Sequence record: MK295204
Length of the DNA: 64,000 nt
Reading direction: 5' to 3' (one strand)
From: Shigella phage vB_SdyM_006
The translations under genes were made by a program, and so were the position numbers. Below, one piece after another: positions 1 to 64,000 of this stretch; the first letter of the stretch is position 1, and the number at the start of each line of letters is the position of its first letter. The notes beneath the pieces are model-generated. The model saw only the letters and a list, made by a program, of their open reading frames with translations. It did not search any database and had not been told where the DNA came from.

Positions 1-1244
1 CATTCCCTAATATGATCGGGTTTGATATCGCTGGTGTTCAGCCAATGAATGGACCAACTGGTCAGTACTTCTCATTACGTTCTATTTACGGTGAAGATCC
101 ACTGGCTAAAGATGCTAAAGAAGCATTCCATCCTATGTTTGCACCAGATGCAATGTACGGTGGTCGTGGTTCTCACGAAGTATTCGAAAAAATCGAAGCT
201 TCAAAATCATTAACCGAAGGTAAAGTTTACACATTTGAATTTGCCGAAACTGGTACTGCACATTTACAAGCTGTAGAAGCTGTTACTATTGCAGGTACAG
301 ATGTAGAAGTAGATGTTCTTAAGAATATTGAAGCTGGTAAATTAGTAGAAATCGCAGAAGCAATGGCAACAAGTATTGCGGAACTGCAACAAAGCTTTAA
401 TAAGTCTAAAGACAATCCATGGGATGAAATGACTTTCCGTATCGACAAACAAGTTGTTGAAGCGAAATCAAAACAACTTAAAGCAAGTTATTCTATCGAA
501 CTGGCACAAGATTTACGTGCAGTACATGGTATGGATGCTGATGCTGAGTTGAGTTCTATCCTGGCTACAGAAATTCTGTTAGAAATGAACCGTGAATTAG
601 TTAACTGGATTAACTATACTGCTCAACCTGGTAAAACTGGTATGACATTAACCATGGGTTCAAAAGCAGGTGTATTTGACTTCCAAGACCCAATCGATAC
701 ACGTGGTGCAAGATGGGCTGGTGAAAGCTTCAAATCTCTGTTATACCAAATCGATAAAGAAGCTGCAGAAATTGCACGTCAAACTGGTCGTGGTGCTGGT
801 AACTTCTTGATTGCTTCACGTAACGTTGTTAATATCTTAGCTTCTGTTGATGTTAACGTTACTCCAGCTGCTCAAGGTTTAGCACGTGGTCTGAATACAG
901 ATACAACTAAAGCAGTATTTGCCGGTGTTCTTGGTGGTAAATACAAAGTTTATATTGACCAATACGCTCGTCAAGATTACTTCACTGTTGGTTATAAAGG
1001 TGCTAACGAAATGGATGCAGGTATCTACTACTGTCCATACGTTGCATTAACACCATTACGTGGTAGCGATCCTAAGAACTTCCAACCAGTAATGGGCTTC
1101 AAAACTCGTTACGGTATTGGTATTAACCCATTTGCTGATTCTCGTTCACAAGCTCCAACAGACAGAATCACTTCTGGTATGCCTTCTTTAGATTCAATCG
1201 GTAAGAATGCTTACTTCCGCCGTGTGTGGGTTAAAGGTGCATAA
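1..1244 (+). CDS. 23: major capsid protein gp23, 3' portion (gene starts upstream of window)
   Basis: Frame is open from window edge; C-terminal region matches T4 gp23 as recalled; hairpin terminator follows. Confidence 0.9.
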   Translation, partial: FPNMIGFDIAGVQPMNGPTGQYFSLRSIYGEDPLAKDAKEAFHPMFAPDAMYGGRGSHEVFEKIEASKSLTEGKVYTFEFAETGTAHLQAVEAVTIAGTDVEVDVLKNIEAGKLVEIAEAMATSIAELQQSFNKSKDNPWDEMTFRIDKQVVEAKSKQLKASYSIELAQDLRAVHGMDADAELSSILATEILLEMNRELVNWINYTAQPGKTGMTLTMGSKAGVFDFQDPIDTRGARWAGESFKSLLYQIDKEAAEIARQTGRGAGNFLIASRNVVNILASVDVNVTPAAQGLARGLNTDTTKAVFAGVLGGKYKVYIDQYARQDYFTVGYKGANEMDAGIYYCPYVALTPLRGSDPKNFQPVMGFKTRYGIGINPFADSRSQAPTDRITSGMPSLDSIGKNAYFRRVWVKGA

Positions 1245-1257
1245 TCTTTAAGTTTAA

Positions 1258-1280
1258 AGCCCGGGAAACCGGGCTATTTT
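1258..1280 (+). terminator. intrinsic terminator after gene 23
   Basis: Stem AGCCCGG, loop GAAA, stem CCGGGCT, then ATTTT. Confidence 0.6.
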
Positions 1281-1362
1281 ATTAATATTTTATCGTAAAG
1301 TATTAATAAAATATTTTAAACTCTAACAACTAAAAAGATTTATACTTTAAGAGAGAAATAAA

Positions 1363-2613
1363 ATGACCAATAAGATTCAAAAATTATTGCGCGAATCAAG
1401 TACAACAGCCAGTTCATCTAATGGACGTCCTGATCTTGTTGGGTTAACACGCGCAACACATGATTTAATTTTTACAGATTTAATTGCAATACAGAATACA
1501 AATCAGCCAGAAGCGACTCTTTATGGTGTCAAATATTTAAATGACAATAAAGATATGAGTTTTATGACACCAGCTACATATTCTGGTGCTATAAAATCAA
1601 GAGAAAATATCGAAGAACTTGACCCATCTAAATCATATTCTAAAGATGATATGTTTAAATTTGAAGAAGTGGTTTATAAAGTCGTTAAAGATAATCCATT
1701 TACAGATTTGACGTCATTACCAAAAAATGAAGCTTTAGGCCAAGCAATTATAGATGGTTCTATTAGATTTATGTCTGAAGCGGCATTAACTGGGCATTTT
1801 GAAAAGAAAGACGTAGAAATAGCAGAAGCTTCTGTCAGATTAGATCGTTGGAATATTCCTGTAAGAACAAGAAAAATTAAAACAGAGCTCACAGTTGAAT
1901 TTGCTCAAGACTTAAATTCAAACCAGTTTGAAGCAGGTGCCGTAATTGATGACATGTTAGCTACTATTTTAGCTGAAGATGTTAATAAAGACGTTATCCA
2001 AAAAATTATGACTGTTTCTAGTCGATATAAGGTTAAAGGAATTTCTGATAAAGGAATGTTAGATTTAACCAAAACGGATGTTGCTCCTGAACAAGGACGT
2101 ACTTTATATCGTTATATTTGTGAAATGAATGCGTCTATCGAAAGAAATACAACTTATGATGGGACATATGTTTTAGCTAGTTCAAGATGTGCTGCTATTT
2201 TGTCTGCATCAGGTTGGATGGATATTAATCCTGATTATCCTTTAGCCGCTGGCACACTTAAAAATGGCTTACCTGTTTATTCTGACCCTTGGTCTCCTGT
2301 TGACTATGTAGTTGTAGGAACTAAACAAAACCTTGGTGAGCTAGAACATGTAGGTTCTTTATTCTATGCACCTTATATTGATTTTGATGGCGCAGGTGCT
2401 TATAAATTAGTTGTCGATCCAGATAGTTTACAACCTAAACTTGCTTTAATGGTCCGATATGGGTTATCAATTAATCCATATACAGTCATTGAAGTAGACG
2501 AAACACCTCAAAAAGAATCTATGTTAGTTCAAGGTGATGATTGGGACAATTTAGTTGGTAAGTCTAAAATGTCATATATTTTAGGTGTTCAATTACCTAA
2601 ACTTATAGAATAA
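1363..2613 (+). CDS. 24: head vertex protein gp24
   Basis: 416 aa paralog of gp23 directly downstream, as in T4; RBS GAGAG before ATG. Confidence 0.85.
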   Translation: MTNKIQKLLRESSTTASSSNGRPDLVGLTRATHDLIFTDLIAIQNTNQPEATLYGVKYLNDNKDMSFMTPATYSGAIKSRENIEELDPSKSYSKDDMFKFEEVVYKVVKDNPFTDLTSLPKNEALGQAIIDGSIRFMSEAALTGHFEKKDVEIAEASVRLDRWNIPVRTRKIKTELTVEFAQDLNSNQFEAGAVIDDMLATILAEDVNKDVIQKIMTVSSRYKVKGISDKGMLDLTKTDVAPEQGRTLYRYICEMNASIERNTTYDGTYVLASSRCAAILSASGWMDINPDYPLAAGTLKNGLPVYSDPWSPVDYVVVGTKQNLGELEHVGSLFYAPYIDFDGAGAYKLVVDPDSLQPKLALMVRYGLSINPYTVIEVDETPQKESMLVQGDDWDNLVGKSKMSYILGVQLPKLIE

Positions 2614-2641
2614 TTTATTTAATTTCCGGTAATTTATTACC

Positions 2642-2669
2642 TTTTTTGGGAACTTCGGTTCCCTTTTTA
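2642..2669. terminator. bidirectional intrinsic terminator between convergent genes
   Basis: TTTTTT, stem GGGAAC, loop TTCG, stem GTTCCC, TTTTT; between gp24 (+) and 2670..3233 (-). Confidence 0.65.
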
Positions 2670-3233
2670 TTAGAAAAAATCATCTAATGTAAACTCTTTA
2701 TATCCTATCATTTCTTTGAATTCGCACATCACTATTGGGTTATATAAATTATAAGTCTTTATCCCTAAATAACGTGCTAGATAAACAGCTGTTCTTGTCC
2801 CTCCAGAAACATTCCCATATTTATCCTCAGGTGCCCAAAATATAACTGAATCAACAGGATTTTCTAAAGTAGGTGTTAATATTTGCATACAATTTCTACA
2901 TTGAAGATGTTTAACAGTTTTAGAAACACTGTCTAATTTAGGATAAAATCTTCTTATAATATTAGCGGCTTTTTCTTGGATTTCGTCATTAAAGTCTGTA
3001 AATATATGAACACCATTCCCAGAATAGTGATTATTGAACCCCTGGTGAGGAATAATAACACATTTATTTTCAGATGAGTATTTCTTCATAAACAAATAAT
3101 CACTCCCAGGCGCTCCTCCTGATGTTCCTAGCACTCCTAAATTAGAAATATATTCTCCACCACTTATTAAAATATTAGATAAACGACTTGGTATTTTTCT
3201 TGACCCTATTAAAGCTACAGAATTTTTAACCAT
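2670..3233 (-). CDS. DprA/Smf-like SLOG (Rossmann-fold) protein
   Basis: Motifs IGSR, TSGGAPGSD and SGGTRTA resemble DprA/LOG-type nucleotide-binding fold; ATG with GAGGT RBS; a terminator hairpin sits immediately upstream. Confidence 0.5.
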   Translation of the reverse strand: MVKNSVALIGSRKIPSRLSNILISGGEYISNLGVLGTSGGAPGSDYLFMKKYSSENKCVIIPHQGFNNHYSGNGVHIFTDFNDEIQEKAANIIRRFYPKLDSVSKTVKHLQCRNCMQILTPTLENPVDSVIFWAPEDKYGNVSGGTRTAVYLARYLGIKTYNLYNPIVMCEFKEMIGYKEFTLDDFF

Positions 3234-3241
3234 GCTAACCT

Positions 3242-3262
3242 CAAAAAGGACCCGAAGGTCCT
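3242..3262 (-). terminator. intrinsic terminator directly upstream of the SLOG-like gene
   Basis: On minus strand: stem GGACC, loop TTCG, stem GGTCC, then TTTTT, then RBS and ATG at 3233. Confidence 0.55.
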
Positions 3263-3267
3263 TTAAT

Positions 3268-3423
3268 TTATTGTAAAGCTAAAATTAAACCCACAATAAT
3301 AAACCATAACACAAACCCAATCCATAATGGTGATAACACCCATAGCCAAGACCAAGCAATGACACCAACTAGTTTTAAAACAATAAACACAATACCTAGT
3401 ACACCCAAAAATCCAATTTTCAT
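3268..3423 (-). CDS. small hydrophobic membrane protein (51 aa), not in ORF track
   Basis: ATG 1 nt after stop of upstream gene; translation MKIGFLGVLGIVFIVLKLVGVIAWSWLWVLSPLWIGFVLWFIIVGLILALQ is almost entirely hydrophobic (about two TM helices). Confidence 0.35.
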   Translation of the reverse strand: MKIGFLGVLGIVFIVLKLVGVIAWSWLWVLSPLWIGFVLWFIIVGLILALQ

Positions 3424-3424
3424 A

Positions 3425-3670
3425 TTACCAACCTGTTATTTGTATTATATTAGAATCAAATTGGGTTCTTTTAACAGTTAACCCTTCGTTTTGTAATTTT
3501 GTAATAACTTTCTCTTGGACTCGGTATGAGATTTCACCTAGAGTCCAAGTTAAACTATCATACCCATGTTTAGATTTAAGCATTAATCGCTTTGCAATAT
3601 CATTAAACACCTGTTTAGATTCAAGCTCAACTAAGCTATCTTTAGAATCTTTTAATTTATCAATAAACAT
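3425..3670 (-). CDS. hypothetical protein (81 aa)
   Basis: ORF in leftward operon downstream of rnlB. Confidence 0.5.
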   Translation of the reverse strand: MFIDKLKDSKDSLVELESKQVFNDIAKRLMLKSKHGYDSLTWTLGEISYRVQEKVITKLQNEGLTVKRTQFDSNIIQITGW

Positions 3671-3677
3671 AATAAAC

Positions 3678-4682
3678 CTATTTTGTAATTAAATTGACCC
3701 AATCTTTTCGAATGAATTCTTGTATTTCTTTTTGAATAGATTTCTTGATTAATGCTGGGTCATCGTAATCAAGAATATCATGCCCGTCTTTTAACATATC
3801 TTTTAAAACATCCTGCATCATTAGACCTTGAACTTTGCCAAAATCTTTTGAAGATATTTCGCCAACATGGCTAATCACATTAGATAAACGTTGTGCAGTG
3901 ATATATGATGTAGAAAAATTAACCAGTTCTTGGTCGTCATTTGATAATTCTGGTGTAGGTCTAATTGTTTTTACTTTACCAGTTTCTTTGAACTTAGCAT
4001 TTTTACATTTAAAAATTACACGGCTTTTATTATTGAACTGTGTTGGAGTAATAGGTTTAAGAACATAACCTTCTGCAATATTTTCTGAACCTTCTTTTTG
4101 AGGACCAAATACGTGGGCATTTGCAGCCGGAATACCATGTTCTTTTACTATTGCATTAAATTCTGGGATTAAAGAATCAAATGAACGCTCTAAATTACTT
4201 AATTCATCAAAGTCACCAGTTAAAATAACAGGGCAGATTTTAAGATTTGTTTTAGAAGATAACATTCTTAAAAATAAAGCATCTACTAAATCACCATTAA
4301 TTAAAATATCAAATACCCAGAAATCTTTTTCTTCGTAATCTACTTCTCGTTGAATACCAGGGCCTGCATATTCGCCAAAGACTGTTAAAAGTTCTAAGTC
4401 AGGCATTGATTCTTTAACAGTATTAAACATGTCAAGAATGTTTTGTTTATAACGCTTTAAGATTAATTCGTATCCAAAAAATGCTTCAGATTCACCAATA
4501 AGATTAGTTCGTTTTGCACAAACAACATCTACACCATCACAAATAAAACTAAAATTAGTCCCATGTATTTTTTCTTGGGCAATCCAAGGAATACCTGGTG
4601 CTGTTTTTCCTTCAAAAAAGGCCTTTTCTACTAATTTAGTGTTATCAATATTTTCAATAGAATCATATTTAATAAATTGCAT
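3678..4682 (-). CDS. rnlB: RNA ligase 2
   Basis: 334 aa, same length as T4 Rnl2; nucleotidyltransferase motif EKIHGTN and co-linear similarity to T4 Rnl2. Confidence 0.9.
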   Translation of the reverse strand: MQFIKYDSIENIDNTKLVEKAFFEGKTAPGIPWIAQEKIHGTNFSFICDGVDVVCAKRTNLIGESEAFFGYELILKRYKQNILDMFNTVKESMPDLELLTVFGEYAGPGIQREVDYEEKDFWVFDILINGDLVDALFLRMLSSKTNLKICPVILTGDFDELSNLERSFDSLIPEFNAIVKEHGIPAANAHVFGPQKEGSENIAEGYVLKPITPTQFNNKSRVIFKCKNAKFKETGKVKTIRPTPELSNDDQELVNFSTSYITAQRLSNVISHVGEISSKDFGKVQGLMMQDVLKDMLKDGHDILDYDDPALIKKSIQKEIQEFIRKDWVNLITK

Positions 4683-5018
4683 TTATACCTCAAACAATCG
4701 TATTTTAAGACTAGTTGTATATTTGATTTCTAAATTATAAACTTTACCACTATAAACAACAAGAATTTTATTTGGGTTTTCTTCACACCACATTATATTA
4801 TCGTCATTAATAATGTTTAAAAATTCTAGCTCTGAATAACAAGCCCACGAGAATGATTTACTTAAAAACTCTTTTAAATCAAGCCAATCGGTTTCGTCAC
4901 AAATAGCAGGACTCATAACAGCAAGTTTGTGGGTATATGTTTCTTTATCACACCAACGAGTAAAAAACACTTCACGTTTTTCTTCTAAAGGAATAACACC
5001 AGCAGTATACCAAGACAT
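4683..5018 (-). CDS. hypothetical protein (111 aa)
   Basis: ORF; C-terminus resembles that of the next ORF. Confidence 0.5.
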   Translation of the reverse strand: MSWYTAGVIPLEEKREVFFTRWCDKETYTHKLAVMSPAICDETDWLDLKEFLSKSFSWACYSELEFLNIINDDNIMWCEENPNKILVVYSGKVYNLEIKYTTSLKIRLFEV

Positions 5019-5027
5019 AATAATTCC

Positions 5028-5312
5028 TTATTTGATTGGGATGATTCTAAATTTGTATTCACCGCCACGAGTAAATTTAACTTCTAACTGAGTTGATTCA
5101 CCAATGTAAAGAACCAAAATTGAATTTTTATTAGAACGTAACCAGTCTTGATATTCTTCAAAAGACTTGCGTAAAGATGGGATGCTATTTTTATATCGGC
5201 CTAAAATAGTCCATGAGAATTCACCACTGCCCATCCATTTAGTGGAACGGTCATATTTTAAAAGGTTTTCAATATCAATATTTAACCATGTTTTAAAGTT
5301 TTCTTTAATCAT
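5028..5312 (-). CDS. hypothetical protein (94 aa)
   Basis: ORF; C-terminal pattern ILVLYIGE..LEVKF resembles ILVVYSGK..LEIKY of 4683..5018. Confidence 0.5.
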   Translation of the reverse strand: MIKENFKTWLNIDIENLLKYDRSTKWMGSGEFSWTILGRYKNSIPSLRKSFEEYQDWLRSNKNSILVLYIGESTQLEVKFTRGGEYKFRIIPIK

Positions 5313-5500
5313 TTTCTTACCTTCATTCGTTTACGATAAACTACTTTTTCGCGAGTTTTAAATTCCTTCTGTTTTTGTTCAACTTCAATATAAACAGAAG
5401 CCATTTCTTTAGCTGTTCCACCCATTTTTCTGGCTATATCAACAAAGTGCATACCTTGTTGTTTAAGAAAGTGGATTTTTATTTTATCATGATTTGTCAT
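5309..5500 (-). CDS. small basic protein, possible helix-turn-helix
   Basis: Track ORF starts at TTG (5512); first ATG at 5500; Lys/Arg-rich C-terminus. Confidence 0.4.
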   Translation of the reverse strand: MTNHDKIKIHFLKQQGMHFVDIARKMGGTAKEMASVYIEVEQKQKEFKTREKVVYRKRMKVRK

Positions 5501-5660
5501 TATTTTCTTCAAAATCTTTACAGATATCCAAGAGTTTTTTGTTTAAAGCTTCAACAAATTCTGTAGCTGAATCAGGGTATTCGTTAAATAAATAACACAA
5601 ATACTCACTATGTATTTCATGGGCCACTTGAGAAACCATAGTCTTAAGTTCTTTATTCAT
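5487..5660 (-). CDS. hypothetical protein (57 aa from ATG with GAGG RBS)
   Basis: Track ORF extends to 5693 overlapping the macro gene; internal ATG at 5660 has RBS and removes the overlap. Confidence 0.4.
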   Translation of the reverse strand: MNKELKTMVSQVAHEIHSEYLCYLFNEYPDSATEFVEALNKKLLDICKDFEENNDKS

Positions 5661-5664
5661 ATAA

Positions 5665-6099
5665 TCACCTCTCAATAATGTGTATTCTATCATCTAAAAT
5701 ATCATTAAGCATAGGACCAATGACATCCCAATTTAAGCCACCATTAGAACACCCTGGTTTAGGCAGGAGAACTCTTTTAAAATTGTTATTAGATACTATC
5801 TCCATTAATTCTAATGCACTCTTACGTATCAGGTCTTTATCAGACTTGTTATACCAATCATGTTTAGTAGGAAATGATATTAAATTAATGTTATTATATT
5901 TCGTAAGAATTCTGCATACATGGCCGTATTGGATTAAGGATTTAGCCATGATTAAGTCTAAATTAGGAACCTTCAACGAAAAGAGACGGGCAATTCCGGC
6001 TCCCATAACAGCTCTTTTATTTTTCTTGATATTCATGTTTGTTGTAATGCAAATAGCATCACAAGGGATATCAAGAATATTTCCAGATACTATTTTCAT
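5665..6099 (-). CDS. macro-domain protein (ADP-ribose binding/hydrolase fold)
   Basis: 144 aa; N-terminal SGNILDIPCDAICITTN, glycine loop VMGAGIA, C-terminal PKPGCSNGG fit minimal macro domain. Confidence 0.75.
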   Translation of the reverse strand: MKIVSGNILDIPCDAICITTNMNIKKNKRAVMGAGIARLFSLKVPNLDLIMAKSLIQYGHVCRILTKYNNINLISFPTKHDWYNKSDKDLIRKSALELMEIVSNNNFKRVLLPKPGCSNGGLNWDVIGPMLNDILDDRIHIIER

Positions 6100-6518
6100 A
6101 AAGCTTCTTTTAAAACTTCTATAGCATGCTTAATTTCAAAAGGGATACCTTCTGATGGATGCTGGCGAATGTTATCGTCAATATGACTAAAATCCATGCC
6201 AATTACACGGACTTTATATTTTTGCTCACTATCAAATTCTGATATATTAGAACCCCAAGTGTTTGATGATGTAACTTCTTTAGTCTCAAAATAAGTACAT
6301 CCACAATGACAATATTCGTGCCAAAAATCACAGTCTTTATCAAATAAAGGGTGGTCTTCGCGAAGAGTTAAATATACCGCATAACTCCAATCCGGACGAC
6401 CATCATTAAATAAAGCTTTATAACTAGGTGGTAATCCTGTAAACCATGAAGTAACTTCAATAGCTTCGCCTTTCTTTTTATCTGCATGAACAGTGTATAC
6501 ATATTTTTGAATAGACAT
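6096..6518 (-). CDS. Cys/His-rich protein coupled to macro-domain gene
   Basis: Stop overlaps macro start (ATGA); contains CDFWHEYCHCGC cluster; no family recognised. Confidence 0.55.
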   Translation of the reverse strand: MSIQKYVYTVHADKKKGEAIEVTSWFTGLPPSYKALFNDGRPDWSYAVYLTLREDHPLFDKDCDFWHEYCHCGCTYFETKEVTSSNTWGSNISEFDSEQKYKVRVIGMDFSHIDDNIRQHPSEGIPFEIKHAIEVLKEAL

Positions 6519-6716
6519 TTATTTTACCTCAATAATAGTGAGTTCAGTATCTTCTGTCAAATCACAAAAGTCAAAAGCCAATGCAGCAATACCTGGGTAT
6601 TCTGATTCGTCAATAATACATTCAGTATTATTATTTTTGATGTCTAAGGCTAATTGATAATTAGACGTAGTAAATCCAAGTTCAAGTTCTTCGCACCATA
6701 CGGTATACTTTTTCAT
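6519..6716 (-). CDS. small protein, tandem paralog A (65 aa)
   Basis: Begins MKKYTVWCEE, ends TIIEVK; paralog of adjacent gene. Confidence 0.55.
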   Translation of the reverse strand: MKKYTVWCEELELGFTTSNYQLALDIKNNNTECIIDESEYPGIAALAFDFCDLTEDTELTIIEVK

Positions 6717-6911
6717 TTATTTTACCTCAATGAGTTCACAATCGTATAAACAACTACACAGTTCACAAAAAGAATAAGCCGATGCATATGAATCAGTGTC
6801 TATCCAAAACCCAAGATTATCAATAGCACCTTTACGAACTTCATAAGCAAGTTGATAATCAACTGTTTCAAATCCAATTTTCTTTTCTTCGCACCATACT
6901 ATATATTTCAT
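6717..6911 (-). CDS. small protein, tandem paralog B (64 aa)
   Basis: Begins MKYIVWCEE, ends ELIEVK; abuts paralog A. Confidence 0.55.
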   Translation of the reverse strand: MKYIVWCEEKKIGFETVDYQLAYEVRKGAIDNLGFWIDTDSYASAYSFCELCSCLYDCELIEVK

Positions 6912-7756
6912 GAGTATTCCTTGTCATAATAAGAATCTGGAGTAAAAATATTTAACATATTTGTAGAATTATCAATAGTAATAATATTTTCCTGTTCAAC
7001 TTCAGGTGTATAATATTTTAAAAACTCTTCTTTAACGTATTTTACTGGATCACTTTTATAATCGTCAGTAGAAATATCAAATAATTCAATTGTATACGTA
7101 TCAAGCCATTTTTCAGAACATGTTAATCGTCCACATAATAATCCATCATAAACGATAGCATATTCAATATGGCCCCATTTATATGAGCTATCAGCGTCGT
7201 GTCTGATTAGATAAAACTTAATATCAGAATTCTCACAATCATCACTAATATTGTCACGAACATCGTATTCATTGAGCTCGGTCAATTCACTTAAAGCATT
7301 AATAAACAGGTTTTTATATTGAGGGCCAGTTACTAACTTATCTTCTGTTAGTTCTTTCTCAATAAATTCTTTTAAAGTTAAAACTGGCAATTCATACTTA
7401 GGAAATAATGCAGTTTCAGTAATAGTGCCGATATTCAATTCGGCCAATTTCTTAATAACAGAATCTTCAGCTTTATCAGAATCAGTCCAAATATGAAGAA
7501 CTTTAAAATTATGATTATTCCAAATTTTTTGTGGGTCAACATCAATCACATCTTGGGTTTTAGACAAAAACATTAAAAGGTAATCAGAATCATTCCACCC
7601 TACTGGGTTTTCGTATTTTTGAATGACTAGATATTGGAAATCAGTCATTAATGCATTATATCTTTCTTTAGAAGCTAAAGAAGTAGAATCCATAGATGAA
7701 GAAAAAGCTTCAATAACACTAGCTGGGTTTTTAATTAACATTTTGAATAGTCCCAT
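6908..7756 (-). CDS. hypothetical protein (282 aa)
   Basis: ORF with ATG; ATGA overlap with downstream gene. Confidence 0.55.
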   Translation of the reverse strand: MGLFKMLIKNPASVIEAFSSSMDSTSLASKERYNALMTDFQYLVIQKYENPVGWNDSDYLLMFLSKTQDVIDVDPQKIWNNHNFKVLHIWTDSDKAEDSVIKKLAELNIGTITETALFPKYELPVLTLKEFIEKELTEDKLVTGPQYKNLFINALSELTELNEYDVRDNISDDCENSDIKFYLIRHDADSSYKWGHIEYAIVYDGLLCGRLTCSEKWLDTYTIELFDISTDDYKSDPVKYVKEEFLKYYTPEVEQENIITIDNSTNMLNIFTPDSYYDKEYS

Positions 7757-7977
7757 GTGATTTTAACACGATCATGATATATTACTCTATCATGGCTTTT
7801 TGAAACTGTAAATCCTTTTTCTTTAAGAATTTCAATCAACGCATCTTTAATGGCTTCATTTTCTGGAAGCTTTGCGTAATGCTCTGTACTATCATGCAAA
7901 GCCAGTTGGCAAATATCATTTAACACAATAGCTAAATTGTGTTCAACAACAGTATTTTTAAGATCAGATAAATTCAT
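7735..7977 (-). CDS. hypothetical protein (80 aa), first gene of leftward accessory operon
   Basis: ORF with ATG; candidate GTTTAC promoter upstream. Confidence 0.5.
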   Translation of the reverse strand: MNLSDLKNTVVEHNLAIVLNDICQLALHDSTEHYAKLPENEAIKDALIEILKEKGFTVSKSHDRVIYHDRVKITWDYSKC

Positions 7978-8010
7978 ATTATTCTCACAGTTGCGAATTG
8001 ATGATGTGTA

Positions 8011-8039
8011 TACTATATTATAAAATAGTGTTTGTAAAC
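8011..8039 (-). promoter_or_regulatory. candidate early promoter for leftward accessory operon
   Basis: Minus strand GTTTAC, 16 nt spacer, TATAGT. Confidence 0.35.
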
Positions 8040-8062
8040 ATCTAAAATAATTTAAAATAAAT

Positions 8063-8091
8063 GTTTACTTTTGCTGTCATTATGATATTAT
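8063..8091 (+). promoter_or_regulatory. T4-type early promoter, copy 1 of repeated promoter/5'UTR cassette
   Basis: GTTTAC (8063-8068), 17 nt, TATTAT (8086-8091); followed by conserved leader ending GGAGTATATTATG. Confidence 0.6.
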
Positions 8092-8133
8092 ATACATATT
8101 GAAACGAAACATGAAAAACAAATGGAGTATATT

Positions 8134-8478
8134 ATGAATAAGACACAAATCAATGCAGTTTTAAAAACTTTAGGTTATGGTAATTTACGTTATTCTAATG
8201 GTAAAACATACCGCAGAGGAAACTCTATGGTTAAAGGTTTTCATTTAATTTCTACTGGTGCATGTATGGTGACTTCACCAGAAACACAAAAATTTAGTGA
8301 TCTTGTTAATGAGTTAAAACAACATTTTGAATTACAATCATATTATGACAATTGCATGGCAATATTTGTGACAGGAAAATTAAAAATTGTTGTTTGTTTA
8401 ACAAATTTTAATACATACGGTGGCTTAAACCCAGATTATAAAACATGGTTTGCATCTGTTAATATTGAAAAGTTATAA
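8134..8478 (+). CDS. hypothetical protein (114 aa), rightward moron-like gene
   Basis: ATG at 8134 preceded by GGAG; opposite orientation to neighbours; own promoter and terminator. Confidence 0.55.
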   Translation: MNKTQINAVLKTLGYGNLRYSNGKTYRRGNSMVKGFHLISTGACMVTSPETQKFSDLVNELKQHFELQSYYDNCMAIFVTGKLKIVVCLTNFNTYGGLNPDYKTWFASVNIEKL

Positions 8479-8481
8479 AAC

Positions 8482-8509
8482 AAAAATGGGACCGTAAGGT
8501 CCCATTTTC
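8482..8509. terminator. bidirectional intrinsic terminator
   Basis: AAAAA, stem ATGGGACC, loop GTAA, stem GGTCCCAT, TTTT; between 8134..8478 (+) and gp54 (-). Confidence 0.6.
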
Positions 8510-9422
8510 AAATTAATCTTGTTACAGCTCCTATTCCTCCTCCAGCACCACCTAATCTTGTTAAATTTCTTAATGAAGAGCTTAAAGAGTTTTCTTCTGA
8601 AATTGTATCTATGGCACCAATTGCTTTTGATTCTAACCAATCAAGAGCTGCTTGCCTACCGACAGAACCTACCTGCATCACCCTGTATGCGAATGTAACA
8701 TCAAAAACAGCAATAGTATTATTATCTTCATATGAAAGTTCAGGAGCACCTACCGACATAGGAACACACCCTGTGAACATGGCAACAGTATGTGGAAGAC
8801 CGTTTCTATTGTGTAAATTAACCTGGATATCGGCTTCAACATCTATAGGTAAAGCACGTAGTCCTGTGATTGGGTCTTCAACTGAATTCACCCAATCTTG
8901 CATAGCTCGATAATTACTTGCTTCTGAATCCATCCTAAACGAAATTATCAACGGGTCATATTCTCTAGATAGAACTTTTATATTAGGTGAATTATGATTT
9001 TTATCCATCTCATAAGATAGTCTGTTTTCTGGTAATTTGACAGAATAAACCATTAACCCAGATGTTGGAAATGCCATATTAAAGAAATCTAATAGATAAG
9101 TCCCTACTTCAAATTCTCCTAATAATGATTGAACCACACGATTAGACATGGCTCCTAAAAGATATTTAGAAACACCAGATTTTCTCACTAGTTTTTGAGT
9201 ACCAGCAACAACTAGACTTGATACTGCACTAGTTACATCATTTTGAGATATTCCAAGAAAATCTGTATCTATAGGTAAATTGTTAAACAAAAAACCACCA
9301 AAATTATCTAAAAGCTCATTAGTTTTTGATGATGGGGCTGTGGCAAAAACAACACTAAACATGTTTGTTCTTTGGAAGTCAAGATTGACAGCTTGGCTTT
9401 TAAATTCTTCTAATGTATACAT
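8508..9422 (-). CDS. 54: baseplate tail-tube initiator gp54-like
   Basis: 304 aa; position and size fit T4 gene order 29-48-54. Confidence 0.65.
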   Translation of the reverse strand: MYTLEEFKSQAVNLDFQRTNMFSVVFATAPSSKTNELLDNFGGFLFNNLPIDTDFLGISQNDVTSAVSSLVVAGTQKLVRKSGVSKYLLGAMSNRVVQSLLGEFEVGTYLLDFFNMAFPTSGLMVYSVKLPENRLSYEMDKNHNSPNIKVLSREYDPLIISFRMDSEASNYRAMQDWVNSVEDPITGLRALPIDVEADIQVNLHNRNGLPHTVAMFTGCVPMSVGAPELSYEDNNTIAVFDVTFAYRVMQVGSVGRQAALDWLESKAIGAIDTISEENSLSSSLRNLTRLGGAGGGIGAVTRLI

Positions 9423-10465
9423 TATAACAATCCTTCTGCAAACAAAGTTCCACGATTTAGTGTTAAAATCTCTCTAAACGTTATTTCAAGAGTAAACGTA
9501 CTTGGTAAATTTGGGGCCATGGCTAGACCATTAAAATGTCCATTAGGAGATTTGTCAAATCTTATACTAGAAATCTGGGCTGGTCCAAATATATCAGTTC
9601 GGCCATCATAAGAAGATGTTTTACCAAAATTTCGTATAACCCATATTGTTGGGTTACTTACAACAAGAACATTAGTTAAAAAACTTGTAATATTTTCCAA
9701 TATTGTTCCTGAAGTATCAGCACCGTCTGGGGTATTAGGATTTATTAATGTTGTTTTATACCATTCATCAATAGCGGCTTTAATTTCTTTAGCAAATTTA
9801 GACACACCTGTTTCACCATAAGAGAAATAACTAAATATTTCGTAAATATACAAAATTTGTATAAGGTCTTGTGGAGTCCTTGGTGTTAAATGCCAGGTAA
9901 AAACTTTAGTTCTATTATCCGCTCCAGCATACATAGATCTAGCTGTAGTATAAATTTGTTCGCCTTTATCAGCCATAATTCCTTGTGTAATCGAATCTAA
10001 TGCACCAAAAACAGCCGTTGACGCAACATTACTCAAAGCACCTGTTACGCTACCACCACCTTTAGTTAATAAAGAATCTCCAACATCATTAAATCTATGA
10101 GAAATGTTATCTACGTCAGATTGACTTCTTGGCATTAATATATTAGCAACAGATTCTTGACTAAAGGTGGTTGTCCCACCTTTTTTAGAAAAATCAATAT
10201 TAATTGCGTCAACGGCATTTTGTTTTTTTCTAAAGTCTCTTAATGAGCCTGTATCGCGTGCATTATAATTATATGCAGTAAATAACAGCCCGTTTTTATA
10301 TAAGTCATTAAGTCTAAAATCTAAAGCATTATCTGTACCAGAGGCTCGTTCTGCTGGAAACTGAGCCACTAATGTTTTGGTTTGAGTATTTGTTGGATTA
10401 GAAGACCCAGCAGATATTTTTGTTCCTATTTTCTCTACTTCTTCATCCAGAACTTTTATTTTCAT
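9422..10465 (-). CDS. 48: baseplate tail-tube cap gp48-like
   Basis: 347 aa; synteny between gp29 and gp54. Confidence 0.65.
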   Translation of the reverse strand: MKIKVLDEEVEKIGTKISAGSSNPTNTQTKTLVAQFPAERASGTDNALDFRLNDLYKNGLLFTAYNYNARDTGSLRDFRKKQNAVDAINIDFSKKGGTTTFSQESVANILMPRSQSDVDNISHRFNDVGDSLLTKGGGSVTGALSNVASTAVFGALDSITQGIMADKGEQIYTTARSMYAGADNRTKVFTWHLTPRTPQDLIQILYIYEIFSYFSYGETGVSKFAKEIKAAIDEWYKTTLINPNTPDGADTSGTILENITSFLTNVLVVSNPTIWVIRNFGKTSSYDGRTDIFGPAQISSIRFDKSPNGHFNGLAMAPNLPSTFTLEITFREILTLNRGTLFAEGLL

Positions 10466-12186
10466 TAATTAACCTCTAAAGCTTTATACATGCCAGGAGC
10501 AGCATATCCTGTTACAGGATTTTGTTGAATAACAGTCTTATTATTAGCTACATTGTTTTGGACATTAGCTGTATTTGTGGTCGTTTGAGATGATGTTTCT
10601 GTTGTTTCTATATTATTGATATTTTCTGCACTTGTGTAAGCTTGAGATTCTTTAGGATCTTCAGGTTTAATAGATGGGATCTGCTCTAATAACAAATCTG
10701 ATCTATCTAATGCATCTATTCCTAATTTATAATAATCCGAATCGACTTCAACATCTTGGTTATCAACAATAGAACTTGCAAGTTCTCTTAATTCGCCAGC
10801 TATTTTAGTTAAAGCCTCTGGGTTATTTCTATGAGCTTCAGATAAGGCCATTAATTGATTTAATCTAGCTTCAGTTTTTACTTGTTCTTCTATATCGCCC
10901 ATTTCTGGTGCAGATTCATCTTGCTTTTTAGCTAAAGCAATAGCCCTATCAGCATCTTCTCTACTTATAACATTATTTTTTACATAAGTGTTTGCAGCTT
11001 CTTCTATAGACCCACCTGTAAATCTTGCTCTAGCTTTTATCATTGATAAATAGCCTTCATCATCACTTTTGGCGGTATTTCTAATGTCGTTACCACGAAC
11101 TTTAGCCATTAACTTAAGTTCATCTTCGTTAGGCATATAACCTGTATTTTTATTATATGCTTCTATAGTTGCAACTTCTAATTCGTCAGCCCAGTCGTCC
11201 TGCCCTATAGCTCGTAATAATGAAGATAACATTTTTCCTAATGCGTACTGTAAGCCTTGTAAAAGATTTTCTAAAACGTTTACCATACCTTTTACAATGG
11301 CTAATGCTAAATTACCAAAATCGCCTTCTTTCCAGAATTTTTTGACATCTTCTAGTGTAGCAAATATAGAACGCAATATCGGGGCTAGTGGTCCAAGTTT
11401 TTCTTCAAAATCGTCAAAGGCTTCATTAAATAATTTACCCCAATATTTAAAATGAATCATTATAAGGTCCATAGCTAATACTATAGCCAACATTATTGCT
11501 GCCCATTTGGCAGCAAACAACGCCGCTGTTACAGTGTATTTAAACAACATATCAGCTATTCTGTTTGTCATCCCATAAGCAGATTTGAACCCAGTTTTAA
11601 CATTTTTATTTAAAGAATTTAAAACTTTAGATAAAGAGTCTTTTTCTTTATTGTCATCTTTAGGTTCTTTCTTTTTCTTCTCTTCTTCTGGGACCGGTGC
11701 TCTATCGACGTCATCTCTTCTAATAACAAGGTCTTTAATAGCAGATTCTAGTTTATTATCTTCAACCGGAACAGGGAGTTTAGAAAAAGCTTCTTCGGTC
11801 TCAGAAACTTCTGGTTCTACAATTTCCTGTTTTTCTGGTTTAAATTTTTCTTTTAACATATTACTTAATTTAGATATGTTCGAAGAAAAAGAATTTGATA
11901 ATTTAGAATTACTTGTTGCTAAGTCTTTTAAGTTATTATTTGTTTCTTGACTAGAATCTATTAATAACTCAACACCAGCTTGAACATCTTCTACAGAAGA
12001 AACAACTTTAGAAGTCCCAGATTCTACGGTTTCTGCAACTAGCTCAATACCATTTGATAAGTCATCTAAAGAATCAGAAACATTAAGCATAGAGTTAGCA
12101 ACATTTTCTTGGCCTTTAGATTCTTTAGATATTTTATTTTTTTCTTCTATTACTTTATTTCTTCTAAACGAATCAGGTGTTTTCAT
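10465..12186 (-). CDS. 29: baseplate hub / tail length determinator gp29-like
   Basis: 573 aa (T4 gp29 about 590 aa); synteny. Confidence 0.65.
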   Translation of the reverse strand: MKTPDSFRRNKVIEEKNKISKESKGQENVANSMLNVSDSLDDLSNGIELVAETVESGTSKVVSSVEDVQAGVELLIDSSQETNNNLKDLATSNSKLSNSFSSNISKLSNMLKEKFKPEKQEIVEPEVSETEEAFSKLPVPVEDNKLESAIKDLVIRRDDVDRAPVPEEEKKKKEPKDDNKEKDSLSKVLNSLNKNVKTGFKSAYGMTNRIADMLFKYTVTAALFAAKWAAIMLAIVLAMDLIMIHFKYWGKLFNEAFDDFEEKLGPLAPILRSIFATLEDVKKFWKEGDFGNLALAIVKGMVNVLENLLQGLQYALGKMLSSLLRAIGQDDWADELEVATIEAYNKNTGYMPNEDELKLMAKVRGNDIRNTAKSDDEGYLSMIKARARFTGGSIEEAANTYVKNNVISREDADRAIALAKKQDESAPEMGDIEEQVKTEARLNQLMALSEAHRNNPEALTKIAGELRELASSIVDNQDVEVDSDYYKLGIDALDRSDLLLEQIPSIKPEDPKESQAYTSAENINNIETTETSSQTTTNTANVQNNVANNKTVIQQNPVTGYAAPGMYKALEVN

Positions 12187-12691
12187 TTTGGAATAATCCT
12201 AATATGTCGTCGCCATAAACAACTTTGTCTTCAAGGTTTATAGCAATACTTTTTCCAAGTTCATCAGCCCATTTATACACAAAAGCTGGCATACTACCAA
12301 AATCAACTTTTTCTAAACATAATGTTTCTAAAAGTTCTTTAGCTGAAGTGAATCTTTCTCCTGGTAATATGTCTCTAAATTTATATTCTTTTCCTTGATA
12401 AGTAAATTTAGGTGTTGGTAATAGATAAACATCATTTATTGAGTAAGTTTTATCTTTATATACGAATGTGTCTGTACATTTACCATTAAATTCGGCTAAA
12501 TGAAGCAAGACTAAATGAGCTTCTTTAAATGACAAATTTTTATCTACAGAATCAAGAACTATTTTTAAAGTATCTTCTGGAGATTTAGCTTCTTTGAATT
12601 TGTCATAATAATTAAGTCCGAGTTTAGGAATTGTTAATTCTTTTCCATTTATATTAATCTTCTTCAGTGGAAGAATTATCTTTAATTTCAT
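12173..12691 (-). CDS. 28: baseplate hub distal subunit gp28-like
   Basis: 172 aa; synteny. Confidence 0.6.
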   Translation of the reverse strand: MKLKIILPLKKININGKELTIPKLGLNYYDKFKEAKSPEDTLKIVLDSVDKNLSFKEAHLVLLHLAEFNGKCTDTFVYKDKTYSINDVYLLPTPKFTYQGKEYKFRDILPGERFTSAKELLETLCLEKVDFGSMPAFVYKWADELGKSIAINLEDKVVYGDDILGLFQNENT

Positions 12692-13799
12692 TTTTTACCT
12701 TAATATGATCTACTGGTTTAAGAATTTTACTATTACTGAACATGTAAATATGTGTAAAACTCTGATTATTAGACATTTCATGTATAACAGAATCTACATA
12801 AAAAGTACTTAAGAACTGATTCTTAGGGTCATAGAATTCTAATTTATTTCCAGGCGTTATATCAAAATCCCCATAAGTTGTACATTTTGCATAGGAATCA
12901 TATTGAGCCATTGTATTTAATTTAGTCGCTTCTTCATACCCATTTCTAAATAACTGATCTGAATACCCGCCATTTCTCGAAACTAAAATAGAATTTTCGC
13001 CATTTCCATTCACTATCCTAGTACAAGTTTTATCAATCATACTAAAAGAATATATAGTCGAGTTTTCGTATGGGTTTCTATTATGAGAATTTGTTTTTGT
13101 TATCCATTCAAAATCATATGCAAGTGGATATTCAAGTTGATCTGCAAATTGTCCAACCATTAACGGTTCTCCGACTACCATTTCCTTAACTTTTGAATTA
13201 ATGATTTGTTGGAAATCTGTGACGTGGATCCCATTAAAATCATCCCAAACCAAAGCAAACATATCAGATGCAACAGAAATACCAGTATCTCTAACATAGT
13301 CCATATATTCCTTAATTCCAAGAACCCATGGAACTAAAGGAACGTGAATATTCGTGCCAGTGATCGTAGGTTTCAATAAAGGGGTGTCGGTATATAAAAC
13401 ATTTATCATTTCTTCTATAGTCTCTGTGGCGTTCTTGAAGAACACTCGACTAAATTTAAGATTTTTATTTTTATACGGTGGAATCAATTGCATTGTAATA
13501 ATGTTATCGCCTTTTTGATCAACTGATACAGAAGAATATTTTACGGCATAAATTCTATTTTTAGTTATTGATGTATTTGCATTACCTACAGAAATTTGGA
13601 TTATTTGGTCTCCATCTAATTTAGTATGCATATTTTTATGATCGTAAATTTGTAACATCCCTTCGTTGGTCCCGTATAAATCATCTCTAATTGTCAACGA
13701 AGTAAAAGTTCCTGCTAATTCTATAAATCGGTTTTCTAACCAAGCATCATAACTTTGGTATAATTTTATCGATATATTAGGATAACCCACCTTTTGCAT
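12654..13799 (-). CDS. 27: baseplate hub subunit gp27-like
   Basis: 381 aa (T4 gp27 391 aa); synteny. Confidence 0.65.
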   Translation of the reverse strand: MQKVGYPNISIKLYQSYDAWLENRFIELAGTFTSLTIRDDLYGTNEGMLQIYDHKNMHTKLDGDQIIQISVGNANTSITKNRIYAVKYSSVSVDQKGDNIITMQLIPPYKNKNLKFSRVFFKNATETIEEMINVLYTDTPLLKPTITGTNIHVPLVPWVLGIKEYMDYVRDTGISVASDMFALVWDDFNGIHVTDFQQIINSKVKEMVVGEPLMVGQFADQLEYPLAYDFEWITKTNSHNRNPYENSTIYSFSMIDKTCTRIVNGNGENSILVSRNGGYSDQLFRNGYEEATKLNTMAQYDSYAKCTTYGDFDITPGNKLEFYDPKNQFLSTFYVDSVIHEMSNNQSFTHIYMFSNSKILKPVDHIKVKNEIKDNSSTEED

Positions 13800-14550
13800 G
13801 TTTTTTGTCCTTTAAATCTTTTTCTATTAATGCTAATGTGATTGTCCTGTTCATTGGGGTCATTTTCTCTATATCGTTTAGAGAATAGCCTTGTTTAACC
13901 ATGATATGATTAATTTTATAAAATGCTATAATTTCCTCTTCAGACAAAATTATTTTAAACAGGTCTAAAATGTTTCTATATACCATTTCGTGAGTATCAC
14001 AACAACTAAATTTAACAGGGATATAAATTGGATATATCTCTTTTATTATTTGTTCAAAATCATCTAGAGAAATAACAGACATAACAAGATTTTTATTCTC
14101 TTGGTCTAAATCTTCCCATATATAAGAACCATTATTGTCTTCAATTTTATATATACAGCTGTCAAATAATTTTTTTATATCAGTTGTCATTATATCTGTA
14201 AAATCAAAATGAATTTTTATTCCTGAAGTTTCTAGAACAGGTCTTTTAAGTCTTTTCAATTCTAAGTTTAAAAAGGTCTTCTTTTCTTTACCACATTTAG
14301 GGCATTTAAAACGTATAGGAAGAACAGATTTACCAATAGATGAAGTAAACCAAATTATAAATGCATAAGCTCTATATATTTTTGGCATATAAGGAAATGA
14401 CTCTTCTAATAATTCATCTAGTATTTGTTCTGCTTCTTCTTGATTTTTTTCTATTTCACTCCGTACAAATAATAATTGTAAATAATCATCATTAGTAAAC
14501 TGACGAATTCTGTATGTTTTTTCTGGTGTGACTATTCTTATTATGTTCAT
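13777..14550 (-). CDS. 51: baseplate hub assembly catalyst gp51-like
   Basis: 257 aa; first gene of leftward late operon; TATAAATA upstream. Confidence 0.6.
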   Translation of the reverse strand: MNIIRIVTPEKTYRIRQFTNDDYLQLLFVRSEIEKNQEEAEQILDELLEESFPYMPKIYRAYAFIIWFTSSIGKSVLPIRFKCPKCGKEKKTFLNLELKRLKRPVLETSGIKIHFDFTDIMTTDIKKLFDSCIYKIEDNNGSYIWEDLDQENKNLVMSVISLDDFEQIIKEIYPIYIPVKFSCCDTHEMVYRNILDLFKIILSEEEIIAFYKINHIMVKQGYSLNDIEKMTPMNRTITLALIEKDLKDKKHAKGGLS

Positions 14551-14566
14551 AGTGTCTCCTCTTATT

Positions 14567-14574
14567 TATTTATA
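14567..14574 (-). promoter_or_regulatory. late promoter TATAAATA for gp51 operon
   Basis: Exact TATAAATA on minus strand, 17 nt from gp51 ATG. Confidence 0.6.
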
Positions 14575-14578
14575 AATA
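14571..14578 (+). promoter_or_regulatory. late promoter TATAAATA for gp26-gp25
   Basis: Exact TATAAATA on plus strand, 18 nt before gp26 ATG; overlaps minus-strand copy. Confidence 0.6.
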
Positions 14579-14595
14579 GATAAAAAGGAGACACT

Positions 14596-15180
14596 ATGTT
14601 TGAAATAACATGTAACGACATAACATACAACGCTAGATATTTCACTCTAGACGAATACGAGGACGTTCTTAATAAAATAACTGATAATAATATTAAAGAC
14701 GCCATTAGTGGGCTCTTAATTGATTGTATAGACTCCTACGATACAAACTTGCCTAAACACTATGCAGAATGTATTTTTCTTAAATTATGGGCTCACAGTT
14801 TAGGTGGAGTAACTAAAGAACTAAATGATATTTTTGTTAATTTTAATTATATAGAAACACCTAAAGAAAAAGGATTTATTTACAAATTAGATGGATTGAG
14901 TCTCAAAATGAGATATCCAAAATTATTTGAAGACTCTGATAAATTAGAAATGGTCATAAATTGTATTGACTCAGTATTATTAGAAGACCAAACAGAAATT
15001 AAAGCTTCAGAGCTTTCTTCAGATGATTTAAACGTTTTATATTCATACTTGACGAAAGACGTAATTTTTTCGTTAAGAGACGAATTACTTAGACCTAAAC
15101 CGTATATCGCTTTTCCTGTTGATGACGAAATTAAAACAATAGAAGGGTTTAAAAATTTATTAGAGGTGATAGATGAGTAA
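14596..15180 (+). CDS. 26: baseplate hub subunit gp26-like
   Basis: 194 aa; AGGAG RBS; directly upstream of gp25. Confidence 0.65.
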   Translation: MFEITCNDITYNARYFTLDEYEDVLNKITDNNIKDAISGLLIDCIDSYDTNLPKHYAECIFLKLWAHSLGGVTKELNDIFVNFNYIETPKEKGFIYKLDGLSLKMRYPKLFEDSDKLEMVINCIDSVLLEDQTEIKASELSSDDLNVLYSYLTKDVIFSLRDELLRPKPYIAFPVDDEIKTIEGFKNLLEVIDE

Positions 15181-15559
15181 AATGAATGTTTTATATTCTG
15201 ACTTAGACCCTAAAATGGAAAAAGGCTGGGATAAAGACCTGCATAAAGTCGTAGGAGATAGGGCTGTCAAAAATTCTATTCTAGGAATAATTAGTACTAG
15301 GAAAGGGTCTAGACCCTTTGACCCAGAATTTGGGTGTAATATAACAGACCAATTATTCGAAAATATGAGTCCATTAATAGAAGACACTATAGAGCGATCT
15401 ATAGTTTCGGCTATTAAAAATTATGAGCCAAGAGTACAAAGATTAAAAGTTTCTGTTACTGCATTGTATGATTCAAATTCTATAGTTGTAGATATTATTT
15501 TTTCTATTGTAGATAATCCAGACACATTAGAACAGATAAAAGTTCAATTATCAAAATAG
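15173..15559 (+). CDS. 25: baseplate wedge protein gp25
   Basis: 128 aa; motif TRKGSRPFDPEFGC and overall co-linearity with T4 gp25. Confidence 0.9.
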   Translation: MSKMNVLYSDLDPKMEKGWDKDLHKVVGDRAVKNSILGIISTRKGSRPFDPEFGCNITDQLFENMSPLIEDTIERSIVSAIKNYEPRVQRLKVSVTALYDSNSIVVDIIFSIVDNPDTLEQIKVQLSK

Positions 15560-15760
15560 TTTACTATAGTTATTAATTTATTACTTAATAGTTATATATA
15601 ATATATAAAGAACTTAATAAAATAATAAAAATTCTGGAGCTGCGCTCCAGATTTCTTTAGAAATAGTAACATATAGTTATTAATTTATTACTTAATAGTT
15701 ATATAGAATATACTATACTTTTAATAAATTAATTTACTAGAGTTACTATTAATAGGCTAT
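15560..15760. repeat. AT-rich intergenic repeat region, copy 1
   Basis: Two copies of ATAGTTATTAATTTATTACTTAATAGTTATATA (from 15566 and 15673); about 85 bp near-identical to 52358..52441. Confidence 0.8.
15634..15650 (+). terminator. hairpin inside repeat region
   Basis: Stem CTGGAGC, loop TGC, stem GCTCCAG, then ATTTCTTT. Confidence 0.5.
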
Positions 15761-15798
15761 TATAATAAAATGGTTATAATGAATCATTTGGAGGAACT

Positions 15799-16209
15799 AT
15801 GAATTTAGAAGAATTACAAACAATGTTATCAGAAGATTTAAGAATTGATCCATTAAAACTTCAATATGAAGCTGCAAATAATCCAACATTATATGGAAAA
15901 TGGTTAAAAATTTATTCTGATATAAAGAAAGGAATTATTTCTTATGAAGCTAATAAGAAAAAACTTTTAAAACAAAGATTAGACCATTATACTGGACGTG
16001 GTGATGAAGTGTGTATGGACTTATATGAAAAATCAGAACTTAAAACTGTTATTGCAGCTGACCCAGAAATTTTGAAAACACAAACATCTGTGGAATATAG
16101 AACATTATTATTGGATTTTGCATCAAAAGCTTTAGATGCTATTAAAGCCCGTGGATTTAGTATTAAGCACATTCTAGAATGTAGACAATTTGAGGCAGGA
16201 ACAAAATGA
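15799..16209 (+). CDS. uvsY: recombination mediator UvsY
   Basis: 136 aa; KLQYEAANN and LLDFxSxALDAIKxRGFxIKHI match T4 UvsY. Confidence 0.9.
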   Translation: MNLEELQTMLSEDLRIDPLKLQYEAANNPTLYGKWLKIYSDIKKGIISYEANKKKLLKQRLDHYTGRGDEVCMDLYEKSELKTVIAADPEILKTQTSVEYRTLLLDFASKALDAIKARGFSIKHILECRQFEAGTK

Positions 16210-16577
16210 CAAGCATTGATGTATTGAATCAACAGATTGATTTAGCTTCTTCAATTGAAGGAATTACTGACAAAACTCCTGTAATAAAATCAATGAAACA
16301 CTATTTAAGAGATATAAATAATATTAAGCCAATGGCTGAAGGTATACTTAAAAGTAATAAATTACCTGATTATACATTATCTCAAATCATTGAAGAACTA
16401 AAAGGATGGGCTATGGACCATATTTGTGTAGTTTGTAAAAAGCCTATTGATGAGAGTTTAGTTATCTATAACGATAATAATGAACCTGTTCATCCGGGGC
16501 CTTGTTATAATTTTGCTAAAGAACAACCTGTAACAGAATCAGGTCATTCTTTAAATGAAGTAGAATTATTAATGTAA
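16206..16577 (+). CDS. hypothetical Cys-rich protein downstream of uvsY
   Basis: 123 aa; CVVCKK...HPGPCY suggests zinc ribbon. Confidence 0.5.
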   Translation: MTSIDVLNQQIDLASSIEGITDKTPVIKSMKHYLRDINNIKPMAEGILKSNKLPDYTLSQIIEELKGWAMDHICVVCKKPIDESLVIYNDNNEPVHPGPCYNFAKEQPVTESGHSLNEVELLM

Positions 16578-16583
16578 AAAATA

Positions 16584-16609
16584 AAAGACGAGGGTTACTC
16601 GTCTTTTTC
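16584..16609. terminator. bidirectional terminator
   Basis: Stem AAAGACGAG, loop GGTTAC, stem CTCGTCTTT, flanked by A- and T-runs. Confidence 0.55.
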
Positions 16610-16816
16610 TGTTTCTAAATCTTCTAATTCTAATCTCTTGCCTTCTAAGGCATCTCTTATAGAGATATCATCAGTATCTTTAATTTCTAATTCTTTTATA
16701 CGTTTAGAATAATATTTTTCTAATTCGTCTAAACCAGCCAATGTTTGACATTCTCTTATTTTGTTCATAAAAGTTTCGACACTAGCTTCGATTAAAATAT
16801 CTTTAAATTTTAACAT
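16595..16816 (-). CDS. UvsW.1-like small protein
   Basis: 73 aa directly downstream of uvsW. Confidence 0.5.
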   Translation of the reverse strand: MLKFKDILIEASVETFMNKIRECQTLAGLDELEKYYSKRIKELEIKDTDDISIRDALEGKRLELEDLETEKDE

Positions 16817-18315
16817 AATTTTACCTCTCTCATAGAATAATCAAATTGTTCACTTGCATACCTTTCTATACGTTCTAAAGCGTGTTTTAATGCATAATTT
16901 AAATGTACATATTTCTTTTTAGAATTTTTAGATTTAGGTTTTACACCCATGTCATCTACAATGTCCCAAAGAACACCTTCAGCTTTAGAACCATGTAATC
17001 TAAGAACACGTCCAATAGATTGTAATACGGTTACTTTTGATTTAATTGGGTGTGCAAATATAACATGGTGTAAATTTTTTATAGATACACCAGCACTGAA
17101 AACACCATAAGAAGCGACTACAACCATCCCTGAGCGTTTTTCTGCTAAGGCCTTTATAATATCTCTATCTTTGTCTTTAACTTCTCCTGCGATAAAGAAG
17201 ACGTTTTCTTCGCCATATATAGCCTTACATGCCTCGTATAGATCTTTACCATGGGCTATTCTATCAAACATAACAAACACATTTTCATTTTTAGATGCTA
17301 ATTTACATGCAAGTTTAGCTATCCATTCATTACGCTGTTTAGCTTTAATAATGATTTTAATTTCATCTTGATACGAAAATCCTTTAACTTTTTCTGTAAA
17401 CGCATCCGGGTATCTTAAAAACAAAGTATTAATTTTAAGTTTAGACACTTGTCCTGCTTCCATTAGTTCAGCCGTGGACACTGGTTTGTATATATCTCCA
17501 AATAATCCGATATATTGCATTACATTAGCTTTGCCATCTTTAACGGTTCCTGTTAGCCCGAATTTAAATTTACAGTTGTTTAATCCGTTAATAATAGTAC
17601 TAATACTTTTACCAGTCGCTAAATGACACTCATCATTCATTAACATTCCAAATTGACTAAACCATTCTTTTGGTTGCTTAATAGCTGTCTGCCAGGTTGA
17701 TACGTAAACCAAAGCATCAGAATCTTTAGCTGTACCGCCTTTTATTCCTAATAACATTTCTTTAGAAAATAGTCTATAGTCGACTAAGTCATCAATCATT
17801 TGTTTAACAAGAATAGTTGTTGGAACTAAAATTAAAACTTTACCTTGAAAGTTTTCTATATAATAACGTGCTAAGAGCGCCTGGATCAACGATTTACCAG
17901 CTGATGTAGGTAAATTCAATAAAGCTCTATTTTGTGTTAAGCCTTTAACTACAGAATCTTTTTGATACCAATGAGGCGTTATCTTAGATGACCCAGAATA
18001 TATTTCTTTAGAATCTATCCAATCAGAAACTTCTTTTTCAGTAATATCGCCATTATCATATATTTTAGGATCCGTTTCTACAGTATAGTCCATATTAGAA
18101 GCAAACTTTTTAACATAGTTCACAAGCCCGTATGGTAATAAGCCGTCATACCCTAAAATTCTAATCTTGCCGTCCCATTGACCATATTTAAATTTTGGAT
18201 TAAATTGGTACCCAGGAGTTTCGAAAGAGAAATAATCTCTTAATTCAAAGAACACAGAATCTTCACACTCGATTTTTACACTACTATAATCGTAAAACTT
18301 TAATTTAATATCCAT
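16810..18315 (-). CDS. uvsW: DNA/RNA helicase UvsW
   Basis: Strong co-linearity with T4 UvsW from MDIKLKFYDYS; helicase motifs LNLPTSAGKS and DECH; track ORF has 13-codon extension, start placed at MDIK. Confidence 0.9.
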   Translation of the reverse strand: MDIKLKFYDYSSVKIECEDSVFFELRDYFSFETPGYQFNPKFKYGQWDGKIRILGYDGLLPYGLVNYVKKFASNMDYTVETDPKIYDNGDITEKEVSDWIDSKEIYSGSSKITPHWYQKDSVVKGLTQNRALLNLPTSAGKSLIQALLARYYIENFQGKVLILVPTTILVKQMIDDLVDYRLFSKEMLLGIKGGTAKDSDALVYVSTWQTAIKQPKEWFSQFGMLMNDECHLATGKSISTIINGLNNCKFKFGLTGTVKDGKANVMQYIGLFGDIYKPVSTAELMEAGQVSKLKINTLFLRYPDAFTEKVKGFSYQDEIKIIIKAKQRNEWIAKLACKLASKNENVFVMFDRIAHGKDLYEACKAIYGEENVFFIAGEVKDKDRDIIKALAEKRSGMVVVASYGVFSAGVSIKNLHHVIFAHPIKSKVTVLQSIGRVLRLHGSKAEGVLWDIVDDMGVKPKSKNSKKKYVHLNYALKHALERIERYASEQFDYSMREVKLC

Positions 18316-18329
18316 TACTTTCACCTTGT

Positions 18330-18337
18330 TATAAATA
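18330..18337 (+). promoter_or_regulatory. late promoter TATAAATA for inh-like/hoc
   Basis: Exact TATAAATA 33 nt before ATG at 18371. Confidence 0.5.
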
Positions 18338-18343
18338 CATATA

Positions 18344-18351
18344 TATTTATA
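18344..18351 (-). promoter_or_regulatory. late promoter TATAAATA upstream of uvsW
   Basis: Exact TATAAATA on minus strand about 29 nt before uvsW ATG. Confidence 0.45.
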
Positions 18352-18370
18352 CAAAGCCTAAGAGGACATT

Positions 18371-19084
18371 ATGAAAATTGATCAACAATATATTGATTCT
18401 TTAACTGAAGAATATACTTCAGGCGAAATTGATAGAAAAACAGCTAAACAAAAATTAACAGATTATGCTAAAGAATCTTTTAATTTTGATTTAAACAAAC
18501 AAAAAAGTTTTGAGAATATGATTGTTCAGCTTAAAGAAATGATCGATAATTATGTAGAACCCGAATTAGAAGAACAAGATGGAATTTCTATTAAAGATCT
18601 AATTACCGCAGCTGACCAATTAGATGGTAAAAGTGTTTTTAATGATGCCAATGAAGAAGCATTAGAATTACTTTCAGATGTTTCTTATGATGGAATTAAA
18701 CCAGATTTGGTAATTAAAACACCCCAACCACAAATTACTAAAGAAGAAATTATTGATAAACCAGAAAAATCTTTAATAAGTAAGAATTTAGAAGTTAAAG
18801 AAGAAATTAAATCCCAAGAATATATGCCGGAATCGGCAAAATATGTTCTTCCTGATGGGTTCTCTCCAACTATTACATTAATTGGTAAAACTCCTGGATA
18901 TTATACTCTTCCATGGTGGATTTATCAATGGATTTTAGAAAATGAAGATTGGAAAGATAGGCCAGAAGAATGCCCCGAGTATTCAGCTATTAATATTTTA
19001 AAATCATTGATTTACTTTATTAATAGAGATGGACAGGTCAAAATTAGAGAAACAAGAAATTCAAGATTTTATACCCTAAAATAA
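18371..19084 (+). CDS. acidic protein at the inh position
   Basis: 237 aa (T4 Inh 226 aa); position immediately upstream of hoc; no sequence confirmation. Confidence 0.4.
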   Translation: MKIDQQYIDSLTEEYTSGEIDRKTAKQKLTDYAKESFNFDLNKQKSFENMIVQLKEMIDNYVEPELEEQDGISIKDLITAADQLDGKSVFNDANEEALELLSDVSYDGIKPDLVIKTPQPQITKEEIIDKPEKSLISKNLEVKEEIKSQEYMPESAKYVLPDGFSPTITLIGKTPGYYTLPWWIYQWILENEDWKDRPEECPEYSAINILKSLIYFINRDGQVKIRETRNSRFYTLK

Positions 19085-19093
19085 GGATTATAT

Positions 19094-19918
19094 ATGAGTA
19101 TAGTACTAAAATTAACACCAGAGAACCCTAAAATTACTATAGGAGAATCTCAAGAATTCACCATGACTACAGAGAATCAAACAGATGAGACTCTAAAATA
19201 TGAATGGTATATTAATGAAGACATATATGAAGCCACAAATAAAAATATGACATATACACCTGATAAATCAGGTGAATTTATTATAAAATGTAAAGTATCT
19301 TCTTTAGGATTAGAAGGGGAAACCGTTTTAGGCGAAGAATCCACCACTTTAACTGTAAATCTTAAAACTATAACCGATTTGACGACAAATATTACAGGCC
19401 CAAAAGAAGCAGAATATGGCGAAGAATTTGAACTTGTTGTAAATGCTGAAACTACAGCAGAATCTCCTAAATATACATATAAATGGTCTAGTGGTGAAAC
19501 TACAAAAAAAATAAAGGTAATTGAATCTGAAGAAGGTGAAAAAACTTTTACATGTACAGTAACATGTAAATCAACTAATTATGAACCCGCTACTTCAACA
19601 TCAGAACATAAAGTTTCTATATCAAAACCCGTAGTTCCTGAACCAGATCCGTCTTGTGAATCATGTAGATATATTCATCCTTTAGACCATAGAGAATCAG
19701 CATATTTATGGGTAGGATACTGGGTACTAGAAGAAATAGAAAAAGCCGTGGAAGAAGGAATTGATTGGAAGAAGCCAGATGATACTGATCTAAAATATAA
19801 ATGTGATTTGAAGACCCTCGCATTTATGTTAGAAAAATACCCTAATGTAGATGTACAAGAATCAAGAAATGGATATATCTTATCTAAAGACGATATTGAA
19901 AATGGGGTTATTTACTAA
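19094..19918 (+). CDS. hoc: outer capsid protein Hoc (two Ig-like domains plus capsid-binding C-terminus)
   Basis: C-terminus HPLDHRESAYLW...DVQESRNGYI matches T4 Hoc; two Ig-like repeats rather than three. Confidence 0.85.
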   Translation: MSIVLKLTPENPKITIGESQEFTMTTENQTDETLKYEWYINEDIYEATNKNMTYTPDKSGEFIIKCKVSSLGLEGETVLGEESTTLTVNLKTITDLTTNITGPKEAEYGEEFELVVNAETTAESPKYTYKWSSGETTKKIKVIESEEGEKTFTCTVTCKSTNYEPATSTSEHKVSISKPVVPEPDPSCESCRYIHPLDHRESAYLWVGYWVLEEIEKAVEEGIDWKKPDDTDLKYKCDLKTLAFMLEKYPNVDVQESRNGYILSKDDIENGVIY

Positions 19919-19920
19919 AC

Positions 19921-19947
19921 AAAAAAGGGACCAATTGGTCCCTTTTT
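19921..19947. terminator. bidirectional terminator after hoc
   Basis: AAAAAA, stem GGGACC, loop AATT, stem GGTCCC, TTTTT. Confidence 0.6.
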
Positions 19948-19951
19948 ATTT

Positions 19952-20221
19952 TTATTTTCTAAAGATCTTACCAAATTTGCTAATCACAAAATTCTCACCA
20001 ACTTTAATATCGATACGAATAGAAACATGTCCTATTGTATCAGTATTCAACATATCACTTAAAGACATTGAAGAATGTCTTTCGAAATCTTCAACAATAT
20101 TAAACCCATCATTATCACAATGAGTGTCAATAAATTCTTTAAGCTTTACTGAGCTTCCTTCAGATAAAATAGGGTCATTATAGAAACGACAAGATGATTC
20201 AAATAATTTTAAAGTAACCAT
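19952..20221 (-). CDS. hypothetical protein (89 aa)
   Basis: Track start is TTG at 20281; ATG at 20221 has AAGGAG RBS. Confidence 0.5.
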   Translation of the reverse strand: MVTLKLFESSCRFYNDPILSEGSSVKLKEFIDTHCDNDGFNIVEDFERHSSMSLSDMLNTDTIGHVSIRIDIKVGENFVISKFGKIFRK

Positions 20222-20281
20222 GATATTCTCCTTTGTTGTTGATGTAAGTATAGTAACACTACACAAAGGAGATGTAAACAA

Positions 20282-22345
20282 TTAAATAATAAATTTTTCT
20301 GGGACAAAAGTAAGATCAACAGCTGTTGATAATAATTCTAGCCCTTTTTGACTAATTTTACCAGTATTTTCTTTTAAGAATTCTTTAAACCCAATTTTTT
20401 CGATTTTTCCTTCAGATAAAAACTTATTTCCGTCAATAAGTTCGCTTTCATCTAGTAATTCTGGATCCACTACAGATGTTTCTACTAATATTGGTCTATT
20501 AAATTCTATATCACGAGCGTTTTCATAACCGTGGATAGAATGAATCTTAAGAGCTAAACCTCTAGGTAAAATCACCTCGCATTCACTAGAGTATTTTGAC
20601 ATATTACCAGGAATAATAACATTGACTTTATGTGCACCTTTAATAGTTATACCCATAGAAATGTTAATATCTGTTTTCTTAGTTGCTTTCTTACCATTAA
20701 CGGCTACACCAATATTTTTTGGTGTCATAACTGTTGATATAACATCATCGAATGTTTCGGATTCAAAAGTTACTGTAGTCGCGTTAGGTTTAATATTATC
20801 AAGAACATCATTTCGTTCCCCAAAAATAATTGGAGCTAATGAAGTCGAAATATAATTAGGAAAATATAATGTTTTATTTTTAGCAGCTTTTTCTACGTCG
20901 GCATAAGGTAATTTTTGTGCTCTATATAAAATAGTTCCTTTTTCTAACTTGGTTCCTTTTTTGAAGGCCCCATCTAAGACAGGAATTTTGTTTTCATACA
21001 CAGATTTTAAACTTTTATCTTTACCAAGCAAAAAGTCGTTCATTTCTTCATATCCACGTAAAGCATAATCTGTGATAACTTTTCGCTCTTCTTCTGTTAA
21101 ATCCATTTCTGTTTCGGTTCTAAATAACTCTTCTAAAGGAGTATAGAAAACATTTCTGTTTAAAGCAGAGATACAGCCTCTTAAAGCTCTAGTCTTAGCC
21201 ACATTATCGTCAGGTCCATATGTTTCTAAATCTTCGGCTATTTTTTTGTAAACATCCATAGCATTATTAGAAGTTTTGAGCGCATTGTTAATTATCAATA
21301 TATACGGTTTTGCTAATTTATATTTTTCTTCACTAGATAAATGATAAAAATTTTCAACACCATACCCAGATATGCGTTCTAAAGAATCTAATAAAAATCT
21401 AGCTTCTAGATCTGATTCTTCTTCACTCACGGCCGAATTTATTTTATCTAAAAACACAGATTTAGATTCATCAATTTTATTAAGGACATTTTTATGAACT
21501 AATGCAATTTTTGTAGAATCACTTTGGACAATAGGAGGATTATCTTGTAGTTCAATATATTTTCTTCTTCCTTCTTCAGAATAATTTTCTAAGTCTTCTG
21601 GTTTAGAAACACCATACATTGCTGATAATAATTCACGTCTAGAAACTTTAGTTTTTGAAATGACAGATCGTTCACTTCTTGTGTTTTCTTGTGCTGCAAT
21701 ACTTCCTGCAATGGCTTCTAATTTAGACACTTGCTTGCCAGTTTTGTCATTGATATACACATCACCTACTTTAGAATCGACTTTAGTATATAAGTCAGAA
21801 TCAATACCAGGAATCCCAGCGATGTCTTCTAAAGGTCTGTTTTTACGATATATTAAAACATAAGCATGTTTACCTGTAAATTGATACAAATCTTCTAAGA
21901 CAACAAATTTACCACCAGTACGTTGCATAGCCAGACGTTTGATTATTCTTTGTAATGTCTTTTCTTGGCCTTTCATTTTTTTAGCAGGGAATCTAAATAA
22001 AACTGCGTCCATTTTAAGTTTTTTAACTTGTTCGTATACAGTGTCAAAAATAGTATTCAATGCCCCAATAGGGTCTGAGCCTAAACCATTTCTTAATTCT
22101 GCTGCATTACCATTTTTAGACAAACTCATCAAAAACACTTGAACAAATTTATCACCTTGCTTTACTGCTTTTAATGCATCGCCTTTAGATAAATAAGACA
22201 CCATTCTAACTAAAAGATTGTCATTTCCAGGAACACTGACATTCCATAATTGAGGGACCTTAGCCCTTTTATTAAGATTAATAGCTTTATATTGAGCTAT
22301 TTCTGAATCAAAAACCTCATTTAAATTAATTTCATTTAATTCCAT
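20282..22345 (-). CDS. alt: ADP-ribosyltransferase Alt
   Basis: 687 aa (T4 Alt 682 aa); R-S-E type motifs YRAQ, YISTS, ECEVILPRG; late promoter upstream. Confidence 0.85.
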   Translation of the reverse strand: MELNEINLNEVFDSEIAQYKAINLNKRAKVPQLWNVSVPGNDNLLVRMVSYLSKGDALKAVKQGDKFVQVFLMSLSKNGNAAELRNGLGSDPIGALNTIFDTVYEQVKKLKMDAVLFRFPAKKMKGQEKTLQRIIKRLAMQRTGGKFVVLEDLYQFTGKHAYVLIYRKNRPLEDIAGIPGIDSDLYTKVDSKVGDVYINDKTGKQVSKLEAIAGSIAAQENTRSERSVISKTKVSRRELLSAMYGVSKPEDLENYSEEGRRKYIELQDNPPIVQSDSTKIALVHKNVLNKIDESKSVFLDKINSAVSEEESDLEARFLLDSLERISGYGVENFYHLSSEEKYKLAKPYILIINNALKTSNNAMDVYKKIAEDLETYGPDDNVAKTRALRGCISALNRNVFYTPLEELFRTETEMDLTEEERKVITDYALRGYEEMNDFLLGKDKSLKSVYENKIPVLDGAFKKGTKLEKGTILYRAQKLPYADVEKAAKNKTLYFPNYISTSLAPIIFGERNDVLDNIKPNATTVTFESETFDDVISTVMTPKNIGVAVNGKKATKKTDINISMGITIKGAHKVNVIIPGNMSKYSSECEVILPRGLALKIHSIHGYENARDIEFNRPILVETSVVDPELLDESELIDGNKFLSEGKIEKIGFKEFLKENTGKISQKGLELLSTAVDLTFVPEKFII

Positions 22346-22375
22346 TTTATCACCTTTATAATAAGAATATATTAC

Positions 22376-22383
22376 TATTTATA
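22376..22383 (-). promoter_or_regulatory. late promoter TATAAATA for alt
   Basis: Exact TATAAATA on minus strand about 30 nt before alt ATG. Confidence 0.55.
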
Positions 22384-22387
22384 CCAA

Positions 22388-22410
22388 AAAGGAGACCGAA
22401 GTCTCCTTGT
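22388..22410 (-). terminator. intrinsic terminator (UUCG tetraloop family)
   Basis: Minus strand AAGGAGAC-TTCG-GTCTCCTT then T-run; same hairpin at 27314..27336, near-copy at 26969..26992. Confidence 0.6.
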
Positions 22411-22425
22411 TTTTATATTATTTAT

Positions 22426-22635
22426 TTATTCACCAATTTCTTCTAAGAAATTCTCATAATCAGTTGGGAATCTTTTCCAAAACTTTTTAATTTTTTGTTC
22501 TTTATTCTTGCATTCTGCCAATGAAATCATTAAACCGTTATCAGAATCAGATTCAACTCGTGTTAATGTTAAACCTAATTCAGAAAGTGCTGTTAAGTGA
22601 TTTTGTGCCAATACATATAAATATAAATCAAACAT
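22426..22635 (-). CDS. hypothetical protein (69 aa)
   Basis: Track ORF starts at TTG; ATG at 22635 preceded by GGAGTATATT leader of cassette copy 2. Confidence 0.5.
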   Translation of the reverse strand: MFDLYLYVLAQNHLTALSELGLTLTRVESDSDNGLMISLAECKNKEQKIKKFWKRFPTDYENFLEEIGE

Positions 22636-22675
22636 AATATACTCCGTTGTTTCCGTGTGTTGTTTCAATATGTAT

Positions 22676-22704
22676 ATAATAACATGTCTACAGCAAAAGT
22701 AAAC
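22676..22704 (-). promoter_or_regulatory. T4-type early promoter, cassette copy 2
   Basis: Minus strand GTTTAC, 17 nt, TATTAT; leader near-identical to copies at 8063 and 22989. Confidence 0.6.
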
Positions 22705-22723
22705 ATGTTATTGTGGCTTTTTA

Positions 22724-22960
22724 TTAAATAATTCTAGCTATCAATGCAGAAGTATTAATACTAACAGTAAATTCCATTGGCGTTTCATCTTCTTCAGAAC
22801 TAATTACCATTGAATGGATTTCGGTAACACCAGATACGGATAAAACTCTATCTTCAATAATAGTTATATGTGAAGAATATTCAAAAGGACCATATGGGTC
22901 TCCATCTAATCTAGATGTATCTTTAAGCATTTTTAACAATTCAGCACTTGATAATTTCAT
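22724..22960 (-). CDS. hypothetical protein (78 aa)
   Basis: Track ORF extends through promoter; ATG at 22960 preceded by GGAGTATATA. Confidence 0.5.
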   Translation of the reverse strand: MKLSSAELLKMLKDTSRLDGDPYGPFEYSSHITIIEDRVLSVSGVTEIHSMVISSEEDETPMEFTVSINTSALIARII

Positions 22961-22988
22961 TATATACTCCATTTTCGTATGTTGTTTC

Positions 22989-23017
22989 AATATGTATATA
23001 ATAACATGTCTACAGCA
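22989..23017 (-). promoter_or_regulatory. T4-type early promoter, cassette copy 3
   Basis: Minus strand GTTTAC, 17 nt, TATTAT, directly after terminator hairpin. Confidence 0.6.
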
Positions 23018-23022
23018 AAAGT

Positions 23023-23038
23023 AAACAAAAAAGAGCCT
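23023..23038 (-). terminator. intrinsic terminator fused to early promoter
   Basis: Minus strand stem AGAGCC, loop GAAA, stem GGCTCT, TTTTTT, then GTTTAC. Confidence 0.55.
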
Positions 23039-23045
23039 TTCGGCT

Positions 23046-23249
23046 CTAAATAATTTTTGATAAATCATCTTGTATTGCTAAGATTTTATGAAAATCTGAT
23101 TCTCTTATAGGACAAGACTTATCTAACTTAAATGATATTAAAGAATTCATAAAGATAGATTCTATTTGTTCTTCTAAATCATCTATTAAAATATTCTTCT
23201 GGTGATTGTCCAAAGATTTCATAAAAGTCATTTGCCTCTTGTTTATCAA
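23046..23249 (-). CDS. hypothetical small protein, start uncertain
   Basis: ORF overlaps ligase 3' end by 71 nt as drawn; true start may be an internal ATG. Confidence 0.3.
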   Translation of the reverse strand: MINKRQMTFMKSLDNHQKNILIDDLEEQIESIFMNSLISFKLDKSCPIRESDFHKILAIQDDLSKII

Positions 23250-24651
23250 GACGTCTCATTTTAACACGTGGTAAAAATAAACTATATGTTTCTCGTCCAT
23301 CAACTTTTTGAGCTGCATTACATACACCCGAGATAATCATACCGACAAGTTTACCTTTCTTATGAAGATCCCATAATAAACGACGGTCTAATTCATGACG
23401 TTTATCGAGTGGAATCCAGATTTTTTCTTTTGAACCTTTTACCTTTTCGTAATCTTTATCCTTAAAACCAGAACCACAGTCAACTAAAATAGTCCCATCT
23501 CTAGACCTTAAATTGACACCACCTAATTTTTCAGGGTCTTTAGAATGTGGATACGCACCAATAATTTCTAAATCAAAATCTTTTTCTTCTTTAAATTTTA
23601 CTTGGTCACAAGTACGTCCATCAGACCAAACACCAAGTTTATTTTTTAGAATAATACCTTCTAACTTCATATCAACATATTTTCTGTAAATAACTTGGGC
23701 TTCTTCTAAAGTCTTAACTTCTTCTGATGGAATTAATTCTAAACGTCCTGCTTTTTTAGTAATTAATTCTAAATTTTTTAACCTTTCTTTGTAAGGTTTA
23801 TTAATTTCTGAATTATCAGTCTGTGTACCTTGTGTAACTTCATAGTTAATTAGATCCCAGACCTGGAATTTAACACAATCTGCTTCGGTTTTTGAAATGG
23901 TTCCTTGGATTGATTTATTTGCAATACCGTTACCTTCTTCTCTAGAAGCAACAATATTTTCTTCTTCGTCTTCATCAAAGAATAAATCTAGACCTTGTTT
24001 TGTTGATTTAGGAAAATAAACTAGTTCACCATCAAGAACAACGTTTCCTAATCCTTCAGTGATAGATACAATTTCTTCTTTTAGCAAATCTAGACCAAGA
24101 TATTCGCTACCAGAACGAGAATATAAATTAACTTCCCCGTCTACAACTTCGGCAAAACATCTAGCACCATCTGCTTTAAGCTGAGCTAATGCTGGGAATT
24201 TAATTTTAGATACATTAGCTTTACTAAAAGGCGCTGCTAAAAACTGCGGCTGCTTTGGTAATAAATTTTCCCATACTTTGTTTGGAATACTTCTTCCTAC
24301 ACCACATTCCAAGTCACGTTTGACAATGCGTTTAATTAATGCTGCATCTTTAGGGCATAAACTTTCTAATACATCTTTTAAAGCAGCAATTGCAGCATGT
24401 CCTGTTAAAACCCGTTCACCTAAAACATTTTCTAAAAAATCTAAAGCGTCACGAAGTGTTTTAGATTCGGTTTTAGGTTCATATTCTGGAATCTTTTTAA
24501 TATGGAATTTGACTCTTTGAGAATATGTTAATCTAAACACATCTTTTACTAATAAATTGTTTTTATATTTTAAAAGAATATTTTCTTTTTCTTTTAATGA
24601 ATCCGTAGAAGCTAGTTCTACAATAATATCGTATACCATACCTTTTTCCAT
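23179..24651 (-). CDS. 30: ATP-dependent DNA ligase gp30
   Basis: Active-site KADGAR (KxDG) and long co-linearity with T4 DNA ligase; start may be second ATG (24639). Confidence 0.9.
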   Translation of the reverse strand: MEKGMVYDIIVELASTDSLKEKENILLKYKNNLLVKDVFRLTYSQRVKFHIKKIPEYEPKTESKTLRDALDFLENVLGERVLTGHAAIAALKDVLESLCPKDAALIKRIVKRDLECGVGRSIPNKVWENLLPKQPQFLAAPFSKANVSKIKFPALAQLKADGARCFAEVVDGEVNLYSRSGSEYLGLDLLKEEIVSITEGLGNVVLDGELVYFPKSTKQGLDLFFDEDEEENIVASREEGNGIANKSIQGTISKTEADCVKFQVWDLINYEVTQGTQTDNSEINKPYKERLKNLELITKKAGRLELIPSEEVKTLEEAQVIYRKYVDMKLEGIILKNKLGVWSDGRTCDQVKFKEEKDFDLEIIGAYPHSKDPEKLGGVNLRSRDGTILVDCGSGFKDKDYEKVKGSKEKIWIPLDKRHELDRRLLWDLHKKGKLVGMIISGVCNAAQKVDGRETYSLFLPRVKMRRLDKQEANDFYEIFGQSPEEYFNR

Positions 24652-24660
24652 TTATAGTCC

Positions 24661-25296
24661 TTATTTTATACTATTTAATGATTCTTCTAAGTCTGGTAAA
24701 ATGGATTCAAAATCATACCAGTCTTTAACATTGATAATAGGACAATCTGGCAAATCACGTTGTCCACGTGGCATATGAATCAAAGGTAGTCTCGAAATAA
24801 CTTTATGACAATCTTCAAGATTATGAGCCAAATCATCAACAAAACATAAAAGATTTTTAGTGTGTTTAACTTTAACATCTAAATAATGAGGAGTTTTAGA
24901 TTCACCATAATTCACAAGTAAAATATCACTAAATGCATTAGGAAATAAAGAATTCAAATTATATAACCGATTAAACAATGCCTGGTTAGTAGTTCCTAAA
25001 GCTGTGATAGCAACAAATTCATACTTATGTTTAAGCCTATTAATGACTTCAATGGCATCAGTATATCCAGTTAGATACTTAATATATTTTGAGTTATTGT
25101 ATTCCGTCATTAATTTTAAGCCAAGTTCTTCATTACAACGGAACATTTCGCCTGGCGACATAAAAACATTTTCTGTGATAACTCTTAAAATATTTGATGT
25201 ATCAATACCATAATCTTGTGCAAAATAAGGAAGTCCAGATGCCCACTGGACTAAAATGCCATCAACGTCAGTTAAAATAACAGGTTTTACTTGCAT
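24661..25296 (-). CDS. HAD-like phosphatase-fold protein
   Basis: N-terminal LTDVDGIL resembles HAD motif I. Confidence 0.45.
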   Translation of the reverse strand: MQVKPVILTDVDGILVQWASGLPYFAQDYGIDTSNILRVITENVFMSPGEMFRCNEELGLKLMTEYNNSKYIKYLTGYTDAIEVINRLKHKYEFVAITALGTTNQALFNRLYNLNSLFPNAFSDILLVNYGESKTPHYLDVKVKHTKNLLCFVDDLAHNLEDCHKVISRLPLIHMPRGQRDLPDCPIINVKDWYDFESILPDLEESLNSIK

Positions 25297-25739
25297 TATG
25301 CATCCTCATATTTAATTGCCATAAGAGCCTTTTTAGTGAATTCGTAGATGTCAATATTTTTAACACCTTGGCTTAAAATAGATTCCACTGTTTTATCAAG
25401 AACTGGCTTAATAAAAGGTCCTTGAAGATTCATTGTTCCAGTTCTATCTTTAAATGCGATAACGAATTTACGATCGACCCAATTATTTTTGGGTTCAAGA
25501 TTTTCTATTTTTTCAAAATAACCATGTTCATCAACGTCAATAATAAACGCTACTGTAAAATCGTCTTCGGTTAAAGTTTCGTCACCACATTTAAGTTTTT
25601 TGACATGTCCACTTTCGTCAAGTTCAATAACTTTAAATGGGCTATTTGAGATAGCATTAGCAATACGTTCATTAGAATAATTTTCATCAACAAATCCGTC
25701 AATGTCAATTAATTTATACCAACCATTTAATTCAAACAT
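25296..25739 (-). CDS. hypothetical protein, tandem paralog (147 aa)
   Basis: SNSPFKVIELDESG resembles GKNPFKVLALGPGN of next gene. Confidence 0.5.
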   Translation of the reverse strand: MFELNGWYKLIDIDGFVDENYSNERIANAISNSPFKVIELDESGHVKKLKCGDETLTEDDFTVAFIIDVDEHGYFEKIENLEPKNNWVDRKFVIAFKDRTGTMNLQGPFIKPVLDKTVESILSQGVKNIDIYEFTKKALMAIKYEDA

Positions 25740-25746
25740 AGTATTC

Positions 25747-26199
25747 TCACTTAAAAGTAATAGATTGGGTGATTTCAGCAGTTTTATCTAAAGTATACAT
25801 TTCAACTTTACCAGTAGGATTTTTTGTTAAAAATGCTTCGATACTTTTATGTGCTGATTCTTCATCTAGAGGAACTGAAGAAGTTTCTACACCGTTTAAA
25901 ATTTGGACTAAAACTACACGGGCTGACGGGACTACAACTTCATTAAAATACTCCACTTCATATTTAGAAATCACCACTGTTAATTGAGAGTCAAAATCAG
26001 AAGGTGTGTATTCTTTTCCGTTAATTGAAATTAAAACAACATCACGATTGCCAGGCCCAAGAGCTAAAACTTTAAAAGGATTTTTCCCAATAAGGTTATA
26101 AATTTTTTCATTATATGCCGAGTACTCTTTAAACTCGTGTTCATTGATAAGTTGATAAGATTTACCGATTTCAAATTCAAAAGCTGTTTTAGTTTTCAT
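25747..26199 (-). CDS. hypothetical protein, tandem paralog (150 aa)
   Basis: See previous feature. Confidence 0.5.
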   Translation of the reverse strand: MKTKTAFEFEIGKSYQLINEHEFKEYSAYNEKIYNLIGKNPFKVLALGPGNRDVVLISINGKEYTPSDFDSQLTVVISKYEVEYFNEVVVPSARVVLVQILNGVETSSVPLDEESAHKSIEAFLTKNPTGKVEMYTLDKTAEITQSITFK

Positions 26200-26200
26200 A

Positions 26201-26521
26201 TTAGGACCTTATTTTTAAGATTGTTTTCATTGCAGCAACTAATGGTTTTTTATCCTCAACCCAGTCATCACAACATAAATTTTCATTATCGAAATTATTG
26301 TATCTAGAACCTAGACAATGTAAACCGATAAATGTATCATTTGATGTTTTTGTTACACTGATATCATGGTCTAACATTAAGACCCAAGCTTGATTAATAT
26401 TATTACATGGATCAAATTTTAAGCCATTAATATAAACAAATAACTTAAACCCTTGGTTTTCTACTGTGTATTCATACCCAAGACTTTTAGCTAGTTCAAT
26501 ATTAATATCAAGTTCAGTCAT
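26201..26521 (-). CDS. hypothetical protein (106 aa)
   Basis: ORF. Confidence 0.5.
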   Translation of the reverse strand: MTELDINIELAKSLGYEYTVENQGFKLFVYINGLKFDPCNNINQAWVLMLDHDISVTKTSNDTFIGLHCLGSRYNNFDNENLCCDDWVEDKKPLVAAMKTILKIRS

Positions 26522-26955
26522 AACCGTCTCCTTAAAGATGTCAATATACCACAGAATTCTTGGTTTGTTAATATAGTTTCGAACTTATTTTCGCATCCTA
26601 TAGTATGAACTAATGTTTTATCGCCTGTTGCTCTCAGAGCATCTCTGAATGATTTATTCTGATTAAACATATGAATATATGCTCTGACTAGTAAACGTTT
26701 GTAGGCTTCACTGTGACGATTAATAGGGCATCCATTATACCACATAGTGTCATTTTTCATTTTAGGACCAGCTAATTTGGCCTTTAATCCATGCAGTTTA
26801 AACACTTCAGATTGTTCTTTAGGGTCTTTAATTTTTAATCCTTGTAAAAATCCTTCTATACTGCCAAAGAGCTGATTGTCCATTTTAAAAGGATGCTCAG
26901 CAAAATTACTTAAAGCACATGAAGGCCAAGGGCCTCTAGAATGAATATCAATCAT
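26518..26955 (-). CDS. NADAR (YbiA-like) domain protein
   Basis: LSNF..PF, S.E.F.Q..K and MFNQN..FRDALRATGDKTLVH align with E. coli YbiA motifs FSNF..P, TSEHYFQAQKF and KFEQH..LRALLLATAPAKLVEH. Confidence 0.7.
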   Translation of the reverse strand: MIDIHSRGPWPSCALSNFAEHPFKMDNQLFGSIEGFLQGLKIKDPKEQSEVFKLHGLKAKLAGPKMKNDTMWYNGCPINRHSEAYKRLLVRAYIHMFNQNKSFRDALRATGDKTLVHTIGCENKFETILTNQEFCGILTSLRRRL

Positions 26956-26968
26956 ATATCCTCTAAAC

Positions 26969-26992
26969 CAAAAAAGGAGACCGGAGTCTCCT
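26969..26992 (-). terminator. intrinsic terminator (tetraloop family)
   Basis: Minus strand AGGAGAC-TCCG-GTCTCCT then TTTTTT. Confidence 0.55.
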
Positions 26993-26999
26993 TAATCAT

Positions 27000-27236
27000 T
27001 TATAGTGTCACCAAATCCAAGATACGCTCTATTTGGTCAATAATTGCTTTGCCAGAGTCATTATCGTAAACAAACTTTGTTAATGCTATATTTCTTATAG
27101 TAGTTGTTTTTGCTAATTCTTTAAGATCGTTATTAAAGAAATAAAGTGCGTCGGCTTCATTGTCGAAATACTTATTATAAACCTTTTTTTCTTTAACAAT
27201 TCTGTATACTAAATTATATTGAGTTGATGTTGACAT
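27000..27236 (-). CDS. hypothetical protein (78 aa)
   Basis: ATG with GGAGG RBS; early promoter upstream. Confidence 0.5.
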   Translation of the reverse strand: MSTSTQYNLVYRIVKEKKVYNKYFDNEADALYFFNNDLKELAKTTTIRNIALTKFVYDNDSGKAIIDQIERILDLVTL

Positions 27237-27264
27237 TTTAGACCTCCGTTATTAATTGTGATCT

Positions 27265-27294
27265 ATAATATCCTTTTTTAAAAGAGAAGTAAAC
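27265..27294 (-). promoter_or_regulatory. T4-type early promoter
   Basis: Minus strand GTTTAC, 18 nt, TATTAT, immediately after terminator. Confidence 0.5.
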
Positions 27295-27313
27295 ACTTAT
27301 TTTCAATAAAACC

Positions 27314-27336
27314 AAAAAAGGAGACCGAAGTCTCCT
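27314..27336 (-). terminator. intrinsic terminator (UUCG tetraloop family)
   Basis: Same hairpin as 22388..22410. Confidence 0.6.
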
Positions 27337-27342
27337 TAAATT

Positions 27343-27474
27343 TATTTCTTGTTTCCTAAATTAGCTAAAAACTTAGCTCGCCCATTTTCTTGTCGTTTAA
27401 CAAATCCAACCAGTTTGTCTAGGTCTTGGTTAATACGTTTATTTGTTTTTCGTTTGTAACCTTTACGTGCGGAC
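27343..27474 (-). CDS. small basic protein (43 aa), not in ORF track
   Basis: ATG at 27474; translation MSARKGYKRKTNKRINQDLDKLVGFVKRQENGRAKFLANLGNKK. Confidence 0.3.
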
Positions 27475-27485
27475 ATAGTAATTCC

Positions 27486-27731
27486 TTATTTCAATGTAAC
27501 AATATAATGACGAACAGCTTTACGTGCATTAGAACTTAAATGCTTAGCATATTTTAAATTATCATTTTCGATAAGCTCTTGGTGAAGATTTTTTTGTTCT
27601 GGATTTAAGTGTTTAAAACCTTCAAGAACTTTAAGTGCTTCAGCCAGAACATCGATTGATGCACCATAGTTTTCATGGCCATTTTGGAAAGAATTACGTT
27701 GGATATCTAAAATTGTTTTTACAAAAGTCAT
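27486..27731 (-). CDS. hypothetical protein at the rIII position
   Basis: 81 aa directly downstream of gp31 in transcription order (T4 rIII 82 aa); synteny only. Confidence 0.4.
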   Translation of the reverse strand: MTFVKTILDIQRNSFQNGHENYGASIDVLAEALKVLEGFKHLNPEQKNLHQELIENDNLKYAKHLSSNARKAVRHYIVTLK

Positions 27732-27804
27732 AGATGCCTCAAAAATGCGAGGTTAATATTTAGTGGTCATAATGACCACCGGTTTAGAACACATGTTCAT
27801 ATAG

Positions 27805-28122
27805 TTATTTATACACTGCTGCAATAGATTTATAATGAGCAGTAATAAATTTTATTGGGAATTCACTAGCTTTTTTATCATTAAAAACAGTTTCTGGATG
27901 AGGAACATTACGCATGTTACCTGTAGGTAAAGGGACCTTATCACCGATCTCAAAATAACCTTGAGGAACACAATCACCAATGGCATAAATTTCACCATAT
28001 TGTGGTAATTCACCTTGTTGACGAACACCAATAACAATACCTGAAGCCGAAACTTCTTCGGTCCCAGCTGATTCTGCTTTTGCTGCTATAATAACGCTTT
28101 CACCTAATGCTTTAATATCCAT
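27805..28122 (-). CDS. 31: co-chaperonin gp31 (GroES-like)
   Basis: 105 aa; RNVPHP and C-terminal HYK resemble T4 gp31. Confidence 0.8.
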   Translation of the reverse strand: MDIKALGESVIIAAKAESAGTEEVSASGIVIGVRQQGELPQYGEIYAIGDCVPQGYFEIGDKVPLPTGNMRNVPHPETVFNDKKASEFPIKFITAHYKSIAAVYK

Positions 28123-28451
28123 TAAACCAACCTTAAAATGTCTTCATACTTCATAGAATTAACAGAAATAATTGATTCTGTTGTAATAGAACGCCATGCA
28201 TTAATCTCTGTATCAAATACTCGGATATATGATGGTGTTTTTGTTTCTTTTTCTGTTAAAGGTTTAGAACTATCTTGTTTAGGATGATGTTCTTCAGGAA
28301 TAATATCATAATCTAGTGTACAGCGAATAACTCTAATAGAACCATCTTTTTTAGTAAAAACAATTTCATTTTTACCATTATGTAGTAAGGTTTTAATTAA
28401 AGCAGTTAATTTAGCTTTTCTTTCTTCTGTAAGTTTCATTTTACACCACAA
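28122..28451 (-). CDS. hypothetical protein (109 aa)
   Basis: ORF between cd and gene 31. Confidence 0.45.
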   Translation of the reverse strand: MWCKMKLTEERKAKLTALIKTLLHNGKNEIVFTKKDGSIRVIRCTLDYDIIPEEHHPKQDSSKPLTEKETKTPSYIRVFDTEINAWRSITTESIISVNSMKYEDILRLV

Positions 28452-28987
28452 TAGTTAGTTATAGTAGACCAATCAATATGATTGAGATTAGAACGCTCAT
28501 ATTTAATAACTTCAATTCCAGAATCTAATAAAATCTGGTCCCATCCAGGAACATTGCGATCATATGTTTCTGCATAAACAAGTTTTTTAATACCAGATTG
28601 AGCAATCGCTTTAGCACAATCAGGACATGGCGATAATGTTACATACATTGTTCCGCCATCAATAGAAATACCATTACGAGCAGCAAAAATAATTGCATTT
28701 AATTCTGCATGGATTTCATGTTTAGAAGACCATGCATTATGTTGCTCACGGAATTCCATATTTAATCCTGTAATAGTTTTAGGACGAGGACCTGGAACAA
28801 TAATAGGTTTAGTCCAACCTTTTTCTGCTGCATGGTCGCAGCAATTGACGCCACCAGTAGGAGAACCATTATAACCAGTAGAAATGATTCTTCCACCTTT
28901 TTCAATAACAGCACCAACTTTCCAAGAAACACATTTAGATTCTTGAGAAATGATATAAGCAAGTTGGAGATATGTCGAAGCTTTCAT
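28436..28987 (-). CDS. cd: dCMP deaminase
   Basis: Zinc-binding deaminase motifs HAELNAI and PCPDCA. Confidence 0.9.
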   Translation of the reverse strand: MKASTYLQLAYIISQESKCVSWKVGAVIEKGGRIISTGYNGSPTGGVNCCDHAAEKGWTKPIIVPGPRPKTITGLNMEFREQHNAWSSKHEIHAELNAIIFAARNGISIDGGTMYVTLSPCPDCAKAIAQSGIKKLVYAETYDRNVPGWDQILLDSGIEVIKYERSNLNHIDWSTITNYCGVK

Positions 28988-29273
28988 TAGAACGATCCTC
29001 TATGTATTCTAAACATTTAGACGGAGTTTGAACCTGTACATCATAAGTATGGCTCTCATAATTGAATTCTGCTTTAACAACATATTTTAAAGCATGTTCT
29101 GGGTCCATTAATTGAATTAATGTATGGATTGTTGATTTCAAATTTAATTGAAGTTTCCAATCGCATATCTCAAATAAATTATTTTTATGCCATTGTTCAA
29201 TATACAAACGAAGAAACTCATCCAAATTTTCTGGAGATGCATGATTTAATTCTTTTACAACTTTAATACTCAT
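28935..29273 (-). CDS. hypothetical protein (112 aa)
   Basis: ORF. Confidence 0.45.
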   Translation of the reverse strand: MSIKVVKELNHASPENLDEFLRLYIEQWHKNNLFEICDWKLQLNLKSTIHTLIQLMDPEHALKYVVKAEFNYESHTYDVQVQTPSKCLEYIEDRSNESFDISPTCLYHFSRI

Positions 29274-29275
29274 TA

Positions 29276-29614
29276 TTATTCCTTAAGCATATACATATAA
29301 ACTAAATAGGTTGTGTTTCTAGTTTTTACAATAGCTACTCTATCATCTAACATTTTAAAGCTCTTTACAGTAGATGTACTAACATAAGTTTCATCTTTAA
29401 ATCGATTAGAAATATCACTGTAAATAAGTCCAGAAATACCAAATCTGGCTTCTAAATTAACTTCAAGAATATGCTCTAATTTATCAGACATTCGATGTCC
29501 GATAACAGCTAGAATAGCATCGCATGCACAAGCATTTCGAATAGAAGATAATTCAGATTCTTGGTTTTGCCCTATTTTATCTTCAATTGCGTTAATCAAT
29601 TTTTCTGTTTTCAT
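29276..29614 (-). CDS. hypothetical protein (112 aa)
   Basis: ORF directly downstream of DAHP synthase gene. Confidence 0.5.
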   Translation of the reverse strand: MKTEKLINAIEDKIGQNQESELSSIRNACACDAILAVIGHRMSDKLEHILEVNLEARFGISGLIYSDISNRFKDETYVSTSTVKSFKMLDDRVAIVKTRNTTYLVYMYMLKE

Positions 29615-30585
29615 TATAAGTCCACAATTAATTGTGCAGTGTCAAAGATATCAATACAAGGATCTGTAATTGATACACCCCATAAAAGATTATCGGAAAT
29701 CTTTTGATTACCTTCTATTAAATTACTTTCAATCATAAGCCCAAAAGTATTTTTAGCTTTAATTGCTTCTTTAGCTACATTAATTTGGTTTTTAAAATTA
29801 CCTTCACAATTAGCGTGTGAGCAGTCAACCATAACTGGAATCTCTAAAGACTCAATATATTCTTTAGAATAATTAGTTTTATATTCTTTACCGATTTTAC
29901 CACCACGTAAAATAATATGCGTATTTAGATTTCCACTTGCATAGATTTTACTAATCACGCCATCCATATTAATACCTAAATACGAATGTGGAAAAGCTGA
30001 ACTCTTCATAGCATCTAATGCTACTTGAATATCACCTGATGTTGAATTTTTAAATCCAACGGCCATAGGCAGCCCAGAAGCTATTTCACGATGAGTCTGT
30101 GATTCTGTTGTTCTAGCGCCGATAGCAGTCCAACTAAAAATACCAGATAGATACTTAATAGTAAATGGGTCTAAGACCTCTGTCGCCAAAGGAAGCCCAA
30201 GATTCAATAGTTCTATGCATAAGTGACGAGCAATTCTTAACCCTTCATCCATGTTAAACGAACCATTTAATTCAGGGTCATTAACAAGTCCTTTCCAACC
30301 TACGGTTGTACGTGGCTTTTCAAAATAGACCCGCATTACTAAAAGACATTTATCACCAATATGGTTTTGTAATCTTTTTAAATACTGCCCGTAAATGACC
30401 GCTTGTGCTGGGTCATGAATAGAACAAGGCCCAACAACGATCAGTTTTTTAGAACTCACGCCAGAAATAATATCTTTAACTTCTTGGCGATGATTTTCCA
30501 CTTGTTGCTTTAATTCATCAGAAATTGGCAACTCATCATGTAGCTCTTGTGGTGTGCTAATAGTTTTAACGTGCATGGATATCAT
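29614..30585 (-). CDS. DAHP synthase (type I alpha, AroG-like)
   Basis: LIVVGPCSIHD, MRVYFEKPRTTVGWKGLVNDP, IGARTTESQTHREIASGL match E. coli AroG nearly residue for residue; ATG with GAGG RBS. Confidence 0.85.
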   Translation of the reverse strand: MISMHVKTISTPQELHDELPISDELKQQVENHRQEVKDIISGVSSKKLIVVGPCSIHDPAQAVIYGQYLKRLQNHIGDKCLLVMRVYFEKPRTTVGWKGLVNDPELNGSFNMDEGLRIARHLCIELLNLGLPLATEVLDPFTIKYLSGIFSWTAIGARTTESQTHREIASGLPMAVGFKNSTSGDIQVALDAMKSSAFPHSYLGINMDGVISKIYASGNLNTHIILRGGKIGKEYKTNYSKEYIESLEIPVMVDCSHANCEGNFKNQINVAKEAIKAKNTFGLMIESNLIEGNQKISDNLLWGVSITDPCIDIFDTAQLIVDL

Positions 30586-30901
30586 ATTCCTCTGAATGGA
30601 TTAAATGAGTATCATCTTCGATTTTTAACCATAACGTTAATTTAAAAATACCTAAACGACAACTGATATCCCATTCAACATCTGATTTAAATAGTGTTTT
30701 GAAAATACGATTGACCTGATAAACAATAGCTTCATCAGTAGAAGCATAATCAGAACACATGGAAATTACGCCTTGAGCCATATCTGATATTGATAATTGC
30801 TTAGGAACTTTGTATACATTACACATAAAGAATTCTCCAAGTATATCCACCTTCTGGATATTCACCAATAATAAAATATTGAATACCTTTTGGCGATTCA
30901 A
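30566..30901 (-). CDS. hypothetical protein (111 aa)
   Basis: ORF. Confidence 0.45.
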   Translation of the reverse strand: MNRQKVFNILLLVNIQKVDILGEFFMCNVYKVPKQLSISDMAQGVISMCSDYASTDEAIVYQVNRIFKTLFKSDVEWDISCRLGIFKLTLWLKIEDDTHLIHSEEYDIHAR

Positions 30902-31030
30902 CTGTTACTAAAACTTCATTAATAAACCCAGAATTAATAGTATTGTGTGAGTTTAAAGTTACAGTTGAATCAACTATTTTTTCTGAGAGAGCTTTTGCAA
31001 ACTCTCTAACTTTATTTTTAAACATTATAA

Positions 31031-31222
31031 TTAACCTAAGTTTAAAACAACTTTTTTAATTTCGCAATCAGGGCCGAAACGAGTATCTATTGCATCTTTA
31101 GCTTCTTTGAATGATTTGTACAAACACAAATGTTCTTCTCGTTTTCGTGTAAAGATTCCTTGCGAAATAGAAATACCTTGAATCATAAAAGTATTTTTAC
31201 GAAAAATTGCAAATAATTCCAT
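31031..31222 (-). CDS. hypothetical protein (63 aa)
   Basis: ORF. Confidence 0.4.
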   Translation of the reverse strand: MELFAIFRKNTFMIQGISISQGIFTRKREEHLCLYKSFKEAKDAIDTRFGPDCEIKKVVLNLG

Positions 31223-32220
31223 TAAAAGTCACCTCTATTAACTTGCCAGCACTCAAGTCCAAGAACTCGCCACATATCAACTACTTGTTGACGGTCATCT
31301 AAAACATAAAGAACATTATACCTATTTGCAATGTGTTTGTAAAACAATTCTTTCTTAACAATAGAATCTTTTCTATGATCTTTATGACTACGCATAATAA
31401 GCTTAGAATATTTTACGCCGTGTTTGTTAAGCCATTTTTCGGTCCCAATACGATGCTCTTTTTCTTCACCTTCTTCGCGTCCAGATGTTAATAATATCTC
31501 AACACCTAAATCATGCATCATATTAATATGATTAATAACATTTTGACGAGGTGTATCTTTCCATAATTTATACAGGTCATGTGGGCTACGATGATTGTTG
31601 TCAGCAATAGTTCCATCAATATCAACAATAATAGCTTTAGGCAAATCTAAAGTCTTAGACCAATCAGGAACACCATGCAAGTAATGTTGCATTTTTTCAT
31701 AAAACGAATAAATTACTGCTGGAGGAACTGCTGATTCTCCACGGTACAAGTTTCGTTTATATAGTGTTTCTAAGTCTTCATCAAAATAAACCCAATCAAG
31801 CTGGTATTTAAAGGTTTTAGCAATATCTTTCCATTTATCTCGTGTTTTTGGATTTAAGTTTGTGTCTGACACAATAACAATGCGATGACCAGATTTATTA
31901 AGCCATTCAACTGCGAGCAATTGCTGTTTATCTGTAACTTCTCGCTCACGTTGTTTTGATGGCTTATATTCATTACGCTTGCAATTAAATAGTTCACAGC
32001 GTAAATCATCACGATTAACATTTAGAACAATACCTGGATTAGCAGATACCATTTCTTCAGCCCAAGTAGATTTACCAGAACCTGGTGCACCAACTGTCAT
32101 AATAATTTGTTTTACAAATTCTTCTTTTGGTTTTGGAATATCATAACCCATGTACTTAAGAACCTGTTCATTTTCAATATTAACCCAAGTAATATCATCA
32201 CTTTGCATTGGTACAAACAT
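31222..32220 (-). CDS. pseT: polynucleotide 5'-kinase / 3'-phosphatase
   Basis: P-loop GAPGSGKST, phosphatase DIDGT, C-terminal WRVLGLECWQV match T4 Pnk; true start probably internal. Confidence 0.9.
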   Translation of the reverse strand: MFVPMQSDDITWVNIENEQVLKYMGYDIPKPKEEFVKQIIMTVGAPGSGKSTWAEEMVSANPGIVLNVNRDDLRCELFNCKRNEYKPSKQREREVTDKQQLLAVEWLNKSGHRIVIVSDTNLNPKTRDKWKDIAKTFKYQLDWVYFDEDLETLYKRNLYRGESAVPPAVIYSFYEKMQHYLHGVPDWSKTLDLPKAIIVDIDGTIADNNHRSPHDLYKLWKDTPRQNVINHINMMHDLGVEILLTSGREEGEEKEHRIGTEKWLNKHGVKYSKLIMRSHKDHRKDSIVKKELFYKHIANRYNVLYVLDDRQQVVDMWRVLGLECWQVNRGDF

Positions 32221-32395
32221 AATAATCCTTATTCTTTAATCAAAGAATTCATAAATTCGATAAAAGCTTCACGTGCATCATTGAGTTGCTCAGCCGTTTT
32301 ATTATATTCGTCGTAATCAGTCACATGTCTAAGAGATGTTCCTAATTGTTCGAATTGGCTAAACAACCCATATAAAATATGAAACTCTAGAGGAG

Positions 32396-33109
32396 TCATT
32401 TTAATTCCTGCTCAATTTTGTCAATGATTGCATAAATTTCATGTTTAACTGGAGTAACGGTTTTACCTGATTTTTTAAACAACTTAGAAGCTTCTTCAGG
32501 ATTTGTTTTATACAATTTTTTAGCTTCTTCTTTGATGATAGTGGCTTCTTCAACTGCAGACATAAGTTCTTTAAGCTTTTTACGAAGATCTTCGATATCA
32601 TTATTACATGGAACAAAATCTTTTTCTAAAATCATAAAACGATGCCATTGAGTAACAGAAATTGGGTCAGTTAATTTAAAATCTGATATTTCTGTTTTAC
32701 CAGGAATAATGATATCATTATCAGTCTCAGCAACTTTGACTACAACATGAGTCACTTTGTCATCTTCAATAGTTGGAATAAACCGAGGTCTTAAATCAGG
32801 ATTTGCCTTTTTAGTAGAATGCAAAGAAGCAAATCGTTTAAACCGAGTATCTGTAATACTATGGACAAACGAAGCATCATTAAGCATATATACGTTCTGG
32901 TCATCTTCAAGAATGTGCACATCACCTGGGAGATGTAACATATATCCTGACGATGAAGCAGGGCTAGAATTGAAACCTGGTAAATGATTAACTTCAGAAT
33001 AATCGATCTTAAAAAGACCATCAGATCTTCGTGTTGCATTGACAGTAATAGGGAACACAATACCTGCCATGCTTGCAAAACCATTATGGCTTGTTAATTT
33101 AATTTTCAT
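32396..33109 (-). CDS. hypothetical protein (237 aa)
   Basis: N-terminal GIVFPITVNAT resembles next ORF. Confidence 0.5.
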   Translation of the reverse strand: MKIKLTSHNGFASMAGIVFPITVNATRRSDGLFKIDYSEVNHLPGFNSSPASSSGYMLHLPGDVHILEDDQNVYMLNDASFVHSITDTRFKRFASLHSTKKANPDLRPRFIPTIEDDKVTHVVVKVAETDNDIIIPGKTEISDFKLTDPISVTQWHRFMILEKDFVPCNNDIEDLRKKLKELMSAVEEATIIKEEAKKLYKTNPEEASKLFKKSGKTVTPVKHEIYAIIDKIEQELK

Positions 33110-33111
33110 AA

Positions 33112-33333
33112 TTATTCCTCTATAACTGAAAACTCACGTGGTGTAAAATAATAAGAATCTGTTGATGCGGATTTGTCAAATCCTTTTAATTTAATGAACT
33201 GAGATTGGGCAACGTTGATACAAGCGCTGTTATCACAATCAGGTGTAGCATAGACTTCAATAGGAAACTGAATACCTTCTAAAGAAGTAAACCTGCCATC
33301 ACATAATATTTTTACTTTTATCATAATTTTCAC
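33112..33333 (-). CDS. hypothetical protein (73 aa), paralogous N-terminal domain
   Basis: GIQFPIEVYAT shared with 32396..33109. Confidence 0.45.
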   Translation of the reverse strand: MKIMIKVKILCDGRFTSLEGIQFPIEVYATPDCDNSACINVAQSQFIKLKGFDKSASTDSYYFTPREFSVIEE

Positions 33334-33607
33334 ACTTAGGTTCGTTTAAGTCAACACGGTAATAACATACCATAGTTTTCATTTGTTGTAAATATCTTTT
33401 TACATCTTCAAGCCAAATTCTTAAATCTTGAGAGTCTTTATAAGATAAAGCAACTTGTGGGCCGTCTTTATTAATGACTTTCCATTTTACATCTAATGGC
33501 TGAACAGGAGCTGGCCATTGTGGATGGATTTTAGGCACTTCCTGTGGTGCAGGAACAACGCTATTGCACCCGGTTAATAACATAATAGGAATTATCAGAT
33601 GTTTCAT
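33299..33607 (-). CDS. outer-membrane spanin (o-spanin) lipoprotein
   Basis: Signal peptide with lipobox LLTGC, Pro-rich periplasmic segment; follows i-spanin as in T4. Confidence 0.7.
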   Translation of the reverse strand: MKHLIIPIMLLTGCNSVVPAPQEVPKIHPQWPAPVQPLDVKWKVINKDGPQVALSYKDSQDLRIWLEDVKRYLQQMKTMVCYYRVDLNEPKCENYDKSKNIM

Positions 33608-33963
33608 TTCGTTTCCTCTACAACACTATCAGTGAACTTTTTAAACGAATTATTAATAAGTTTAGACACTAGTCCAGGTTTAGATTCAACGATATGTTCA
33701 CGAGCTGCATCTTTTTTTAGTTTATAAGTTATGCTATTGGTTTCCGTCTGAATAGAACTAAACTTATCGTTTAAAGCGTTGTATTGCTTTATTTGATTAT
33801 TAAGTTTTTCTTTATAATCATCAAATTCTGTATTAAGCTTTTGTAGTGCTTTTTCTGTTTGATCTAGTTTTGTTGCATTTTCTGTGTATAAATGGAATAA
33901 TACCCCATTACTCAAAATAAGAACAAGACCAATAACTAAATAAATTTTTGTGTTCATTGACAC
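33604..33963 (-). CDS. inner-membrane spanin (i-spanin)
   Basis: N-terminal TM helix IYLVIGLVLILSNGVLF then coiled-coil-like periplasmic domain. Confidence 0.65.
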   Translation of the reverse strand: MSMNTKIYLVIGLVLILSNGVLFHLYTENATKLDQTEKALQKLNTEFDDYKEKLNNQIKQYNALNDKFSSIQTETNSITYKLKKDAAREHIVESKPGLVSKLINNSFKKFTDSVVEETK

Positions 33964-34454
33964 ACCTTAAAAATTGTGTTAATGATGTCGTCAGAAGATA
34001 ATCCTCTGAATAGAATATGATTTCTTGATGTTGAAGAACTACAGGAAAAAGAAGGGATTAAAGAAGCCATATCATCGTATGTTAGTTCTTTATGCATAAT
34101 ACCAAGTTGGTGTTTTTCATAAATCGGGTCAACGATAATATAGCATTTATGGCCATTGATATGAACATTAGGCTGTGAAATATTAATAAAGACCTCTGCA
34201 TCAGTGTTAGCTAAATAACTTTCTAAAAATGACTTCATTTCTTGAACAGCTTCAGGTAATTTTTCGCGTCGTTCTTCAGAAACACGATTATTATATTCTT
34301 TTTGTTTGAGTGATTTAGATTTATTACGACCTAAAGCTGCTCTTAAATCAGACAAATAGCCTACGCGTTTAGAGCCTTTCCAAACAGATAACCCATCATG
34401 ACGGTCTCCAAAAGAAGCCACTACCATATCATTTGTAATTAGTTGTAAATCCAT
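33954..34454 (-). CDS. hypothetical protein at the alc position
   Basis: 166 aa (T4 Alc 167 aa) between rnlA and spanins; synteny and size only. Confidence 0.4.
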   Translation of the reverse strand: MDLQLITNDMVVASFGDRHDGLSVWKGSKRVGYLSDLRAALGRNKSKSLKQKEYNNRVSEERREKLPEAVQEMKSFLESYLANTDAEVFINISQPNVHINGHKCYIIVDPIYEKHQLGIMHKELTYDDMASLIPSFSCSSSTSRNHILFRGLSSDDIINTIFKVCQ

Positions 34455-34511
34455 GTTAACCTCTCATTTTCAAATTTGTCTTACTATATTATAAAAATGA
34501 GAGGTTGTAAA

Positions 34512-35630
34512 CTACTTTTTATATACTTCTGGGATAAAAAATGTGTAGTATTTAACAAATAGATCGTTTAAACATGATAATAATACGTCATAGTCAAATC
34601 CATTATACATTTTCATATAGGCAGAAAACACTTGTGGCACGCCTGCTTTATTGAATTCTGTCTGACCATTGATTGCGTAGTCTTTTCGATCTTTTCCAAG
34701 ATTTGCTTCATAAACCATTTTAACAGATTCAACTTGGTCATGAATAGCTTGAGTATAGACTTCTTCAAAGGCTTTAATTTTTTCTAAAGATTCTTGGTCA
34801 TTTGCAAATAATGATTTCAAATCGTCAGAGGTTCCTTCTACAATTGCTTTAAAAAGGTCTTCATTTGAAGTAATAGAATCTTTTGTTCTGTGTAAAGAAA
34901 CATAAGCATAACTTTTTACTTTAAATTTAGTCCCATCAGACATCTGAGCAACAACGCCTTCAATACCTTGTGATTCATAAACACGCTCTACCCAACCTTC
35001 TTCAGGTTCGTATCTAGTAACCAAAATTGGTCTTAATTCTTTAATTGCTTTTAAAGAGTCATAATCAATATATTCGCCGGTTTCATTATGACGAGCATTT
35101 AACAAGATTAAAGCTGGCTCAGAGTATTTAAGAACAATACGATTTGTTGGTGCAACATATTCAAAATTAAAAGTGTACTCAGGGTTATCTTTAATCACTT
35201 TCCTAACTTCAGAATACATTTCACTATTGATTAGTTTACATGCCTCTAGAGCCTGTTCTGAGCTAATAGAACCTTTAGATTTTAGATAAACGAACCCGTC
35301 AACAAGATAAGAACTAATTAATGAGCCGTCAGCTTTATCCATGAGATATTCTACTTTAGAAAGATCTAAATCCATTGTCATAGGATTTTCGTTTAAATTA
35401 AAAAACTTTTCCATAGGTCTAGAAAGAACTTTGACTGGATTATTATCTTTATCAAGTTCAAACATAATACCACGACATTCTAAAGCATCTGGCAATAACC
35501 AATCTGAATATGAAGCATAATTATAATTAAAAATCCTTCCTTTTTTATCTATACTCAAATTTACGTCATTATAGAAAAACTTTGTTCTATCATACTCGCA
35601 TAAAGCCATCAAATTGTCAAATAGTTTCAT
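34512..35630 (-). CDS. rnlA: RNA ligase 1
   Basis: FNYNYASYSDWLLPDALECRGIMFE, RPMEKFFNLNENP, KADGSL match T4 Rnl1. Confidence 0.9.
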   Translation of the reverse strand: MKLFDNLMALCEYDRTKFFYNDVNLSIDKKGRIFNYNYASYSDWLLPDALECRGIMFELDKDNNPVKVLSRPMEKFFNLNENPMTMDLDLSKVEYLMDKADGSLISSYLVDGFVYLKSKGSISSEQALEACKLINSEMYSEVRKVIKDNPEYTFNFEYVAPTNRIVLKYSEPALILLNARHNETGEYIDYDSLKAIKELRPILVTRYEPEEGWVERVYESQGIEGVVAQMSDGTKFKVKSYAYVSLHRTKDSITSNEDLFKAIVEGTSDDLKSLFANDQESLEKIKAFEEVYTQAIHDQVESVKMVYEANLGKDRKDYAINGQTEFNKAGVPQVFSAYMKMYNGFDYDVLLSCLNDLFVKYYTFFIPEVYKK

Positions 35631-36037
35631 TCTTTTTCCTTATGTTGTGTATTCCAATCAGGGTTAAACATTTTAATAAAAATTGGCTCTTCAAGGTCCA
35701 TAGTACTTATTTCCATTTGCCCTAAATCATTTTTAGCCACTAAGTCAAAACACTGACGATAATAAAATATTACAGATTTACCTTGATTTAAAGAATCATA
35801 GATATTTTTAGATTTAGTGGAATCTGAAGTCCAAGTTTGCCTGTTCATGGAAGTTCTGTAATAATTTATCCTCTTTCTAAGATTTTTAGTTTTACCAATG
35901 TAAACTAATTGTCCATCAACTTCTATAGCGTATATTACATTTCTTTTTGTTTTAAGCTCTTTTGGAATAGGTGATATTTCATTATTGTCTAAATTGAGCT
36001 CTAAATATTTTACAAATCCGAATTGTTTAAATGACAT
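35627..36037 (-). CDS. denA: endonuclease II (GIY-YIG)
   Basis: 136 aa, same length as T4 DenA; VIYAIEVDGQLVYIGKT; position between rnlA and nrdB. Confidence 0.8.
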   Translation of the reverse strand: MSFKQFGFVKYLELNLDNNEISPIPKELKTKRNVIYAIEVDGQLVYIGKTKNLRKRINYYRTSMNRQTWTSDSTKSKNIYDSLNQGKSVIFYYRQCFDLVAKNDLGQMEISTMDLEEPIFIKMFNPDWNTQHKEKE

Positions 36038-36044
36038 AAAAATA

Positions 36045-36060
36045 AAGGGCCGAAGCCCTT
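36045..36060 (-). terminator. intrinsic terminator after nrdB
   Basis: Minus strand AAGGGC-TTCG-GCCCTT then TATTTTT. Confidence 0.5.
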
Positions 36061-36064
36061 CTCC

Positions 36065-37237
36065 TTATAAGTATTTCTTAAATCCATCTAAAACTTCTGG
36101 ATTAATATCTTCATCAATTTGAGAAATTAAATAAGAATCGATTTCAACTTCTTGAGGTGCTGATTGAACACCTTCAGAATTTAGATATTTAGACATCCAG
36201 ACTAAAGGATTTTTAAGACCTTTATATGGACTATTTAATCCAGCATGACGCATTCGGATATCAGTAATATAGTCTACATAGCCTTTAAGATTTGTATGGT
36301 TTAAACCTGAGACAGTCCCAAATTTAAACAGATCATCTACCCAATCTTTTTCTTGTTGATTTACTTCTAAGAATAATGTAGTAGCTTCTTCTTCAAGTTC
36401 ATCTGCGATTTTTTTCCAGTGTTCGCCTTCTTTACCAGATTGCCATTGACGAATCATATATTGAGTGCCTTTAAGATGTAATTGTTCATCACGGGCAATC
36501 AACTTCATGATTTTGGTATTGCCTTCAAGAACACCTTTGTTTTCGAAGAAATTAAATGTACACGCAAAAGATACATAAAACCGAATAGCTTCTAAAGCAT
36601 TAATGGCATGCATACATAGATATAGTTTACGCATGGCATCATCTAAATCTTTTTCATATCGATTCCAAGCGCCAATTAATTGGAATCCTGTTGGGTCTCG
36701 TTGTTCTTCTTCCTCAATAATGTCTTTAATATTTTCGTATTCTCTGATAGCCTTAATTAAAGAATCATAATATTTTGTGATTGATTCTGCACGAGCCATA
36801 ATAGCATCATCAAGAACAATTTCGTCAAATTCTTTTGATGGGTCTTCATAAAGATTACGCATAATATGAGTATAAGACCTAGAATGAATTGTTTCGCTAA
36901 ATGACCATGTTTGAATCCATGTTTCTAATGAGACATCAGAACAAATAGACAATAAAGCTTCTGATGGACCACGTCCTTGAATAGAATCAAGAAGTGTTTG
37001 ATATTTTAAGTTATTAGTAAAAATTCTTTTTTCGTGTTCAAGTAATTTGTCGTACTGTGATTTGTCTGTCATTAAATTAACTTCTTCTGGCCGCCAAAAA
37101 AAGCTTAAAGCTTTTTCAGTCAAATCTTCAAAGACTCGATGTTTTACTGTTTCGTAACGTGCAATACCTGTTGATTCACCAAAGAACATTGGCTGAGACA
37201 TGATGTCGATTTGTTCTTTATTAAAAATAGTTGCCAT
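36065..37237 (-). CDS. nrdB: ribonucleotide reductase beta subunit (class Ia), uninterrupted
   Basis: Co-linear with T4 NrdB (FFWRPEEVNL, SYTHIMRNLY, EAIRFYVSFACTFNF); single continuous ORF. Confidence 0.95.
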   Translation of the reverse strand: MATIFNKEQIDIMSQPMFFGESTGIARYETVKHRVFEDLTEKALSFFWRPEEVNLMTDKSQYDKLLEHEKRIFTNNLKYQTLLDSIQGRGPSEALLSICSDVSLETWIQTWSFSETIHSRSYTHIMRNLYEDPSKEFDEIVLDDAIMARAESITKYYDSLIKAIREYENIKDIIEEEEQRDPTGFQLIGAWNRYEKDLDDAMRKLYLCMHAINALEAIRFYVSFACTFNFFENKGVLEGNTKIMKLIARDEQLHLKGTQYMIRQWQSGKEGEHWKKIADELEEEATTLFLEVNQQEKDWVDDLFKFGTVSGLNHTNLKGYVDYITDIRMRHAGLNSPYKGLKNPLVWMSKYLNSEGVQSAPQEVEIDSYLISQIDEDINPEVLDGFKKYL

Positions 37238-37377
37238 TTTAATCCTTAATTTTTCTTTTTACAAGGGTCCCATCTTTTACTGCTTTGTCATAAGCAATTT
37301 TAATTAATCGTAGACGTTCCACTTTAGAATTTCTAATTTTGTTAAAATCTATCTCGGACGAATCCGAGATAGTTGTA

Positions 37378-39618
37378 TTATAACTTACAGCTTTCGCAAT
37401 CTGACTGTCCTTGATCTTCATCTTGATTATTACCATCATTAGTATTATGATAATACATAGTTTTTCCACCTAATGACCAGAAGTATAACATATCATCCAT
37501 GATTACGCTCATTGGTACCTTAGATTTTTCATAAATACTTGGAGTGTAATAAGTATTAACAGAAATACTTTGGTCTACAAACTTCTGCATAATAGCAGCT
37601 TGAGTTAAATAACCTTTCATTCCGCGTTTACTTAGGTCCCAGGCATAATCATAAAGATCTTCATTAAACTCAATATTAGGAACAACTTGATTAAACGACC
37701 CGTCTTTAGAAGCTTTAGCTGTTACAGATTTTCTTGGTGGTTCAATACCATTTGTGCTATTAGAAACTTGAGAAGACGATTCACACGGCATTAATGCAGA
37801 TAAAGTACTGTTTCTGATACCATATTTCTTAAGGTCTTTTCTTAAAGATTCCCAATCACAAACATATTCCGGTTTAACAATTTTATCTAAATTTTTATTA
37901 TACCAATCAATAGGTAATAAGCCTTGAGAATACTTAGTTTCGTGATAAAGTTCGCATGGACCTTTTTCTTTAGCTAAATCAACAGAAGCTCTGATTAATG
38001 CATATTGTAGTCGTTCAAATAACTCATGAGTAAACTGTTGTGCATTATCATAATTTAAGAACTGAGAAGCTAACGCCGCTGCATAGTTAGTTACACCCAT
38101 TCCTAATGCTCTACGTTTTTTAGCAATTAAAGCTTTTTCAACAGGATAATCTTGATAATCTAATAAAGCATCTAATGCTCGGACACCGACACGTGCAATT
38201 TTATTAATTTGTTCTTGGTCTTGATAATCAAAAGAATCTAGAACAAATGCACTTAATGTACATAAAGCTATTTCGCCATCAGGTTTGCCTACATCACTTG
38301 TTGGCAATGTAATTTCAGCACATAAATTACTTAATCTGATAGGTGATGTTCTTCTGATAAAAGAACCTTGTCTATTAACATTATCGACAAAGAACGGATA
38401 AATTCTTGCAGTGTTAGCTCGTTCAGTTAATAGAATAGAAAATACTTCTGAAGCCTTAATTCGTTTTTTACGAATATTAGGGTCTTTTTCTGCTGCTTCA
38501 TATAAATTACGGAATTTCTCTTCATCAGAAAAATATGAATCATACATTCCTTGGACTTCATGTGGGCTGAACAGAGTAATATAATCGTTATTAATTAAAC
38601 GTTCAATCATAAGGTTATTAATTTGAATTCCATAGTCAAGATGTCGAATACGGTTTTCTTCAATGCCTTTATTATTTTTTAGAACAAGCAATTTTTCTAA
38701 TTCAAGATGCCAAATTGGATAATATAATGTAGCAGACCCACCACGAATACCACCTTGAGAACAACTTTTTACAGAAGCCAAATGAGTTTTCCAGAAAGGA
38801 ATAACGCCAGTGTGTCTTACTTCGCCTGAACCAATTTTAGAACCTTCAGCACGATACATACCAGCATTAATGCCAATCCCAGCTCGTTTAGAAATATATT
38901 TGATAATTGAACGGTTTGTTTCATTAATAGAATCTAATGAGTCACCACTATCAATAACAACACAAGAGCTAAATTGACGAGTAGGTGTTCGTACACCAGC
39001 TAAAATAGGTGTAGGTAATGATAATTGTTTATCCGAGACTACGTCATAGAATTCAATGACCTGGTTTAATCGATTATTAGTTTCTTCTTGGAATAAGCAC
39101 ATCCCAATTAGCATAAATGCATATTGAGGAGTCTCGTAAATAATTCCAGTCGAACGGTCTTTAACTAAGTATTTACTTATTAATTGCATTGTCCCTGCAT
39201 AAGTAAATTTAAAATCTTTATCATGATTGATATGATTTTCTAATTCTTCAATTTCTTGTGCTGTATATTTACTTAAAATCTCAGAATCATATAATCCCAG
39301 GTTTACATTACGAGAAATTAATTCAATAAATGGAATAGGATTAGATTGTCCATATACTTTTTTACGTAATGCAATATGCTCTAAATTAGAAGCCACATAC
39401 TGATAATCTGGGGTTTCTTTTGAAATATTAGAAGCAGCAACTTTAATAATTGTTCGTTGAATCTGCTCTGTGGTCATATTATCTGTAAACATTGGTCTAG
39501 AGATTTCCATTACTTCATATGGGTCCACTGATGTATTTCTGCATGCAATCTCTAGTACATTAATAATTTTAGATTCGTCAAAATCTTGAGTTACACCTGA
39601 TGATTTAATTACTTTCAT
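37378..39618 (-). CDS. nrdA: ribonucleotide reductase alpha subunit (class Ia)
   Basis: 746 aa, ATP-cone N-terminus, C-terminal CESC; upstream of nrdB as in T4. Confidence 0.9.
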   Translation of the reverse strand: MKVIKSSGVTQDFDESKIINVLEIACRNTSVDPYEVMEISRPMFTDNMTTEQIQRTIIKVAASNISKETPDYQYVASNLEHIALRKKVYGQSNPIPFIELISRNVNLGLYDSEILSKYTAQEIEELENHINHDKDFKFTYAGTMQLISKYLVKDRSTGIIYETPQYAFMLIGMCLFQEETNNRLNQVIEFYDVVSDKQLSLPTPILAGVRTPTRQFSSCVVIDSGDSLDSINETNRSIIKYISKRAGIGINAGMYRAEGSKIGSGEVRHTGVIPFWKTHLASVKSCSQGGIRGGSATLYYPIWHLELEKLLVLKNNKGIEENRIRHLDYGIQINNLMIERLINNDYITLFSPHEVQGMYDSYFSDEEKFRNLYEAAEKDPNIRKKRIKASEVFSILLTERANTARIYPFFVDNVNRQGSFIRRTSPIRLSNLCAEITLPTSDVGKPDGEIALCTLSAFVLDSFDYQDQEQINKIARVGVRALDALLDYQDYPVEKALIAKKRRALGMGVTNYAAALASQFLNYDNAQQFTHELFERLQYALIRASVDLAKEKGPCELYHETKYSQGLLPIDWYNKNLDKIVKPEYVCDWESLRKDLKKYGIRNSTLSALMPCESSSQVSNSTNGIEPPRKSVTAKASKDGSFNQVVPNIEFNEDLYDYAWDLSKRGMKGYLTQAAIMQKFVDQSISVNTYYTPSIYEKSKVPMSVIMDDMLYFWSLGGKTMYYHNTNDGNNQDEDQGQSDCESCKL

Positions 39619-39629
39619 TTTATTCCTTT

Positions 39630-40196
39630 CTAGATATAATATTGATCTATTTTTCTAATATGGCTTTTAATAAACGAACTTAATATGGATGACAATTTTA
39701 TAGAATTTTCTACATTGTAACACCCCATAATCTTTTTATCACAAGATGCTAAAGAAAACATATAAACAGGTTCTTTGTTTTCATCATTTAAATAATTAAC
39801 AATAGATACAGCAGAAGAAAAATGGTTATTGTTTTTATCATCTGTTAAAAAATCTTTGATACATATTTCTGTCTTAGATTCTGCATGGTATTTCCAACTA
39901 TCTAGATATTTCACAAGTTTATTAAGCTTAGTTTTATAATGGGATAAAATTTTATCTGCACATATTTTATTAGGGGTTTTACCGTATGAATAAAAACTTG
40001 GTGTGTGTAAAATAATATGTCTAGTCCCGAAATTAAATCCTATAGATGCCACTAAATTTATAGGTCTATTTTTATTTCTTATCTTTTTGTATTCTAAAGA
40101 AACAGATTCTGATAAAACAATCCATTCGGATTCGTTAATTTCATAAAAAGCATTATTTGATATTTCTGTGGAAATATCAGTTTTATTAATATACAT
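39630..40196 (-). CDS. hypothetical protein (about 188 aa)
   Basis: Track start is TTG at 40241; ATG at 40196 avoids overlap with upstream gene. Confidence 0.45.
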   Translation of the reverse strand: MYINKTDISTEISNNAFYEINESEWIVLSESVSLEYKKIRNKNRPINLVASIGFNFGTRHIILHTPSFYSYGKTPNKICADKILSHYKTKLNKLVKYLDSWKYHAESKTEICIKDFLTDDKNNNHFSSAVSIVNYLNDENKEPVYMFSLASCDKKIMGCYNVENSIKLSSILSSFIKSHIRKIDQYYI

Positions 40197-40203
40197 AAAA
40201 GTC

Positions 40204-40488
40204 TCACAAATATATTTTATCATTAAACAGTTTATTAACAACTTCGGCTATTATATCACCATGGCATGGCTTAGGATAACATGTGCAACCAAGTCTAGAG
40301 CCTCTTAAAACTTCAAGATGATGTTTATTTATTTCGCCAGTTTTTATTTTATTAAGAAAATATGGGATAAACCTTTTGATGTTTTCTTCTCTAGTTCCAT
40401 CTTTAAAAGGATTACCCCACATTGTCCCTCTTTGAATATTAATATCAAAGTCAGAGTTATATTTATTAACGACTCTACAATGTTTCAT
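40204..40488 (-). CDS. DUF4326-like small protein
   Basis: WGNPF near N-terminus and LGCTCYPKPCHGDI near C-terminus fit the DUF4326 pattern as recalled. Confidence 0.5.
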   Translation of the reverse strand: MKHCRVVNKYNSDFDINIQRGTMWGNPFKDGTREENIKRFIPYFLNKIKTGEINKHHLEVLRGSRLGCTCYPKPCHGDIIAEVVNKLFNDKIYL

Positions 40489-40649
40489 TAACTATACATT
40501 AAAGGAAGAATTACAACAAACAATAATAGCATAATTAATAATAATTCCATTATATCTCCTTAAACCAAGGTTGGGTTTCTTCATACAAAAATCCGGCCAT
40601 TAAACAAATAACAGGAAACCAAATAATAAAAGCTATTAAATATTCCATG

Positions 40650-40997
40650 TTAGTCCTTTGGCTTCATGAATTCTAATAAAGCTTCTTTAAGTTCGCTAAT
40701 ATTAAGCCAGGCATTAAATTCTGATTTATATTCTCTAAAGTCTATAATATATTCTAAAGGAACAATAGAACCCAATTTTAGTTCATGTGTATAATCAAAC
40801 AGTAACGTTGAACCAGAATAACAACTAATTTTTAAATTTTCGTATTCGTTATAATTAAATTCAATTGTCTTATCAAATGGGTCTACATCATACAATAATT
40901 CGCATTTATACAATTCGGAACAAAGGGATTCTACAGAATCCCAAATTCCTAAAGTGTGCTCATAATCATCATAGACCGCTTGGACTAAAAAATTCAT
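40650..40997 (-). CDS. hypothetical protein (115 aa)
   Basis: ORF. Confidence 0.45.
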   Translation of the reverse strand: MNFLVQAVYDDYEHTLGIWDSVESLCSELYKCELLYDVDPFDKTIEFNYNEYENLKISCYSGSTLLFDYTHELKLGSIVPLEYIIDFREYKSEFNAWLNISELKEALLEFMKPKD

Positions 40998-41005
40998 AAT
41001 ATTTC

Positions 41006-41857
41006 CTATACACTGAAAGGGTATTTAATAGCAGGGTGATATTGATAATCTTGTACTTCAAAATCATCTACAGTGACCCAGGTTTCAATATCTTCTAATG
41101 ATCTGATATTATCATTAATAATAAGTTTAGGTGCATTAAACGGCGTCCTAGACACATGCTCTGGGACTAAAGATAATTGGTCTTCATAGATATGGGCATT
41201 TGTTATCTTATGAAACACTTTACCAGGTTTATTTGCTGTAATCTGGGCCATTAAATGTAAAAGCACATAACACTGAATCATATTAAAATTTAAACCTAAT
41301 GGGACATCACATGATCTTTGGTATGAAGTTAAATATAAAGTCCCATTAACGAGAGAAAAATTATGGGTATGCATACAAGGACGTAAACAACCTAAGTCAA
41401 ATTCTCCTGGATTCCAGAACGTTAGGATTTCTCCACGATCATCAGTTCCTTCACTTAAATTATCATAGATTTTTCTGAGTTGGTCAATAGTGCTATTAGG
41501 TCCTTGCCATTGTCGTCCTTGAACACCATAAACACGGCCCATATCGTCTTCACCTTTGCGATGAGGGTTATTTAGCCATGCTTGATTTTCATTAGCGTTT
41601 GCATTCCATGTATTACAACCAATTTCACGAAATTGCGCTGCATTGTCGTAACCACGAAGATATCCTAACAGTTCAGCAATAGCAGCTTTATAAAAGCTTT
41701 TACGAGTTGTATCAATTGGGAATTCAGAATATTCTAGGTCGGCATTAATAATAACACGACAAAATTTTCCAGTTCGTTTATTATATACGTCTTGGCCTTC
41801 ATTATAAATCTTTTTTAATAATTGTTGATACTGATTCTTTTCTAAGATCTTTTCCAT
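41006..41857 (-). CDS. td: thymidylate synthase family protein, uninterrupted
   Basis: [29 protein letters not shown] align with ThyA; active-site region reads LRPCMH not the usual PCH; position between frd and nrdA. Confidence 0.8.
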
Positions 41858-42147
41858 TTATTATCACTCACGTACACCAATTGTTTAAAAGATAGTTTAA
41901 GCTGTTCTATAGATACTTTAGAATCCGCTGTAACGAATTCTAATTCACCCATTCCTAGCATTTTACCATCAACCCAAAGTTCAATACATGTCATGTCCCA
42001 CCAATTTTTTCTAGAATTCAAGAAATCTCTAACTTGTTCTAAGTTAGAGAAAACTCCTGCGTTTCTAGAGGATTCACACATATTATGGTCAACAACAATA
42101 AGTATCTTCGACATTTTTATCCACCAAAACAAAATAAATTTGCTCAC
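41842..42147 (-). CDS. hypothetical protein
   Basis: ORF; start uncertain. Confidence 0.4.
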
Positions 42148-42496
42148 CTTGTTTAATAAAATATCCGTAGATTTTTACTTCAGTATCTTTAACTTTAACA
42201 TACCCTTCAGAAACGGCTTTTGTTATGTCAAATAGTGTAGTACGAATATAAACCAAGCCATCTTTAGTTCTAATAGATGTACATGATGAATTTATATTTG
42301 AGCCAAGTTCTTTTATATCACAAGAAATCTCATAAATACCATGGTGTAATTCTCGTTCTTGACAATTTCTATAATTAGATTTAAAAGTTTTTAAAGAAAT
42401 AGAATCTAAAAAGAATGTTCTTGAAGGAGGCGCTTTAACTAATTTCCATGAGCACATTGGTTGTACAAACTTTTTATACAATTTAATTTCAGCCAT
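42089..42496 (-). CDS. hypothetical protein, tandem paralog (135 aa)
   Basis: Shares W.LV.APK, HG.YE, ISEG with next ORF. Confidence 0.5.
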   Translation of the reverse strand: MAEIKLYKKFVQPMCSWKLVKAPPSRTFFLDSISLKTFKSNYRNCQERELHHGIYEISCDIKELGSNINSSCTSIRTKDGLVYIRTTLFDITKAVSEGYVKVKDTEVKIYGYFIKQGEQIYFVLVDKNVEDTYCC

Positions 42497-42890
42497 TATT
42501 CAAGTCCTCATTTATTAAAGGATAAAGACAAATAATACGGCCATTTTTTCTAAAGATACCTTTAACTGTAATTAAGTTATTTTCAATTTTAGTATGTCCT
42601 TCAGAAATAGATTTAAAAAGACGACATAAACATGTGTCCATTTTAACAGCTCGTTTATCTGTGATATCTGAATTTGTCAAATATAAATCGTGTCCATTAC
42701 CGCCATATTCTCTATCAATTTTATAATTTTTTAATTCGTAGACACCATGCGGCATAACATCAACATGTTCTTTTCGTATTAAAGATTTATACCCATCGAT
42801 AGTAAGGTCTTTAAAGAATAAGAAATGTTCTTTAGGTGCTTCTACAAGAACCCAATTATTTTGTTCTTCAAATCTGTGAATTAGTTGCAT
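42489..42890 (-). CDS. hypothetical protein, tandem paralog (133 aa)
   Basis: See previous feature. Confidence 0.5.
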   Translation of the reverse strand: MQLIHRFEEQNNWVLVEAPKEHFLFFKDLTIDGYKSLIRKEHVDVMPHGVYELKNYKIDREYGGNGHDLYLTNSDITDKRAVKMDTCLCRLFKSISEGHTKIENNLITVKGIFRKNGRIICLYPLINEDLNNG

Positions 42891-43510
42891 ACTCGTTCCA
42901 GTATAGTTTCTTCGATATAATTTTTAATATCGATATCGTTAAAATAATCAGTAACATATAAATGAGATTCTACTAACTTAAATTTAGCGTATCCACTCAA
43001 ATATTGCCCAATAGATTTATCTAAAAATGTATCTGCAGGATTTGTATCTGCATGTAAAACAGAAGTCCAAATAATCCTATCACAAAATTCAAATGAAGCT
43101 TCGATTAAACGTTTACCACCTATAATAGAAACTAAGTTCTTAGGGTTCTTGTTGTTAAATGTTGGAGCAACTTCGGCTTCTTTACAGATTTGTTCTAATT
43201 CATAAGGACCCCATGGTCCTACTATTTCTTTATCAGCAGGTTTTCCGTCTAATGAAAGTAGTTCACCTCTAGGGTCATCAACAAGAACAATAGAAATTCG
43301 GTCTTTCAATTTAGGCATAGACATAAATGTTTTAGGGCCCATGATAACATACGAATCAATTTGAGACGTAACAGGAACCATTCTAGGAGCTATAGTTCTT
43401 GATCTGAAGTTATCCATATCTTTTTTAATACGTGGCCAAGGAAGGGTTCCTTTGAATCCTATTCCGTATCCTTTCTGGTCGTATTGAGTTGCAAAAACGG
43501 TCTGAATCAT
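42881..43510 (-). CDS. frd: dihydrofolate reductase
   Basis: GFKGTLPW and VIMGPKTF resemble DHFR motifs; adjacent to td. Confidence 0.75.
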   Translation of the reverse strand: MIQTVFATQYDQKGYGIGFKGTLPWPRIKKDMDNFRSRTIAPRMVPVTSQIDSYVIMGPKTFMSMPKLKDRISIVLVDDPRGELLSLDGKPADKEIVGPWGPYELEQICKEAEVAPTFNNKNPKNLVSIIGGKRLIEASFEFCDRIIWTSVLHADTNPADTFLDKSIGQYLSGYAKFKLVESHLYVTDYFNDIDIKNYIEETILERVCN

Positions 43511-43544
43511 AGAATCTCCAAAGGGACTTTCGTCCTTTAATTTA

Positions 43545-43895
43545 TTAAGCTAGCCAAAAATCTTTATTCGTACCAAAAATATTAATTGTGACCTTATCAG
43601 CAGTCTCATCATATTTTTTATTAACTAAAACTAGGTCATCAATCTTGTGACATACACGAAGTTTCTTATAAAAATAATTTAATATTTCATAAAGTTCTTT
43701 TGTTTCTTCACGCGGTTCGTTAGACATACAATAACAACGAATAGCAGATAAATCATATCCAAATTCTTCTGGGCCCATAAGTTTTGCATTAATTTCTGCA
43801 GGGTCAACATCTTTATAACAACACATAGGGTAGACAGTCCCATCCATGTCACGAAATTTGAAGCCGTAATCTGCCAGTGTTTTTAAAGTTTTCAT
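43545..43895 (-). CDS. hypothetical protein (116 aa)
   Basis: ORF. Confidence 0.45.
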   Translation of the reverse strand: MKTLKTLADYGFKFRDMDGTVYPMCCYKDVDPAEINAKLMGPEEFGYDLSAIRCYCMSNEPREETKELYEILNYFYKKLRVCHKIDDLVLVNKKYDETADKVTINIFGTNKDFWLA

Positions 43896-43902
43896 ATTGT
43901 TC

Positions 43903-44406
43903 TCACATTTTTACCAAAGTTTCTTTTAAAAATTCATATGCACTGATGAAGTCTTTTTCTTCAGTATATCCAAGTTCAGGTATTTCAATAGAAGGGTCTT
44001 TAAATCTAGCTTCAAGAGTTTTTATCATTTTCTTGACACCTTTTTTATCTAAAAATACCGCTTTACCTGGTGTATATAAATTCGCAGAATACACTTTATG
44101 CTTAGTGGGCCCATCTACAATCTTACCTTCATCTAAAGGTTCTAAAAACTGTATTGTAAATTGAGTAAACAAATAAGGTGTAATAACCCATGGAACAAAT
44201 ACACCATCAACACAGAGTCGATAACAAGATTGATTAATTCGTTTAAGCCCAAATTCAACATCCCATTTACTAAAATCATTATTTGTAATATAATTAGCAA
44301 TTTGAGTATTTTGAACTCCATTTTTAGCATTAATGAATTTATTAAAATCTTCTTTAGATTTAAATTTGTACCGACATACGTTTTTAAGGTTTTTAGGCTG
44401 TTTCAT
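43903..44406 (-). CDS. hypothetical protein (167 aa)
   Basis: ATG with GAGG RBS; early promoter upstream. Confidence 0.5.
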   Translation of the reverse strand: MKQPKNLKNVCRYKFKSKEDFNKFINAKNGVQNTQIANYITNNDFSKWDVEFGLKRINQSCYRLCVDGVFVPWVITPYLFTQFTIQFLEPLDEGKIVDGPTKHKVYSANLYTPGKAVFLDKKGVKKMIKTLEARFKDPSIEIPELGYTEEKDFISAYEFLKETLVKM

Positions 44407-44434
44407 AATCTACCTCATTTGTTTTGATGTGTCC

Positions 44435-44463
44435 ATAATATCACGCTAAAAATCTTTGTAAAC
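44435..44463 (-). promoter_or_regulatory. T4-type early promoter
   Basis: Minus strand GTTTAC, 17 nt, TATTAT, just after gp32 terminator. Confidence 0.55.
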
Positions 44464-44482
44464 ATTTATTTTCTATAAAACC

Positions 44483-44508
44483 AAAAAAGGAACCCGAAGG
44501 TTCCTTTT
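44483..44508 (-). terminator. intrinsic terminator after gene 32
   Basis: Minus strand AGGAACC-TTCG-GGTTCCT then TTTTTT. Confidence 0.6.
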
Positions 44509-44517
44509 ATTAAGAAA

Positions 44518-45414
44518 TTAGATGAGTTCGTTTAAAATATCATCAACTGACTGGTCAGTCATTGAGCTTTCACCCAAATCAACTGGTTCGTTAAATGAAG
44601 ACATTTGACTAGAAAAATCATCTTGAGCAGATAAATTATCTAATTCGGCATCAATATCAGCAGAAGCATTTGATGCAGAACCTGCAACCATTCCAACACC
44701 CATAACTTGTTTAAACTTAGTTTCTAACTCAGCATAAGGTTTAAACTGGTCTTTAGCAACGATAGCTTGTAAATCTACACATTGATCAATAATTGATTTT
44801 TGAACAGCTTCATCATCAATATTAGGAATTTCTGATTGTGCATAGAACTTACAGTCATCATAATTAGGGAAATTACTTACTTTTTTAACTTTAAGAGCAA
44901 AGTTAGCACCTTCAAAAGGACAGAAAATATTTACTGGTGTCTCACCCATTTCGATATCAACGTTTGCCATAGAATCAATCTTATCCATGATTTTTTGACC
45001 GAAACGATATTTAAATACTTTACCTTCATTTTCAGGAGCACTTGGGTCTTTAACAACTAAAATATTAGCCCAATAAGAATGTTTACGTTTAATCAGTTTA
45101 TATTCTTCTGGATTAGTATTGTATGAGTCTTTTTCTGTTAAATATTTACACACTGGGCATGAATCATAATCGCCGTGTGTAGAACTACAATTATTGATAT
45201 ACCATTTACCATTTTTCTTAAAACCATGATTTGTTAGTTTAACAAATGGAGTAGCATTATCATCTTTAGCTGGTAAAAAACGAATTACTGCGTTACCATT
45301 ACCTGCGGCATCAGTTTTTAATTTCCATTCGTTTTTATCTTCGTTTTGAAAACCACCACCTTTTAAGCCAGCTAATTGTTCTTGAAGTTCTGTTACTGAT
45401 TTACGTTTAAACAT
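44518..45414 (-). CDS. 32: single-stranded DNA-binding protein gp32
   Basis: [51 protein letters not shown] match T4 gp32. Confidence 0.95.
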
Positions 45415-45455
45415 ACTTTTACCTTTATATTATTTACAGTTTTACTTTATTTACT

Positions 45456-46109
45456 TTAATATTTACATGCATTGATTGTTTCAACAAAAACTTTCTTTGC
45501 CGTTTCACTATCTATTTCTAGAAGTTTTTTATATGAACTTAATTTAGTTGAATATGTAGACCAAACTAAGTCAGTCGAACATTGGTCATGTTTATTTATA
45601 ATACCTAAAAACGAATCAAGTAAAATAAAAGTTTCATAACCAATGATATTAGATTGGAGAAGTTTGAATATATAAGATGTTTGTGTTTTAGTATTATATT
45701 CAAATATATCTTTAAGCGAACTTACATTTATCTTTTTAGAGAAGTAATAAATGTTTTTAAGGTCTTCTTTATAAACATCAGAAAGACCTTGTAATTTACC
45801 AATATATTCTCTATAAAATACCAAGGCGTCGGCGTCGGATATTTCACCTATCCAAGCATCTTGGTTAGCTACTAAATTAGAAATAAAAATATAAACAAGT
45901 TCATTAAGTTTATATTTATCAGAAAGTTTTTCAAAAAAATATTTATCACGACGTTTATTATAAGCCGCATCCGATATACGCATTGTCCAGTTATACTTAA
46001 TTACATCGTATTTACCGTTCATATGATTTTTTAACATCAAATATAATTGGTACACACTTTTACCGGTAATATATCTATTTGAATTATGTGGAATACGGAC
46101 TTTAATCAT
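45456..46109 (-). CDS. 59: helicase loader gp59
   Basis: 217 aa, co-linear with T4 gp59 (GKSVYQLYLMLKNHMNGKYDVIKYNW, ISNLVANQDAWIG). Confidence 0.95.
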   Translation of the reverse strand: MIKVRIPHNSNRYITGKSVYQLYLMLKNHMNGKYDVIKYNWTMRISDAAYNKRRDKYFFEKLSDKYKLNELVYIFISNLVANQDAWIGEISDADALVFYREYIGKLQGLSDVYKEDLKNIYYFSKKINVSSLKDIFEYNTKTQTSYIFKLLQSNIIGYETFILLDSFLGIINKHDQCSTDLVWSTYSTKLSSYKKLLEIDSETAKKVFVETINACKY

Positions 46110-46113
46110 AATA

Positions 46114-46383
46114 TTAAAATAAGAAATCTAATGTATTCATTGTAAAAGATTTACGAACAGATGGACGAAGCTCGTTGTTTTCTAAAGCTTCTTTAGTAAT
46201 TTTATCAACTATAGCACCTGGTAAATACTTATTACATAAATTGTATGGAATAGAATTTTCTTCTAACCAATTTGTAGAAGCTTCTAAATAAGAAGCTCCT
46301 TCTTTAACTTTTTGTTCAATTAAAGCTCCAACTAATGTTGGGTCTTCTATATCAATATTATTGGTTTGGGAACAAAGAGTCAT
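46114..46383 (-). CDS. 33: late transcription co-activator gp33-like
   Basis: 89 aa between 59 and dsbA; synteny only. Confidence 0.5.
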   Translation of the reverse strand: MTLCSQTNNIDIEDPTLVGALIEQKVKEGASYLEASTNWLEENSIPYNLCNKYLPGAIVDKITKEALENNELRPSVRKSFTMNTLDFLF

Positions 46384-46627
46384 ATAAATCTAATGCCTCG
46401 TCAGTTTCTGCTTCGAATCGTTCACGAGTTTGTTTATGGTAAATTGCAAATACACGATTCCACATTTTAGAATCAACACCTAATTCGTCTTTGGCTTGGT
46501 TTTTAATGTCTTTAATTTTTTCGGCGTATCCTTCCATAATAGTTTTTTGGTCAGATGCATCTTTAATCATTGCTGCTAATTTTTCACCATGGACTGCTTC
46601 ATCAAATTCAATTTTTTCTTTAGACAT
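46358..46627 (-). CDS. dsbA: dsDNA-binding protein DsbA-like
   Basis: 89 aa (T4 DsbA 89 aa) between rnh and 33; synteny. Confidence 0.5.
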   Translation of the reverse strand: MSKEKIEFDEAVHGEKLAAMIKDASDQKTIMEGYAEKIKDIKNQAKDELGVDSKMWNRVFAIYHKQTRERFEAETDEALDLYDSLFPNQ

Positions 46628-46635
46628 AATTACCT

Positions 46636-47553
46636 CTAAAACATGTTAATATCTTTAGTTAATTTAACTAAACCGGATTTTATAAAATATGGATAAATTT
46701 TACTTCTTCCAGGAACTTTAAAATTATCAAACTCATCAATAATTTTTGTTTTAATATCTTCTGGAATACAAGTCATATCTATCATAATCTTGTTTTCATT
46801 AAAGCGTTTAAGTTCTTCTTCAGAAAGATGTTTTTCTGGACCATCGTCTAAACAATCTTGAATTAACTTAGACGAAATACTTGGTGCACGTTCACCTTCT
46901 AAACGAGTAAACCAGTAGTCTGAACGGCATTTTACACCAGCTACAGCATCTTTTCTATCACCTTTAAGAAGTTTAGTCATTAAAAACTCTGGGATAGGTT
47001 CTTTTGATTTAACCATCTTTTTAAGTTGTGGTGCCCATTGTTCAACATTATTATGTATATGCAATTGTTTATAGTCACCATCTGAAGAAATAATCATTAT
47101 TTTTCTGTCTAAACATTCTCTAAGAGTAAGAACGCCGATAATATCATCAGCTTCAACTCGTGGAATGTCAATAGAATAATAAGGCATATTATCTTTAAAT
47201 TCGGCTTTAATTATTTCCATTGCTGAAAAATAACCTTCCCAATCAAAAGAAGTATTATCTTCACGGGCGGCTGCACGTGTTTTCTTGTAATAATACCCGT
47301 AGTCTCGACGCCAATAGCCGTTATTAGCATTATCAAAAGCTAGCACTGTAATTGGATATTTGTCATTAAATTTTTTAAGATTGTACCTGATACTGTTTAA
47401 GATAATATGGCGTAACATCCCGATTTTAATAGGAACATTTTGGAATTCTTGTAAGGCTGAAGCTAATGCAATTTGAGACATATCAAAAAACTTAATTCCA
47501 GGTTTTTCGTCTTCTTCGTCTTCAAAAAATGCGCTTAAATTAACTTGATTCAT
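46636..47553 (-). CDS. rnh: RNase H (FEN-family 5'-3' exonuclease)
   Basis: FDMSQIAL, YWRRDYGYYYKK, IISSDGDYKQLH co-linear with T4 RNase H; track start is GTG at 47610, ATG at 47553. Confidence 0.9.
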   Translation of the reverse strand: MNQVNLSAFFEDEEDEKPGIKFFDMSQIALASALQEFQNVPIKIGMLRHIILNSIRYNLKKFNDKYPITVLAFDNANNGYWRRDYGYYYKKTRAAAREDNTSFDWEGYFSAMEIIKAEFKDNMPYYSIDIPRVEADDIIGVLTLRECLDRKIMIISSDGDYKQLHIHNNVEQWAPQLKKMVKSKEPIPEFLMTKLLKGDRKDAVAGVKCRSDYWFTRLEGERAPSISSKLIQDCLDDGPEKHLSEEELKRFNENKIMIDMTCIPEDIKTKIIDEFDNFKVPGRSKIYPYFIKSGLVKLTKDINMF

Positions 47554-47591
47554 AAATCCTCTAATAAATATAGTAAAGAAAGGAGCCATAT

Positions 47592-50500
47592 ATGACTTTA
47601 AATAAATCACTTAAAGCAACGTACGGACTTGATGCCTCTAATGAAAAAGTTATAAATGTCGGATTAGCTGACAAAAATACTTTAACAGATGGCGTTAATG
47701 TCGAATTTTTAATTCAAGAAAACACAATCCAAGCATACGACAAAAATCGTGGATATGAAAAAGGCTTTGCTGTTATATTTGAAAATAGAATTTATGTTTC
47801 AAATCAAAAAATAGAATCTCCAGCTGGAGATTTTGAGCCTCATAAATGGTTTTCTTTACGTGTAGACCCTAAATGGGACACGGTATTTGAAACCGTAGCA
47901 TCAGGTCAAATTATAACATCAGGACAGTTTATTGCAGCTAATACGTCAATAAACGATTTATATTTTAAATTGCCTAGAAAACCACAACCAGGTGATACAA
48001 TTTGTATCAAAGAGGTCTCTGGTAATTCAGGCTATAAGTTCCTTAAAATAGGTAAAACCGATAATAATATTTTATGGAACGGAACTAATGTTGAAGAATT
48101 ATATCTAACACGTCCGTATTCGCAAACTTATTTTATATTTTCTGGGAACGTTTGGAATGTATTTCAAATAGAGCACGAAGATATTGGTAGAATAATATCT
48201 ACTTCACCATTAAAGCAACAAGTTTCTTCTGGAGAGAGATTATATAGATTATCCAATACTGGTCCTATCAATATCATGTTACCTAAATATGCTATGCATG
48301 GTGATGTTATTGAGATGTTTGATATTGATGGATTAACTTCAATAAATCACTTAACTCTTTACACGTCTGAAGGGTCTGGGCATGCTATAGGAACTTTAGG
48401 ACAATCTAAATTAGAAATAAGAACTATTGGTAACGGGCGATTAGTATTTGATAGTTCTAATAATCTATGGAGATTATGGGACGGCGATATAAGAACTCGT
48501 TTAAAAACTATCAAAGAAGATCGTAAACTATTACCTAATGAACAGGTTCTTGTCTATGGGATGAATAATACAGTTAAAGAAACCGTCACTCTAACGTTAC
48601 CTAGAAATATTGCTGTCGGTGACACAGTTGAGATTTCTTTAGGTTATATGAGAAAAGGCCAGACAGTTATCATAAAGACTGAGGGCGATGATATTATTGG
48701 GACTGATAAAACATTATTACAATTCCCTAAACGATCTCAGTATCCGCCTGAAATGACCTGGGTTGAAGTAAAAGAACTTGTGTTTAATGGTACTGATGAT
48801 TATTTACCTTATTTAAAATTTGCGTATGTAGAAACATTATCTGATTTAGGGTGGGCAGTTCAACATTATCGTCCTAATGTTGAGCGTGTAGATTTTAAAA
48901 ATCCAGAAAGAATCGGATTGATAGCATTAGCTACTCAAGATCAAGCAAACAAAGATCATGAAAACAACCCAGAAAAAGAATTGGCTGTAACACCATTTAC
49001 TTTGGCAAATAGAGTTGCTACAGAAGAACGACGTGGTATTGCTAAAACAGCAAAAACTTCTATGGTCAATCAAAACTCAAATGGAAAATTTGAAGATGAC
49101 ACAATTGTCACACCTAAAAAATTAAACGAACGAACAGCTACAGAAGAACGACGTGGCCTAGCCGAAATTGCTACTCAAGAAGAAACAAATACAGGTAAAG
49201 ATGATACGACTATTGTTTCTCCATTAAAACTCGAGAACAGGAAAGCCTCAGAAACTTTATCTGGTATTGCTAAAATAGTCCCATCTAAAGGAACGCCAGG
49301 AACACAGCGTGATAAACAAGGAACTGGTGTTTATAATTACACGGATAATAAGACTATTGTTTCTCCTTCAGCTATACATGAGCTTTTAAGTACAGAAAAT
49401 TCTCATGGTGTTGTTTATTTAGCTTCTGAAACTGAAGTTATTGAAGCACCAGATATGGACCCTAAATTTCCTGTTGCTGTAACTCCGGTTCAATTACATA
49501 AGAAAACTGCTACAGAAGATAGAATAGGTTTCTCTCAAATCGCTACACAAGAAGAAACTGATGAAGGAACTGATAATTTTAAATTTATAACACCTAAAAA
49601 ATTAAATGATCGAAGATCAACAGAAACTTTAGAAGGTATCTCAAGATACGCTACTTATGAAGAGTTTAAAAAAGGTGATTCAAATTTAATATCCGAGCCT
49701 AATAAAATAAAACAGTTTTTACAAGAAGCAAGAATAAAAGTTGTTCCTGAATCTGGAATAGTTTTTACTGGTAATATTTGGGACACATGTAATTTTGATA
49801 TCAAACCTTCAACTGAAGTTGATAGAGGGACATTAAAATTATCAACTCAAGGCCAAGCTAATACTGGTGAAGATGATACAACAGCAATTACACCTAAAAA
49901 ATTACATAATAAAAAATCAACTGAATTGGTTGAAGGTATAATCCAACTTTCTAATTACGCTGAAACAATAGCAGGTGATGTTAATAATAAAGCAATATCT
50001 CCTCAGAATTTTGTTTTAGCTGTTCAAACAGAAAATAATGGATTAGAAGCCTCTACTTCTTTACGTGGATTTGTTAGACTGTTAGATGGTGCTAGTATTT
50101 GGCAAGGAACAGATGAATCTGGTAGTGACCCGGATAATGAAGACTTTTTGCATAATGGATATGCAGTATCTCCACGAGAATTAAATAAAGCTTTAAGTCA
50201 TTATCTTCCTATCAAAGGAAAAGCAGTTAACTCTACTTTATTTGATGACTTAAAAACTTCTGATTTTATTAGAAGAAACATAGACCAAGAAATTGATGGG
50301 GATATGACTTTTAATAACCCAGTTATTCTTAAAGATACATTAGTTTCTACAAGTTCTGGTAAATTTGAATCACTAGAAAGTAAAACGGTTTCTGTCGGTG
50401 ACGGTACTAAAGGTTCAATAAACTTTTTGTCTGCTACACCATGGAAAATTGATGTACAAGATGATTTCAAAATTAACAATGTAAAAATTGATAAAGATGA

Positions 50501-51248
50501 AGTTATCCATTCTAAAGGATTAGAAACAATTTCTCATGTTGACACTTCAGAATATAGATTAAATGGTAAAACATTTATTTCTGGACAAGGTACTATCAAT
50601 GTAGGTGATGCTGAATCTCAAATTAGATTCCAATCCAAAAATCCTAATGATGTTAGAATTTCTGGCTCTACAATTATTGTTAATACCAATTTAGAAGAAA
50701 AAGGTAATAAGCACTTTATTAATCGTAAACAAGATACCGTTGACGGAGATATTGAATTTACTAAACCAGTTAAAATCAATATCCAAGAAAATATGGTTGA
50801 AGTTTCCGAAGGTATATTTGTTGCCAAAATAACTTCTAAACAAGAATATGAGAAATATCCAGGTATTGCAGTTCCTAAAATAGACCAAGAAACACAAAAA
50901 GTTATTGATTATACTTATGTTAAAGGACCTGGTACACTTACTCAATATGGTGATACTAAATCTTATACATACAGAATCTGGGCTCCACAAGCTTTAGGTC
51001 AAGAAGATAATCATAACAACTATTCATTATGGATGCAGGTTTATAATCCAGTTAAAGGAGAATTTGATGCATGGGGTAGAATATACACATCTCAAAATCC
51101 ACCAACTGCTGCTGAAATAGGAGCTGTGTCTTCATCTGGTTCTACTTTCGAAACACTTAAAGTTAATCAATGGTTACAAGTTGGACCTGTAAGAATGGTT
51201 CCAGACCCAGTAACTAAAACTGTAAGGTATATATGGATCGATGAGTAA
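47592..51248 (+). CDS. 34: long tail fibre proximal subunit gp34
   Basis: 1218 aa; N-terminus matches T4 gp34 pattern (GLDA..K.INV.LAD...TDGVNV..LIQENT.Q.YD..RGY). Confidence 0.9.
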   Translation: MTLNKSLKATYGLDASNEKVINVGLADKNTLTDGVNVEFLIQENTIQAYDKNRGYEKGFAVIFENRIYVSNQKIESPAGDFEPHKWFSLRVDPKWDTVFETVASGQIITSGQFIAANTSINDLYFKLPRKPQPGDTICIKEVSGNSGYKFLKIGKTDNNILWNGTNVEELYLTRPYSQTYFIFSGNVWNVFQIEHEDIGRIISTSPLKQQVSSGERLYRLSNTGPINIMLPKYAMHGDVIEMFDIDGLTSINHLTLYTSEGSGHAIGTLGQSKLEIRTIGNGRLVFDSSNNLWRLWDGDIRTRLKTIKEDRKLLPNEQVLVYGMNNTVKETVTLTLPRNIAVGDTVEISLGYMRKGQTVIIKTEGDDIIGTDKTLLQFPKRSQYPPEMTWVEVKELVFNGTDDYLPYLKFAYVETLSDLGWAVQHYRPNVERVDFKNPERIGLIALATQDQANKDHENNPEKELAVTPFTLANRVATEERRGIAKTAKTSMVNQNSNGKFEDDTIVTPKKLNERTATEERRGLAEIATQEETNTGKDDTTIVSPLKLENRKASETLSGIAKIVPSKGTPGTQRDKQGTGVYNYTDNKTIVSPSAIHELLSTENSHGVVYLASETEVIEAPDMDPKFPVAVTPVQLHKKTATEDRIGFSQIATQEETDEGTDNFKFITPKKLNDRRSTETLEGISRYATYEEFKKGDSNLISEPNKIKQFLQEARIKVVPESGIVFTGNIWDTCNFDIKPSTEVDRGTLKLSTQGQANTGEDDTTAITPKKLHNKKSTELVEGIIQLSNYAETIAGDVNNKAISPQNFVLAVQTENNGLEASTSLRGFVRLLDGASIWQGTDESGSDPDNEDFLHNGYAVSPRELNKALSHYLPIKGKAVNSTLFDDLKTSDFIRRNIDQEIDGDMTFNNPVILKDTLVSTSSGKFESLESKTVSVGDGTKGSINFLSATPWKIDVQDDFKINNVKIDKDEVIHSKGLETISHVDTSEYRLNGKTFISGQGTINVGDAESQIRFQSKNPNDVRISGSTIIVNTNLEEKGNKHFINRKQDTVDGDIEFTKPVKINIQENMVEVSEGIFVAKITSKQEYEKYPGIAVPKIDQETQKVIDYTYVKGPGTLTQYGDTKSYTYRIWAPQALGQEDNHNNYSLWMQVYNPVKGEFDAWGRIYTSQNPPTAAEIGAVSSSGSTFETLKVNQWLQVGPVRMVPDPVTKTVRYIWIDE

Positions 51249-52359
51249 TATAATGGTTGAATTCGGCCAAGATTATGTAGGTGCTCAAACGTTTGCAGAG
51301 AACAATGCACTTACATATAAGTTAACTATTAAGGCTAGTAATAAAAACACACAGGGTGAATCCTGTGTGTTAATTAACGATAATCAAATAACAACTGAAT
51401 GCGATACTGGTATTAATGTTTGGGTCATTAATAATATAGGTAAACTTGATAATACTATGTGTTTTGATGTATCAACAGAATCTGGTATAACAGCATTTAT
51501 AACATTTTTGAAAGAACAAACTTCTGGAATAATTTGTTTAGCTTCATCTAACGAATTAGATTCAACTCAAGTCTTAGCTGATTATATGAAATCTATAGGT
51601 TCTGCTTCATGGAATAATTTTATGATTTCTAAAATCAAAACAGTGTCTTATGCAGCAGTCTATCGTCCAGAATTAAAATCCATTGTTCTGGAATCTATAC
51701 AATATTCTGATGGAATTAAAGAAGATGAATTACTTGAGTTAGAAACCATTTTTGATTCTAATAATTCTATAGGAATAACAGGATTTCCTGGTTCAATCGT
51801 ATATGATTATAAAGAATACACGTCAATTGAACAAGATTATAAAAAATGGCCTACTAATCTTTTAAATAACAAGCTTTCTGATTATGGTCTTAAACCTGGC
51901 GATTGGGTTTCTTTGAGTGCTTCTATATTTGGAGATAAAGAATTAAAAGATGACGGTGGATGGACTAGAATAGATTGTAGATGGGTATTTGGTAATGCAT
52001 GGAAACAATCATTTTATTTAGAAAGTACATTGAAAGGGAATTATCCTGTTCAGTCTATGGTTAATCCTGGTATCTGGGAATCTAAAACAGTTTATTCTCA
52101 AATACCAGAAGGTGTAGATGGATTTGTTATAATAGCTTCAAGATATAATTCAGACTTAGGCCATTCTGCTGTAAAAAATGTTGCATTCGGAAGAGCTGCA
52201 GAACCTATAATAGAAAAATCTGATAGACAAATAGGTATAAATGGTATTAGAAATTCTTTTGTAAAAGAGGAAGAACAAAAAGTAGGATCGTTATTAAGTT
52301 TGTTAAATCTTAAAGACAAATCCGACACAGTTTCTTCTATAAACTTTAAAGAAATATAG
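51241..52359 (+). CDS. 35: long tail fibre hinge protein gp35
   Basis: 372 aa (T4 gp35 372 aa); follows gp34. Confidence 0.7.
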   Translation: MSNIMVEFGQDYVGAQTFAENNALTYKLTIKASNKNTQGESCVLINDNQITTECDTGINVWVINNIGKLDNTMCFDVSTESGITAFITFLKEQTSGIICLASSNELDSTQVLADYMKSIGSASWNNFMISKIKTVSYAAVYRPELKSIVLESIQYSDGIKEDELLELETIFDSNNSIGITGFPGSIVYDYKEYTSIEQDYKKWPTNLLNNKLSDYGLKPGDWVSLSASIFGDKELKDDGGWTRIDCRWVFGNAWKQSFYLESTLKGNYPVQSMVNPGIWESKTVYSQIPEGVDGFVIIASRYNSDLGHSAVKNVAFGRAAEPIIEKSDRQIGINGIRNSFVKEEEQKVGSLLSLLNLKDKSDTVSSINFKEI

Positions 52360-52525
52360 TAACATATAGTTATTAATTTATTACTTAATAGTTATATAGA
52401 ATATACTAGACTTTTAATAAATTAATTTACTAGAGTTACTAATTTATTACTTAATAGTTATATATAATATAAAGAACTTAATAAAAATAATAAATTCTGG
52501 GAGCTTTGCTCCCAGTTTTCTTTAG
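52358..52525. repeat. AT-rich intergenic repeat region, copy 2 (rearranged)
   Basis: 52358..52441 near-identical to 15663..15748; 52441..52515 similar to 15574..15650, including hairpin. Confidence 0.8.
52497..52515 (+). terminator. hairpin inside repeat, compensatory variant of 15634..15650
   Basis: Stem CTGGGAGC, loop TTT, stem GCTCCCAG, then TTTTCTTT. Confidence 0.5.
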
Positions 52526-52547
52526 AAAATGCTCTTTTATAAATAGT

Positions 52548-52555
52548 ATAAAGAA
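52548..52555 (+). promoter_or_regulatory. late promoter TATAAATA for gene 36
   Basis: Exact TATAAATA 11 nt before gp36 ATG. Confidence 0.5.
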
Positions 52556-52565
52556 AGGAGATTAT

Positions 52566-53030
52566 ATGGCAGATCTTAAAAGAGGAAGTACTGCTGGAGG
52601 AGAATTAATCCTTACACAAGGTAATTTTCCATTAATTCCAGTAGGAAATTCCTTATATTTTAATAAGCATAAAGTCTATACCGAACACGATAAGCCTACA
52701 GCAGAAGAAGTTGATTCTGTTTCGGCATCTAAAGGTGGAGAATTTAAAGAAAGAGTAATTTTTAAAGAATTACAGGTAGGGAAACAAGACCCTTTAATTA
52801 TTAAAGACCATTCTATAGCTGGGACTGAAATAATTCTTAAACAATTAGAAATTAAAAACTTAGAAAAATCATTACTAGTTCTTAATCCTGATAATCCAGA
52901 ATTACTTCAAGTTCAATCAATGAAAACAGATAGATTGGTTTTAGACACAATATCAACTCAACCTAATCATGCAGTTAGATATGACCAAGTGGTTCTTGTT
53001 GGAGATATTATAGATTTTGGAGAATTCTAA
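52566..53030 (+). CDS. 36: long tail fibre distal connector gp36
   Basis: MADLKRGSTAGGELILTQGNFPL matches T4 gp36 N-terminus; track ORF has 20-codon extension; AGGAG RBS. Confidence 0.85.
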   Translation: MADLKRGSTAGGELILTQGNFPLIPVGNSLYFNKHKVYTEHDKPTAEEVDSVSASKGGEFKERVIFKELQVGKQDPLIIKDHSIAGTEIILKQLEIKNLEKSLLVLNPDNPELLQVQSMKTDRLVLDTISTQPNHAVRYDQVVLVGDIIDFGEF

Positions 53031-55123
53031 TGGCAAAAATTCCAAGAATACAATTTAAAAGAACTAAAACACCAGGAACAAAGCCTTCAAAAGATATTTT
53101 AGCTGAAGGTGAATTAGCAATTAACTTAGCTGATAGAACTCTTTTTACAAAATCCGGAGATGATATTATTGATCTTGGCTTTGCTAAAGGCGGCACAGTT
53201 AATGGAGATATTAATCAAGAAGCTGGAAATTTTACAACCAATGGGTCAATGACTGCTAAAACATACATTGATATAAAAAATAGCTTAAATGACAAAAAAA
53301 TATTTAGGCTTTCTTATGAAGGAGATCGTGGCGCTTTATTGTCTGTTAATGAAGGCGACAATAAATGGAAAACTATACTTGTTCCATTAGACGAAGATGG
53401 GACTAAAACTATAGCTACTCGTGAACACGTAGGAAAAATGGTTTCTACTAATGATGGAGAAACCAAATTAAGGGCTCCAAACCAGACTAACTTATTGATT
53501 GCAAAAGACAATAAAGAACTTGTTTGGTACGATGGATCCACTAATAATAGAATGGTTAATTTTGGTGCAGGTGGTTTAGATTTAGCCCACAAAGGTAGTG
53601 ATATTGTCGGAGTTAGTTTATACAAAAAAGATGGCAATCAGGTTCGAATAGAAACCCATGCCCATTCATCGGCCCTTATGTTAGCTTTTGCATATAAAGA
53701 TTCTGCAGGAAATAATTCATATGTAATCAATATGCCAAAAGAAAATGGTATATTAGCTACACAAGGATGGACAGATGCCAAATACTATAAAAGGAATGAC
53801 AGCCCATCGTTCAAAGAATACGTTAATGTTTTTCATAATACCACAGGGTCTTATACTCAATTAGGATATGGTAATGCAGGTGCTACATGGTCAGTTAACA
53901 CAGGCGGCAATTGGTATATATTAAAACATCCCCTAGCTAATGGTACAGTTGCTTCTCAAGAATGGAGTCAAGCTACGCATTACAATAAATCAGAATCTGA
54001 TAATAGATATGTTAAAATTGGTATAGGTGGTGGTTACCCACTACATAATTATAATGCAGGTGGCCATGGCTATTCTACTTGGAATGAAAAAGGTGTACGT
54101 CAAGCTTATATAGGATTCGCAAATGATGGTTCTACAGAATTTACCATTAGTAACGAAAAAGGATCTAATAGTACTATTAACCTTAAAGCGGGTAATGTTT
54201 TAGTTAATGGTGTAACTATCGCCTCTCAAAACTGGGTAATTTCTAATTTTTATAAAAAAACAGAAACATATAATAAATCTGAAATTGATGGCAAAGTTAA
54301 TGGACGATTAACACAGGCCCAAGGTGATGCTAGATATTATACTAAAACCGATTCTGACGGTCGTTACTTACGAATGAATATCACCAACAAAACTAGTATG
54401 CCGGTATTCTATAGAACAGCAAACTATGGAGATGATGCAAACCAACGTGATTTAAATTACGCAGGATTTTATAGAACTAACGGATTAAACAGCTTACCGA
54501 GTCTCATAATTCATGTTCCTCATAGTAGTGGGCTAGCTCATGGAAGAGGTATAGGATTTGACTACGGTTCAGCCGGATATGGGATTTATACTTATGCATA
54601 TGATGCGAATGGAAAATATCAAGGTCAAAAATCTATCGCATTGAGCGAGTATCACTATTCAAAAACTGTATCAGATGATAGATATTACCAGAAGTCTCAA
54701 ACATATTCTAGAGCAGAAGTTGATTCTAGAGTAAACGGAAGATTAACTCAAGCCACGGCGGATGGAAGATACGCGTATAAAGGTGGTGCTAATGCTCAAA
54801 ACTTTGGTGCTAACATAGTTGATGCTGCTGACGTTAATATTCGTTCAGATTTAACTGTAAAATCAAATTTAGTTAAAATAAATAATGCTATACAAACTGT
54901 TAAAACATTAACAGGGTATACATATGATTTAAAATTAAACGATAATACATATAAACAATCTGCAGGTATAATAGCACAAGATGTACAAAAAGTTCTACCA
55001 GCATTAGTTACAGAGGACTCTTTAGGATTATTATCTGTTAATTATAATGGTTTAACTGCAGTTCTTGTTAATGCTATAAATGAATTATCTGAAAGATTAG
55101 AAAGATTAGAACGAGGTGTATAA
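53030..55123 (+). CDS. 37: long tail fibre distal subunit gp37 with C-terminal intramolecular chaperone domain
   Basis: N-terminus IQFKR.K..GT.P....LAEGELAINL.DRT.FTK matches T4 gp37; C-terminus has SDLTVKSNLVKI and GIIAQDVQKVLPALV pattern. Confidence 0.85.
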   Translation: MAKIPRIQFKRTKTPGTKPSKDILAEGELAINLADRTLFTKSGDDIIDLGFAKGGTVNGDINQEAGNFTTNGSMTAKTYIDIKNSLNDKKIFRLSYEGDRGALLSVNEGDNKWKTILVPLDEDGTKTIATREHVGKMVSTNDGETKLRAPNQTNLLIAKDNKELVWYDGSTNNRMVNFGAGGLDLAHKGSDIVGVSLYKKDGNQVRIETHAHSSALMLAFAYKDSAGNNSYVINMPKENGILATQGWTDAKYYKRNDSPSFKEYVNVFHNTTGSYTQLGYGNAGATWSVNTGGNWYILKHPLANGTVASQEWSQATHYNKSESDNRYVKIGIGGGYPLHNYNAGGHGYSTWNEKGVRQAYIGFANDGSTEFTISNEKGSNSTINLKAGNVLVNGVTIASQNWVISNFYKKTETYNKSEIDGKVNGRLTQAQGDARYYTKTDSDGRYLRMNITNKTSMPVFYRTANYGDDANQRDLNYAGFYRTNGLNSLPSLIIHVPHSSGLAHGRGIGFDYGSAGYGIYTYAYDANGKYQGQKSIALSEYHYSKTVSDDRYYQKSQTYSRAEVDSRVNGRLTQATADGRYAYKGGANAQNFGANIVDAADVNIRSDLTVKSNLVKINNAIQTVKTLTGYTYDLKLNDNTYKQSAGIIAQDVQKVLPALVTEDSLGLLSVNYNGLTAVLVNAINELSERLERLERGV

Positions 55124-55716
55124 TGGCAGTAACAGGACCACGAGTCGGTAGTTCTGCTAAAGCAGAAACCGGCCTAGCTAGTATGAAGGCCGCCGGCGCT
55201 AAATTAGGTTTAAGTGTCCCTTTTAAAATGTCACAAATGATTGGTAAAAGTGTAGCAGTTAAATGTATTATGGGTTCAGCACAGAAGCCAGTGTTTAATC
55301 AACAAATCTATTTTGTCTATGCATCAAAAGGGGTACTACAAAGTCCGAGAATACCAAGTACATTGAACATTGGTGATATACCTGAATCTAACCCGCCATT
55401 GAACACTACTTATAAAATTGAAGATGTGGAAGTTATCTCTATATACCGTTCTGATGATGTGGCTAAAACTAAAAATGAATATGGTTTTGGTATTCAAACA
55501 AAAGATTATAAACAACCGTGTAATGAGATAGAAGTTGAAATTAAAGGATATAAAGCTAAATTGAAATTAGTGTGGCGTGTTGGGGGTTATGCAAAGCCAA
55601 CATTTTATGTAAGCACTCGTGATGTTGGTAATAACAACTGGCAAGACGTTAGAGATGTTTATGATTTCTTACAAGCTGGCAAAGAATACGAATTTATTAT
55701 TAAAAAGGTGAGTTAA
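55123..55716 (+). CDS. hypothetical protein at the gene-38 position
   Basis: 197 aa between gp37 and holin t; no glycine-rich motifs; position only. Confidence 0.4.
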   Translation: MAVTGPRVGSSAKAETGLASMKAAGAKLGLSVPFKMSQMIGKSVAVKCIMGSAQKPVFNQQIYFVYASKGVLQSPRIPSTLNIGDIPESNPPLNTTYKIEDVEVISIYRSDDVAKTKNEYGFGIQTKDYKQPCNEIEVEIKGYKAKLKLVWRVGGYAKPTFYVSTRDVGNNNWQDVRDVYDFLQAGKEYEFIIKKVS

Positions 55717-55757
55717 CAATATTTTGCGCATAATTTAATTAGTTTAAGAGAACAACT

Positions 55758-56381
55758 ATGGATAAAGGCTTTTTTCTAAGCCTGCTTGATACATTGTTTA
55801 AAGACGCCGATGGAAAATTAATCCTTTGGCGTCTTCTTTCTATAGGAGTACTTGGGATTGGATGTTTTTTATATGTCGCTAGAAATGAATTTTTGGAATT
55901 ATATAAAAACACTAGATATGAGGCTTATCAACAAGTTCAAAAACAAGAAAGAGAACTTAAATTTGAAAAAGCTGTTGTAGACCAATTGCAAATAGTCCAT
56001 GTATCATCTGAAGCAGAGTTCAGTGGAATAACTGAATTTAGACCTGTAGGATTAAATTATTTTTTTGATTTAATTGCTTATGAAGGGAAACTTCCTGAGG
56101 AATTAAACTCAAAAAATTTAGGAGGCTGGCCTGTAGATAAAACTGCAGAAGAATATATCAATCATATGAATGGACATTATTATACATCAACAGAACATTT
56201 TAGATTACCAACAAGGACTAAAATAGAAAATAAATGGTTGTTTTCTTGTCCTTATTATAATTTAAATAATAATTATGCCGGGAGTATATTTATGATGTGG
56301 CCTGAAAAACCTGAGATAAATGAAGATAGACTTAATATTATATGTTCTCAGGCTTCCAGGACCATAGGTAGGACTAAATAA
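55758..56381 (+). CDS. t: holin T
   Basis: LDTLFKD, QLQIVHVSSEAEFSGITEFRP, LNYFFDLIAYEGKLP, SCPYYNL match T4 holin. Confidence 0.95.
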   Translation: MDKGFFLSLLDTLFKDADGKLILWRLLSIGVLGIGCFLYVARNEFLELYKNTRYEAYQQVQKQERELKFEKAVVDQLQIVHVSSEAEFSGITEFRPVGLNYFFDLIAYEGKLPEELNSKNLGGWPVDKTAEEYINHMNGHYYTSTEHFRLPTRTKIENKWLFSCPYYNLNNNYAGSIFMMWPEKPEINEDRLNIICSQASRTIGRTK

Positions 56382-56383
56382 AA

Positions 56384-56779
56384 TTACGAATATAATCTAT
56401 CATATTGTTGTTTATGTTGTGACTGAAAGGATTCTACACAACATTTACAATATGGAAATAACTTGTCTTCAGAATTATTCGATTCTGAAAATGAACTAAT
56501 CATTAATTGTTTACCACATCCTTTACAAACTTTTGTTGATTTAACAAATGTGTCTGGGCATGGCTCTACTAATAATTTTGATAAAACCGATTTACCTAAT
56601 GTAACCACTACTAAATCCGATTGTAAATAATTGTTTTTACAATCACCCCAATCAACATAAATAGTACGTCGCCCTCTATCTTTAACTACACCAATTTTAT
56701 TAATAGGGTTTTGTTTATCGCCTATATAGTATTTTGATGACGGACTAATATAAACTAAATCGCCAGTTTTAATGTGCAT
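56384..56779 (-). CDS. hypothetical protein with C-terminal Cys cluster
   Basis: 131 aa; CKGCGK ... CKCC suggests zinc ribbon. Confidence 0.45.
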   Translation of the reverse strand: MHIKTGDLVYISPSSKYYIGDKQNPINKIGVVKDRGRRTIYVDWGDCKNNYLQSDLVVVTLGKSVLSKLLVEPCPDTFVKSTKVCKGCGKQLMISSFSESNNSEDKLFPYCKCCVESFQSQHKQQYDRLYS

Positions 56780-56781
56780 AA

Positions 56782-57036
56782 TTAATCCTTATGATGTTTG
56801 CTTGTAGCGGTTTTAATAATTGTGTTGTTATTAACAAAATCTTCAGCTTCTTGTTCAGAAACAATTTTGATAACTAATGTGTCTTCGCCATTTTCTAAAC
56901 GTTCTTCTAAAGGGCATATCGAATCCACATAATCTTTAATAGATTTGATATAATTATTGTCTGTTACTACTCGCTGAGTCCCAGAAGCAAACATATCCAC
57001 TTTACCATTTCTTTTATAAGATGCAATAGAATACAT
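56782..57036 (-). CDS. hypothetical protein (84 aa)
   Basis: ORF. Confidence 0.45.
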   Translation of the reverse strand: MYSIASYKRNGKVDMFASGTQRVVTDNNYIKSIKDYVDSICPLEERLENGEDTLVIKIVSEQEAEDFVNNNTIIKTATSKHHKD

Positions 57037-57395
57037 TATAAGTGACCTTCTTCTTGATTTAAGTTAATTTTATATTCAAATACGTGAGCGTAATAACCGT
57101 TATGAATATTAACAAGTTCTAAATAATACCCACCTGTGATTTCAAAACAGATACTATTAAAATAATTAGAATTGTCATCGCCAATAGAAAAGTCTGTTAG
57201 CCCAATAAAGCAAACATCTTCCGGAAGATCTTCAAATTCAACTGAGGTAAAGCCATCATCAGATTTTTGATAAAATTTATAATACGCTGATTCACAACAG
57301 TGTTGAGAAGACACATCGTATCCAACAAAATTATCATTTTGATCAATAAAATTTGTTGTAGTAGACCACTCTTTTACACATTTCTTTTTAATCAT
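57036..57395 (-). CDS. hypothetical protein (119 aa)
   Basis: ORF. Confidence 0.45.
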   Translation of the reverse strand: MIKKKCVKEWSTTTNFIDQNDNFVGYDVSSQHCCESAYYKFYQKSDDGFTSVEFEDLPEDVCFIGLTDFSIGDDNSNYFNSICFEITGGYYLELVNIHNGYYAHVFEYKINLNQEEGHL

Positions 57396-57739
57396 TTTTT
57401 AAGTTCCAATTCTTCTTTAGAAAACCAACGAATCATACCGTATTTGTCAACACACGCATAAGATAAACTATCACTATCATCAATCTCGTGAACAGTAAGT
57501 TCTTCGCCAATAGAAACATCAGATTCACAACCTACTAGATTCTTAGTAAATACAACCTTATCACCAACAGAGAATCCTTCATATAGATTCCAGTCTTCTA
57601 GTTTAAATTTACCTTTTAGTCCAGGACTTAATTCAATTTCTAAAGGATAATCACCACCTGAAACACCTACAAGAGTTCCTTTAATATTACCATTTATGAC
57701 AGTAGCACCAATATTGATACCATTACCAACTTTAAACAT
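57392..57739 (-). CDS. hypothetical protein (115 aa)
   Basis: ORF. Confidence 0.45.
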   Translation of the reverse strand: MFKVGNGINIGATVINGNIKGTLVGVSGGDYPLEIELSPGLKGKFKLEDWNLYEGFSVGDKVVFTKNLVGCESDVSIGEELTVHEIDDSDSLSYACVDKYGMIRWFSKEELELKK

Positions 57740-57740
57740 A

Positions 57741-58013
57741 TTAACCTCTATTTAAATGCATTTCAATAATAGAATAAGTCGATTTATGGCCCATATTAAA
57801 TTCTTCAATTAATTGTTTTTTCTCGTCTTCAGTTAATGACTTAATTAAAGACTTTAAGTTACTTCTATTAAATAACTTTCCGTTATTACGAATACCTAAC
57901 TCATTAATGAACGCTATGAAAAGATTTTCATCTTCAATTATATCTTCACTTTCGAATTTGATAAGAATTGAGATAACAGCAAAAATTTCAGATAAAGTTT
58001 CCAATTTGTTCAT
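57741..58013 (-). CDS. asiA: anti-sigma-70 factor AsiA
   Basis: 90 aa, same length as T4 AsiA; SILIKF, DIIE, FIAFINE, LIEEFN match. Confidence 0.85.
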   Translation of the reverse strand: MNKLETLSEIFAVISILIKFESEDIIEDENLFIAFINELGIRNNGKLFNRSNLKSLIKSLTEDEKKQLIEEFNMGHKSTYSIIEMHLNRG

Positions 58014-58236
58014 TTTGTACCTTGCTATGTGTATTAAAAATAGGTAAATATGTTACTAATTCAGCAGATGGCATTACAATATCCCATTCGGATAAAATAT
58101 CCATCATTCCTGATAAATATGGTTTTCCATCACAATATAAATGGCAACCATCTGGACTATATACTTCGTTTCCTGTTATTCTTGACTTAACTCGGAATCC
58201 TTTCCGAGCTTTATCCATTGCACTAAAGAAATTCAT
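57988..58236 (-). CDS. hypothetical protein (82 aa) between motA and asiA
   Basis: ATG with GAGG RBS. Confidence 0.5.
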   Translation of the reverse strand: MNFFSAMDKARKGFRVKSRITGNEVYSPDGCHLYCDGKPYLSGMMDILSEWDIVMPSAELVTYLPIFNTHSKVQNEQIGNFI

Positions 58237-58242
58237 TTAACC

Positions 58243-58848
58243 TCACTTAGAAGCTTCTATGATATTAGTCATATTTTCTTCTGTTAATTTAATATCTACA
58301 TAATAATTATTGCCTTTAAATTTAATTTCAGCGCCAATTGCTTTATATTTTTCTAATAACTGTTCTGATAATTTGTAACCAAATACACGGATTTCACCTT
58401 TATGTCTGATTTCGAATTGACGAATTCCATTAGTACGTTTTTCTAAACGTAATTCTAAATTACTTCTGTTTTCGAAAATTCCTTTGATAGCAAAAGGAGA
58501 TAATTCTTTCATTTTATCAGCAATATCTATCATTTCTTGAGTGATACCACGTGGTTTACGTGTTGACTTAATTTTAGAAGGATTTTCTTCTGCATAGATA
58601 TCAGCAGCTTTAAGAACAACCTCTGTACCTTGTTCAGTTGTAACTAACCCATCACCAGATTTTTCAATAAAACCTTTCTTAATAAGAACACCAATATTTG
58701 AATTGATTGATGCAGCTGAAATTTCTGGAAGTGCTTCACGAATATCCTTAGCTTGTAAGAAATTAGTTTTAGCAACAACTAAAAGAATAGCACCAGTTTT
58801 TTCGTTTAATTCTGAGTTTGCTTTTAAAACATAAGATAATTTAGACAT
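58243..58848 (-). CDS. motA: middle-transcription activator MotA
   Basis: NSNIGVLIKKGFIEKSGDGL matches T4 MotA; track ORF runs through its promoter; ATG at 58848 has GGAG RBS. Confidence 0.85.
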   Translation of the reverse strand: MSKLSYVLKANSELNEKTGAILLVVAKTNFLQAKDIREALPEISAASINSNIGVLIKKGFIEKSGDGLVTTEQGTEVVLKAADIYAEENPSKIKSTRKPRGITQEMIDIADKMKELSPFAIKGIFENRSNLELRLEKRTNGIRQFEIRHKGEIRVFGYKLSEQLLEKYKAIGAEIKFKGNNYYVDIKLTEENMTNIIEASK

Positions 58849-58892
58849 AATAGACTCCGATGATAAATTGTTCATTTCGTTTTGATGATAAG

Positions 58893-58922
58893 ATAATACT
58901 ATATCTAAAAAGCTTTGTAAAC
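58893..58922 (-). promoter_or_regulatory. T4-type early promoter for motA
   Basis: Minus strand GTTTAC, 18 nt, TATTAT, directly after terminator. Confidence 0.55.
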
Positions 58923-58942
58923 AGTTATTTTCAATAAAATGC

Positions 58943-58966
58943 AAAAAGGAGCACAAGGCTCCTTAA
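58943..58966 (-). terminator. intrinsic terminator
   Basis: Minus strand AAGGAGCC-TTGT-GCTCCTT then TTTT; near-identical hairpin at 59901..59920. Confidence 0.55.
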
Positions 58967-58974
58967 ATATAAGA

Positions 58975-59412
58975 TTAATAACTGATTTTTAATCTATCAC
59001 AAATTTCTTTTAGATGATTAATTCTATGTTCAGGTAGATTTTTGTCTAAAATAACTAAACCATATTCATCAGGATGATAATCACCTAAGAATTTGATTTG
59101 ATGGTTTATTATAGCAAACTGGTTGATATTAGCATCAAATCTATCAATAGTTTCTTTTAAACCACTTTTAGCAACTAAAATGTCATTATTGTCTCTTTTA
59201 AATAATGTAATCCATTTATCTACAAAAGACTTATCTTCATGTGCTTTTTCTGTATAACCTTTAGACATCATTAATTTACGAAACCTTTCCATATTTAATG
59301 GACGCACCCAATAATCAATATCTCTTGGTGGTGTTTTGTAATAATAATCTCTAGCGGTCCCGCCAATGATATGATAATTAATATTATTATCACTTAATAT
59401 TTTAGAAATCAT
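58975..59412 (-). CDS. minimal nucleotidyltransferase-fold protein (CCA-adding/poly(A) polymerase head-domain-like)
   Basis: 145 aa; HIIGGTARDYYYKTPPRDIDYWV fits GG.RD...D.D signature of Pol-beta superfamily class II head domain. Confidence 0.5.
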   Translation of the reverse strand: MISKILSDNNINYHIIGGTARDYYYKTPPRDIDYWVRPLNMERFRKLMMSKGYTEKAHEDKSFVDKWITLFKRDNNDILVAKSGLKETIDRFDANINQFAIINHQIKFLGDYHPDEYGLVILDKNLPEHRINHLKEICDRLKISY

Positions 59413-59600
59413 TCTTTAATAGCCCATCCTTCTTTATACATTGTTCTTACATAAAATAGTTCAGTAAAATCAAATCCATCTTCTGACATGATAAATGGCC
59501 CTTCCATGTAAAAATATTCTTCATCAGAAAAATACTTATGGGTTATTTTATACCCTTTGTGCATAAGAAGTAAAGCTTCACCACGAGATAAATTATACAT
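59409..59600 (-). CDS. hypothetical protein (63 aa)
   Basis: ATGA overlap with nucleotidyltransferase gene. Confidence 0.45.
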   Translation of the reverse strand: MYNLSRGEALLLMHKGYKITHKYFSDEEYFYMEGPFIMSEDGFDFTELFYVRTMYKEGWAIKE

Positions 59601-59838
59601 ATTGACCTTCTGTTAAAGAATTCAAGTATACATCCCAGAATGAATCAAATATTGATTTGATAGATGAATCTGGACCAATCACACATGACGCAGAACAAAA
59701 ATCTTCAAAATCAATAGTCGGCATGGTTTTACCAGCAGCTGTTATATAAATTGATGCCAAAGGCCATTCTGGATTTTTAGCTGTTAATAAAGAAACCATC
59801 GCAATAAACTGTTCAAATAATCTAATTTTCTTGTTCAT
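59593..59838 (-). CDS. hypothetical protein (81 aa)
   Basis: Track ORF extends to 59910; ATG at 59838 has GAAGGA RBS. Confidence 0.45.
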   Translation of the reverse strand: MNKKIRLFEQFIAMVSLLTAKNPEWPLASIYITAAGKTMPTIDFEDFCSASCVIGPDSSIKSIFDSFWDVYLNSLTEGQYV

Positions 59839-59866
59839 TTCTATTCCTTCTATAAAGTGTGTACTT

Positions 59867-59896
59867 ATAATATCATGATAACATTTGTATGTAAAC
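59867..59896 (-). promoter_or_regulatory. T4-type early promoter
   Basis: Minus strand GTTTAC, 18 nt, TATTAT, directly after gp52 terminator. Confidence 0.5.
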
Positions 59897-59900
59897 AAAA

Positions 59901-59920
59901 AAAGGAGCACAAGGCTCCTT
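59901..59920 (-). terminator. intrinsic terminator after gene 52
   Basis: Same hairpin as 58943..58966, then TTTTTTT. Confidence 0.55.
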
Positions 59921-59923
59921 AAA

Positions 59924-61279
59924 TTACGCTAAAATATTATCAATATCTTTTTTGTACTCAACATCAGGTGTTGTAGACTTCCAATACTGATATTCTTTTT
60001 TATGTTCTTTTGCAGAATCTTCTAGTTTTTTAATTTCGTCTTTTGTCATGTGATATAAATTCATAGAAATCAATTTATCAGCAAAAGGCTTAAGGTCTTG
60101 GAATTGTTCAATTGATTCTAATGCAGCTTTTTTACTTTTACCAGATAGTTCAATAGTGCCATCAAGGACTTTTTTAATAAAAACAACTTTGGCTTTTGCG
60201 TATTCGTACCCATATTCTGATTCAGAAATTTTTAGGTCAATTCGTTTTTGATAAAACGGCTTTCTTACTTCAACAAAATATTTAATTAGCTCAGATGCTG
60301 TTTTAAAATCATCCCTAATTCTACCTTGGTCATCAATAACTGTAAAAAACTGACCTATTTTTTGAGACAACCCAAACTCTTTAATAATTTGTTCATGTCG
60401 TTCTTTAGGGTCTGTTTTAAGGTCAAAATCTTTTTTCAATGTAATCTTAAACCCAAATTTAACTTGACCTGTTTTTTCGTCTTTACCAGAAAGGTCATCA
60501 TATTCTGCTATTTTACCTTGATTAACCAAATTATCTAAAACTTTTACCGTATAGTCTTCTCGTTCCCATTTATATGGAATTTCTGTAATTGTTAGTTGTG
60601 TTTTACCTTTAAGTTCATATGTTCCTTGTAGTTCAACACCAGCTTCAGTAGGAATAATTTTACCATTAAACTGTGGGTATTGAACTTCAGGTTCTTTATC
60701 TAACTTACCTTCAATTGCTAATTTAGTGCATTCAACAACAGATTTTAAAGAATGTGGAAGAATATTTGTTGCATAACCAGTTGCAATACCTTTTACGCCA
60801 TTTAAAAGAACAGTAGGAATAATAGGCAAATAAAATTTAGGAGGAACATGTTCAATATCTTTGTGCTCTGGAGAAATCTCAATATCTTTATATAAATCAA
60901 AGAAATTCTGAGAGATTCTACAGAAAACATAACGAGCTGCACCACCTTTTTGGATTAATCTTGAACCAAAAGCACCTTGCCCATCTAAAAAAGGAACATT
61001 ATTATTCCAATCATTTGCCATTAATTTACCAGCTTCGGCAGCAGAGCCTTCACCATGATGATAACCAATTTCAGCTACACCACCAGACAAACCAGCTAAT
61101 TTATGGAATTTCTTTCTATCACCTTTAGCTTTTTCTAAAGCACGGTAAATTATAAATCGCTGAACAGGTTTAAATCCATCAACTAGATTAGGAATAGCAC
61201 GTTCTTCAACTGTATAAAGTGCATACTCTTTAGCTTCTATGTCAATAATACTTTTTAATGAACGGATATTTAATTCCAT
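59924..61279 (-). CDS. 52: DNA topoisomerase II medium subunit gp52
   Basis: 451 aa (T4 gp52 about 441 aa); GyrA-like N-terminus (AIPNLVDGFKPVQRFIIY, active-site-Tyr region ARYVFCRIS); AGGAG RBS. Confidence 0.8.
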   Translation of the reverse strand: MELNIRSLKSIIDIEAKEYALYTVEERAIPNLVDGFKPVQRFIIYRALEKAKGDRKKFHKLAGLSGGVAEIGYHHGEGSAAEAGKLMANDWNNNVPFLDGQGAFGSRLIQKGGAARYVFCRISQNFFDLYKDIEISPEHKDIEHVPPKFYLPIIPTVLLNGVKGIATGYATNILPHSLKSVVECTKLAIEGKLDKEPEVQYPQFNGKIIPTEAGVELQGTYELKGKTQLTITEIPYKWEREDYTVKVLDNLVNQGKIAEYDDLSGKDEKTGQVKFGFKITLKKDFDLKTDPKERHEQIIKEFGLSQKIGQFFTVIDDQGRIRDDFKTASELIKYFVEVRKPFYQKRIDLKISESEYGYEYAKAKVVFIKKVLDGTIELSGKSKKAALESIEQFQDLKPFADKLISMNLYHMTKDEIKKLEDSAKEHKKEYQYWKSTTPDVEYKKDIDNILA

Positions 61280-61296
61280 TATTACTCCTAATACAA

Positions 61297-61314
61297 AAAG
61301 GCCTTTCGGCCTTT
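61297..61314 (-). terminator. intrinsic terminator
   Basis: Minus strand AAAGGCC-GAAA-GGCCTTT then TTGTAT. Confidence 0.5.
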
Positions 61315-61333
61315 AAAGTTAAATATTTTTTGA

Positions 61334-61822
61334 TTAATTATATTTAAAAGAAAACCCTTCTTTAATTCGAGTTTTAACTTCATACATATTATTATAAATA
61401 TCGGTTTCTGTTTTAGCTAATTTACCAAACAAAGTTCCTTGTTTACCAATCTTATTTGTTAAATATTTAGCGTCTTGCATAGATACATAATAAATTTCAA
61501 TAGTCGATGCATCTAAATGACGTTTTAACTTAGCAGATGGACGATATTTAGGATTAGTAATTTTATTAATTACACTGTATAATCCACATGAAGTTTTATA
61601 TTTGTCACTGACTCGAATACGGCCTAAAGAATACATATTAAGCCCTTCACCAGAGAATTTATCTACAAAGAAATAAAAACCCGGCTTATACATCCCAGAA
61701 TCATCTTCACCGTTAATAATAATATCGATATTATAATGACCACGTTGTTTTTCTAAAGTTGCAACTAAAGAAGAAAATCCAGAAATAGCCTTTTTATTAA
61801 AAATCATAATAACCTCTTTCAC
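61334..61822 (-). CDS. hypothetical protein (162 aa)
   Basis: ORF. Confidence 0.5.
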   Translation of the reverse strand: MKEVIMIFNKKAISGFSSLVATLEKQRGHYNIDIIINGEDDSGMYKPGFYFFVDKFSGEGLNMYSLGRIRVSDKYKTSCGLYSVINKITNPKYRPSAKLKRHLDASTIEIYYVSMQDAKYLTNKIGKQGTLFGKLAKTETDIYNNMYEVKTRIKEGFSFKYN

Positions 61823-61846
61823 ATTAATTGATATGACATATTATAC

Positions 61847-62467
61847 TTAAAAATTTTTGGATGTAAACACTTTAAAACAAAAATTTTTATCATGATTAAT
61901 TCTTCCGGTCAAATAATATCCGTCGAATTTAGATTTCTGAATACTACCATTCTTTGTGGATAAAGCATACTGATCTGATAAAATATAAGGAATAAGTCTG
62001 AATGTGTTCTGAGAGACTTTTTCTGTTTTGAATATAATTATAACATCGGCTACGCCGAATTTCAAGAACGGTCCTAGGTTTATCCCTGTCACACCAGGAC
62101 AATCTCCGTCTATACCAGAATTAACAACGACCCATTTAGAGCCAGATTGATGTGTTTTAACTTCAATTCTTAAACCAGAATAGACTGGATGTGCTATAAC
62201 ATCATAAGCATACGTATACGGGTCATTTATATCTTCTTGACCATGATTAATAAATCCATTAACATGTTCTCTTACATATTCTTCTGCTAGTATAGCAACC
62301 ATACATTTTTCAAAGCATTGATGGATTGTTTGATCTGGGTTTGATTCTAATGAATATTTAGTTGTAGATTTTATTTTTTCTTTAACTTCTTCAGATACAT
62401 CACTTAAAGACATGATTCTAGGTTTTAATTCGGTAAGCCTTTGCCAGCCAGGATTTGTTTCTACCAT
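61847..62467 (-). CDS. hypothetical protein (206 aa), possible PD-(D/E)xK-like motif
   Basis: AYDVIAHPV...LRIEVKT has D ... E.K spacing; weak. Confidence 0.4.
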   Translation of the reverse strand: MVETNPGWQRLTELKPRIMSLSDVSEEVKEKIKSTTKYSLESNPDQTIHQCFEKCMVAILAEEYVREHVNGFINHGQEDINDPYTYAYDVIAHPVYSGLRIEVKTHQSGSKWVVVNSGIDGDCPGVTGINLGPFLKFGVADVIIIFKTEKVSQNTFRLIPYILSDQYALSTKNGSIQKSKFDGYYLTGRINHDKNFCFKVFTSKNF

Positions 62468-62484
62468 TTTATCTCCATACGAAA

Positions 62485-62502
62485 AATGGGCCGAAGCCCA
62501 TT
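62485..62502 (-). terminator. intrinsic terminator
   Basis: Minus strand AATGGGC-TTCG-GCCCATT then TTTT. Confidence 0.5.
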
Positions 62503-62519
62503 ATTTAATAATTTAATGT

Positions 62520-62720
62520 TTATTTAGATAATTCTTTAATATCTTTATGATATCCTGCTTTAACTTCTCGTAATGCAGATAAACCACAAGAAGGTTCTCT
62601 ACCAGAAATAACACAACTATTAATTTGGGCTTCAACCTGAAGTAATTTGCCAAATAAGTATTCACGTTCTACAGCACAGCCATATTTAGCTTTTCCAAAT
62701 CTTCTTTCTATAGATTTCAT
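62520..62720 (-). CDS. hypothetical protein (66 aa)
   Basis: ORF. Confidence 0.45.
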   Translation of the reverse strand: MKSIERRFGKAKYGCAVEREYLFGKLLQVEAQINSCVISGREPSCGLSALREVKAGYHKDIKELSK

Positions 62721-62783
62721 TTAAGTACTCCCACTAAGAATTAAGTATGAGAGTACTATACTATTAAAACTACAGTTTGTAAA

Positions 62784-64000
62784 CTATCTAAATCGTTTTT
62801 TGAATGTTTCAGTAACATCTTCAAGAACAGTATAACCACATGTTCTCATTTTAGCATCATTATAGTCAACAGGAATAGAAACTACATCACGTGGATGAAC
62901 CTTAACTGACACAATACGTCGATTACCGACAGCACCAATATATGATTCAGAACATACATGAAGACCAGAAGAACACGTTACATTGTCGTCTTCATCAACG
63001 GTATTTCTTGGAACTTCAACACGTTTTCCTGGTGAATTATCAAAAGTACCACTAAAACAATCTTTATAATCGTTACGGACATATTTCCATGCAATAAAAT
63101 GACCATCTTCTGTGATTTCAATATCCGTTGCCATTAAGAAATCATATAAACGTGCTACCGCTTTACGACTAGGATTCAACATTAAATTTTCTAAGAATGG
63201 TAGCAAGAATTCGAAATCTTTACCTTCTTTCATCATCTCGATAATTTTACGAGTTAATCCAGAATCAACAACAAGGTCTTTGTAATATAATGTAGAGCCT
63301 TCAATTTTGATATGGCCTTTTGTGTATGATTTAATAGCACGGCGTGTATTAATTAAATCCAAAGCCTTTTTAACGTGAGTCTGTTCTTTTTGGACATCGC
63401 CTTCAGAAATAGCAGACATTGCTTTTGATAATTGATTTAAAGCCGTAGTAAAGTTATCATGGTCTTTACCTGCATTATATGTTTTAGTCCCAACAGTAAT
63501 AGAAATAAATTTACTATTAGCATTCCATACTAAATTTTCTAATTCAGGCTCTTGCTTAACAACTTCAGGCTTAGATTCAGGTTCTTGTTTAATAGGTTTA
63601 GCTCTAAGAGTTTTAACATGTGTAGTGATATCTGATCTTTGATTATCATGATTAGGTGCATAAACAATACGGCTTAATTCTAAATCTGCAACTTTTAAAA
63701 TACCAGGAACAAATAAATCATTTTCTCCTGAGAAATTGTCTCGATTTTTAGGGTTATTGATACACAACGTGTGGCATTTTAATACAGGAGATTTTAATGC
63801 TGGGTCAATAAGAACATCATCAGCAAAAATCCAAGAATAAGTCTCATTTTTTGAAGGAACAAATTCTTGTTCTTTTAATACACGTGTAATTGTATCTGAA
63901 GAAACATTAAAGTGACGAGCAATCAAAGCTTTAGTTTTTCCTTCAGAAAACAGACGATAAACCGTCTGTTTTTGTTGTTCGTTTAAAATTTTAACAGCCA
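62784..64000 (-). CDS. helix-turn-helix domain protein, N-terminus beyond window
   Basis: Track start at 63926 is TTG; frame stays open to window edge; N-terminal TVYRLFSEGKTKALIARHFNVSSDTITRVL looks like an HTH. Confidence 0.5.
   Translation of the reverse strand, partial: AVKILNEQQKQTVYRLFSEGKTKALIARHFNVSSDTITRVLKEQEFVPSKNETYSWIFADDVLIDPALKSPVLKCHTLCINNPKNRDNFSGENDLFVPGILKVADLELSRIVYAPNHDNQRSDITTHVKTLRAKPIKQEPESKPEVVKQEPELENLVWNANSKFISITVGTKTYNAGKDHDNFTTALNQLSKAMSAISEGDVQKEQTHVKKALDLINTRRAIKSYTKGHIKIEGSTLYYKDLVVDSGLTRKIIEMMKEGKDFEFLLPFLENLMLNPSRKAVARLYDFLMATDIEITEDGHFIAWKYVRNDYKDCFSGTFDNSPGKRVEVPRNTVDEDDNVTCSSGLHVCSESYIGAVGNRRIVSVKVHPRDVVSIPVDYNDAKMRTCGYTVLEDVTETFKKRFR

Follow-up and report, generated by a model that had tools for sequence, protein, structure and literature searches.

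A hairpin-bearing intergenic cassette conserved at four gene junctions of Bragavirus and Gualtarvirus phages

The repeat common to the gp25-uvsY and gp35-gp36 spacers is half of a conserved intergenic cassette, which occupies four sites in the genomes of Bragavirus and Gualtarvirus phages. We give even chances to the reading in which this element is a conserved, recombining cassette of the terminator/promoter type, whose copies would be maintained by ectopic recombination and whose hairpin would be altered by template switching. The DNA analysed, hereafter 'the window', is a stretch of 64,000 nucleotides from Shigella phage vB_SdyM_006 (record MK295204). Judging from megablast matches, it belongs to the genus Bragavirus (family Straboviridae), whose members are T4-like phages of Proteus: identity was about 99% with phiP4-3 and SJ_PmiM, and 84 to 89% with Pm5461 and PM2. 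T4-like phages serve as a model both of transcription timing and of replication, whether dependent on origins or on recombination. With one sequence at four junctions, one of which is the oriF spacer, the cassette offers a defined and mutable target for asking whether cassettes of the terminator/promoter type fall together with unwinding elements and origins. In every public record checked the cassettes are unannotated or partly annotated, and a literature search on repeats or transcriptomes of these phages found none.

The genes flanking the four sites, designated A to D, were named from their open reading frames and from the annotation of public records. Site A lies in the window between gp25 (15173-15559, preceded by gp26) and uvsY (15799-16209), and site B between gp35 (51241-52359) and gp36 (ATG at 52567). 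An earlier note on this DNA had described a large repeat shared by these two spacers in rearranged order, and repeat finding bore this out: positions 15663-15748 and 52356-52441 are 99% identical (1 mismatch over 86 nt). A 23-mer, ATTTATTACTTAATAGTTATATA, is present in exactly four copies in the window, at 15576, 15683, 52376 and 52442, where chance would predict none; no fifth copy was found in the window when 3 mismatches were allowed. Around this 23-mer, two modules were defined. Module X, of about 100 nt, consists of the core, an A-rich tract, a hairpin and a T-run, while module Y consists of the core and a 40-nt tail. The order of the blocks is permuted between the spacers, site A reading X-Y followed by a degenerate third core, and site B reading Y-X. 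Each of the two spacers contains one perfect hairpin, and the two stems differ by a paired G/C insertion.

At site A, module X (15556-15662, plus strand, as are the modules and cores below) starts at the gp25 stop codon (TAG, 15557-15559). Its core (15565-15610) includes the 23-mer at 15576-15598, a box at the -30 position (TTTATTA, 15577-15583) and a -10-like TATAAT at 15597-15602. Next comes the A-rich tract CTTAATAAAATAATAAAAAT (15611-15632), which gives the antisense T-run and lies within the least stable duplex of the genome. The hairpin, TCTGGAGC-TGC-GCTCCAGA (15633-15651), is perfect and terminator-like on both strands; it is followed by a T-run and tail, TTTCTTTAGAA (15652-15662), which in the RNA fold pairs with TAAAGAA at 15606-15612. 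Module Y (15663-15748) carries the second core copy, with the 23-mer at 15683-15705 and a -10-like TAGAAT at 15704-15709. Two motif copies had been reported in this spacer; there is in fact a third, degenerate core at 15733-15786, which merges with the uvsY-proximal promoter region. The uvsY-proximal region (15749-15798) includes TATAAT at 15761-15766 and 15775-15780, a GGAGG ribosome-binding site at 15790-15794, and TATAATGAATC, which matches T4 PuvsY.

Site B begins with module Y (52356-52441), at the gp35 stop codon (TAG, 52357-52359); this module holds the 23-mer at 52376-52398 and TAGAAT at 52397-52402. The core and A-rich tract of module X follow at 52442-52496, with the 23-mer at 52442-52464 and TATAAT at 52463-52468. 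The hairpin of this site, CTGGGAGC-TTT-GCTCCCAG (52497-52515), is also perfect and terminator-like on both strands. The 3' part, 52516-52566, contains the T-run, a canonical late promoter sequence, TATAAATA, at 52538-52545, and the gp36 ribosome-binding site. Exact TATAAATA, which starts 22 nt past the hairpin, had been declared missing from the spacers; it stands in the gp35-gp36 spacer, just outside the range that had been considered. Nor do both spacers lie at late/early boundaries, as had been proposed, since gp35-gp36 is a late-late junction.

The feature is not confined to two sites, as had first appeared: these genomes carry four. An exact scan of IMG/VR, in which the Pm5461 and phiP4-3 genomes were the only relatives with the element, found four loci per genome, at the same four sites, two of which fall outside the window. 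These are site C, between gp2 and gp3, and site D, between an ORF of 473 aa and gp55. A composite genome of 166,577 bp, made of the window and phiP4-3, contains exactly eight cores at the four sites when up to 4 mismatches are allowed. A metagenome scan for further relatives gave eight matches, all unrelated and at chance level. Each of the four sites begins at the stop codon of the upstream gene, and at all four the cassette has the orientation of both flanking genes.

The motif is present in every Bragavirus, and module X occupies the same four junctions in its sister genus Gualtarvirus, likewise of T4-like phages and represented by Providencia phage PSTRCR_127 and Morganella phage Rgz1. It stands directly after the stop codon of gp2 in phiP4-3 (L017) and, in Gualtarvirus, after those of gp25, gp35, gp2 and the ORF preceding gp55. 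Because the same junctions are occupied in both genera, the four-junction arrangement is older than the split between them. The presence of the motif in relatives had been named as a check on the original observation, and its distribution in the two genera shows that the repeat is not a recent duplication. In the equivalent spacers of T4 the repeat is absent; there, the gp35-gp36 spacer holds a hairpin and TATAAATA, and the gp25-uvsY spacer holds the uvsY middle promoter.

The conservation of the element was set against that of the neighbouring genes. Between the window and Pm5461, the flanking genes are 67% identical at third codon positions, a divergence of 33%, and yet the 23-mer was invariant in all copies recovered by the exact scan and by the scan allowing up to 4 mismatches. 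One site D copy of PM2 has a C-to-T change in the 23-mer. A longer 31-mer, AGTTATTAATTTATTACTTAATAGTTATATA, is exact in 24 copies from five genomes, and in the Y core preceding gp3 a 26-mer is identical between Bragavirus and Gualtarvirus. Within the element, conservation is highest in the AT-rich core and not in the hairpin.

The four sites recombine with one another, as can be deduced from copies at different sites being closer than orthologous copies, and from modules having been copied between sites. For the 75-nt Y block, sites B and D differ at 1 position in the window lineage and at none in Pm5461, compared to 5 to 6 differences between orthologous copies of the two lineages. In Pm5461, the gp3 leader of site C has been copied into site A, ahead of the hairpin, and phiP4-3 has a 49-bp tandem duplication of the head of module X. 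The suggestion that the repeats are recombination substrates is thus supported by the concerted evolution seen in the Y block comparison and by the gp3 leader inside Pm5461 site A. Ectopic homologous recombination among the four sites would keep the copies alike and, at the same time, reshuffle them, as in the X-Y and Y-X orders.

Shuffling, duplication and exchange of modules between sites, together with the lack of the element in the equivalent T4 spacers, would also be expected of a repeat without function, be it recombination debris or a selfish repeat spread between spacers. We find this hardly credible. Such a repeat would not be expected at the same four sites in two genera, at these four only and always co-oriented with the flanking genes, nor would its 23-mer be expected to stay invariant in the scanned copies against a divergence of 33% at third codon positions.

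What the conserved cassette does may be read in part from its hairpin. The stems are perfect, GC-rich and 8 to 9 bp long, with a 3-nt loop, and they are flanked by an A-run and a T-run. Folding energies range from -13.5 to -16.2 kcal/mol, with z-scores of -3.1 to -4.5 relative to shuffled sequence. A terminator scan found the intrinsic-terminator pattern on both strands for the Bragavirus hairpins of sites A, B and C, and those of sites B and D are annotated as terminators by the authors of the Pm5461 record. The idea that the hairpins are terminators, raised in the earlier note, is thus in keeping with their shape on both strands at A and B and with the Pm5461 annotation at B and D. Together with the A and T runs on either side, the hairpin would most likely act as a factor-independent terminator, insulating neighbouring transcription units. 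On the sense strand, site D of Bragavirus and sites A, C and D of Gualtarvirus have only a poor T-run, so that termination in the sense direction cannot be the conserved function. The antisense T-run, which derives from the conserved A tract, is present at all sites. Known bidirectional intrinsic terminators likewise have a perfect GC-rich stem between an A-run and a T-run, but in the cassette the sense T-run is missing at several sites and the hairpin is bound to an invariant core of 23 to 31 nt. The other terminators of the phage have UUCG-type tetraloops, as opposed to the 3-nt loops of the cassette.

The core has the layout of a T4 middle promoter, with a box at about -30 (TTTATTA), 13 bp, then TATAAT or TAGAAT, and both MotA and AsiA are encoded within the window. 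No MotA box (consensus TGCTTxA) was found in the repeated core, where the box reads TTTATTA, and promoter scans of the core detected neither a sigma-70 -35 element nor a good -35/-10 pair. Several promoter classes were considered for the core and set aside. A canonical MotA middle promoter was rejected for want of a TGCTT box, the canonical TGCTTxA being found elsewhere in the genome, and so was a T4-type early promoter, the early promoters of this phage reading GTTTAC-N17-18-ATATTAT. On the reverse strand, inspection revealed no convincing -10 element or box. A late-promoter variant (TATAAAGA in X, TATAGAAT in Y) was unsupported, TATAAATA being found upstream of only 10 genes and its near-variants being scattered.

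In Gualtarvirus, the uvsY-proximal core reads tAGCTTTA-13-TATAAT, close to the MotA consensus, and can be aligned with T4 PuvsY (ATAATGCTTCA-13-TATAATGAATC); it is the only copy with the near-consensus AGCTTTA. At site C, Y alone lies between the hairpin and the gp3 ribosome-binding site, which it abuts. Further cores, namely Y and the uvsY-proximal copy, would most likely contribute the proximal promoter region of the downstream gene. With neither a MotA box nor a -35 element in the repeated core, and no resemblance to the early promoters of this phage, its promoter activity and promoter class are putative. A contiguous invariance over 23 to 31 bp exceeds what ordinary promoter constraint explains.

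Within X, the core precedes the hairpin of the same module, so that if both were active in the sense direction only an RNA of roughly 50 nt would be made. Module X might then be a small-RNA gene in four copies, composed of a core promoter and a hairpin terminator and producing an AU-rich RNA of about 50 nt. Multi-copy small-RNA families are known in bacteria. Such a gene would account for a -10-like TATAAT placed about 30 nt upstream of a terminator-shaped hairpin, and for the conservation between genera of the AATAAAA(A)TAATAAA tract, which would be transcribed. We nevertheless regard it as very unlikely: an Rfam search gave chance-level hits only, with no family match; no U-tract is seen on the sense strand at site D of Bragavirus or at sites A, C and D of Gualtarvirus; conservation is higher in the presumed promoter than in the presumed RNA, whose body has indels between genera and between sites; and apart from the hairpin the RNA is unstructured.

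The loops of the hairpins, read on the gene-sense strand, are the most variable positions of the element. At site A, the loop is TGC in the window, and GCA in phiP4-3, SJ_PmiM, Pm5461 and PM2. At site B, it is TTT in the window, AAA in phiP4-3 and SJ_PmiM, GAA in Pm5461 and TTC in PM2. For the same four relatives in that order, phiP4-3, SJ_PmiM, Pm5461 and PM2, the loops are GCA, ACA, TGC and GCA at site C, and GAA, GCA, TTC and GAA at site D. In Gualtarvirus, PSTRCR_127 and Rgz1 have GTA and TAC at site A, TTT in both at site B, TTT and TT at site C, and GCA and GTA at site D. Many of these changes are inversions. In the two close Bragavirus pairs, five out of six comparisons gave loops that are exact reverse complements of each other, with the arms unchanged. 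When the Gualtarvirus pair was included, the three close pairs gave 6 exact reverse complements out of 10, with 2 further loop changes of another kind; the four spacers of the Gualtarvirus pair are identical outside the loops, and one loop is flipped.

Other hairpins served as controls. Between the window and phiP4-3 (about 99% identity), about 17 were mapped and none was flipped; between Pm5461 and PM2 (96.9% identity), 15 were mapped, again with no flip. The comparison of five flips out of six with 0 out of 32 for the controls indicates that inversion is specific to this hairpin family and is near saturation. The hairpins thus provide an example from nature of loop inversion that is very frequent and tied to particular loci.

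Template switching during replication yields loop inversions, and also changes both arms of a stem in a single event (PMC8794818). In the cassette, it would keep the palindrome perfect, alter its two arms at once and invert its loop. Four stem variants were seen, all of them perfect: CTGGAGC, CTGGGAGC, CTGGGGAG and CAAGGAGC. As in template-switch (quasi-palindrome) mutation, loops that are exact reverse complements sit between unchanged perfect arms, and the arms change together. What differs from the known process is that inversion here is near saturation at 97 to 99% genome identity, in one hairpin family at four loci. Template-switch mutation of the quasi-palindrome kind is reportedly the subject of Ripley's model in T4. 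A literature search found no locus-specific loop flip-flop in T4-like phages.

The paired stem changes had been taken as evidence of selection on structure. The changes themselves are confirmed, as the stems are perfect and differ by the paired G/C insertion, whereas the argument for selection does not follow: template switching makes paired changes in one event, so that they are no proof by themselves, and the loop inversions are its signal. The hairpins therefore caution against taking paired changes in a stem to prove that RNA structure is under selection. The hairpin might still be a selected RNA structure, acting mainly as a signal for RNA processing or stability, with the AT-rich repeat being incidental. 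Stems that stay perfect as their sequence changes, and folds significantly more stable than those of shuffled sequence, agree with this proposal. It is unlikely, however, given that template switching produces loop inversions and one-step changes of two arms without selection, that the AT-rich core is more conserved than the hairpin, and that the loops are the most variable positions.

On the DNA level, no regions of the 166.6-kb genome have a less stable duplex than the four sites, which rank as its lowest four in nearest-neighbour calculations over segments of 40, 60, 100, 150 and 200 bp. At 100 bp they lie about 5 SD from the genome mean, a figure that describes computed stability and not measured unwinding. 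The sites are also nearly evenly spaced, with gaps of 36 to 49 kb. For four points placed at random on a circle, the expression (1-4x)^3 puts the probability of such spacing at about 0.004, a value that is post hoc and bears on a spacing inherited through synteny. Because the copies are one sequence and the genomes are syntenic, low stability and even spacing do not amount to four independent observations. The least stable duplex, the near-even spacing and the hypermutability of the loops are left unaccounted for by the terminator/promoter reading.

Site A coincides exactly with the spacer in which T4 oriF is annotated; sites C and B are each about 3 kb away from where oriE and oriG map in T4. 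The cassette could serve as an oriF-like replication origin or a DNA-unwinding module in four copies, which we hold to be possible but doubtful. Two variants of this proposal can be distinguished. In the first, transcription from the promoter-like core would enter the very AT-rich unwinding element, following the example of T4 ori(uvsY) and ori(34), at which leading-strand synthesis is primed by a persistent R-loop. In the second, the GC palindrome would extrude from its easily melted flanks and become an entry point for replication or recombination proteins. Frequent single-strandedness at the sites would explain the loop inversions, which are confined to the cassette hairpins, and an origin role would suit the location of site A in the oriF spacer, the proximity of C and B to the oriE and oriG positions, the low duplex stability and the spacing. 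Seen in this way, the cassettes would be DNA-level elements, either oriF-type origins or unwinding and entry sites for replication and recombination, placed about a quarter of a genome apart, with a palindrome extruding, or folding in single-stranded DNA, so often that its loop flip-flops; we consider this improbable. If true, one shared sequence would define the origin set in a T4-like phage.

The T4 origins themselves offer a mixed comparison. T4 oriF and oriG are composed of a MotA-dependent middle promoter (TGCTTxA 11 to 13 bp upstream of TAnnnT) and an A+T-rich unwinding element; no motif is common to the T4 origins, and how they are placed is still an open question (PMC3016281). Like T4 oriF/ori(uvsY) and oriG/ori(34), the cassette has promoter-type sequence beside about 100 bp of very AT-rich, easily unwound DNA. 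The T4 origins have a MotA-box middle promoter, little likeness in sequence to one another and no conserved palindrome (PMC3016281), whereas in the cassette the core has no MotA box, the four sites are one sequence and a GC hairpin is integral. The missing MotA box, required by both oriF and oriG, thus weighs against an origin role. A better candidate for the oriG analogue is a canonical MotA-type promoter that runs antisense within gene 34 (48217-48192) and is conserved in Pm5461. In T4, the unwinding element is downstream of PuvsY, inside uvsY, and not upstream of it. Site D has no T4 origin counterpart, none being near gene 55; T4 oriC was tried in this role and rejected, as a review places it near rI.-1. 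Low stability and even spacing are shared by construction and by synteny, and the co-orientation of the cassette with its flanking genes at all four sites points to a role linked to transcription.

The loop sequences give one more lead. A GNA triloop closed by C:G forms a stable DNA mini-hairpin, which occurs at phage replication and transcription start sites (PMC13037366). About 20 of the 26 loops read GNA on either strand (GCA, GAA, GTA and their complements), the exceptions being AAA, TTT, ACA and TT; most have the C:G closure on one strand, a point in favour of an origin. Against this, several loops are AAA or TTT, and the 7-mer GCGNAGC is not enriched in the genome (12 found, compared to about 10 expected), for which reason the GNA mini-hairpin is a lead only.

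The terminator/promoter cassette has its nearest known likeness in the promoter-early stem-loop (PeSL) cassettes of T4-type phages (Arbiol et al. 2010, PMC2839356; Comeau et al. 2014, PMC4122927). Like the present cassette, PeSLs are intergenic repeats, short and composite, in which promoter-type sequence is combined with a terminator stem-loop; they too recur within one T4-like genome and are sites of homologous exchange that reshuffles sequence. For the present cassette, exchange is visible in the 0 to 1 versus 5 to 6 differences and in the modules copied between sites, while the stem-loop able to terminate is matched in shape only. PeSLs have an early promoter of sigma-70 consensus, are numerous, and lie in hyperplastic regions beside ORFans. 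The cassette, for its part, has neither a -35 element nor an early-promoter consensus. Rather than in many copies in hyperplastic regions, it is found at exactly four core-gene junctions (gp25-uvsY, gp35-gp36, gp2-gp3 and ORF-gp55), whose positions are kept across two genera, and its stem carries a 3-nt loop that inverts. Because of the four fixed core-gene junctions and of a hairpin that appears to be a template-switch hot spot, the cassette would represent a variant of the PeSL. The window also contains, at other positions, true PeSL-like early cassettes that belong to a different sequence family.

A second repeat family, distinct from the AT-rich cassettes, was found in the window on the minus strand, in six copies (22360-22413, 26945-26998, 27289-27342, 44458-44511, 58917-58970 and 59872-59925). 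In each copy, a GC hairpin capped by a UUCG-type tetraloop, together with a T-run, precedes TTTTATTGAAAATAAgTGTTTAC-N17-18-(G)ATATTAT. Judged from sequence, this layout is that of a predicted terminator joined to a predicted T4-type early promoter, placed ahead of early genes, and it qualifies the copies as true PeSL-like cassettes, counterparts of the promoter-early stem-loop cassettes of T4-type phages. A 56-nt sequence was also present in two copies, at 22650-22705 and 22972-23027; these are 96% identical and lie 322 bp apart, each where a small ORF of the minus strand begins.

A further hairpin, with a perfect 10-bp stem (AAAAGACGAG-GGTTA-CTCGTCTTTT, window 16583-16607), lies where uvsY.-1, on the plus strand, converges with the next minus-strand gene. 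The same loop is found in the close relative phiP4-3, and the hairpin is likely to be a bidirectional terminator.

Two features were singled out within gene 34, the proximal long-tail-fibre gene. The first is a canonical MotA-type middle promoter (TGCTTTA-N13-TATTAT, window 48192-48217, minus strand), which is antisense to the gene and about 600 bp into it. In the comparison with the Bragavirus relative Pm5461, the box and the -10 element are kept, while the spacer is variable. This promoter is a candidate for either the T4 ori(34) analogue or a middle promoter of rnh. The second feature is a set of internal direct repeats, 31 and 41 nt in length (window 49017-49925) and spaced by multiples of 12 bp, which probably encode repeated protein motifs.

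Several differences were observed among the related genomes. In phiP4-3, a 49-bp tandem duplication is present where the end of gp25 meets site A, the cassette between gp25 and uvsY (sequence L003, 1041-1138). It covers the final 16 nt of gp25 and the head of module X (core, A-rich tract, hairpin and T-run), and is absent in the window, SJ_PmiM, Pm5461 and PM2. Two insertions of phiP4-3 (25714-26344 and 21019-22071) are missing from the window phage, at about 37238-37377 and about 41320. The first, between nrdA and nrdB, is a gene for a homing endonuclease; the second, a segment of about 1 kb within thymidylate synthase, carries the annotation of an I-TevI-like endonuclease.

Around sites A and B (gp35-gp36; sequences L005 and L006), SJ_PmiM and phiP4-3 share about 99% identity, but this falls to only about 90% in the regions of sites C (gp2-gp3) and D (upstream of gp55; L028 and L030), and the site C spacer of SJ_PmiM has the module pattern of Pm5461 and PM2. 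SJ_PmiM therefore has a mosaic genome. Lastly, the circular record of the Providencia phage PSTRCR_127 (record start, L024, 1-310) was opened in the terminal part of gp2, roughly 150 nt ahead of the site C cassette, and its position 69 is an N; this may be a sign of difficulty in assembling the sequence next to the repeat.

Follow-up and report, generated by a model that had tools for sequence, protein, structure and literature searches.

Putative terminator hairpins with UUCG-type loops, several joined to early promoters, in the genome of a T4-like Bragavirus

Phage morons, discussed in PMC2839356, are promoter-gene-terminator units of lambdoid phages and are not known to have repeated regulatory sequences at their flanks. 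Phage T4 reportedly carries C(UUCG)G hairpins and intrinsic terminators, among them that of gene 32, as described by Tuerk et al. in 1988 and summarised in PMC4371310. In T4-type phages, the promoter-early stem-loop (PeSL) combines an early promoter with a terminator stem-loop (Arbiol et al. 2010, PMC2839356), and promoter activity, terminator activity and mini-circle formation were demonstrated experimentally for the PeSLs of RB49 and phi1 (PMC2839356). The T4/PST-type early consensus is TTTACW-N17-TAYWAT, and nt-1 stems have the form A3-4G3-loop-C3T3-4 (Comeau et al. 2014, PMC4122927). UUCG tetraloops were first discovered in T4 mRNA (PMC4371310). The paper on the related Morganella phage MP1 gives only counts of predicted terminators and promoters, and literature searches returned nothing specific, either on T4 terminators mapped by Term-seq or by their 3′ ends or on regulation in T4-like phages of Proteus.

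We analysed a 64,000-nt stretch of Shigella phage vB_SdyM_006 (sequence record MK295204; hereafter, the window). Its G+C content is about 31%; it belongs to a T4-like Proteus phage (Bragavirus, Straboviridae) and is 98-99% identical to phiP4-3 and SJ_PmiM. The window contains a family of intergenic hairpins and a set of promoter units (see the table). Judging from their sequence, we consider the hairpins to be probable Rho-independent terminators of early and middle units, several of them joined to the next early promoter in the manner of a PeSL, with the composite units doubling as exchange patches (estimated probability about 0.8).

Table. Candidate terminator hairpins, promoters and cassettes of the window, ordered by coordinate.
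Feature	Coordinates	Strand	Context
Hairpin AGCCCGG-GAAA-CCGGGCU + U-rich tail	1258..1283	+	After major head gene
Hairpin GGGAAC-UUCG-GUUCCC + UUUUUAUUA	2648..2672	+	After capsid vertex gene; putative late-gene terminator
Hairpin AAAGGACC-TTCG-GGTCCTTT (stem 3264-3245; RNA 3′ arm GGUCCUUU) + U-run	3240..3264	-	3 nt past stop codon
Promoter + 5′UTR + SD cassette, copy 3	8063..8136	+	Heads unrelated ORF 8134-8478
Late-promoter motif TATAAATA	22376..22383	-	Immediately past 22408 hairpin, upstream of alt (20282-22345)
Hairpin AAGGAGAC-UUCG-GUCUCCUU + U-run	22384..22408	-	17 nt past stop of 69-aa orphan ORF 22426-22635
Promoter + 5′UTR + SD cassette, copy 2	22625..22704	-	Heads unrelated ORF 22426-22635
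Promoter + 5′UTR + SD cassette, copy 1	22950..23026	-	Heads ORF 22724-22960
Hairpin AGAGCC-GAAA-GGCUCU + 6 U	23027..23047	-	GTTTAC 5 nt on
UCCG-loop variant hairpin + U-run	26968..26993	-	6 nt past stop of ORF 27000-27236; without early-type promoter after it
A/T-rich UP-like spacer TTTTATTGAAAATAAGT + early promoter GTTTAC-N18-TATTAT	27265..27311	-	Predicted to serve ORF 27000-27236
Exact second copy of AAGGAGAC-UUCG-GUCUCCUU + U-run	27312..27337	-	4 nt past stop of ORF 27342-27476
Hairpin GAAGGGC-UUCG-GCCCUUU + U-rich tail (stem 36061-36044)	36038..36061	-	nrdB stop with SD-like GGAG on one side, endonuclease II ATG on the other
10-bp hairpin CUAUCUCGGA-UUCG-UCCGAGAUAG	37349..37372	-	5 nt past nrdA stop; weak U-tail AUUUUAAC
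Weak GAAA hairpin	43521..43538	-	z -1.1; closes two-ORF cassette 43511-44403
UP-like spacer + early promoter GTTTAC-N17-TATTAT	44435..44478	-	
Putative gene 32 terminator hairpin AAAAGGAACC-TTCG-GGTTCCTTTT (stem 44508-44485; RNA 3′ arm GGUUCCUUUU) + U-run	44479..44508	-	
UP-like spacer + early promoter GTTTAC-N18-TATTAT	58893..58940	-	Upstream of motA
Pentaloop hairpin AAGGAGC-CUUGU-GCUCCUU (stem 58964-58946) + U-run	58941..58964	-	
Early promoter GTTTAC-N18-TATTAT	59867..59896	-	Begins 5 nt past stem
Second CUUGU hairpin copy (stem 59920-59902) + 7 U	59897..59920	-	3 nt past gene 52 stop; 26 nt identical to 58964 copy
Hairpin AAAGGCC-GAAA-GGCCUUU + U-run	61292..61314	-	Between ndd and gene 52
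Hairpin AAUGGGC-UUCG-GCCCAUU (stem 62502-62485) + U-run	62480..62502	-	Closes orphan-gene cassette
Cassette: early promoter (62784-62755) + 66-aa orphan ORF (62720-62520)	62517..62798	-	

A whole-window search for the 20-mer AAGGAGACTTCGGTCTCCTT revealed two exact minus-strand copies, at 22408-22389 and 27337-27318, and a one-mismatch minus-strand copy with a TCCG loop at 26993-26974. These three matches compare with 0.00 across 100 shuffles. An earlier sequence-only reading had described near-identical AAGGAGAC-TTCG-GTCTCCTT stems with a T-run on the minus strand, and this description is borne out; its positions 22388, 26969 and 27314 denote the same three hairpins with the T-run counted in. 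The 22408 hairpin has a centroid energy of −11.8 kcal/mol and a z-score of −3.4. The proposed fusion to an early promoter does not extend to this copy, where a late-type motif, TATAAATA, stands in its place ahead of alt; it is recognised by the T4 late-promoter consensus.

Six further hairpins that had been called related are all present, at most 1-3 nt from where they had been placed, but the tetraloop ascribed to them was wrong for 58964 and 59920, which carry CUUGU pentaloops. We also found members that had been overlooked, at 23047-23032, 61314-61297, 37372-37349 and 43538-43521 and, on the plus strand, at 2648-2663 and 1258-1275. Stems are 6-10 bp long with 3-4 G-C pairs and loops of 4-5 nt; folding energies range from −9.3 to −13.8 kcal/mol with z-scores of −2.2 to −3.4 (the 43538 hairpin is weaker). 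Five to seven consecutive T follow the stem at 23047, at 61314 and at each of the nine sites of the original list. All stems are on the coding strand and start −2 to 19 nt from the stop codon of the gene before them, which one stem overlaps. Thus, each sequence element expected of a terminator, a G+C-rich stem, a short loop, a U-run and a position past the stop, is present, supporting the putative function proposed for the family. Terminator-like sites are about 2.7 times as frequent as in shuffled sequence, with 19 against 7.0±2.8 in the 20-40 kb interval and 19 against 6.7±2.8 in the 44-64 kb interval.

The loops are oriented with respect to transcription. CTTCGG occurs 18 times in the window (8.4±3.0 expected), and most of the surplus is due to seven copies that sit in intergenic hairpins. 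A UUCG tetraloop closed by C-G is found at 22408, 27337, 3264, 36061, 44508, 62502 and 2648 (plus strand), with UCCG at 26993, all in the sense orientation; the pentaloops of 58964 and 59920 and the A-U closing pair of 37372 fall outside the C-G-closed UNCG type. Counting the seven intergenic CTTCGG hairpins, the UUCG loop at 37372 and four GAAA loops, 12 out of 12 loops are in the sense of the upstream gene, which points to the RNA, and not a palindrome in the DNA, as the target of selection. At convergent gene ends, the loop sequence of hairpins is unconstrained.

Matches to the early-type pattern TTTACW-N16/17-TAYWRT number 15, against 1.79±1.2 expected, and 12 of them lie on the minus strand. 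A generic sigma-70 scan was not enriched over shuffles in this AT-rich DNA (99 vs 104 and 116 vs 109), and the promoters were therefore assigned by the T4-specific consensus and by where they lie. The GTTTAC boxes reported near hairpins do exist, at 27294-27289, 44463-44458, 58922-58917 and 59896-59891, whereas the coordinates 27265, 44435, 58893 and 59867 given for them are the low-coordinate (-10) ends of the corresponding promoters. Likewise, the proposed 5-10 nt between stem and GTTTAC applies to 59920 (5 nt), whereas 27337, 44508 and 58964 have a distance of 23 nt; a 5-nt distance is also seen at 23047, a site absent from the earlier list, with a TATTAT box at 22998. Fusion of hairpin and early promoter is thus confirmed as an arrangement for five units (27337, 44508, 58964, 59920 and 23047), the hairpin lying 5 or 23 nt upstream. 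A conserved A/T-rich spacer, TTTTATTGAAAATAASTGTTTAC, occurs at three sites with none expected, and stems overlap the promoter or 5′UTR at three promoters (20279, 34512 and 62784). Units precede ORFs annotated as 'hypothetical protein' (27000-27236, 22724-22960, 22426-22635, 43903-44406, 59593-59838 and 62520-62720), and one precedes the conserved motA gene. The scan, which covered early-type as opposed to middle (MotA-type) promoters, found no match before the next gene after the hairpins at 3264, 26993, 36061, 43538, 61314 and 62502. Efficient termination there would silence the next gene, and to judge from the sequence the putative terminators at 3264, 26993, 36061, 61314 and 62502 may be leaky.

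To look beyond the window, we used 19 T4-like loci picked by gp32 homology alone and hence an unbiased set. A strong hairpin lies at most 75 nt past the gene 32 stop in 18 of the 19, with a UUCG loop in ten; most of these hairpins are then followed by GTTTAC, and differences between their stems are fully compensated. Covariation counts from a second alignment (A2) are strong but partly circular, since the window hairpins in it had been preselected with a hairpin finder. The UUCG loop is not strictly kept in relatives, where UUAG (three times), UACG (once) and UCCG (once) also occur. An exact-core scan of viral contigs, among which short metagenome contigs were numerous, found GGAGAC-UUCG-GUCUCC in at least 120 stretches, with at least five T in the next 8 nt in 93 of the 120 instances listed. 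This core is common in many viral contigs, so we rejected the scan as evidence of T4-specific spread, and stem identity alone is no proof of common descent or mobility.

Parts of the units are repeated. One family (D2) spans 54 nt with 72-85% identity among three units sharing hairpin, spacer and GTTTAC, and 61-85% over all six listed copies; another (D5) spans 56 nt with 96% identity. An 84-nt unit occurs in 4-7 places per Bragavirus genome, and a cassette of about 75 nt with promoter, 5′UTR and SD stands at the head of three unrelated ORFs. Comparison with related phages revealed cassette indels at 62517-62798, 43511-44403, 22433-22921 and 26951/26965. The first of these cassettes is missing in SJ_PmiM and PM2, where nothing but another type of hairpin separates rIIB from denB; the second is missing in PM2, and its closing hairpin at 43538 is destroyed in phiP4-3 by an 8-nt deletion. 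ORF 22426-22635 has no PM2 counterpart at the same position, and past the PM2 ortholog of the 26993 hairpin come a promoter and an additional ORF of 492 bp. ORF 22724-22960 has the 56-nt D5 repeats on either side, and in PM2 two units of about 59 nt flank gp166.

Of about 56 synteny-block boundaries, 10 are no more than 40 nt away from an element, the zones making up 4.6% of the window (binomial test, P=2e-4, against a null of random positions rather than gene junctions). The association is partial: 7 of about 29 indel events involve elements, and about 22 of 29 lie away from any hairpin or promoter, at homing endonuclease genes, tail-fibre mosaics and sites of paralog gain or loss. An insertion of about 600 bp in SJ_PmiM at 25709-25746 (37-bp overlap) was considered as a repeat-mediated exchange and rejected; it is an extra tandem paralog, both genes starting MFEL..WY, and not a hairpin/promoter unit.

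Hairpins also differ at orthologous sites. At the motA site (58964), SJ_PmiM and PM2 have a AAGGAGAC-UUCG-GUCUCCUU hairpin in flanks that are otherwise 97% identical, and local identity drops to 57% compared to 80-95% around it. The 26-nt identical CUUGU hairpin at two sites 955 bp apart is seen in the window's lineage only, and Bragavirus, Dhakavirus and Mosigvirus have the hairpin types that follow genes 32 and 52 in permuted arrangement. The swap at motA and the permuted hairpins are consistent with exchange of the hairpin module alone, apart from its flanking gene and promoter, through short-patch gene conversion between units, a scenario we regard as unlikely.

Several other explanations should be considered. 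Chance palindromes in AT-rich DNA have nothing beyond the low G+C content in their favor and were already refuted by the shuffles; with three copies of the 20-mer where none is expected, the excess of terminator-like sites, and position and orientation conserved across genera, their probability is negligible. Some members could instead exert translational control, the hairpin bringing a distant Shine-Dalgarno sequence near a start codon or sequestering it. The 36061-36044 hairpin does lie between GGAG and the endonuclease II ATG, which are 22 nt apart linearly, and five stems pair AAGGAG with an anti-SD-like CUCCUU. A similar arrangement, with a hairpin between SD and start, is found in T4 genes 38 and 25. 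However, in the other members the real SD comes after the hairpin and is normally spaced, the AAGGAG of the stems is at least 27 nt from any start codon, and such control would cover one or two members at most, which makes it quite improbable.

Somewhat unlikely, too, is a role mainly in RNA stability or processing or as weak attenuators, with 3′ ends shielded from exonucleases and most polymerases reading through. It would suit the short stems (6-10 bp, −9 to −14 kcal/mol) and the six hairpins without an early-type promoter before the next gene, where read-through may be needed. Yet a U-tract, which is needed for termination and not for stability, accompanies every hairpin, and the T-runs after most listed core instances in other viral contigs agree with this; moreover, a PeSL stem-loop equalled the rrnB T1 terminator in lowering the expression of a reporter (PMC2839356). 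The stability and terminator roles can coexist. Finally, the palindromes may act as DNA, as cruciform or protein-binding recombination sites or as REP- or MITE-like mobile repeats whose terminator look is incidental. The hairpin 'alleles' within conserved flanks at motA and the duplicated 26-nt hairpin would fit, and a recombination protein that binds stem-loops was speculated on by the PeSL authors (PMC2839356). Against this stand the uniform loop sense, unneeded for a strand-symmetric DNA site, the invariable position just past a stop codon with a 3′ T-run, and the fact that plain homologous recombination across units of 50-85 nt explains the indels. Inspection of the flanks by eye showed neither terminal inverted repeats nor target-site duplications, and the complete window, scanned against Rfam with gathering thresholds, gave zero matches. 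The elements thus do not fit a REP/MITE-like mobile repeat, whose copies would be scattered in either orientation with terminal repeats or target duplications, and we hold action at the DNA level to be very improbable.

In the reading we prefer, that of terminators coupled to restart promoters, the RNA polymerase of the host would run past the stop codon during minus-strand transcription, and the nascent RNA would fold into a G+C-rich stem of 6-10 bp whose C(UUCG)G or GAAA tetraloop is very stable. The following 5-7 U would then release the transcript or at least cause attenuation. Five sites have, 5 or 23 nt further on, an A/T-rich UP-like stretch and GTTTAC...TATTAT, which would allow a restart for the next small gene, as the consensus suggests. 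An orphan gene with a terminator and a restart promoter would be insulated and self-sufficient. Being nearly identical at several loci, the 50-85 nt units would also serve as homology patches for cassette insertion, deletion and swap, as comparison with three related phages suggests; stop/restart units insulating orphan genes would thus mark several sites of cassette gain, loss and swap. For annotation of Bragavirus phages, which are candidates for Proteus therapy, the elements offer a putative map of early transcription-unit boundaries. If exchange were directed, by cruciform- or hairpin-targeted repair or by mini-circle spread, terminator-promoter modules of 20-60 nt would behave, across genera of phages, as mobile regulatory DNA with no enzyme of its own.

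Compared with known systems, the cassette at 62798-62480 resembles a moron, consisting of a promoter, a 66-aa ORF and a putative terminator and being shared by only some of the relatives; unlike in morons, the repeated promoter/terminator units would themselves provide homology for exchange. With the C(UUCG)G hairpins of T4, the window hairpins share the extra-stable C-G-closed tetraloop and an intercistronic location in T4-type mRNAs. After gene 32, the candidate terminator occupies the same site as in the T4-like loci L015, L016 and L018, which have GGGGACC-CUAGA-GGUCCCC. The stem sequences differ: the window has GGAACC-UUCG there (GGAGAC-UUCG being found elsewhere in it), whereas the RB69-like locus L017 and several other T4-like loci have GGAGAC-UUCG.

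The closest likeness is to the PeSL. In both cases, a strong intergenic sigma-70-type early promoter with an A/T-rich upstream stretch is combined with a stem-loop terminator, many times per genome, ahead of small orphan genes and at indel or replacement boundaries between close relatives. The window promoters fit TTTACW-N17-TAYWAT, and the stems resemble the nt-1 form A3-4G3-loop-C3T3-4. Differences concern the stems, which are of GGAG/GGAC type with UUCG or GAAA loops as opposed to Gn-loop-Cn in RB49, and the stem-loop position: most stem-loops here precede the -35 box, an arrangement that makes up one of five sub-classes in the published work. Proteus and Bragavirus phages were outside the PeSL analyses, and the promoter and terminator roles of the window units are predicted ones. 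The sequence-level traits of PeSLs, a composite element, its repetition, orphan-gene neighbours and an association with indels, are all observed here. Elements of this kind are already described in T4-type phages; their Bragavirus instance is new and adds a further branch of the T4 superfamily to those with PeSLs.

The minus strand at 22470-22330 contains gaaTAAataaataatataaaaacAAGGAGACTTCGGTCTCCTTtttggTATAAATAgtaat, and the 20-mer AAGGAGACTTCGGTCTCCTT has two exact copies, 22408-22389 and 27337-27318, plus one with a single loop change (TCCG) at 26993-26974, all on the minus strand. These three matches, against none in 100 shuffles, confirm the near-identical UUCG hairpins that a sequence-only reading had placed near 22388, 26969 (as a variant) and 27314. 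Its six 'related GC stems with tetraloops' were all recovered as well, four of them with a C(UUCG)G loop, but those at 58964 and 59920 have a loop of five bases. Two separate hairpin scans recovered the sites and extended the list on both strands. Folding energies range from -9.3 to -13.8 kcal/mol (z-scores -2.2 to -3.4), and in the two 20-kb stretches scanned there are 19 terminator-like sites against 7.0±2.8 expected and 19 against 6.7±2.8.

Hairpins, hairpin-promoter units, insertion/deletion cases and hairpin replacements. Minus-strand hairpins are named by their high coordinate (22408 = 22408-22389); 'added' marks hairpins missing from the sequence-only list.
Feature	Position	Strand	Description	Source
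C(UUCG)G-loop hairpins	3264, 36061, 44508, 62502	minus		hairpin scans
Identical hairpins	58964, 59920	minus	AAGGAGC-CUUGU-GCUCCUU, five-base loop	hairpin scans
GAAA-loop hairpins	23047, 61314	minus	added	hairpin scans
UUCG hairpin	37372	minus	added; 10-bp stem	hairpin scans
Weak hairpin	43538	minus	added	hairpin scans
UUCG hairpin	2648	plus	added; 3' of late head gene	
GAAA hairpin	1258	plus	added; 3' of late head gene	
Short-spaced units	59920, 23047	minus	stem to GTTTAC 5 nt	
Long-spaced units	27337, 44508, 58964	minus	stem to GTTTAC 23 nt	
Case a	62798-62517	minus	promoter and 66-aa ORF, then UUCG hairpin 62502-62485	alignment
Case b	43511-44403	minus	two ORFs and weak hairpin, absent from PM2	alignment
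Case c	hairpin 23047 to hairpin 22408	minus	one ORF in PM2	alignment
Case d	PM2 orthologue of hairpin 26993		complete unit: hairpin, spacer, promoter	alignment
Replacement	upstream of motA		window AAGGAGC-CUUGU; SJ_PmiM and PM2 AAGGAGAC-UUCG	
Replacement	after gene 52		window AAGGAGC-CUUGU; SJ_PmiM and PM2 AAGGGAC-UUUU; JS98 AAGGAACC-UUCG	
Replacement	before alt		window AAGGAGAC-UUCG; PM2 AAGGGC-UUAG	
Replacement	23047		window AGAGCC-GAAA; PM2 AGGGAC-UUUU	

The position and composition of these elements support their interpretation as putative intrinsic terminators with UUCG or GAAA tetraloops. Relative to the upstream gene, each hairpin is on the same strand and begins -2 to 19 nt from the stop codon; 5-7 U stand directly on its 3' side. 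CTTCGG occurs 18 times against 8.4±3.0 expected; seven copies lie within intergenic hairpins, where UUCG always has the sense of the gene upstream, and the same orientation holds for all four GAAA loops and for 37372, whose UUCG is closed by A-U. Since stems are palindromic, they look alike on both strands while the loops differ, and 12 sense-oriented loops out of 12 are as expected if selection acted on RNA and not on a DNA palindrome.

As an unbiased check, 19 gene 32 loci were retrieved through gp32 homology alone. In 18 of the 19, no more than 75 nt separate the gene 32 stop from a strong hairpin; 10 of these 18 hairpins have a UUCG loop, and GTTTAC comes after most of them. Differences between the stems are fully compensated (GGAACC/GGUUCC, GGAGAC/GUCUCC, GGACUC/GAGUCC, GGAGCC/GGCUCC, GGGGACC/GGUCCCC). 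In the hairpin alignment pairing reaches 94% and double changes occur at 8/8 pairs, counts that are partly circular because the window hairpins were picked by a hairpin finder.

Where genes end convergently, the hairpins (8510-8481, 19947-19922, 15633-15651, 52497-52515) are flanked on either side by A-runs and T-runs and have loops that vary freely, even by inversion, among close relatives, which fits bidirectional terminators. At 15633-15651 and 52497-52515 the loop is reverse-complemented in close relatives (TGC vs GCA; TTT vs AAA), and at 8481-8510 it differs among phiP4-3, SJ_PmiM and PM2 on a constant stem; such changes suggest loop inversion or template switching at palindromes.

Promoters were sought with the published T4/PST-type consensus of promoter-early stem-loops (PeSLs), slightly relaxed (TTTACW-N16/17-TAYWRT), which has 15 matches against 1.79±1.20 expected, 12 of them on the minus strand. 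Five hairpins (59920, 23047, 27337, 44508, 58964) are joined to such a promoter. The '-35' GTTTAC boxes proposed at 27265, 44435, 58893 and 59867 correspond to four of these matches, the coordinates given being the low-coordinate ends; the proposed 5-10 nt between hairpin and box applies to 59920, but not to 27337, 44508 and 58964. In the latter three the space is a conserved A/T-rich TTTTATTGAAAATAA(G/A/C)T (three matches vs none expected), interpreted as a putative UP element because T4 early promoters have been described as UP/-35/TGn/-10 promoters (PMC2988021). The earlier interpretation of terminators often fused to early promoters is supported, and several of them would form PeSL-type cassettes with T4-type early promoters.

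The hairpins 3264, 26993, 36061, 43538, 61314 and 62502 may be leaky terminators, or the next genes may depend on read-through, since a search for the early-type consensus gave no match before the next gene. One recognised source of middle expression in T4 is the read-through of early transcripts (PMC2988021). At 34455-34511, 62721-62783 and 20222-20281 we observed stems whose 3' arm covers the Shine-Dalgarno sequence; both arms of 62721-62783 lie in the 5'UTR, downstream of the -10 box. These stems correspond to PeSL sub-classes with a stem that overlaps the promoter or is placed 3' of the -10 box.

Unlike the five hairpins joined to early promoters, the 22408 copy is followed by TATAAATA, the T4 late-promoter motif, ahead of alt. 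This motif is under-represented in the window (11 vs 17 expected); its copies (e.g. 14567-14578, 18330-18351, 22376-22383, 45593-45600, 52538-52545) lie mostly upstream of late or dual-mode genes, some of them paired back to back where genes diverge. The 45-nt gap 14551-14595 forms a near-perfect palindrome. The UUCG hairpin that follows nrdB, at 36038-36067, separates an SD-like GGAG from the endonuclease II ATG, a linear distance of 22 nt that folding would reduce to normal spacing. The layout resembles the split Shine-Dalgarno arrangement of T4 genes 38 and 25.

The window is 99.1% identical to Proteus phage SJ_PmiM and 98.4% to phiP4-3 (Straboviridae, Bragavirus), and ~85% to PM2 and Pm5461. 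Early and middle genes (alt, DNA ligase, rIII, cd, pnk, nrdAB, td, frd, 32, 59, motA, 52, ndd, denB, rIIB) occupy the minus strand; head, baseplate and tail-fibre genes, the plus strand. An A/T-rich unit, TATAGTTATTAATTTATTACTTAATAGTTATATA(G/T)AATATA..., forms tandem pairs in two distant late-gene intergenic regions, before uvsY (15556-15748) and between tail-fibre genes 35 and 36 (52356-52507), next to the bidirectional hairpins 15633-15651 and 52497-52515. Over 86 nt the two loci share 99% identity. In PM2 the unit has hardly changed, although genome identity is only ~85%, and in phiP4-3 a third copy stands at uvsY. Inspection by eye revealed no convincing promoter spacing or MotA box in these repeats. 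In T4, uvsY and gene 34 are the sites of the origins oriF and oriG, a parallel of position only.

Hairpin/promoter units recur as repeat families. The 54-nt D2 family has 72-85% identity across 27342-27289, 44511-44458 and 58970-58917. D5, a 56-nt repeat (23027-22972 vs 22705-22650, 96% identity), belongs to a unit of ~75 nt with promoter, 5'UTR, SD and ATG; the plus strand carries a third copy at 8063, and the three ORFs headed by these copies are mutually unrelated. When the window was aligned to phiP4-3, SJ_PmiM and PM2, 10 of ~56 block boundaries where the change is ≥100 bp had a hairpin or early promoter no more than 40 nt away; zones this close to an element make up 4.6% of the window (binomial P=2e-4 against random positions, not gene junctions). 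The association of the units with indels is only partial: ~22 of 29 events involve homing endonuclease genes, tail-fibre mosaics, paralog gain or loss, or diverged genes.

In case a the promoter and ORF are missing from SJ_PmiM and PM2, whose rIIB-denB interval holds just a different hairpin, AAGGGAC-UU(A/C)G-GUCCCUU. The case b insertion has the gene 32 terminator-promoter unit immediately on one side and the frd start codon immediately on the other. In case c the PM2 ORF is 44% identical to ORF 22724-22960, which in the window is accompanied by a second promoter-cassette copy and an unrelated ORF. In case d the PM2 unit is 98% identical to the 27337 unit over 59 nt and is followed by an extra 492-bp ORF; the PM2 orthologue of ORF 27000-27236 is thus flanked by two nearly identical units.

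Other differences were noted along the alignments. Homing endonuclease genes are polymorphic in presence at 37239-37377, 41320, 16814-16828 and 31223-31241: phiP4-3 has one between nrdA and nrdB and a td intron with another, PM2 has them in or adjoining the uvsW helicase gene and beside pnk, and the window has none of these. At 25709-25746 SJ_PmiM is ~600 bp longer and includes an extra tandem paralog, its product starting MFEL..WY like that of the neighbour gene, which indicates paralog gain or loss by homologous recombination. About 1 kb at 6711-7759 with two ORFs (6717-6911, 6908-7756) is missing from SJ_PmiM and PM2; its boundaries are tight gene junctions with no hairpin or promoter, and the nearest early-promoter pair (8012-8091) is ~250 nt away. 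The 227-nt 'gap' 40423-40649 contains two tiny hydrophobic ORFs (~32 and 20 codons), which phiP4-3 leaves without annotation; the annotations of SJ_PmiM and PM2 have a 99-bp (32-codon) ORF at the matching position.

At orthologous sites the hairpin stems change and the flanks are conserved. Upstream of motA, the 72 nt after the hairpin are 97% identical, and local identity is 57% at the hairpin vs 80-95% around it; the window hairpins there and after gene 52 share the same 26 nt. Hairpin types are also permuted among genera: GGAGAC-UUCG follows gene 32 in an RB69-like locus (L017) and several other T4-like loci and occupies other sites in the window, and GGAACC-UUCG follows gene 52 in JS98 and gene 32 in the window. 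This pattern would fit either exchange between units or repeated convergence, the latter being plausible given how often the exact core GGAGACTTCGGTCTCC recurs: at least 120 stretches of viral contigs contain it, many of these contigs being short metagenome ones (≥5 T within the next 8 nt in 93/120). Matches to the whole 84-nt unit occur in 237 phage records, most of which are listed under Escherichia, Klebsiella and Shigella phages.

The UUCG tetraloop is said to have been discovered in T4 mRNA by Tuerk et al. in 1988. T4 mRNA is also named as its place of first discovery in PMC4371310. PeSLs of T4-type phages combine an intergenic strong early promoter, an A/T-rich upstream stretch and a stem-loop, in ~50 repeats per genome concentrated before orphan genes in hyperplastic regions (PMC2839356). 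In RB49/phi1 the promoter is strong, the stem-loop was as effective as rrnB T1 in lowering reporter expression, and flanking PeSLs recombine to give mini-circles (PMC2839356). PeSLs were later extended to T4/PST and KVP40/nt-1, with promoter consensus TTTACW-N17-TAYWAT and, in nt-1, stems of the form A3-4G3-loop-C3T3-4 (PMC4122927). In the paper on the related Morganella phage MP1, predicted terminators and promoters were only counted. We infer function here from sequence and from the experiments on related phages; the elements of the window match the PeSL kind, in a genus previously without such analysis.

Follow-up and report, generated by a model that had tools for sequence, protein, structure and literature searches.

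The minus-strand open reading frame at positions 26518..26955 of the window (by which we mean the whole stretch of 64,000 nucleotides of Shigella phage vB_SdyM_006, record MK295204, that was analysed here) is, judging by its sequence and its place among neighbouring genes, the Bragavirus ortholog of gene 30.3 of phage T4, now named adfN. We consider it probable that this Bragavirus gene specifies a minimal NADAR protein, reduced to the core of the domain and belonging to the early genes, which removes from phage DNA the ADP-ribose that DarT1 toxins attach to guanine. The frame opens with an ATG and encodes 145 amino acids, the product being a single-domain phage NADAR and a predicted guanine-ADP-ribose DNA glycohydrolase. 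Direct reading of the sequence places a Shine-Dalgarno core, GAGG (26960..26963, minus strand), 4 nucleotides ahead of the ATG at 26955. It is a real gene on which purifying selection is acting, dN/dS being 0.10 in the comparison with phiP4-3 and 0.12 in that with PM2, whose counterpart keeps the catalytic triplet and has a shorter annotated N-terminus. The gene itself is no discovery, as the family, the fold, the catalytic residues, the activity and the anti-DarTG1 role of AdfN were already published in 2023-2024. The practical gain is one of annotation: the gene is called a hypothetical protein in SJ_PmiM and phiP4-3, and again in PM2, where the record adds the note "gp30.3 conserved hypothetical protein", so that in each Proteus phage record consulted the label "hypothetical protein" can give way to adfN, or phage NADAR.

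Comparison with protein profiles places the product in a family of its own within the NADAR proteins. Pfam PF08010 ("Phage_30_3", Bacteriophage protein GP30.3) matches residues 10-142 along positions 2-137 of the 138 in the model, scoring 145.4 bits (E 1.2e-42) where 36 would suffice, and on this basis Phage_30_3 is its close family. The preliminary description, made from the letters only, had aligned the protein motif for motif with YbiA of E. coli and had named the generic NADAR profile PF08719 as the one that it should match. All of the motifs in common with YbiA are present (L15-S-N-F18, P22-F23, S32.E34.F36.Q38..K41 and F97.QN..FR.AL.ATGD..LVH117), and the alignment is borne out by HMMER, which pairs residues 15-117 with YbiA (PDB 2b3w) at an E of 0.006, the single difference of note being the final LVH, which reads LVE in YbiA. 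The PF08719 profile is recognized over residues 11-118 with an E of 9.6e-6, but its score of 26.4 bits stays under the gathering cut-off of 35.1, and the resemblance to YbiA is for this reason real but distant. PHROG 652, a group that carries no function label, matches with an E of 6e-46. The family is a large one, tblastn with the adfN protein finding matches in 1506 phage records, most of them T4-like phages of Escherichia, Klebsiella, Shigella, Aeromonas, Acinetobacter and Vibrio with some further ones from phages of Caulobacter, Sinorhizobium and Rhizobium, while HMMER, run exhaustively over the representatives of 1.84 billion clusters, gave 1102 clusters at E ≤ 1e-3. Elsewhere in the deep search the Phage_30_3 domain occurs as tandem repeats (P0003, P0006) and in fusions with BspA-type leucine-rich repeats, a GDSL lipase, a cupin and an alpha/beta hydrolase (P0117, P0031, P0046, P0065), architectures that the available portions of the AdfN papers do not discuss.

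Whether the 30.x cluster of T4 holds a homolog had been left as a question in the preliminary description, and the answer is gene 30.3 itself. BLASTP aligns the two proteins from residue 2 to the last residue with 46% identity (E 3e-42), and the match is reciprocal and unique, the single match in T4 being 30.3 and T4 gp30.3 having in turn a single match in the window; T4 gp30.3 also finds one match in the approximately 97% of phiP4-3 that was searched. Gene order agrees with the sequence comparison, as T4 and the Bragavirus lineage have in common a block composed of alt, lig (30), 30.2, 30.3, a 30.9-like gene, rIII, 31 and cd.

The residues on which catalysis depends in NADAR proteins can be followed in this alignment. 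Schuller et al. 2023 established that NADARs hydrolyse the guanine-N2-ADP-ribose made by DarT1, and from the structure of a Phytophthora NADAR·ADPr complex and mutants of DarG1 of E. coli C7 three catalytic positions were defined: Glu (E43/E88), Lys (K50/K95) and a further, acidic one, which is occupied by Glu in proteins of the YbiA type and by Asp in DarG1 but by His in the NADARs of phages (PMC11543638). This His in the last strand, replacing the Glu of YbiA and the Asp of DarG1, appears in three reports as the signature of phage NADARs (PMC11125620, PMC11543638, PMC12945103). In the protein studied here E34 and K41 align with E36 and K43 of T4, and H117 aligns with H123 of T4 and with E125 of YbiA. 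Conservation was counted on an alignment of 52 single-domain homologs, in which N17, H117, T130 and L138 are invariant, E34, Q38, K41, R80 and Y85 are conserved in at least 90% of the sequences, and the C-terminal R142 is conserved as are T130 and L138. The AlphaFold2 model built on the same 52-homolog alignment (pLDDT 97.9, pTM 0.92) predicts the alpha+beta fold of NADAR proteins; searched against the PDB with Foldseek it gives credible matches only with YbiA (E 1.9e-5) and with 8bau, the Phytophthora NADAR in complex with ADPr, and a profile search of PDB sequences returned YbiA only (E 4e-4).

Knowledge of what such a protein does in a phage infection comes from the T-even phages. Johannesman, Carlson and LeRoux mapped the resistance of these phages to DarTG1 to gene 30.3, which was renamed adfN in 2024 (PMC11257639, also PMC11825919). 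Deletion of adfN from T4 and T2 causes a 4-log plating defect on DarTG1, which speaks for necessity, and adfN rescues RB69, whose own allele is frameshifted and has lost its last 15 residues, which speaks for sufficiency; the T4 substitutions E36A and K43A give inactive proteins with loss of counter-defence, and purified T4 AdfN strips ADP-ribose from DNA. According to the same source the protein is ineffective against DarTG2 and properly effective only during Tevenvirinae infection, a restriction that the authors credit to hydroxymethylcytosine DNA (PMC11257639). The adfN protein of the window reaches the end of T4 AdfN, with a modelled C-terminal helix at residues 131-144 (pLDDT about 97), and thus carries no truncation of the RB69 type. 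Independently, T4 gp30.3 was described in a Toxins 2024 paper as hydrolysing G-ADPr DNA in vitro and as giving E. coli no protection from DarT1 outside infection (PMC11125620); the construct is given there as "residues 1-208" and T4 30.3 encodes 152 amino acids, a mismatch that is immaterial in view of the independent assay of the LeRoux laboratory. The T4 NADAR removes guanosine-ADPr and is absent from the NADARs listed for cytidine-ADPr removal (Toxins 2026, PMC12945103). The occurrence of NADARs in T4-like phages, among early genes and alongside ADP-ribosyltransferases, had been catalogued earlier by Iyer et al. 2022 (PMC9503650), and the preprint of the EVADES anti-defence compendium makes no mention of AdfN or NADAR. 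The suggestion of the preliminary description that a protein with this fold would undo guanine ADP-ribosylation as a counter-defence has hence found its demonstration, both of activity and of role, in the T4 ortholog (PMC11257639, PMC11125620).

By analogy with T4 and T2, we infer the same activity and anti-DarTG1 role for the Bragavirus protein. In such a scenario a DarT1-type toxin of the host would ADP-ribosylate the N2 of guanine in phage DNA and block its replication; the adfN enzyme would bind the ADP-ribose, with K41 contacting the pyrophosphate and E34 and H117 flanking the distal ribose, and would cut the N-glycosidic bond between ribose and guanine, restoring unmodified DNA and allowing replication to proceed. 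The identity of 46% to T4 AdfN leaves room for a shift in substrate, and the specificity of AdfN in vivo is itself incompletely understood, as T4 AdfN fails to protect uninfected E. coli from DarT1.

The enzyme is probably made early in infection, and the sequences around the gene allow its expression to be outlined. Immediately upstream of adfN is a 78-amino acid frame (27000..27236, minus strand; phrog_21205), annotated as a hypothetical protein in phiP4-3, which is probably co-transcribed with adfN. On the other side lies a frame of 106 amino acids (26201..26521, minus strand; phrog_444, with weak similarity to NinX), and its ATG overlaps the adfN stop codon in the sequence ATGA, which suggests translational coupling. 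A hairpin with a stable tetraloop and a terminator-like appearance, AAGGAGAC-TCCG-GTCTCCTT followed by TTTTTT (26974..26993, minus strand), abuts the ribosome-binding site of adfN, and a near-identical one, AAGGAGAC-TTCG-GTCTCCTT, is found at 27318..27337 (minus strand). These two hairpins, each with an 8-bp stem and together described by AAGGAGAC-T[T/C]CG-GTCTCCTT followed by TTTTTTGG, bracket the 78-amino acid frame. A scan for terminators gave 8 sites in 1.8 kb when 0.6 were expected, and the TTCG and TCCG loops resemble those of the C(UUCG)G hairpins described between genes of T4. The nearest upstream promoter-like site able to drive both the 78-amino acid frame and adfN, TTTACT-17 nt-TATTAT (27265..27293, minus strand), resembles sigma-70 and T4 early promoters; it is a candidate from a consensus scan only, and as promoter-like sites were not enriched over shuffled sequences it amounts to weak evidence. 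As the stretch from the hairpin at 26974..26993 to the start codon is too short for a promoter, adfN would be transcribed by read-through of this hairpin, the source of which is likely to be either the candidate at 27265..27293 or a promoter further upstream.

The 106-amino acid frame is absent from T4 and PM2, and PM2 carries a different frame, of 163 amino acids, upstream of its own 30.3, so that the surroundings of the gene are a variable spot. Three small minus-strand frames missing in T4 (25296..25739, 25747..26199 and 26201..26521) lie between the 30.2-like gene and adfN, the first two of which encode 147 and 150 amino acids, match both phrog_3710 and phrog_622, weakly resemble goF in its N-terminal part and appear from their sequences to be tandem paralogs. 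A partner at the operon level was not found among the five flanking frames, for which Pfam and PHROGs offer only "unknown function".

As AdfN of T4 seems to be fitted to DNA with modified cytosine, markers of such DNA were sought in the lineage of the phage. Over bases 24000-30000 the window shares 98.9% identity with Proteus phage SJ_PmiM, 98.5% with Proteus phage phiP4-3 and about 86% with PM2 and Pm5461. These four phages belong to the genus Bragavirus of the Straboviridae, a lineage of T4-like myoviruses whose taxonomy line puts it outside the subfamily Tevenvirinae. Compared with phiP4-3, the window differs at 37239..37377, 41319..41324, 39628..40203 and 53966..54700; it is without two mobile insertions of that phage, one of about 1.05 kb in td (where the annotation of phiP4-3 has an I-TevI homing endonuclease separating two fragments of td) and a 630-bp homing-endonuclease gene between nrdA and nrdB, and it differs also at a frame of 203 amino acids (39630..40241) and over roughly 730 bp of the distal long-tail-fibre gene. 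The window encodes Alc (33954..34454), a protein that in T4 blocks the transcription of cytosine-containing DNA, while the annotation of phiP4-3 has endonucleases II and IV, and the same phage encodes a homolog of the gp56 dCTPase (56% identity) and a gp42-like protein of the thymidylate-synthase family with 25% identity to T4 gp42. Given this set of markers, modification of cytosine is likely in the Bragavirus lineage, which does not necessarily mean glucosyl-hmC. Searches of phiP4-3 covering about 97% of the genome (minus the last 4.3 kb) found no homolog of AdfA/gp61.2, the anti-DarTG1 factor known besides AdfN, and none of the β-glucosyltransferase, and because a glucosyltransferase of the T4 type is missing and the gp42-like enzyme is only 25% identical, the modification may differ from that of T4. 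AdfN would be the only known anti-DarTG1 factor of this lineage. The marker set matches the kind of DNA on which AdfN of T4 performs best (PMC11257639). The window also encodes at 29614..30585 (minus strand) an enzyme of the DAHP-synthase family (PF00793, E 7e-66), and the interval between polymerase and uvsX in phiP4-3 (L007 25410..32887) holds genes for a SIS domain protein, an NTP-transferase/kinase fusion, a P-loop kinase, a U32 peptidase, a chorismate-mutase-like domain and the gp42-like, thymidylate-synthase-like protein. Taken together, these genes might serve the making of a sugar or the hypermodification of DNA, or else be an auxiliary set for the aromatic pathway.

It may be, though we regard it as unlikely, that Bragavirus AdfN acts on a DNA chemistry or a toxin different from that of T4 AdfN; room for this reading is given by the missing AdfA and T4-type glucosyltransferase, the distant gp42-like protein, the unusual sugar and nucleotide genes and the fact that DarT1 is undocumented in Proteus. 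If it were true, the protein would offer a natural test of whether the restriction of AdfN to certain infections depends on hydroxymethylcytosine DNA or, alternatively, would hint that Morganellaceae have a defence by guanine ADP-ribosylation that has so far escaped recognition.

The toxin was looked for on the host side with the darT1-darG1 sequence of E. coli C7, recovered via a published primer. A tblastn search for DarT1 in 72,556 plasmids, which is an insensitive check, gave 31 hits with none in Proteus, and a scan of species-representative genomes by exact peptide words, a likewise insensitive method, gave only 4 distant loci with none in Morganellaceae; the literature on darT-darG yielded only rare and untyped darT-darG, in Morganella. 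As these searches are insensitive, the lack of a DarT1 hit in Proteus is a gap rather than counter-evidence. Since DarT1 is undocumented in Proteus and the activity of the protein is predicted only, we keep a minor share of our expectation, to us doubtful but worth weighing, for substrates other than DarT1-modified phage DNA, namely guanosine-ADPr in RNA, the products of other guanine ADP-ribosyltransferases and soluble ADP-ribose derivatives taken together.

The least improbable of these, though we give it only a small chance, is that the enzyme acts on guanine ADP-ribosylation that does not come from DarT1, be it guanosine-ADPr in RNA, the work of a YarT-, ScARP- or pierisin-like host enzyme or off-target products of Alt or Mod. 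Every NADAR family tested, that of T4 included, removes guanosine-ADPr from RNA (PMC12945103), NADARs of T4-like phages are found among early genes together with ADP-ribosyltransferases (PMC9503650), and the plasmid, genome and literature searches just described turned up no DarT1 in Proteus, although these are searches of low sensitivity. In T4, the adfN deletion has no reported phenotype beyond sensitivity to DarTG1 (PMC11257639). Alt, announced by the preliminary description as the writer, is encoded in the window by a frame of 687 amino acids (20282..22345) in which PF03496 marks an ADP-ribosyltransferase domain (E 1.4e-15), and alt lies 4 kb from adfN in a common early-gene block. Against Alt as the source of the substrate, its target is arginine in proteins, and to our knowledge NADARs do not cleave the arginine linkage. 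Also in the early region, near motA, is a nucleotidyltransferase-like protein of 145 amino acids (58975..59412, minus strand; phrog_1614, E 3e-31), with weak Pfam matches to NTP_transf_5 and the PolyA_pol head.

Somewhat more improbable still is that the main substrates of the adfN enzyme are soluble derivatives of ADP-ribose (cyclic or linear ADPr immune signals, for instance, or by-products of RNA repair), on which it would work in concert with DUF4326, SLOG and Nudix proteins rather than on DNA adducts. This was what comparative genomics predicted for phage NADARs before the experiments (PMC9503650), the co-occurrence of DUF4326, SLOG and Nudix with NADAR exceeds chance, and the window has DUF4326 and SLOG/DprA-like proteins while phiP4-3 has a Nudix hydrolase. 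On the other hand, ADP-ribosylated DNA is a substrate of the T4 ortholog in vitro, and deletion of this ortholog gives a 4-log defect specific to DarTG1 (PMC11257639, PMC11125620), and the NADAR, DUF4326 and SLOG genes of the window stand 13-24 kb apart, neither adjacent nor fused. The preliminary description had counted the DUF4326-like protein and a macro protein as further erasers of ADP-ribose. The DUF4326 protein is there (40204..40488; PF14216, E 2.3e-19), encoded on the minus strand near nrdA and 94 amino acids long, but it is probably no eraser of ADP-ribose, as the only published prediction makes DUF4326 a rhodanese-type phosphatase acting on ribose-linked phosphates or breakdown products of ADP-ribose (PMC9503650). 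Of PHROG 464, a profile of 322 positions, it covers no more than the C-terminal third, which indicates that many relatives are fusions. No macro domain was found among the frames scanned, 68 of them as concatenated pseudo-proteins (at a cost in sensitivity of about 5 bits) and 10 individually at E ≤ 0.5, with 30 frames of clear structural or replication annotation left out. The macro protein of the preliminary description may instead be the SLOG/DprA-like protein of 187 amino acids at 2670..3233 (minus strand; phrog_768, E 9e-57; Pfam DNA_processg_A, E 0.003), SLOG being a domain of the ADPr network with a proposed role in phages as processor or sensor of ADP-ribose derivatives.

Hardly credible, and rejected here, is an N-glycosidase of the YbiA type working on intermediates of the riboflavin pathway for metabolic damage control, for despite weak matches to YbiA itself and to the profile of such enzymes, TIGR02464 (E 4e-6), the latter reaches 27.1 bits where 73.7 are required, the Glu that defines YbiA is replaced by an invariant His (H117, 52 of 52 homologs) and there are no riboflavin genes near adfN.

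Returning to the removal of DarT1-made ADP-ribose from guanine, a Bragavirus adfN with this function would be of use in two ways. In phage therapy against Proteus the presence of adfN, read from the sequence, would predict that a phage resists defences of the DarTG1 type. Moreover, an ortholog from outside Tevenvirinae, accompanied by apparently different DNA-modification genes, could help to tell apart the two accounts published for the context dependence of AdfN, a preference for modified DNA and a need for a T-even cofactor.

Comparison with the known NADAR systems sets the protein apart from all of them except T4 AdfN. YbiA of E. coli (PDB 2b3w) is 21-25% identical to it, works as an N-glycosidase of riboflavin intermediates, is found in the context of a host SOS operon and has the Glu that defines its family, whereas the adfN protein has His and scores below the cut-offs of both PF08719 and TIGR02464. 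DarG1 (E. coli C7 and Geobacter lovleyi; PDB 8bat) has about 220-230 amino acids, 229 in C7, and an N-terminal extension of a beta-sheet and a helix that is thought to bind ssDNA, whereas the adfN protein consists of the 145-amino acid core only and is without this extension. DarG1 has Asp where the adfN protein has His, and it adjoins darT1, while the neighbours of adfN are small phage frames without DarT; further, DarG1 neutralises DarT1 in uninfected cells and T4 AdfN does not. The alignment by hhalign of the 52-sequence family profile with DarG1 of E. coli C7 gave no significant similarity (E 0.29), and this value, together with the sub-threshold score of PF08719, makes the relation to DarG1 one of fold. 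The orphan NADARs of phages Bas32 and Bas60 (T5-like and Vequintavirinae), which have anti-DarTG1 activity and were independently acquired, belong to other clades, neutralise DarT1 even when there is no infection and rescue phages whose DNA is unmodified (PMC11257639); the adfN protein, unlike them, is of the AdfN clade. From T4 AdfN it differs in coming from the Bragavirus lineage of Proteus phages, which lacks AdfA and a glucosyltransferase of the T4 type and has a gp42-like enzyme of only 25% identity, in an N-terminus shorter by 2 residues, in having no loop insert of 4 residues after position 65, in the missing internal 30.3' frame and in the 3 extra frames between it and 30.2. With T4 AdfN it nevertheless has in common a homology over the full length with 46% identity, a place in the early-gene block between ligase and rIII, a size of about 150 amino acids with nothing but the core, the Glu/Lys pair, the clade-specific His, an intact C-terminal helix, the company of markers for cytosine-modified DNA and a T4-like myovirus as its carrier.
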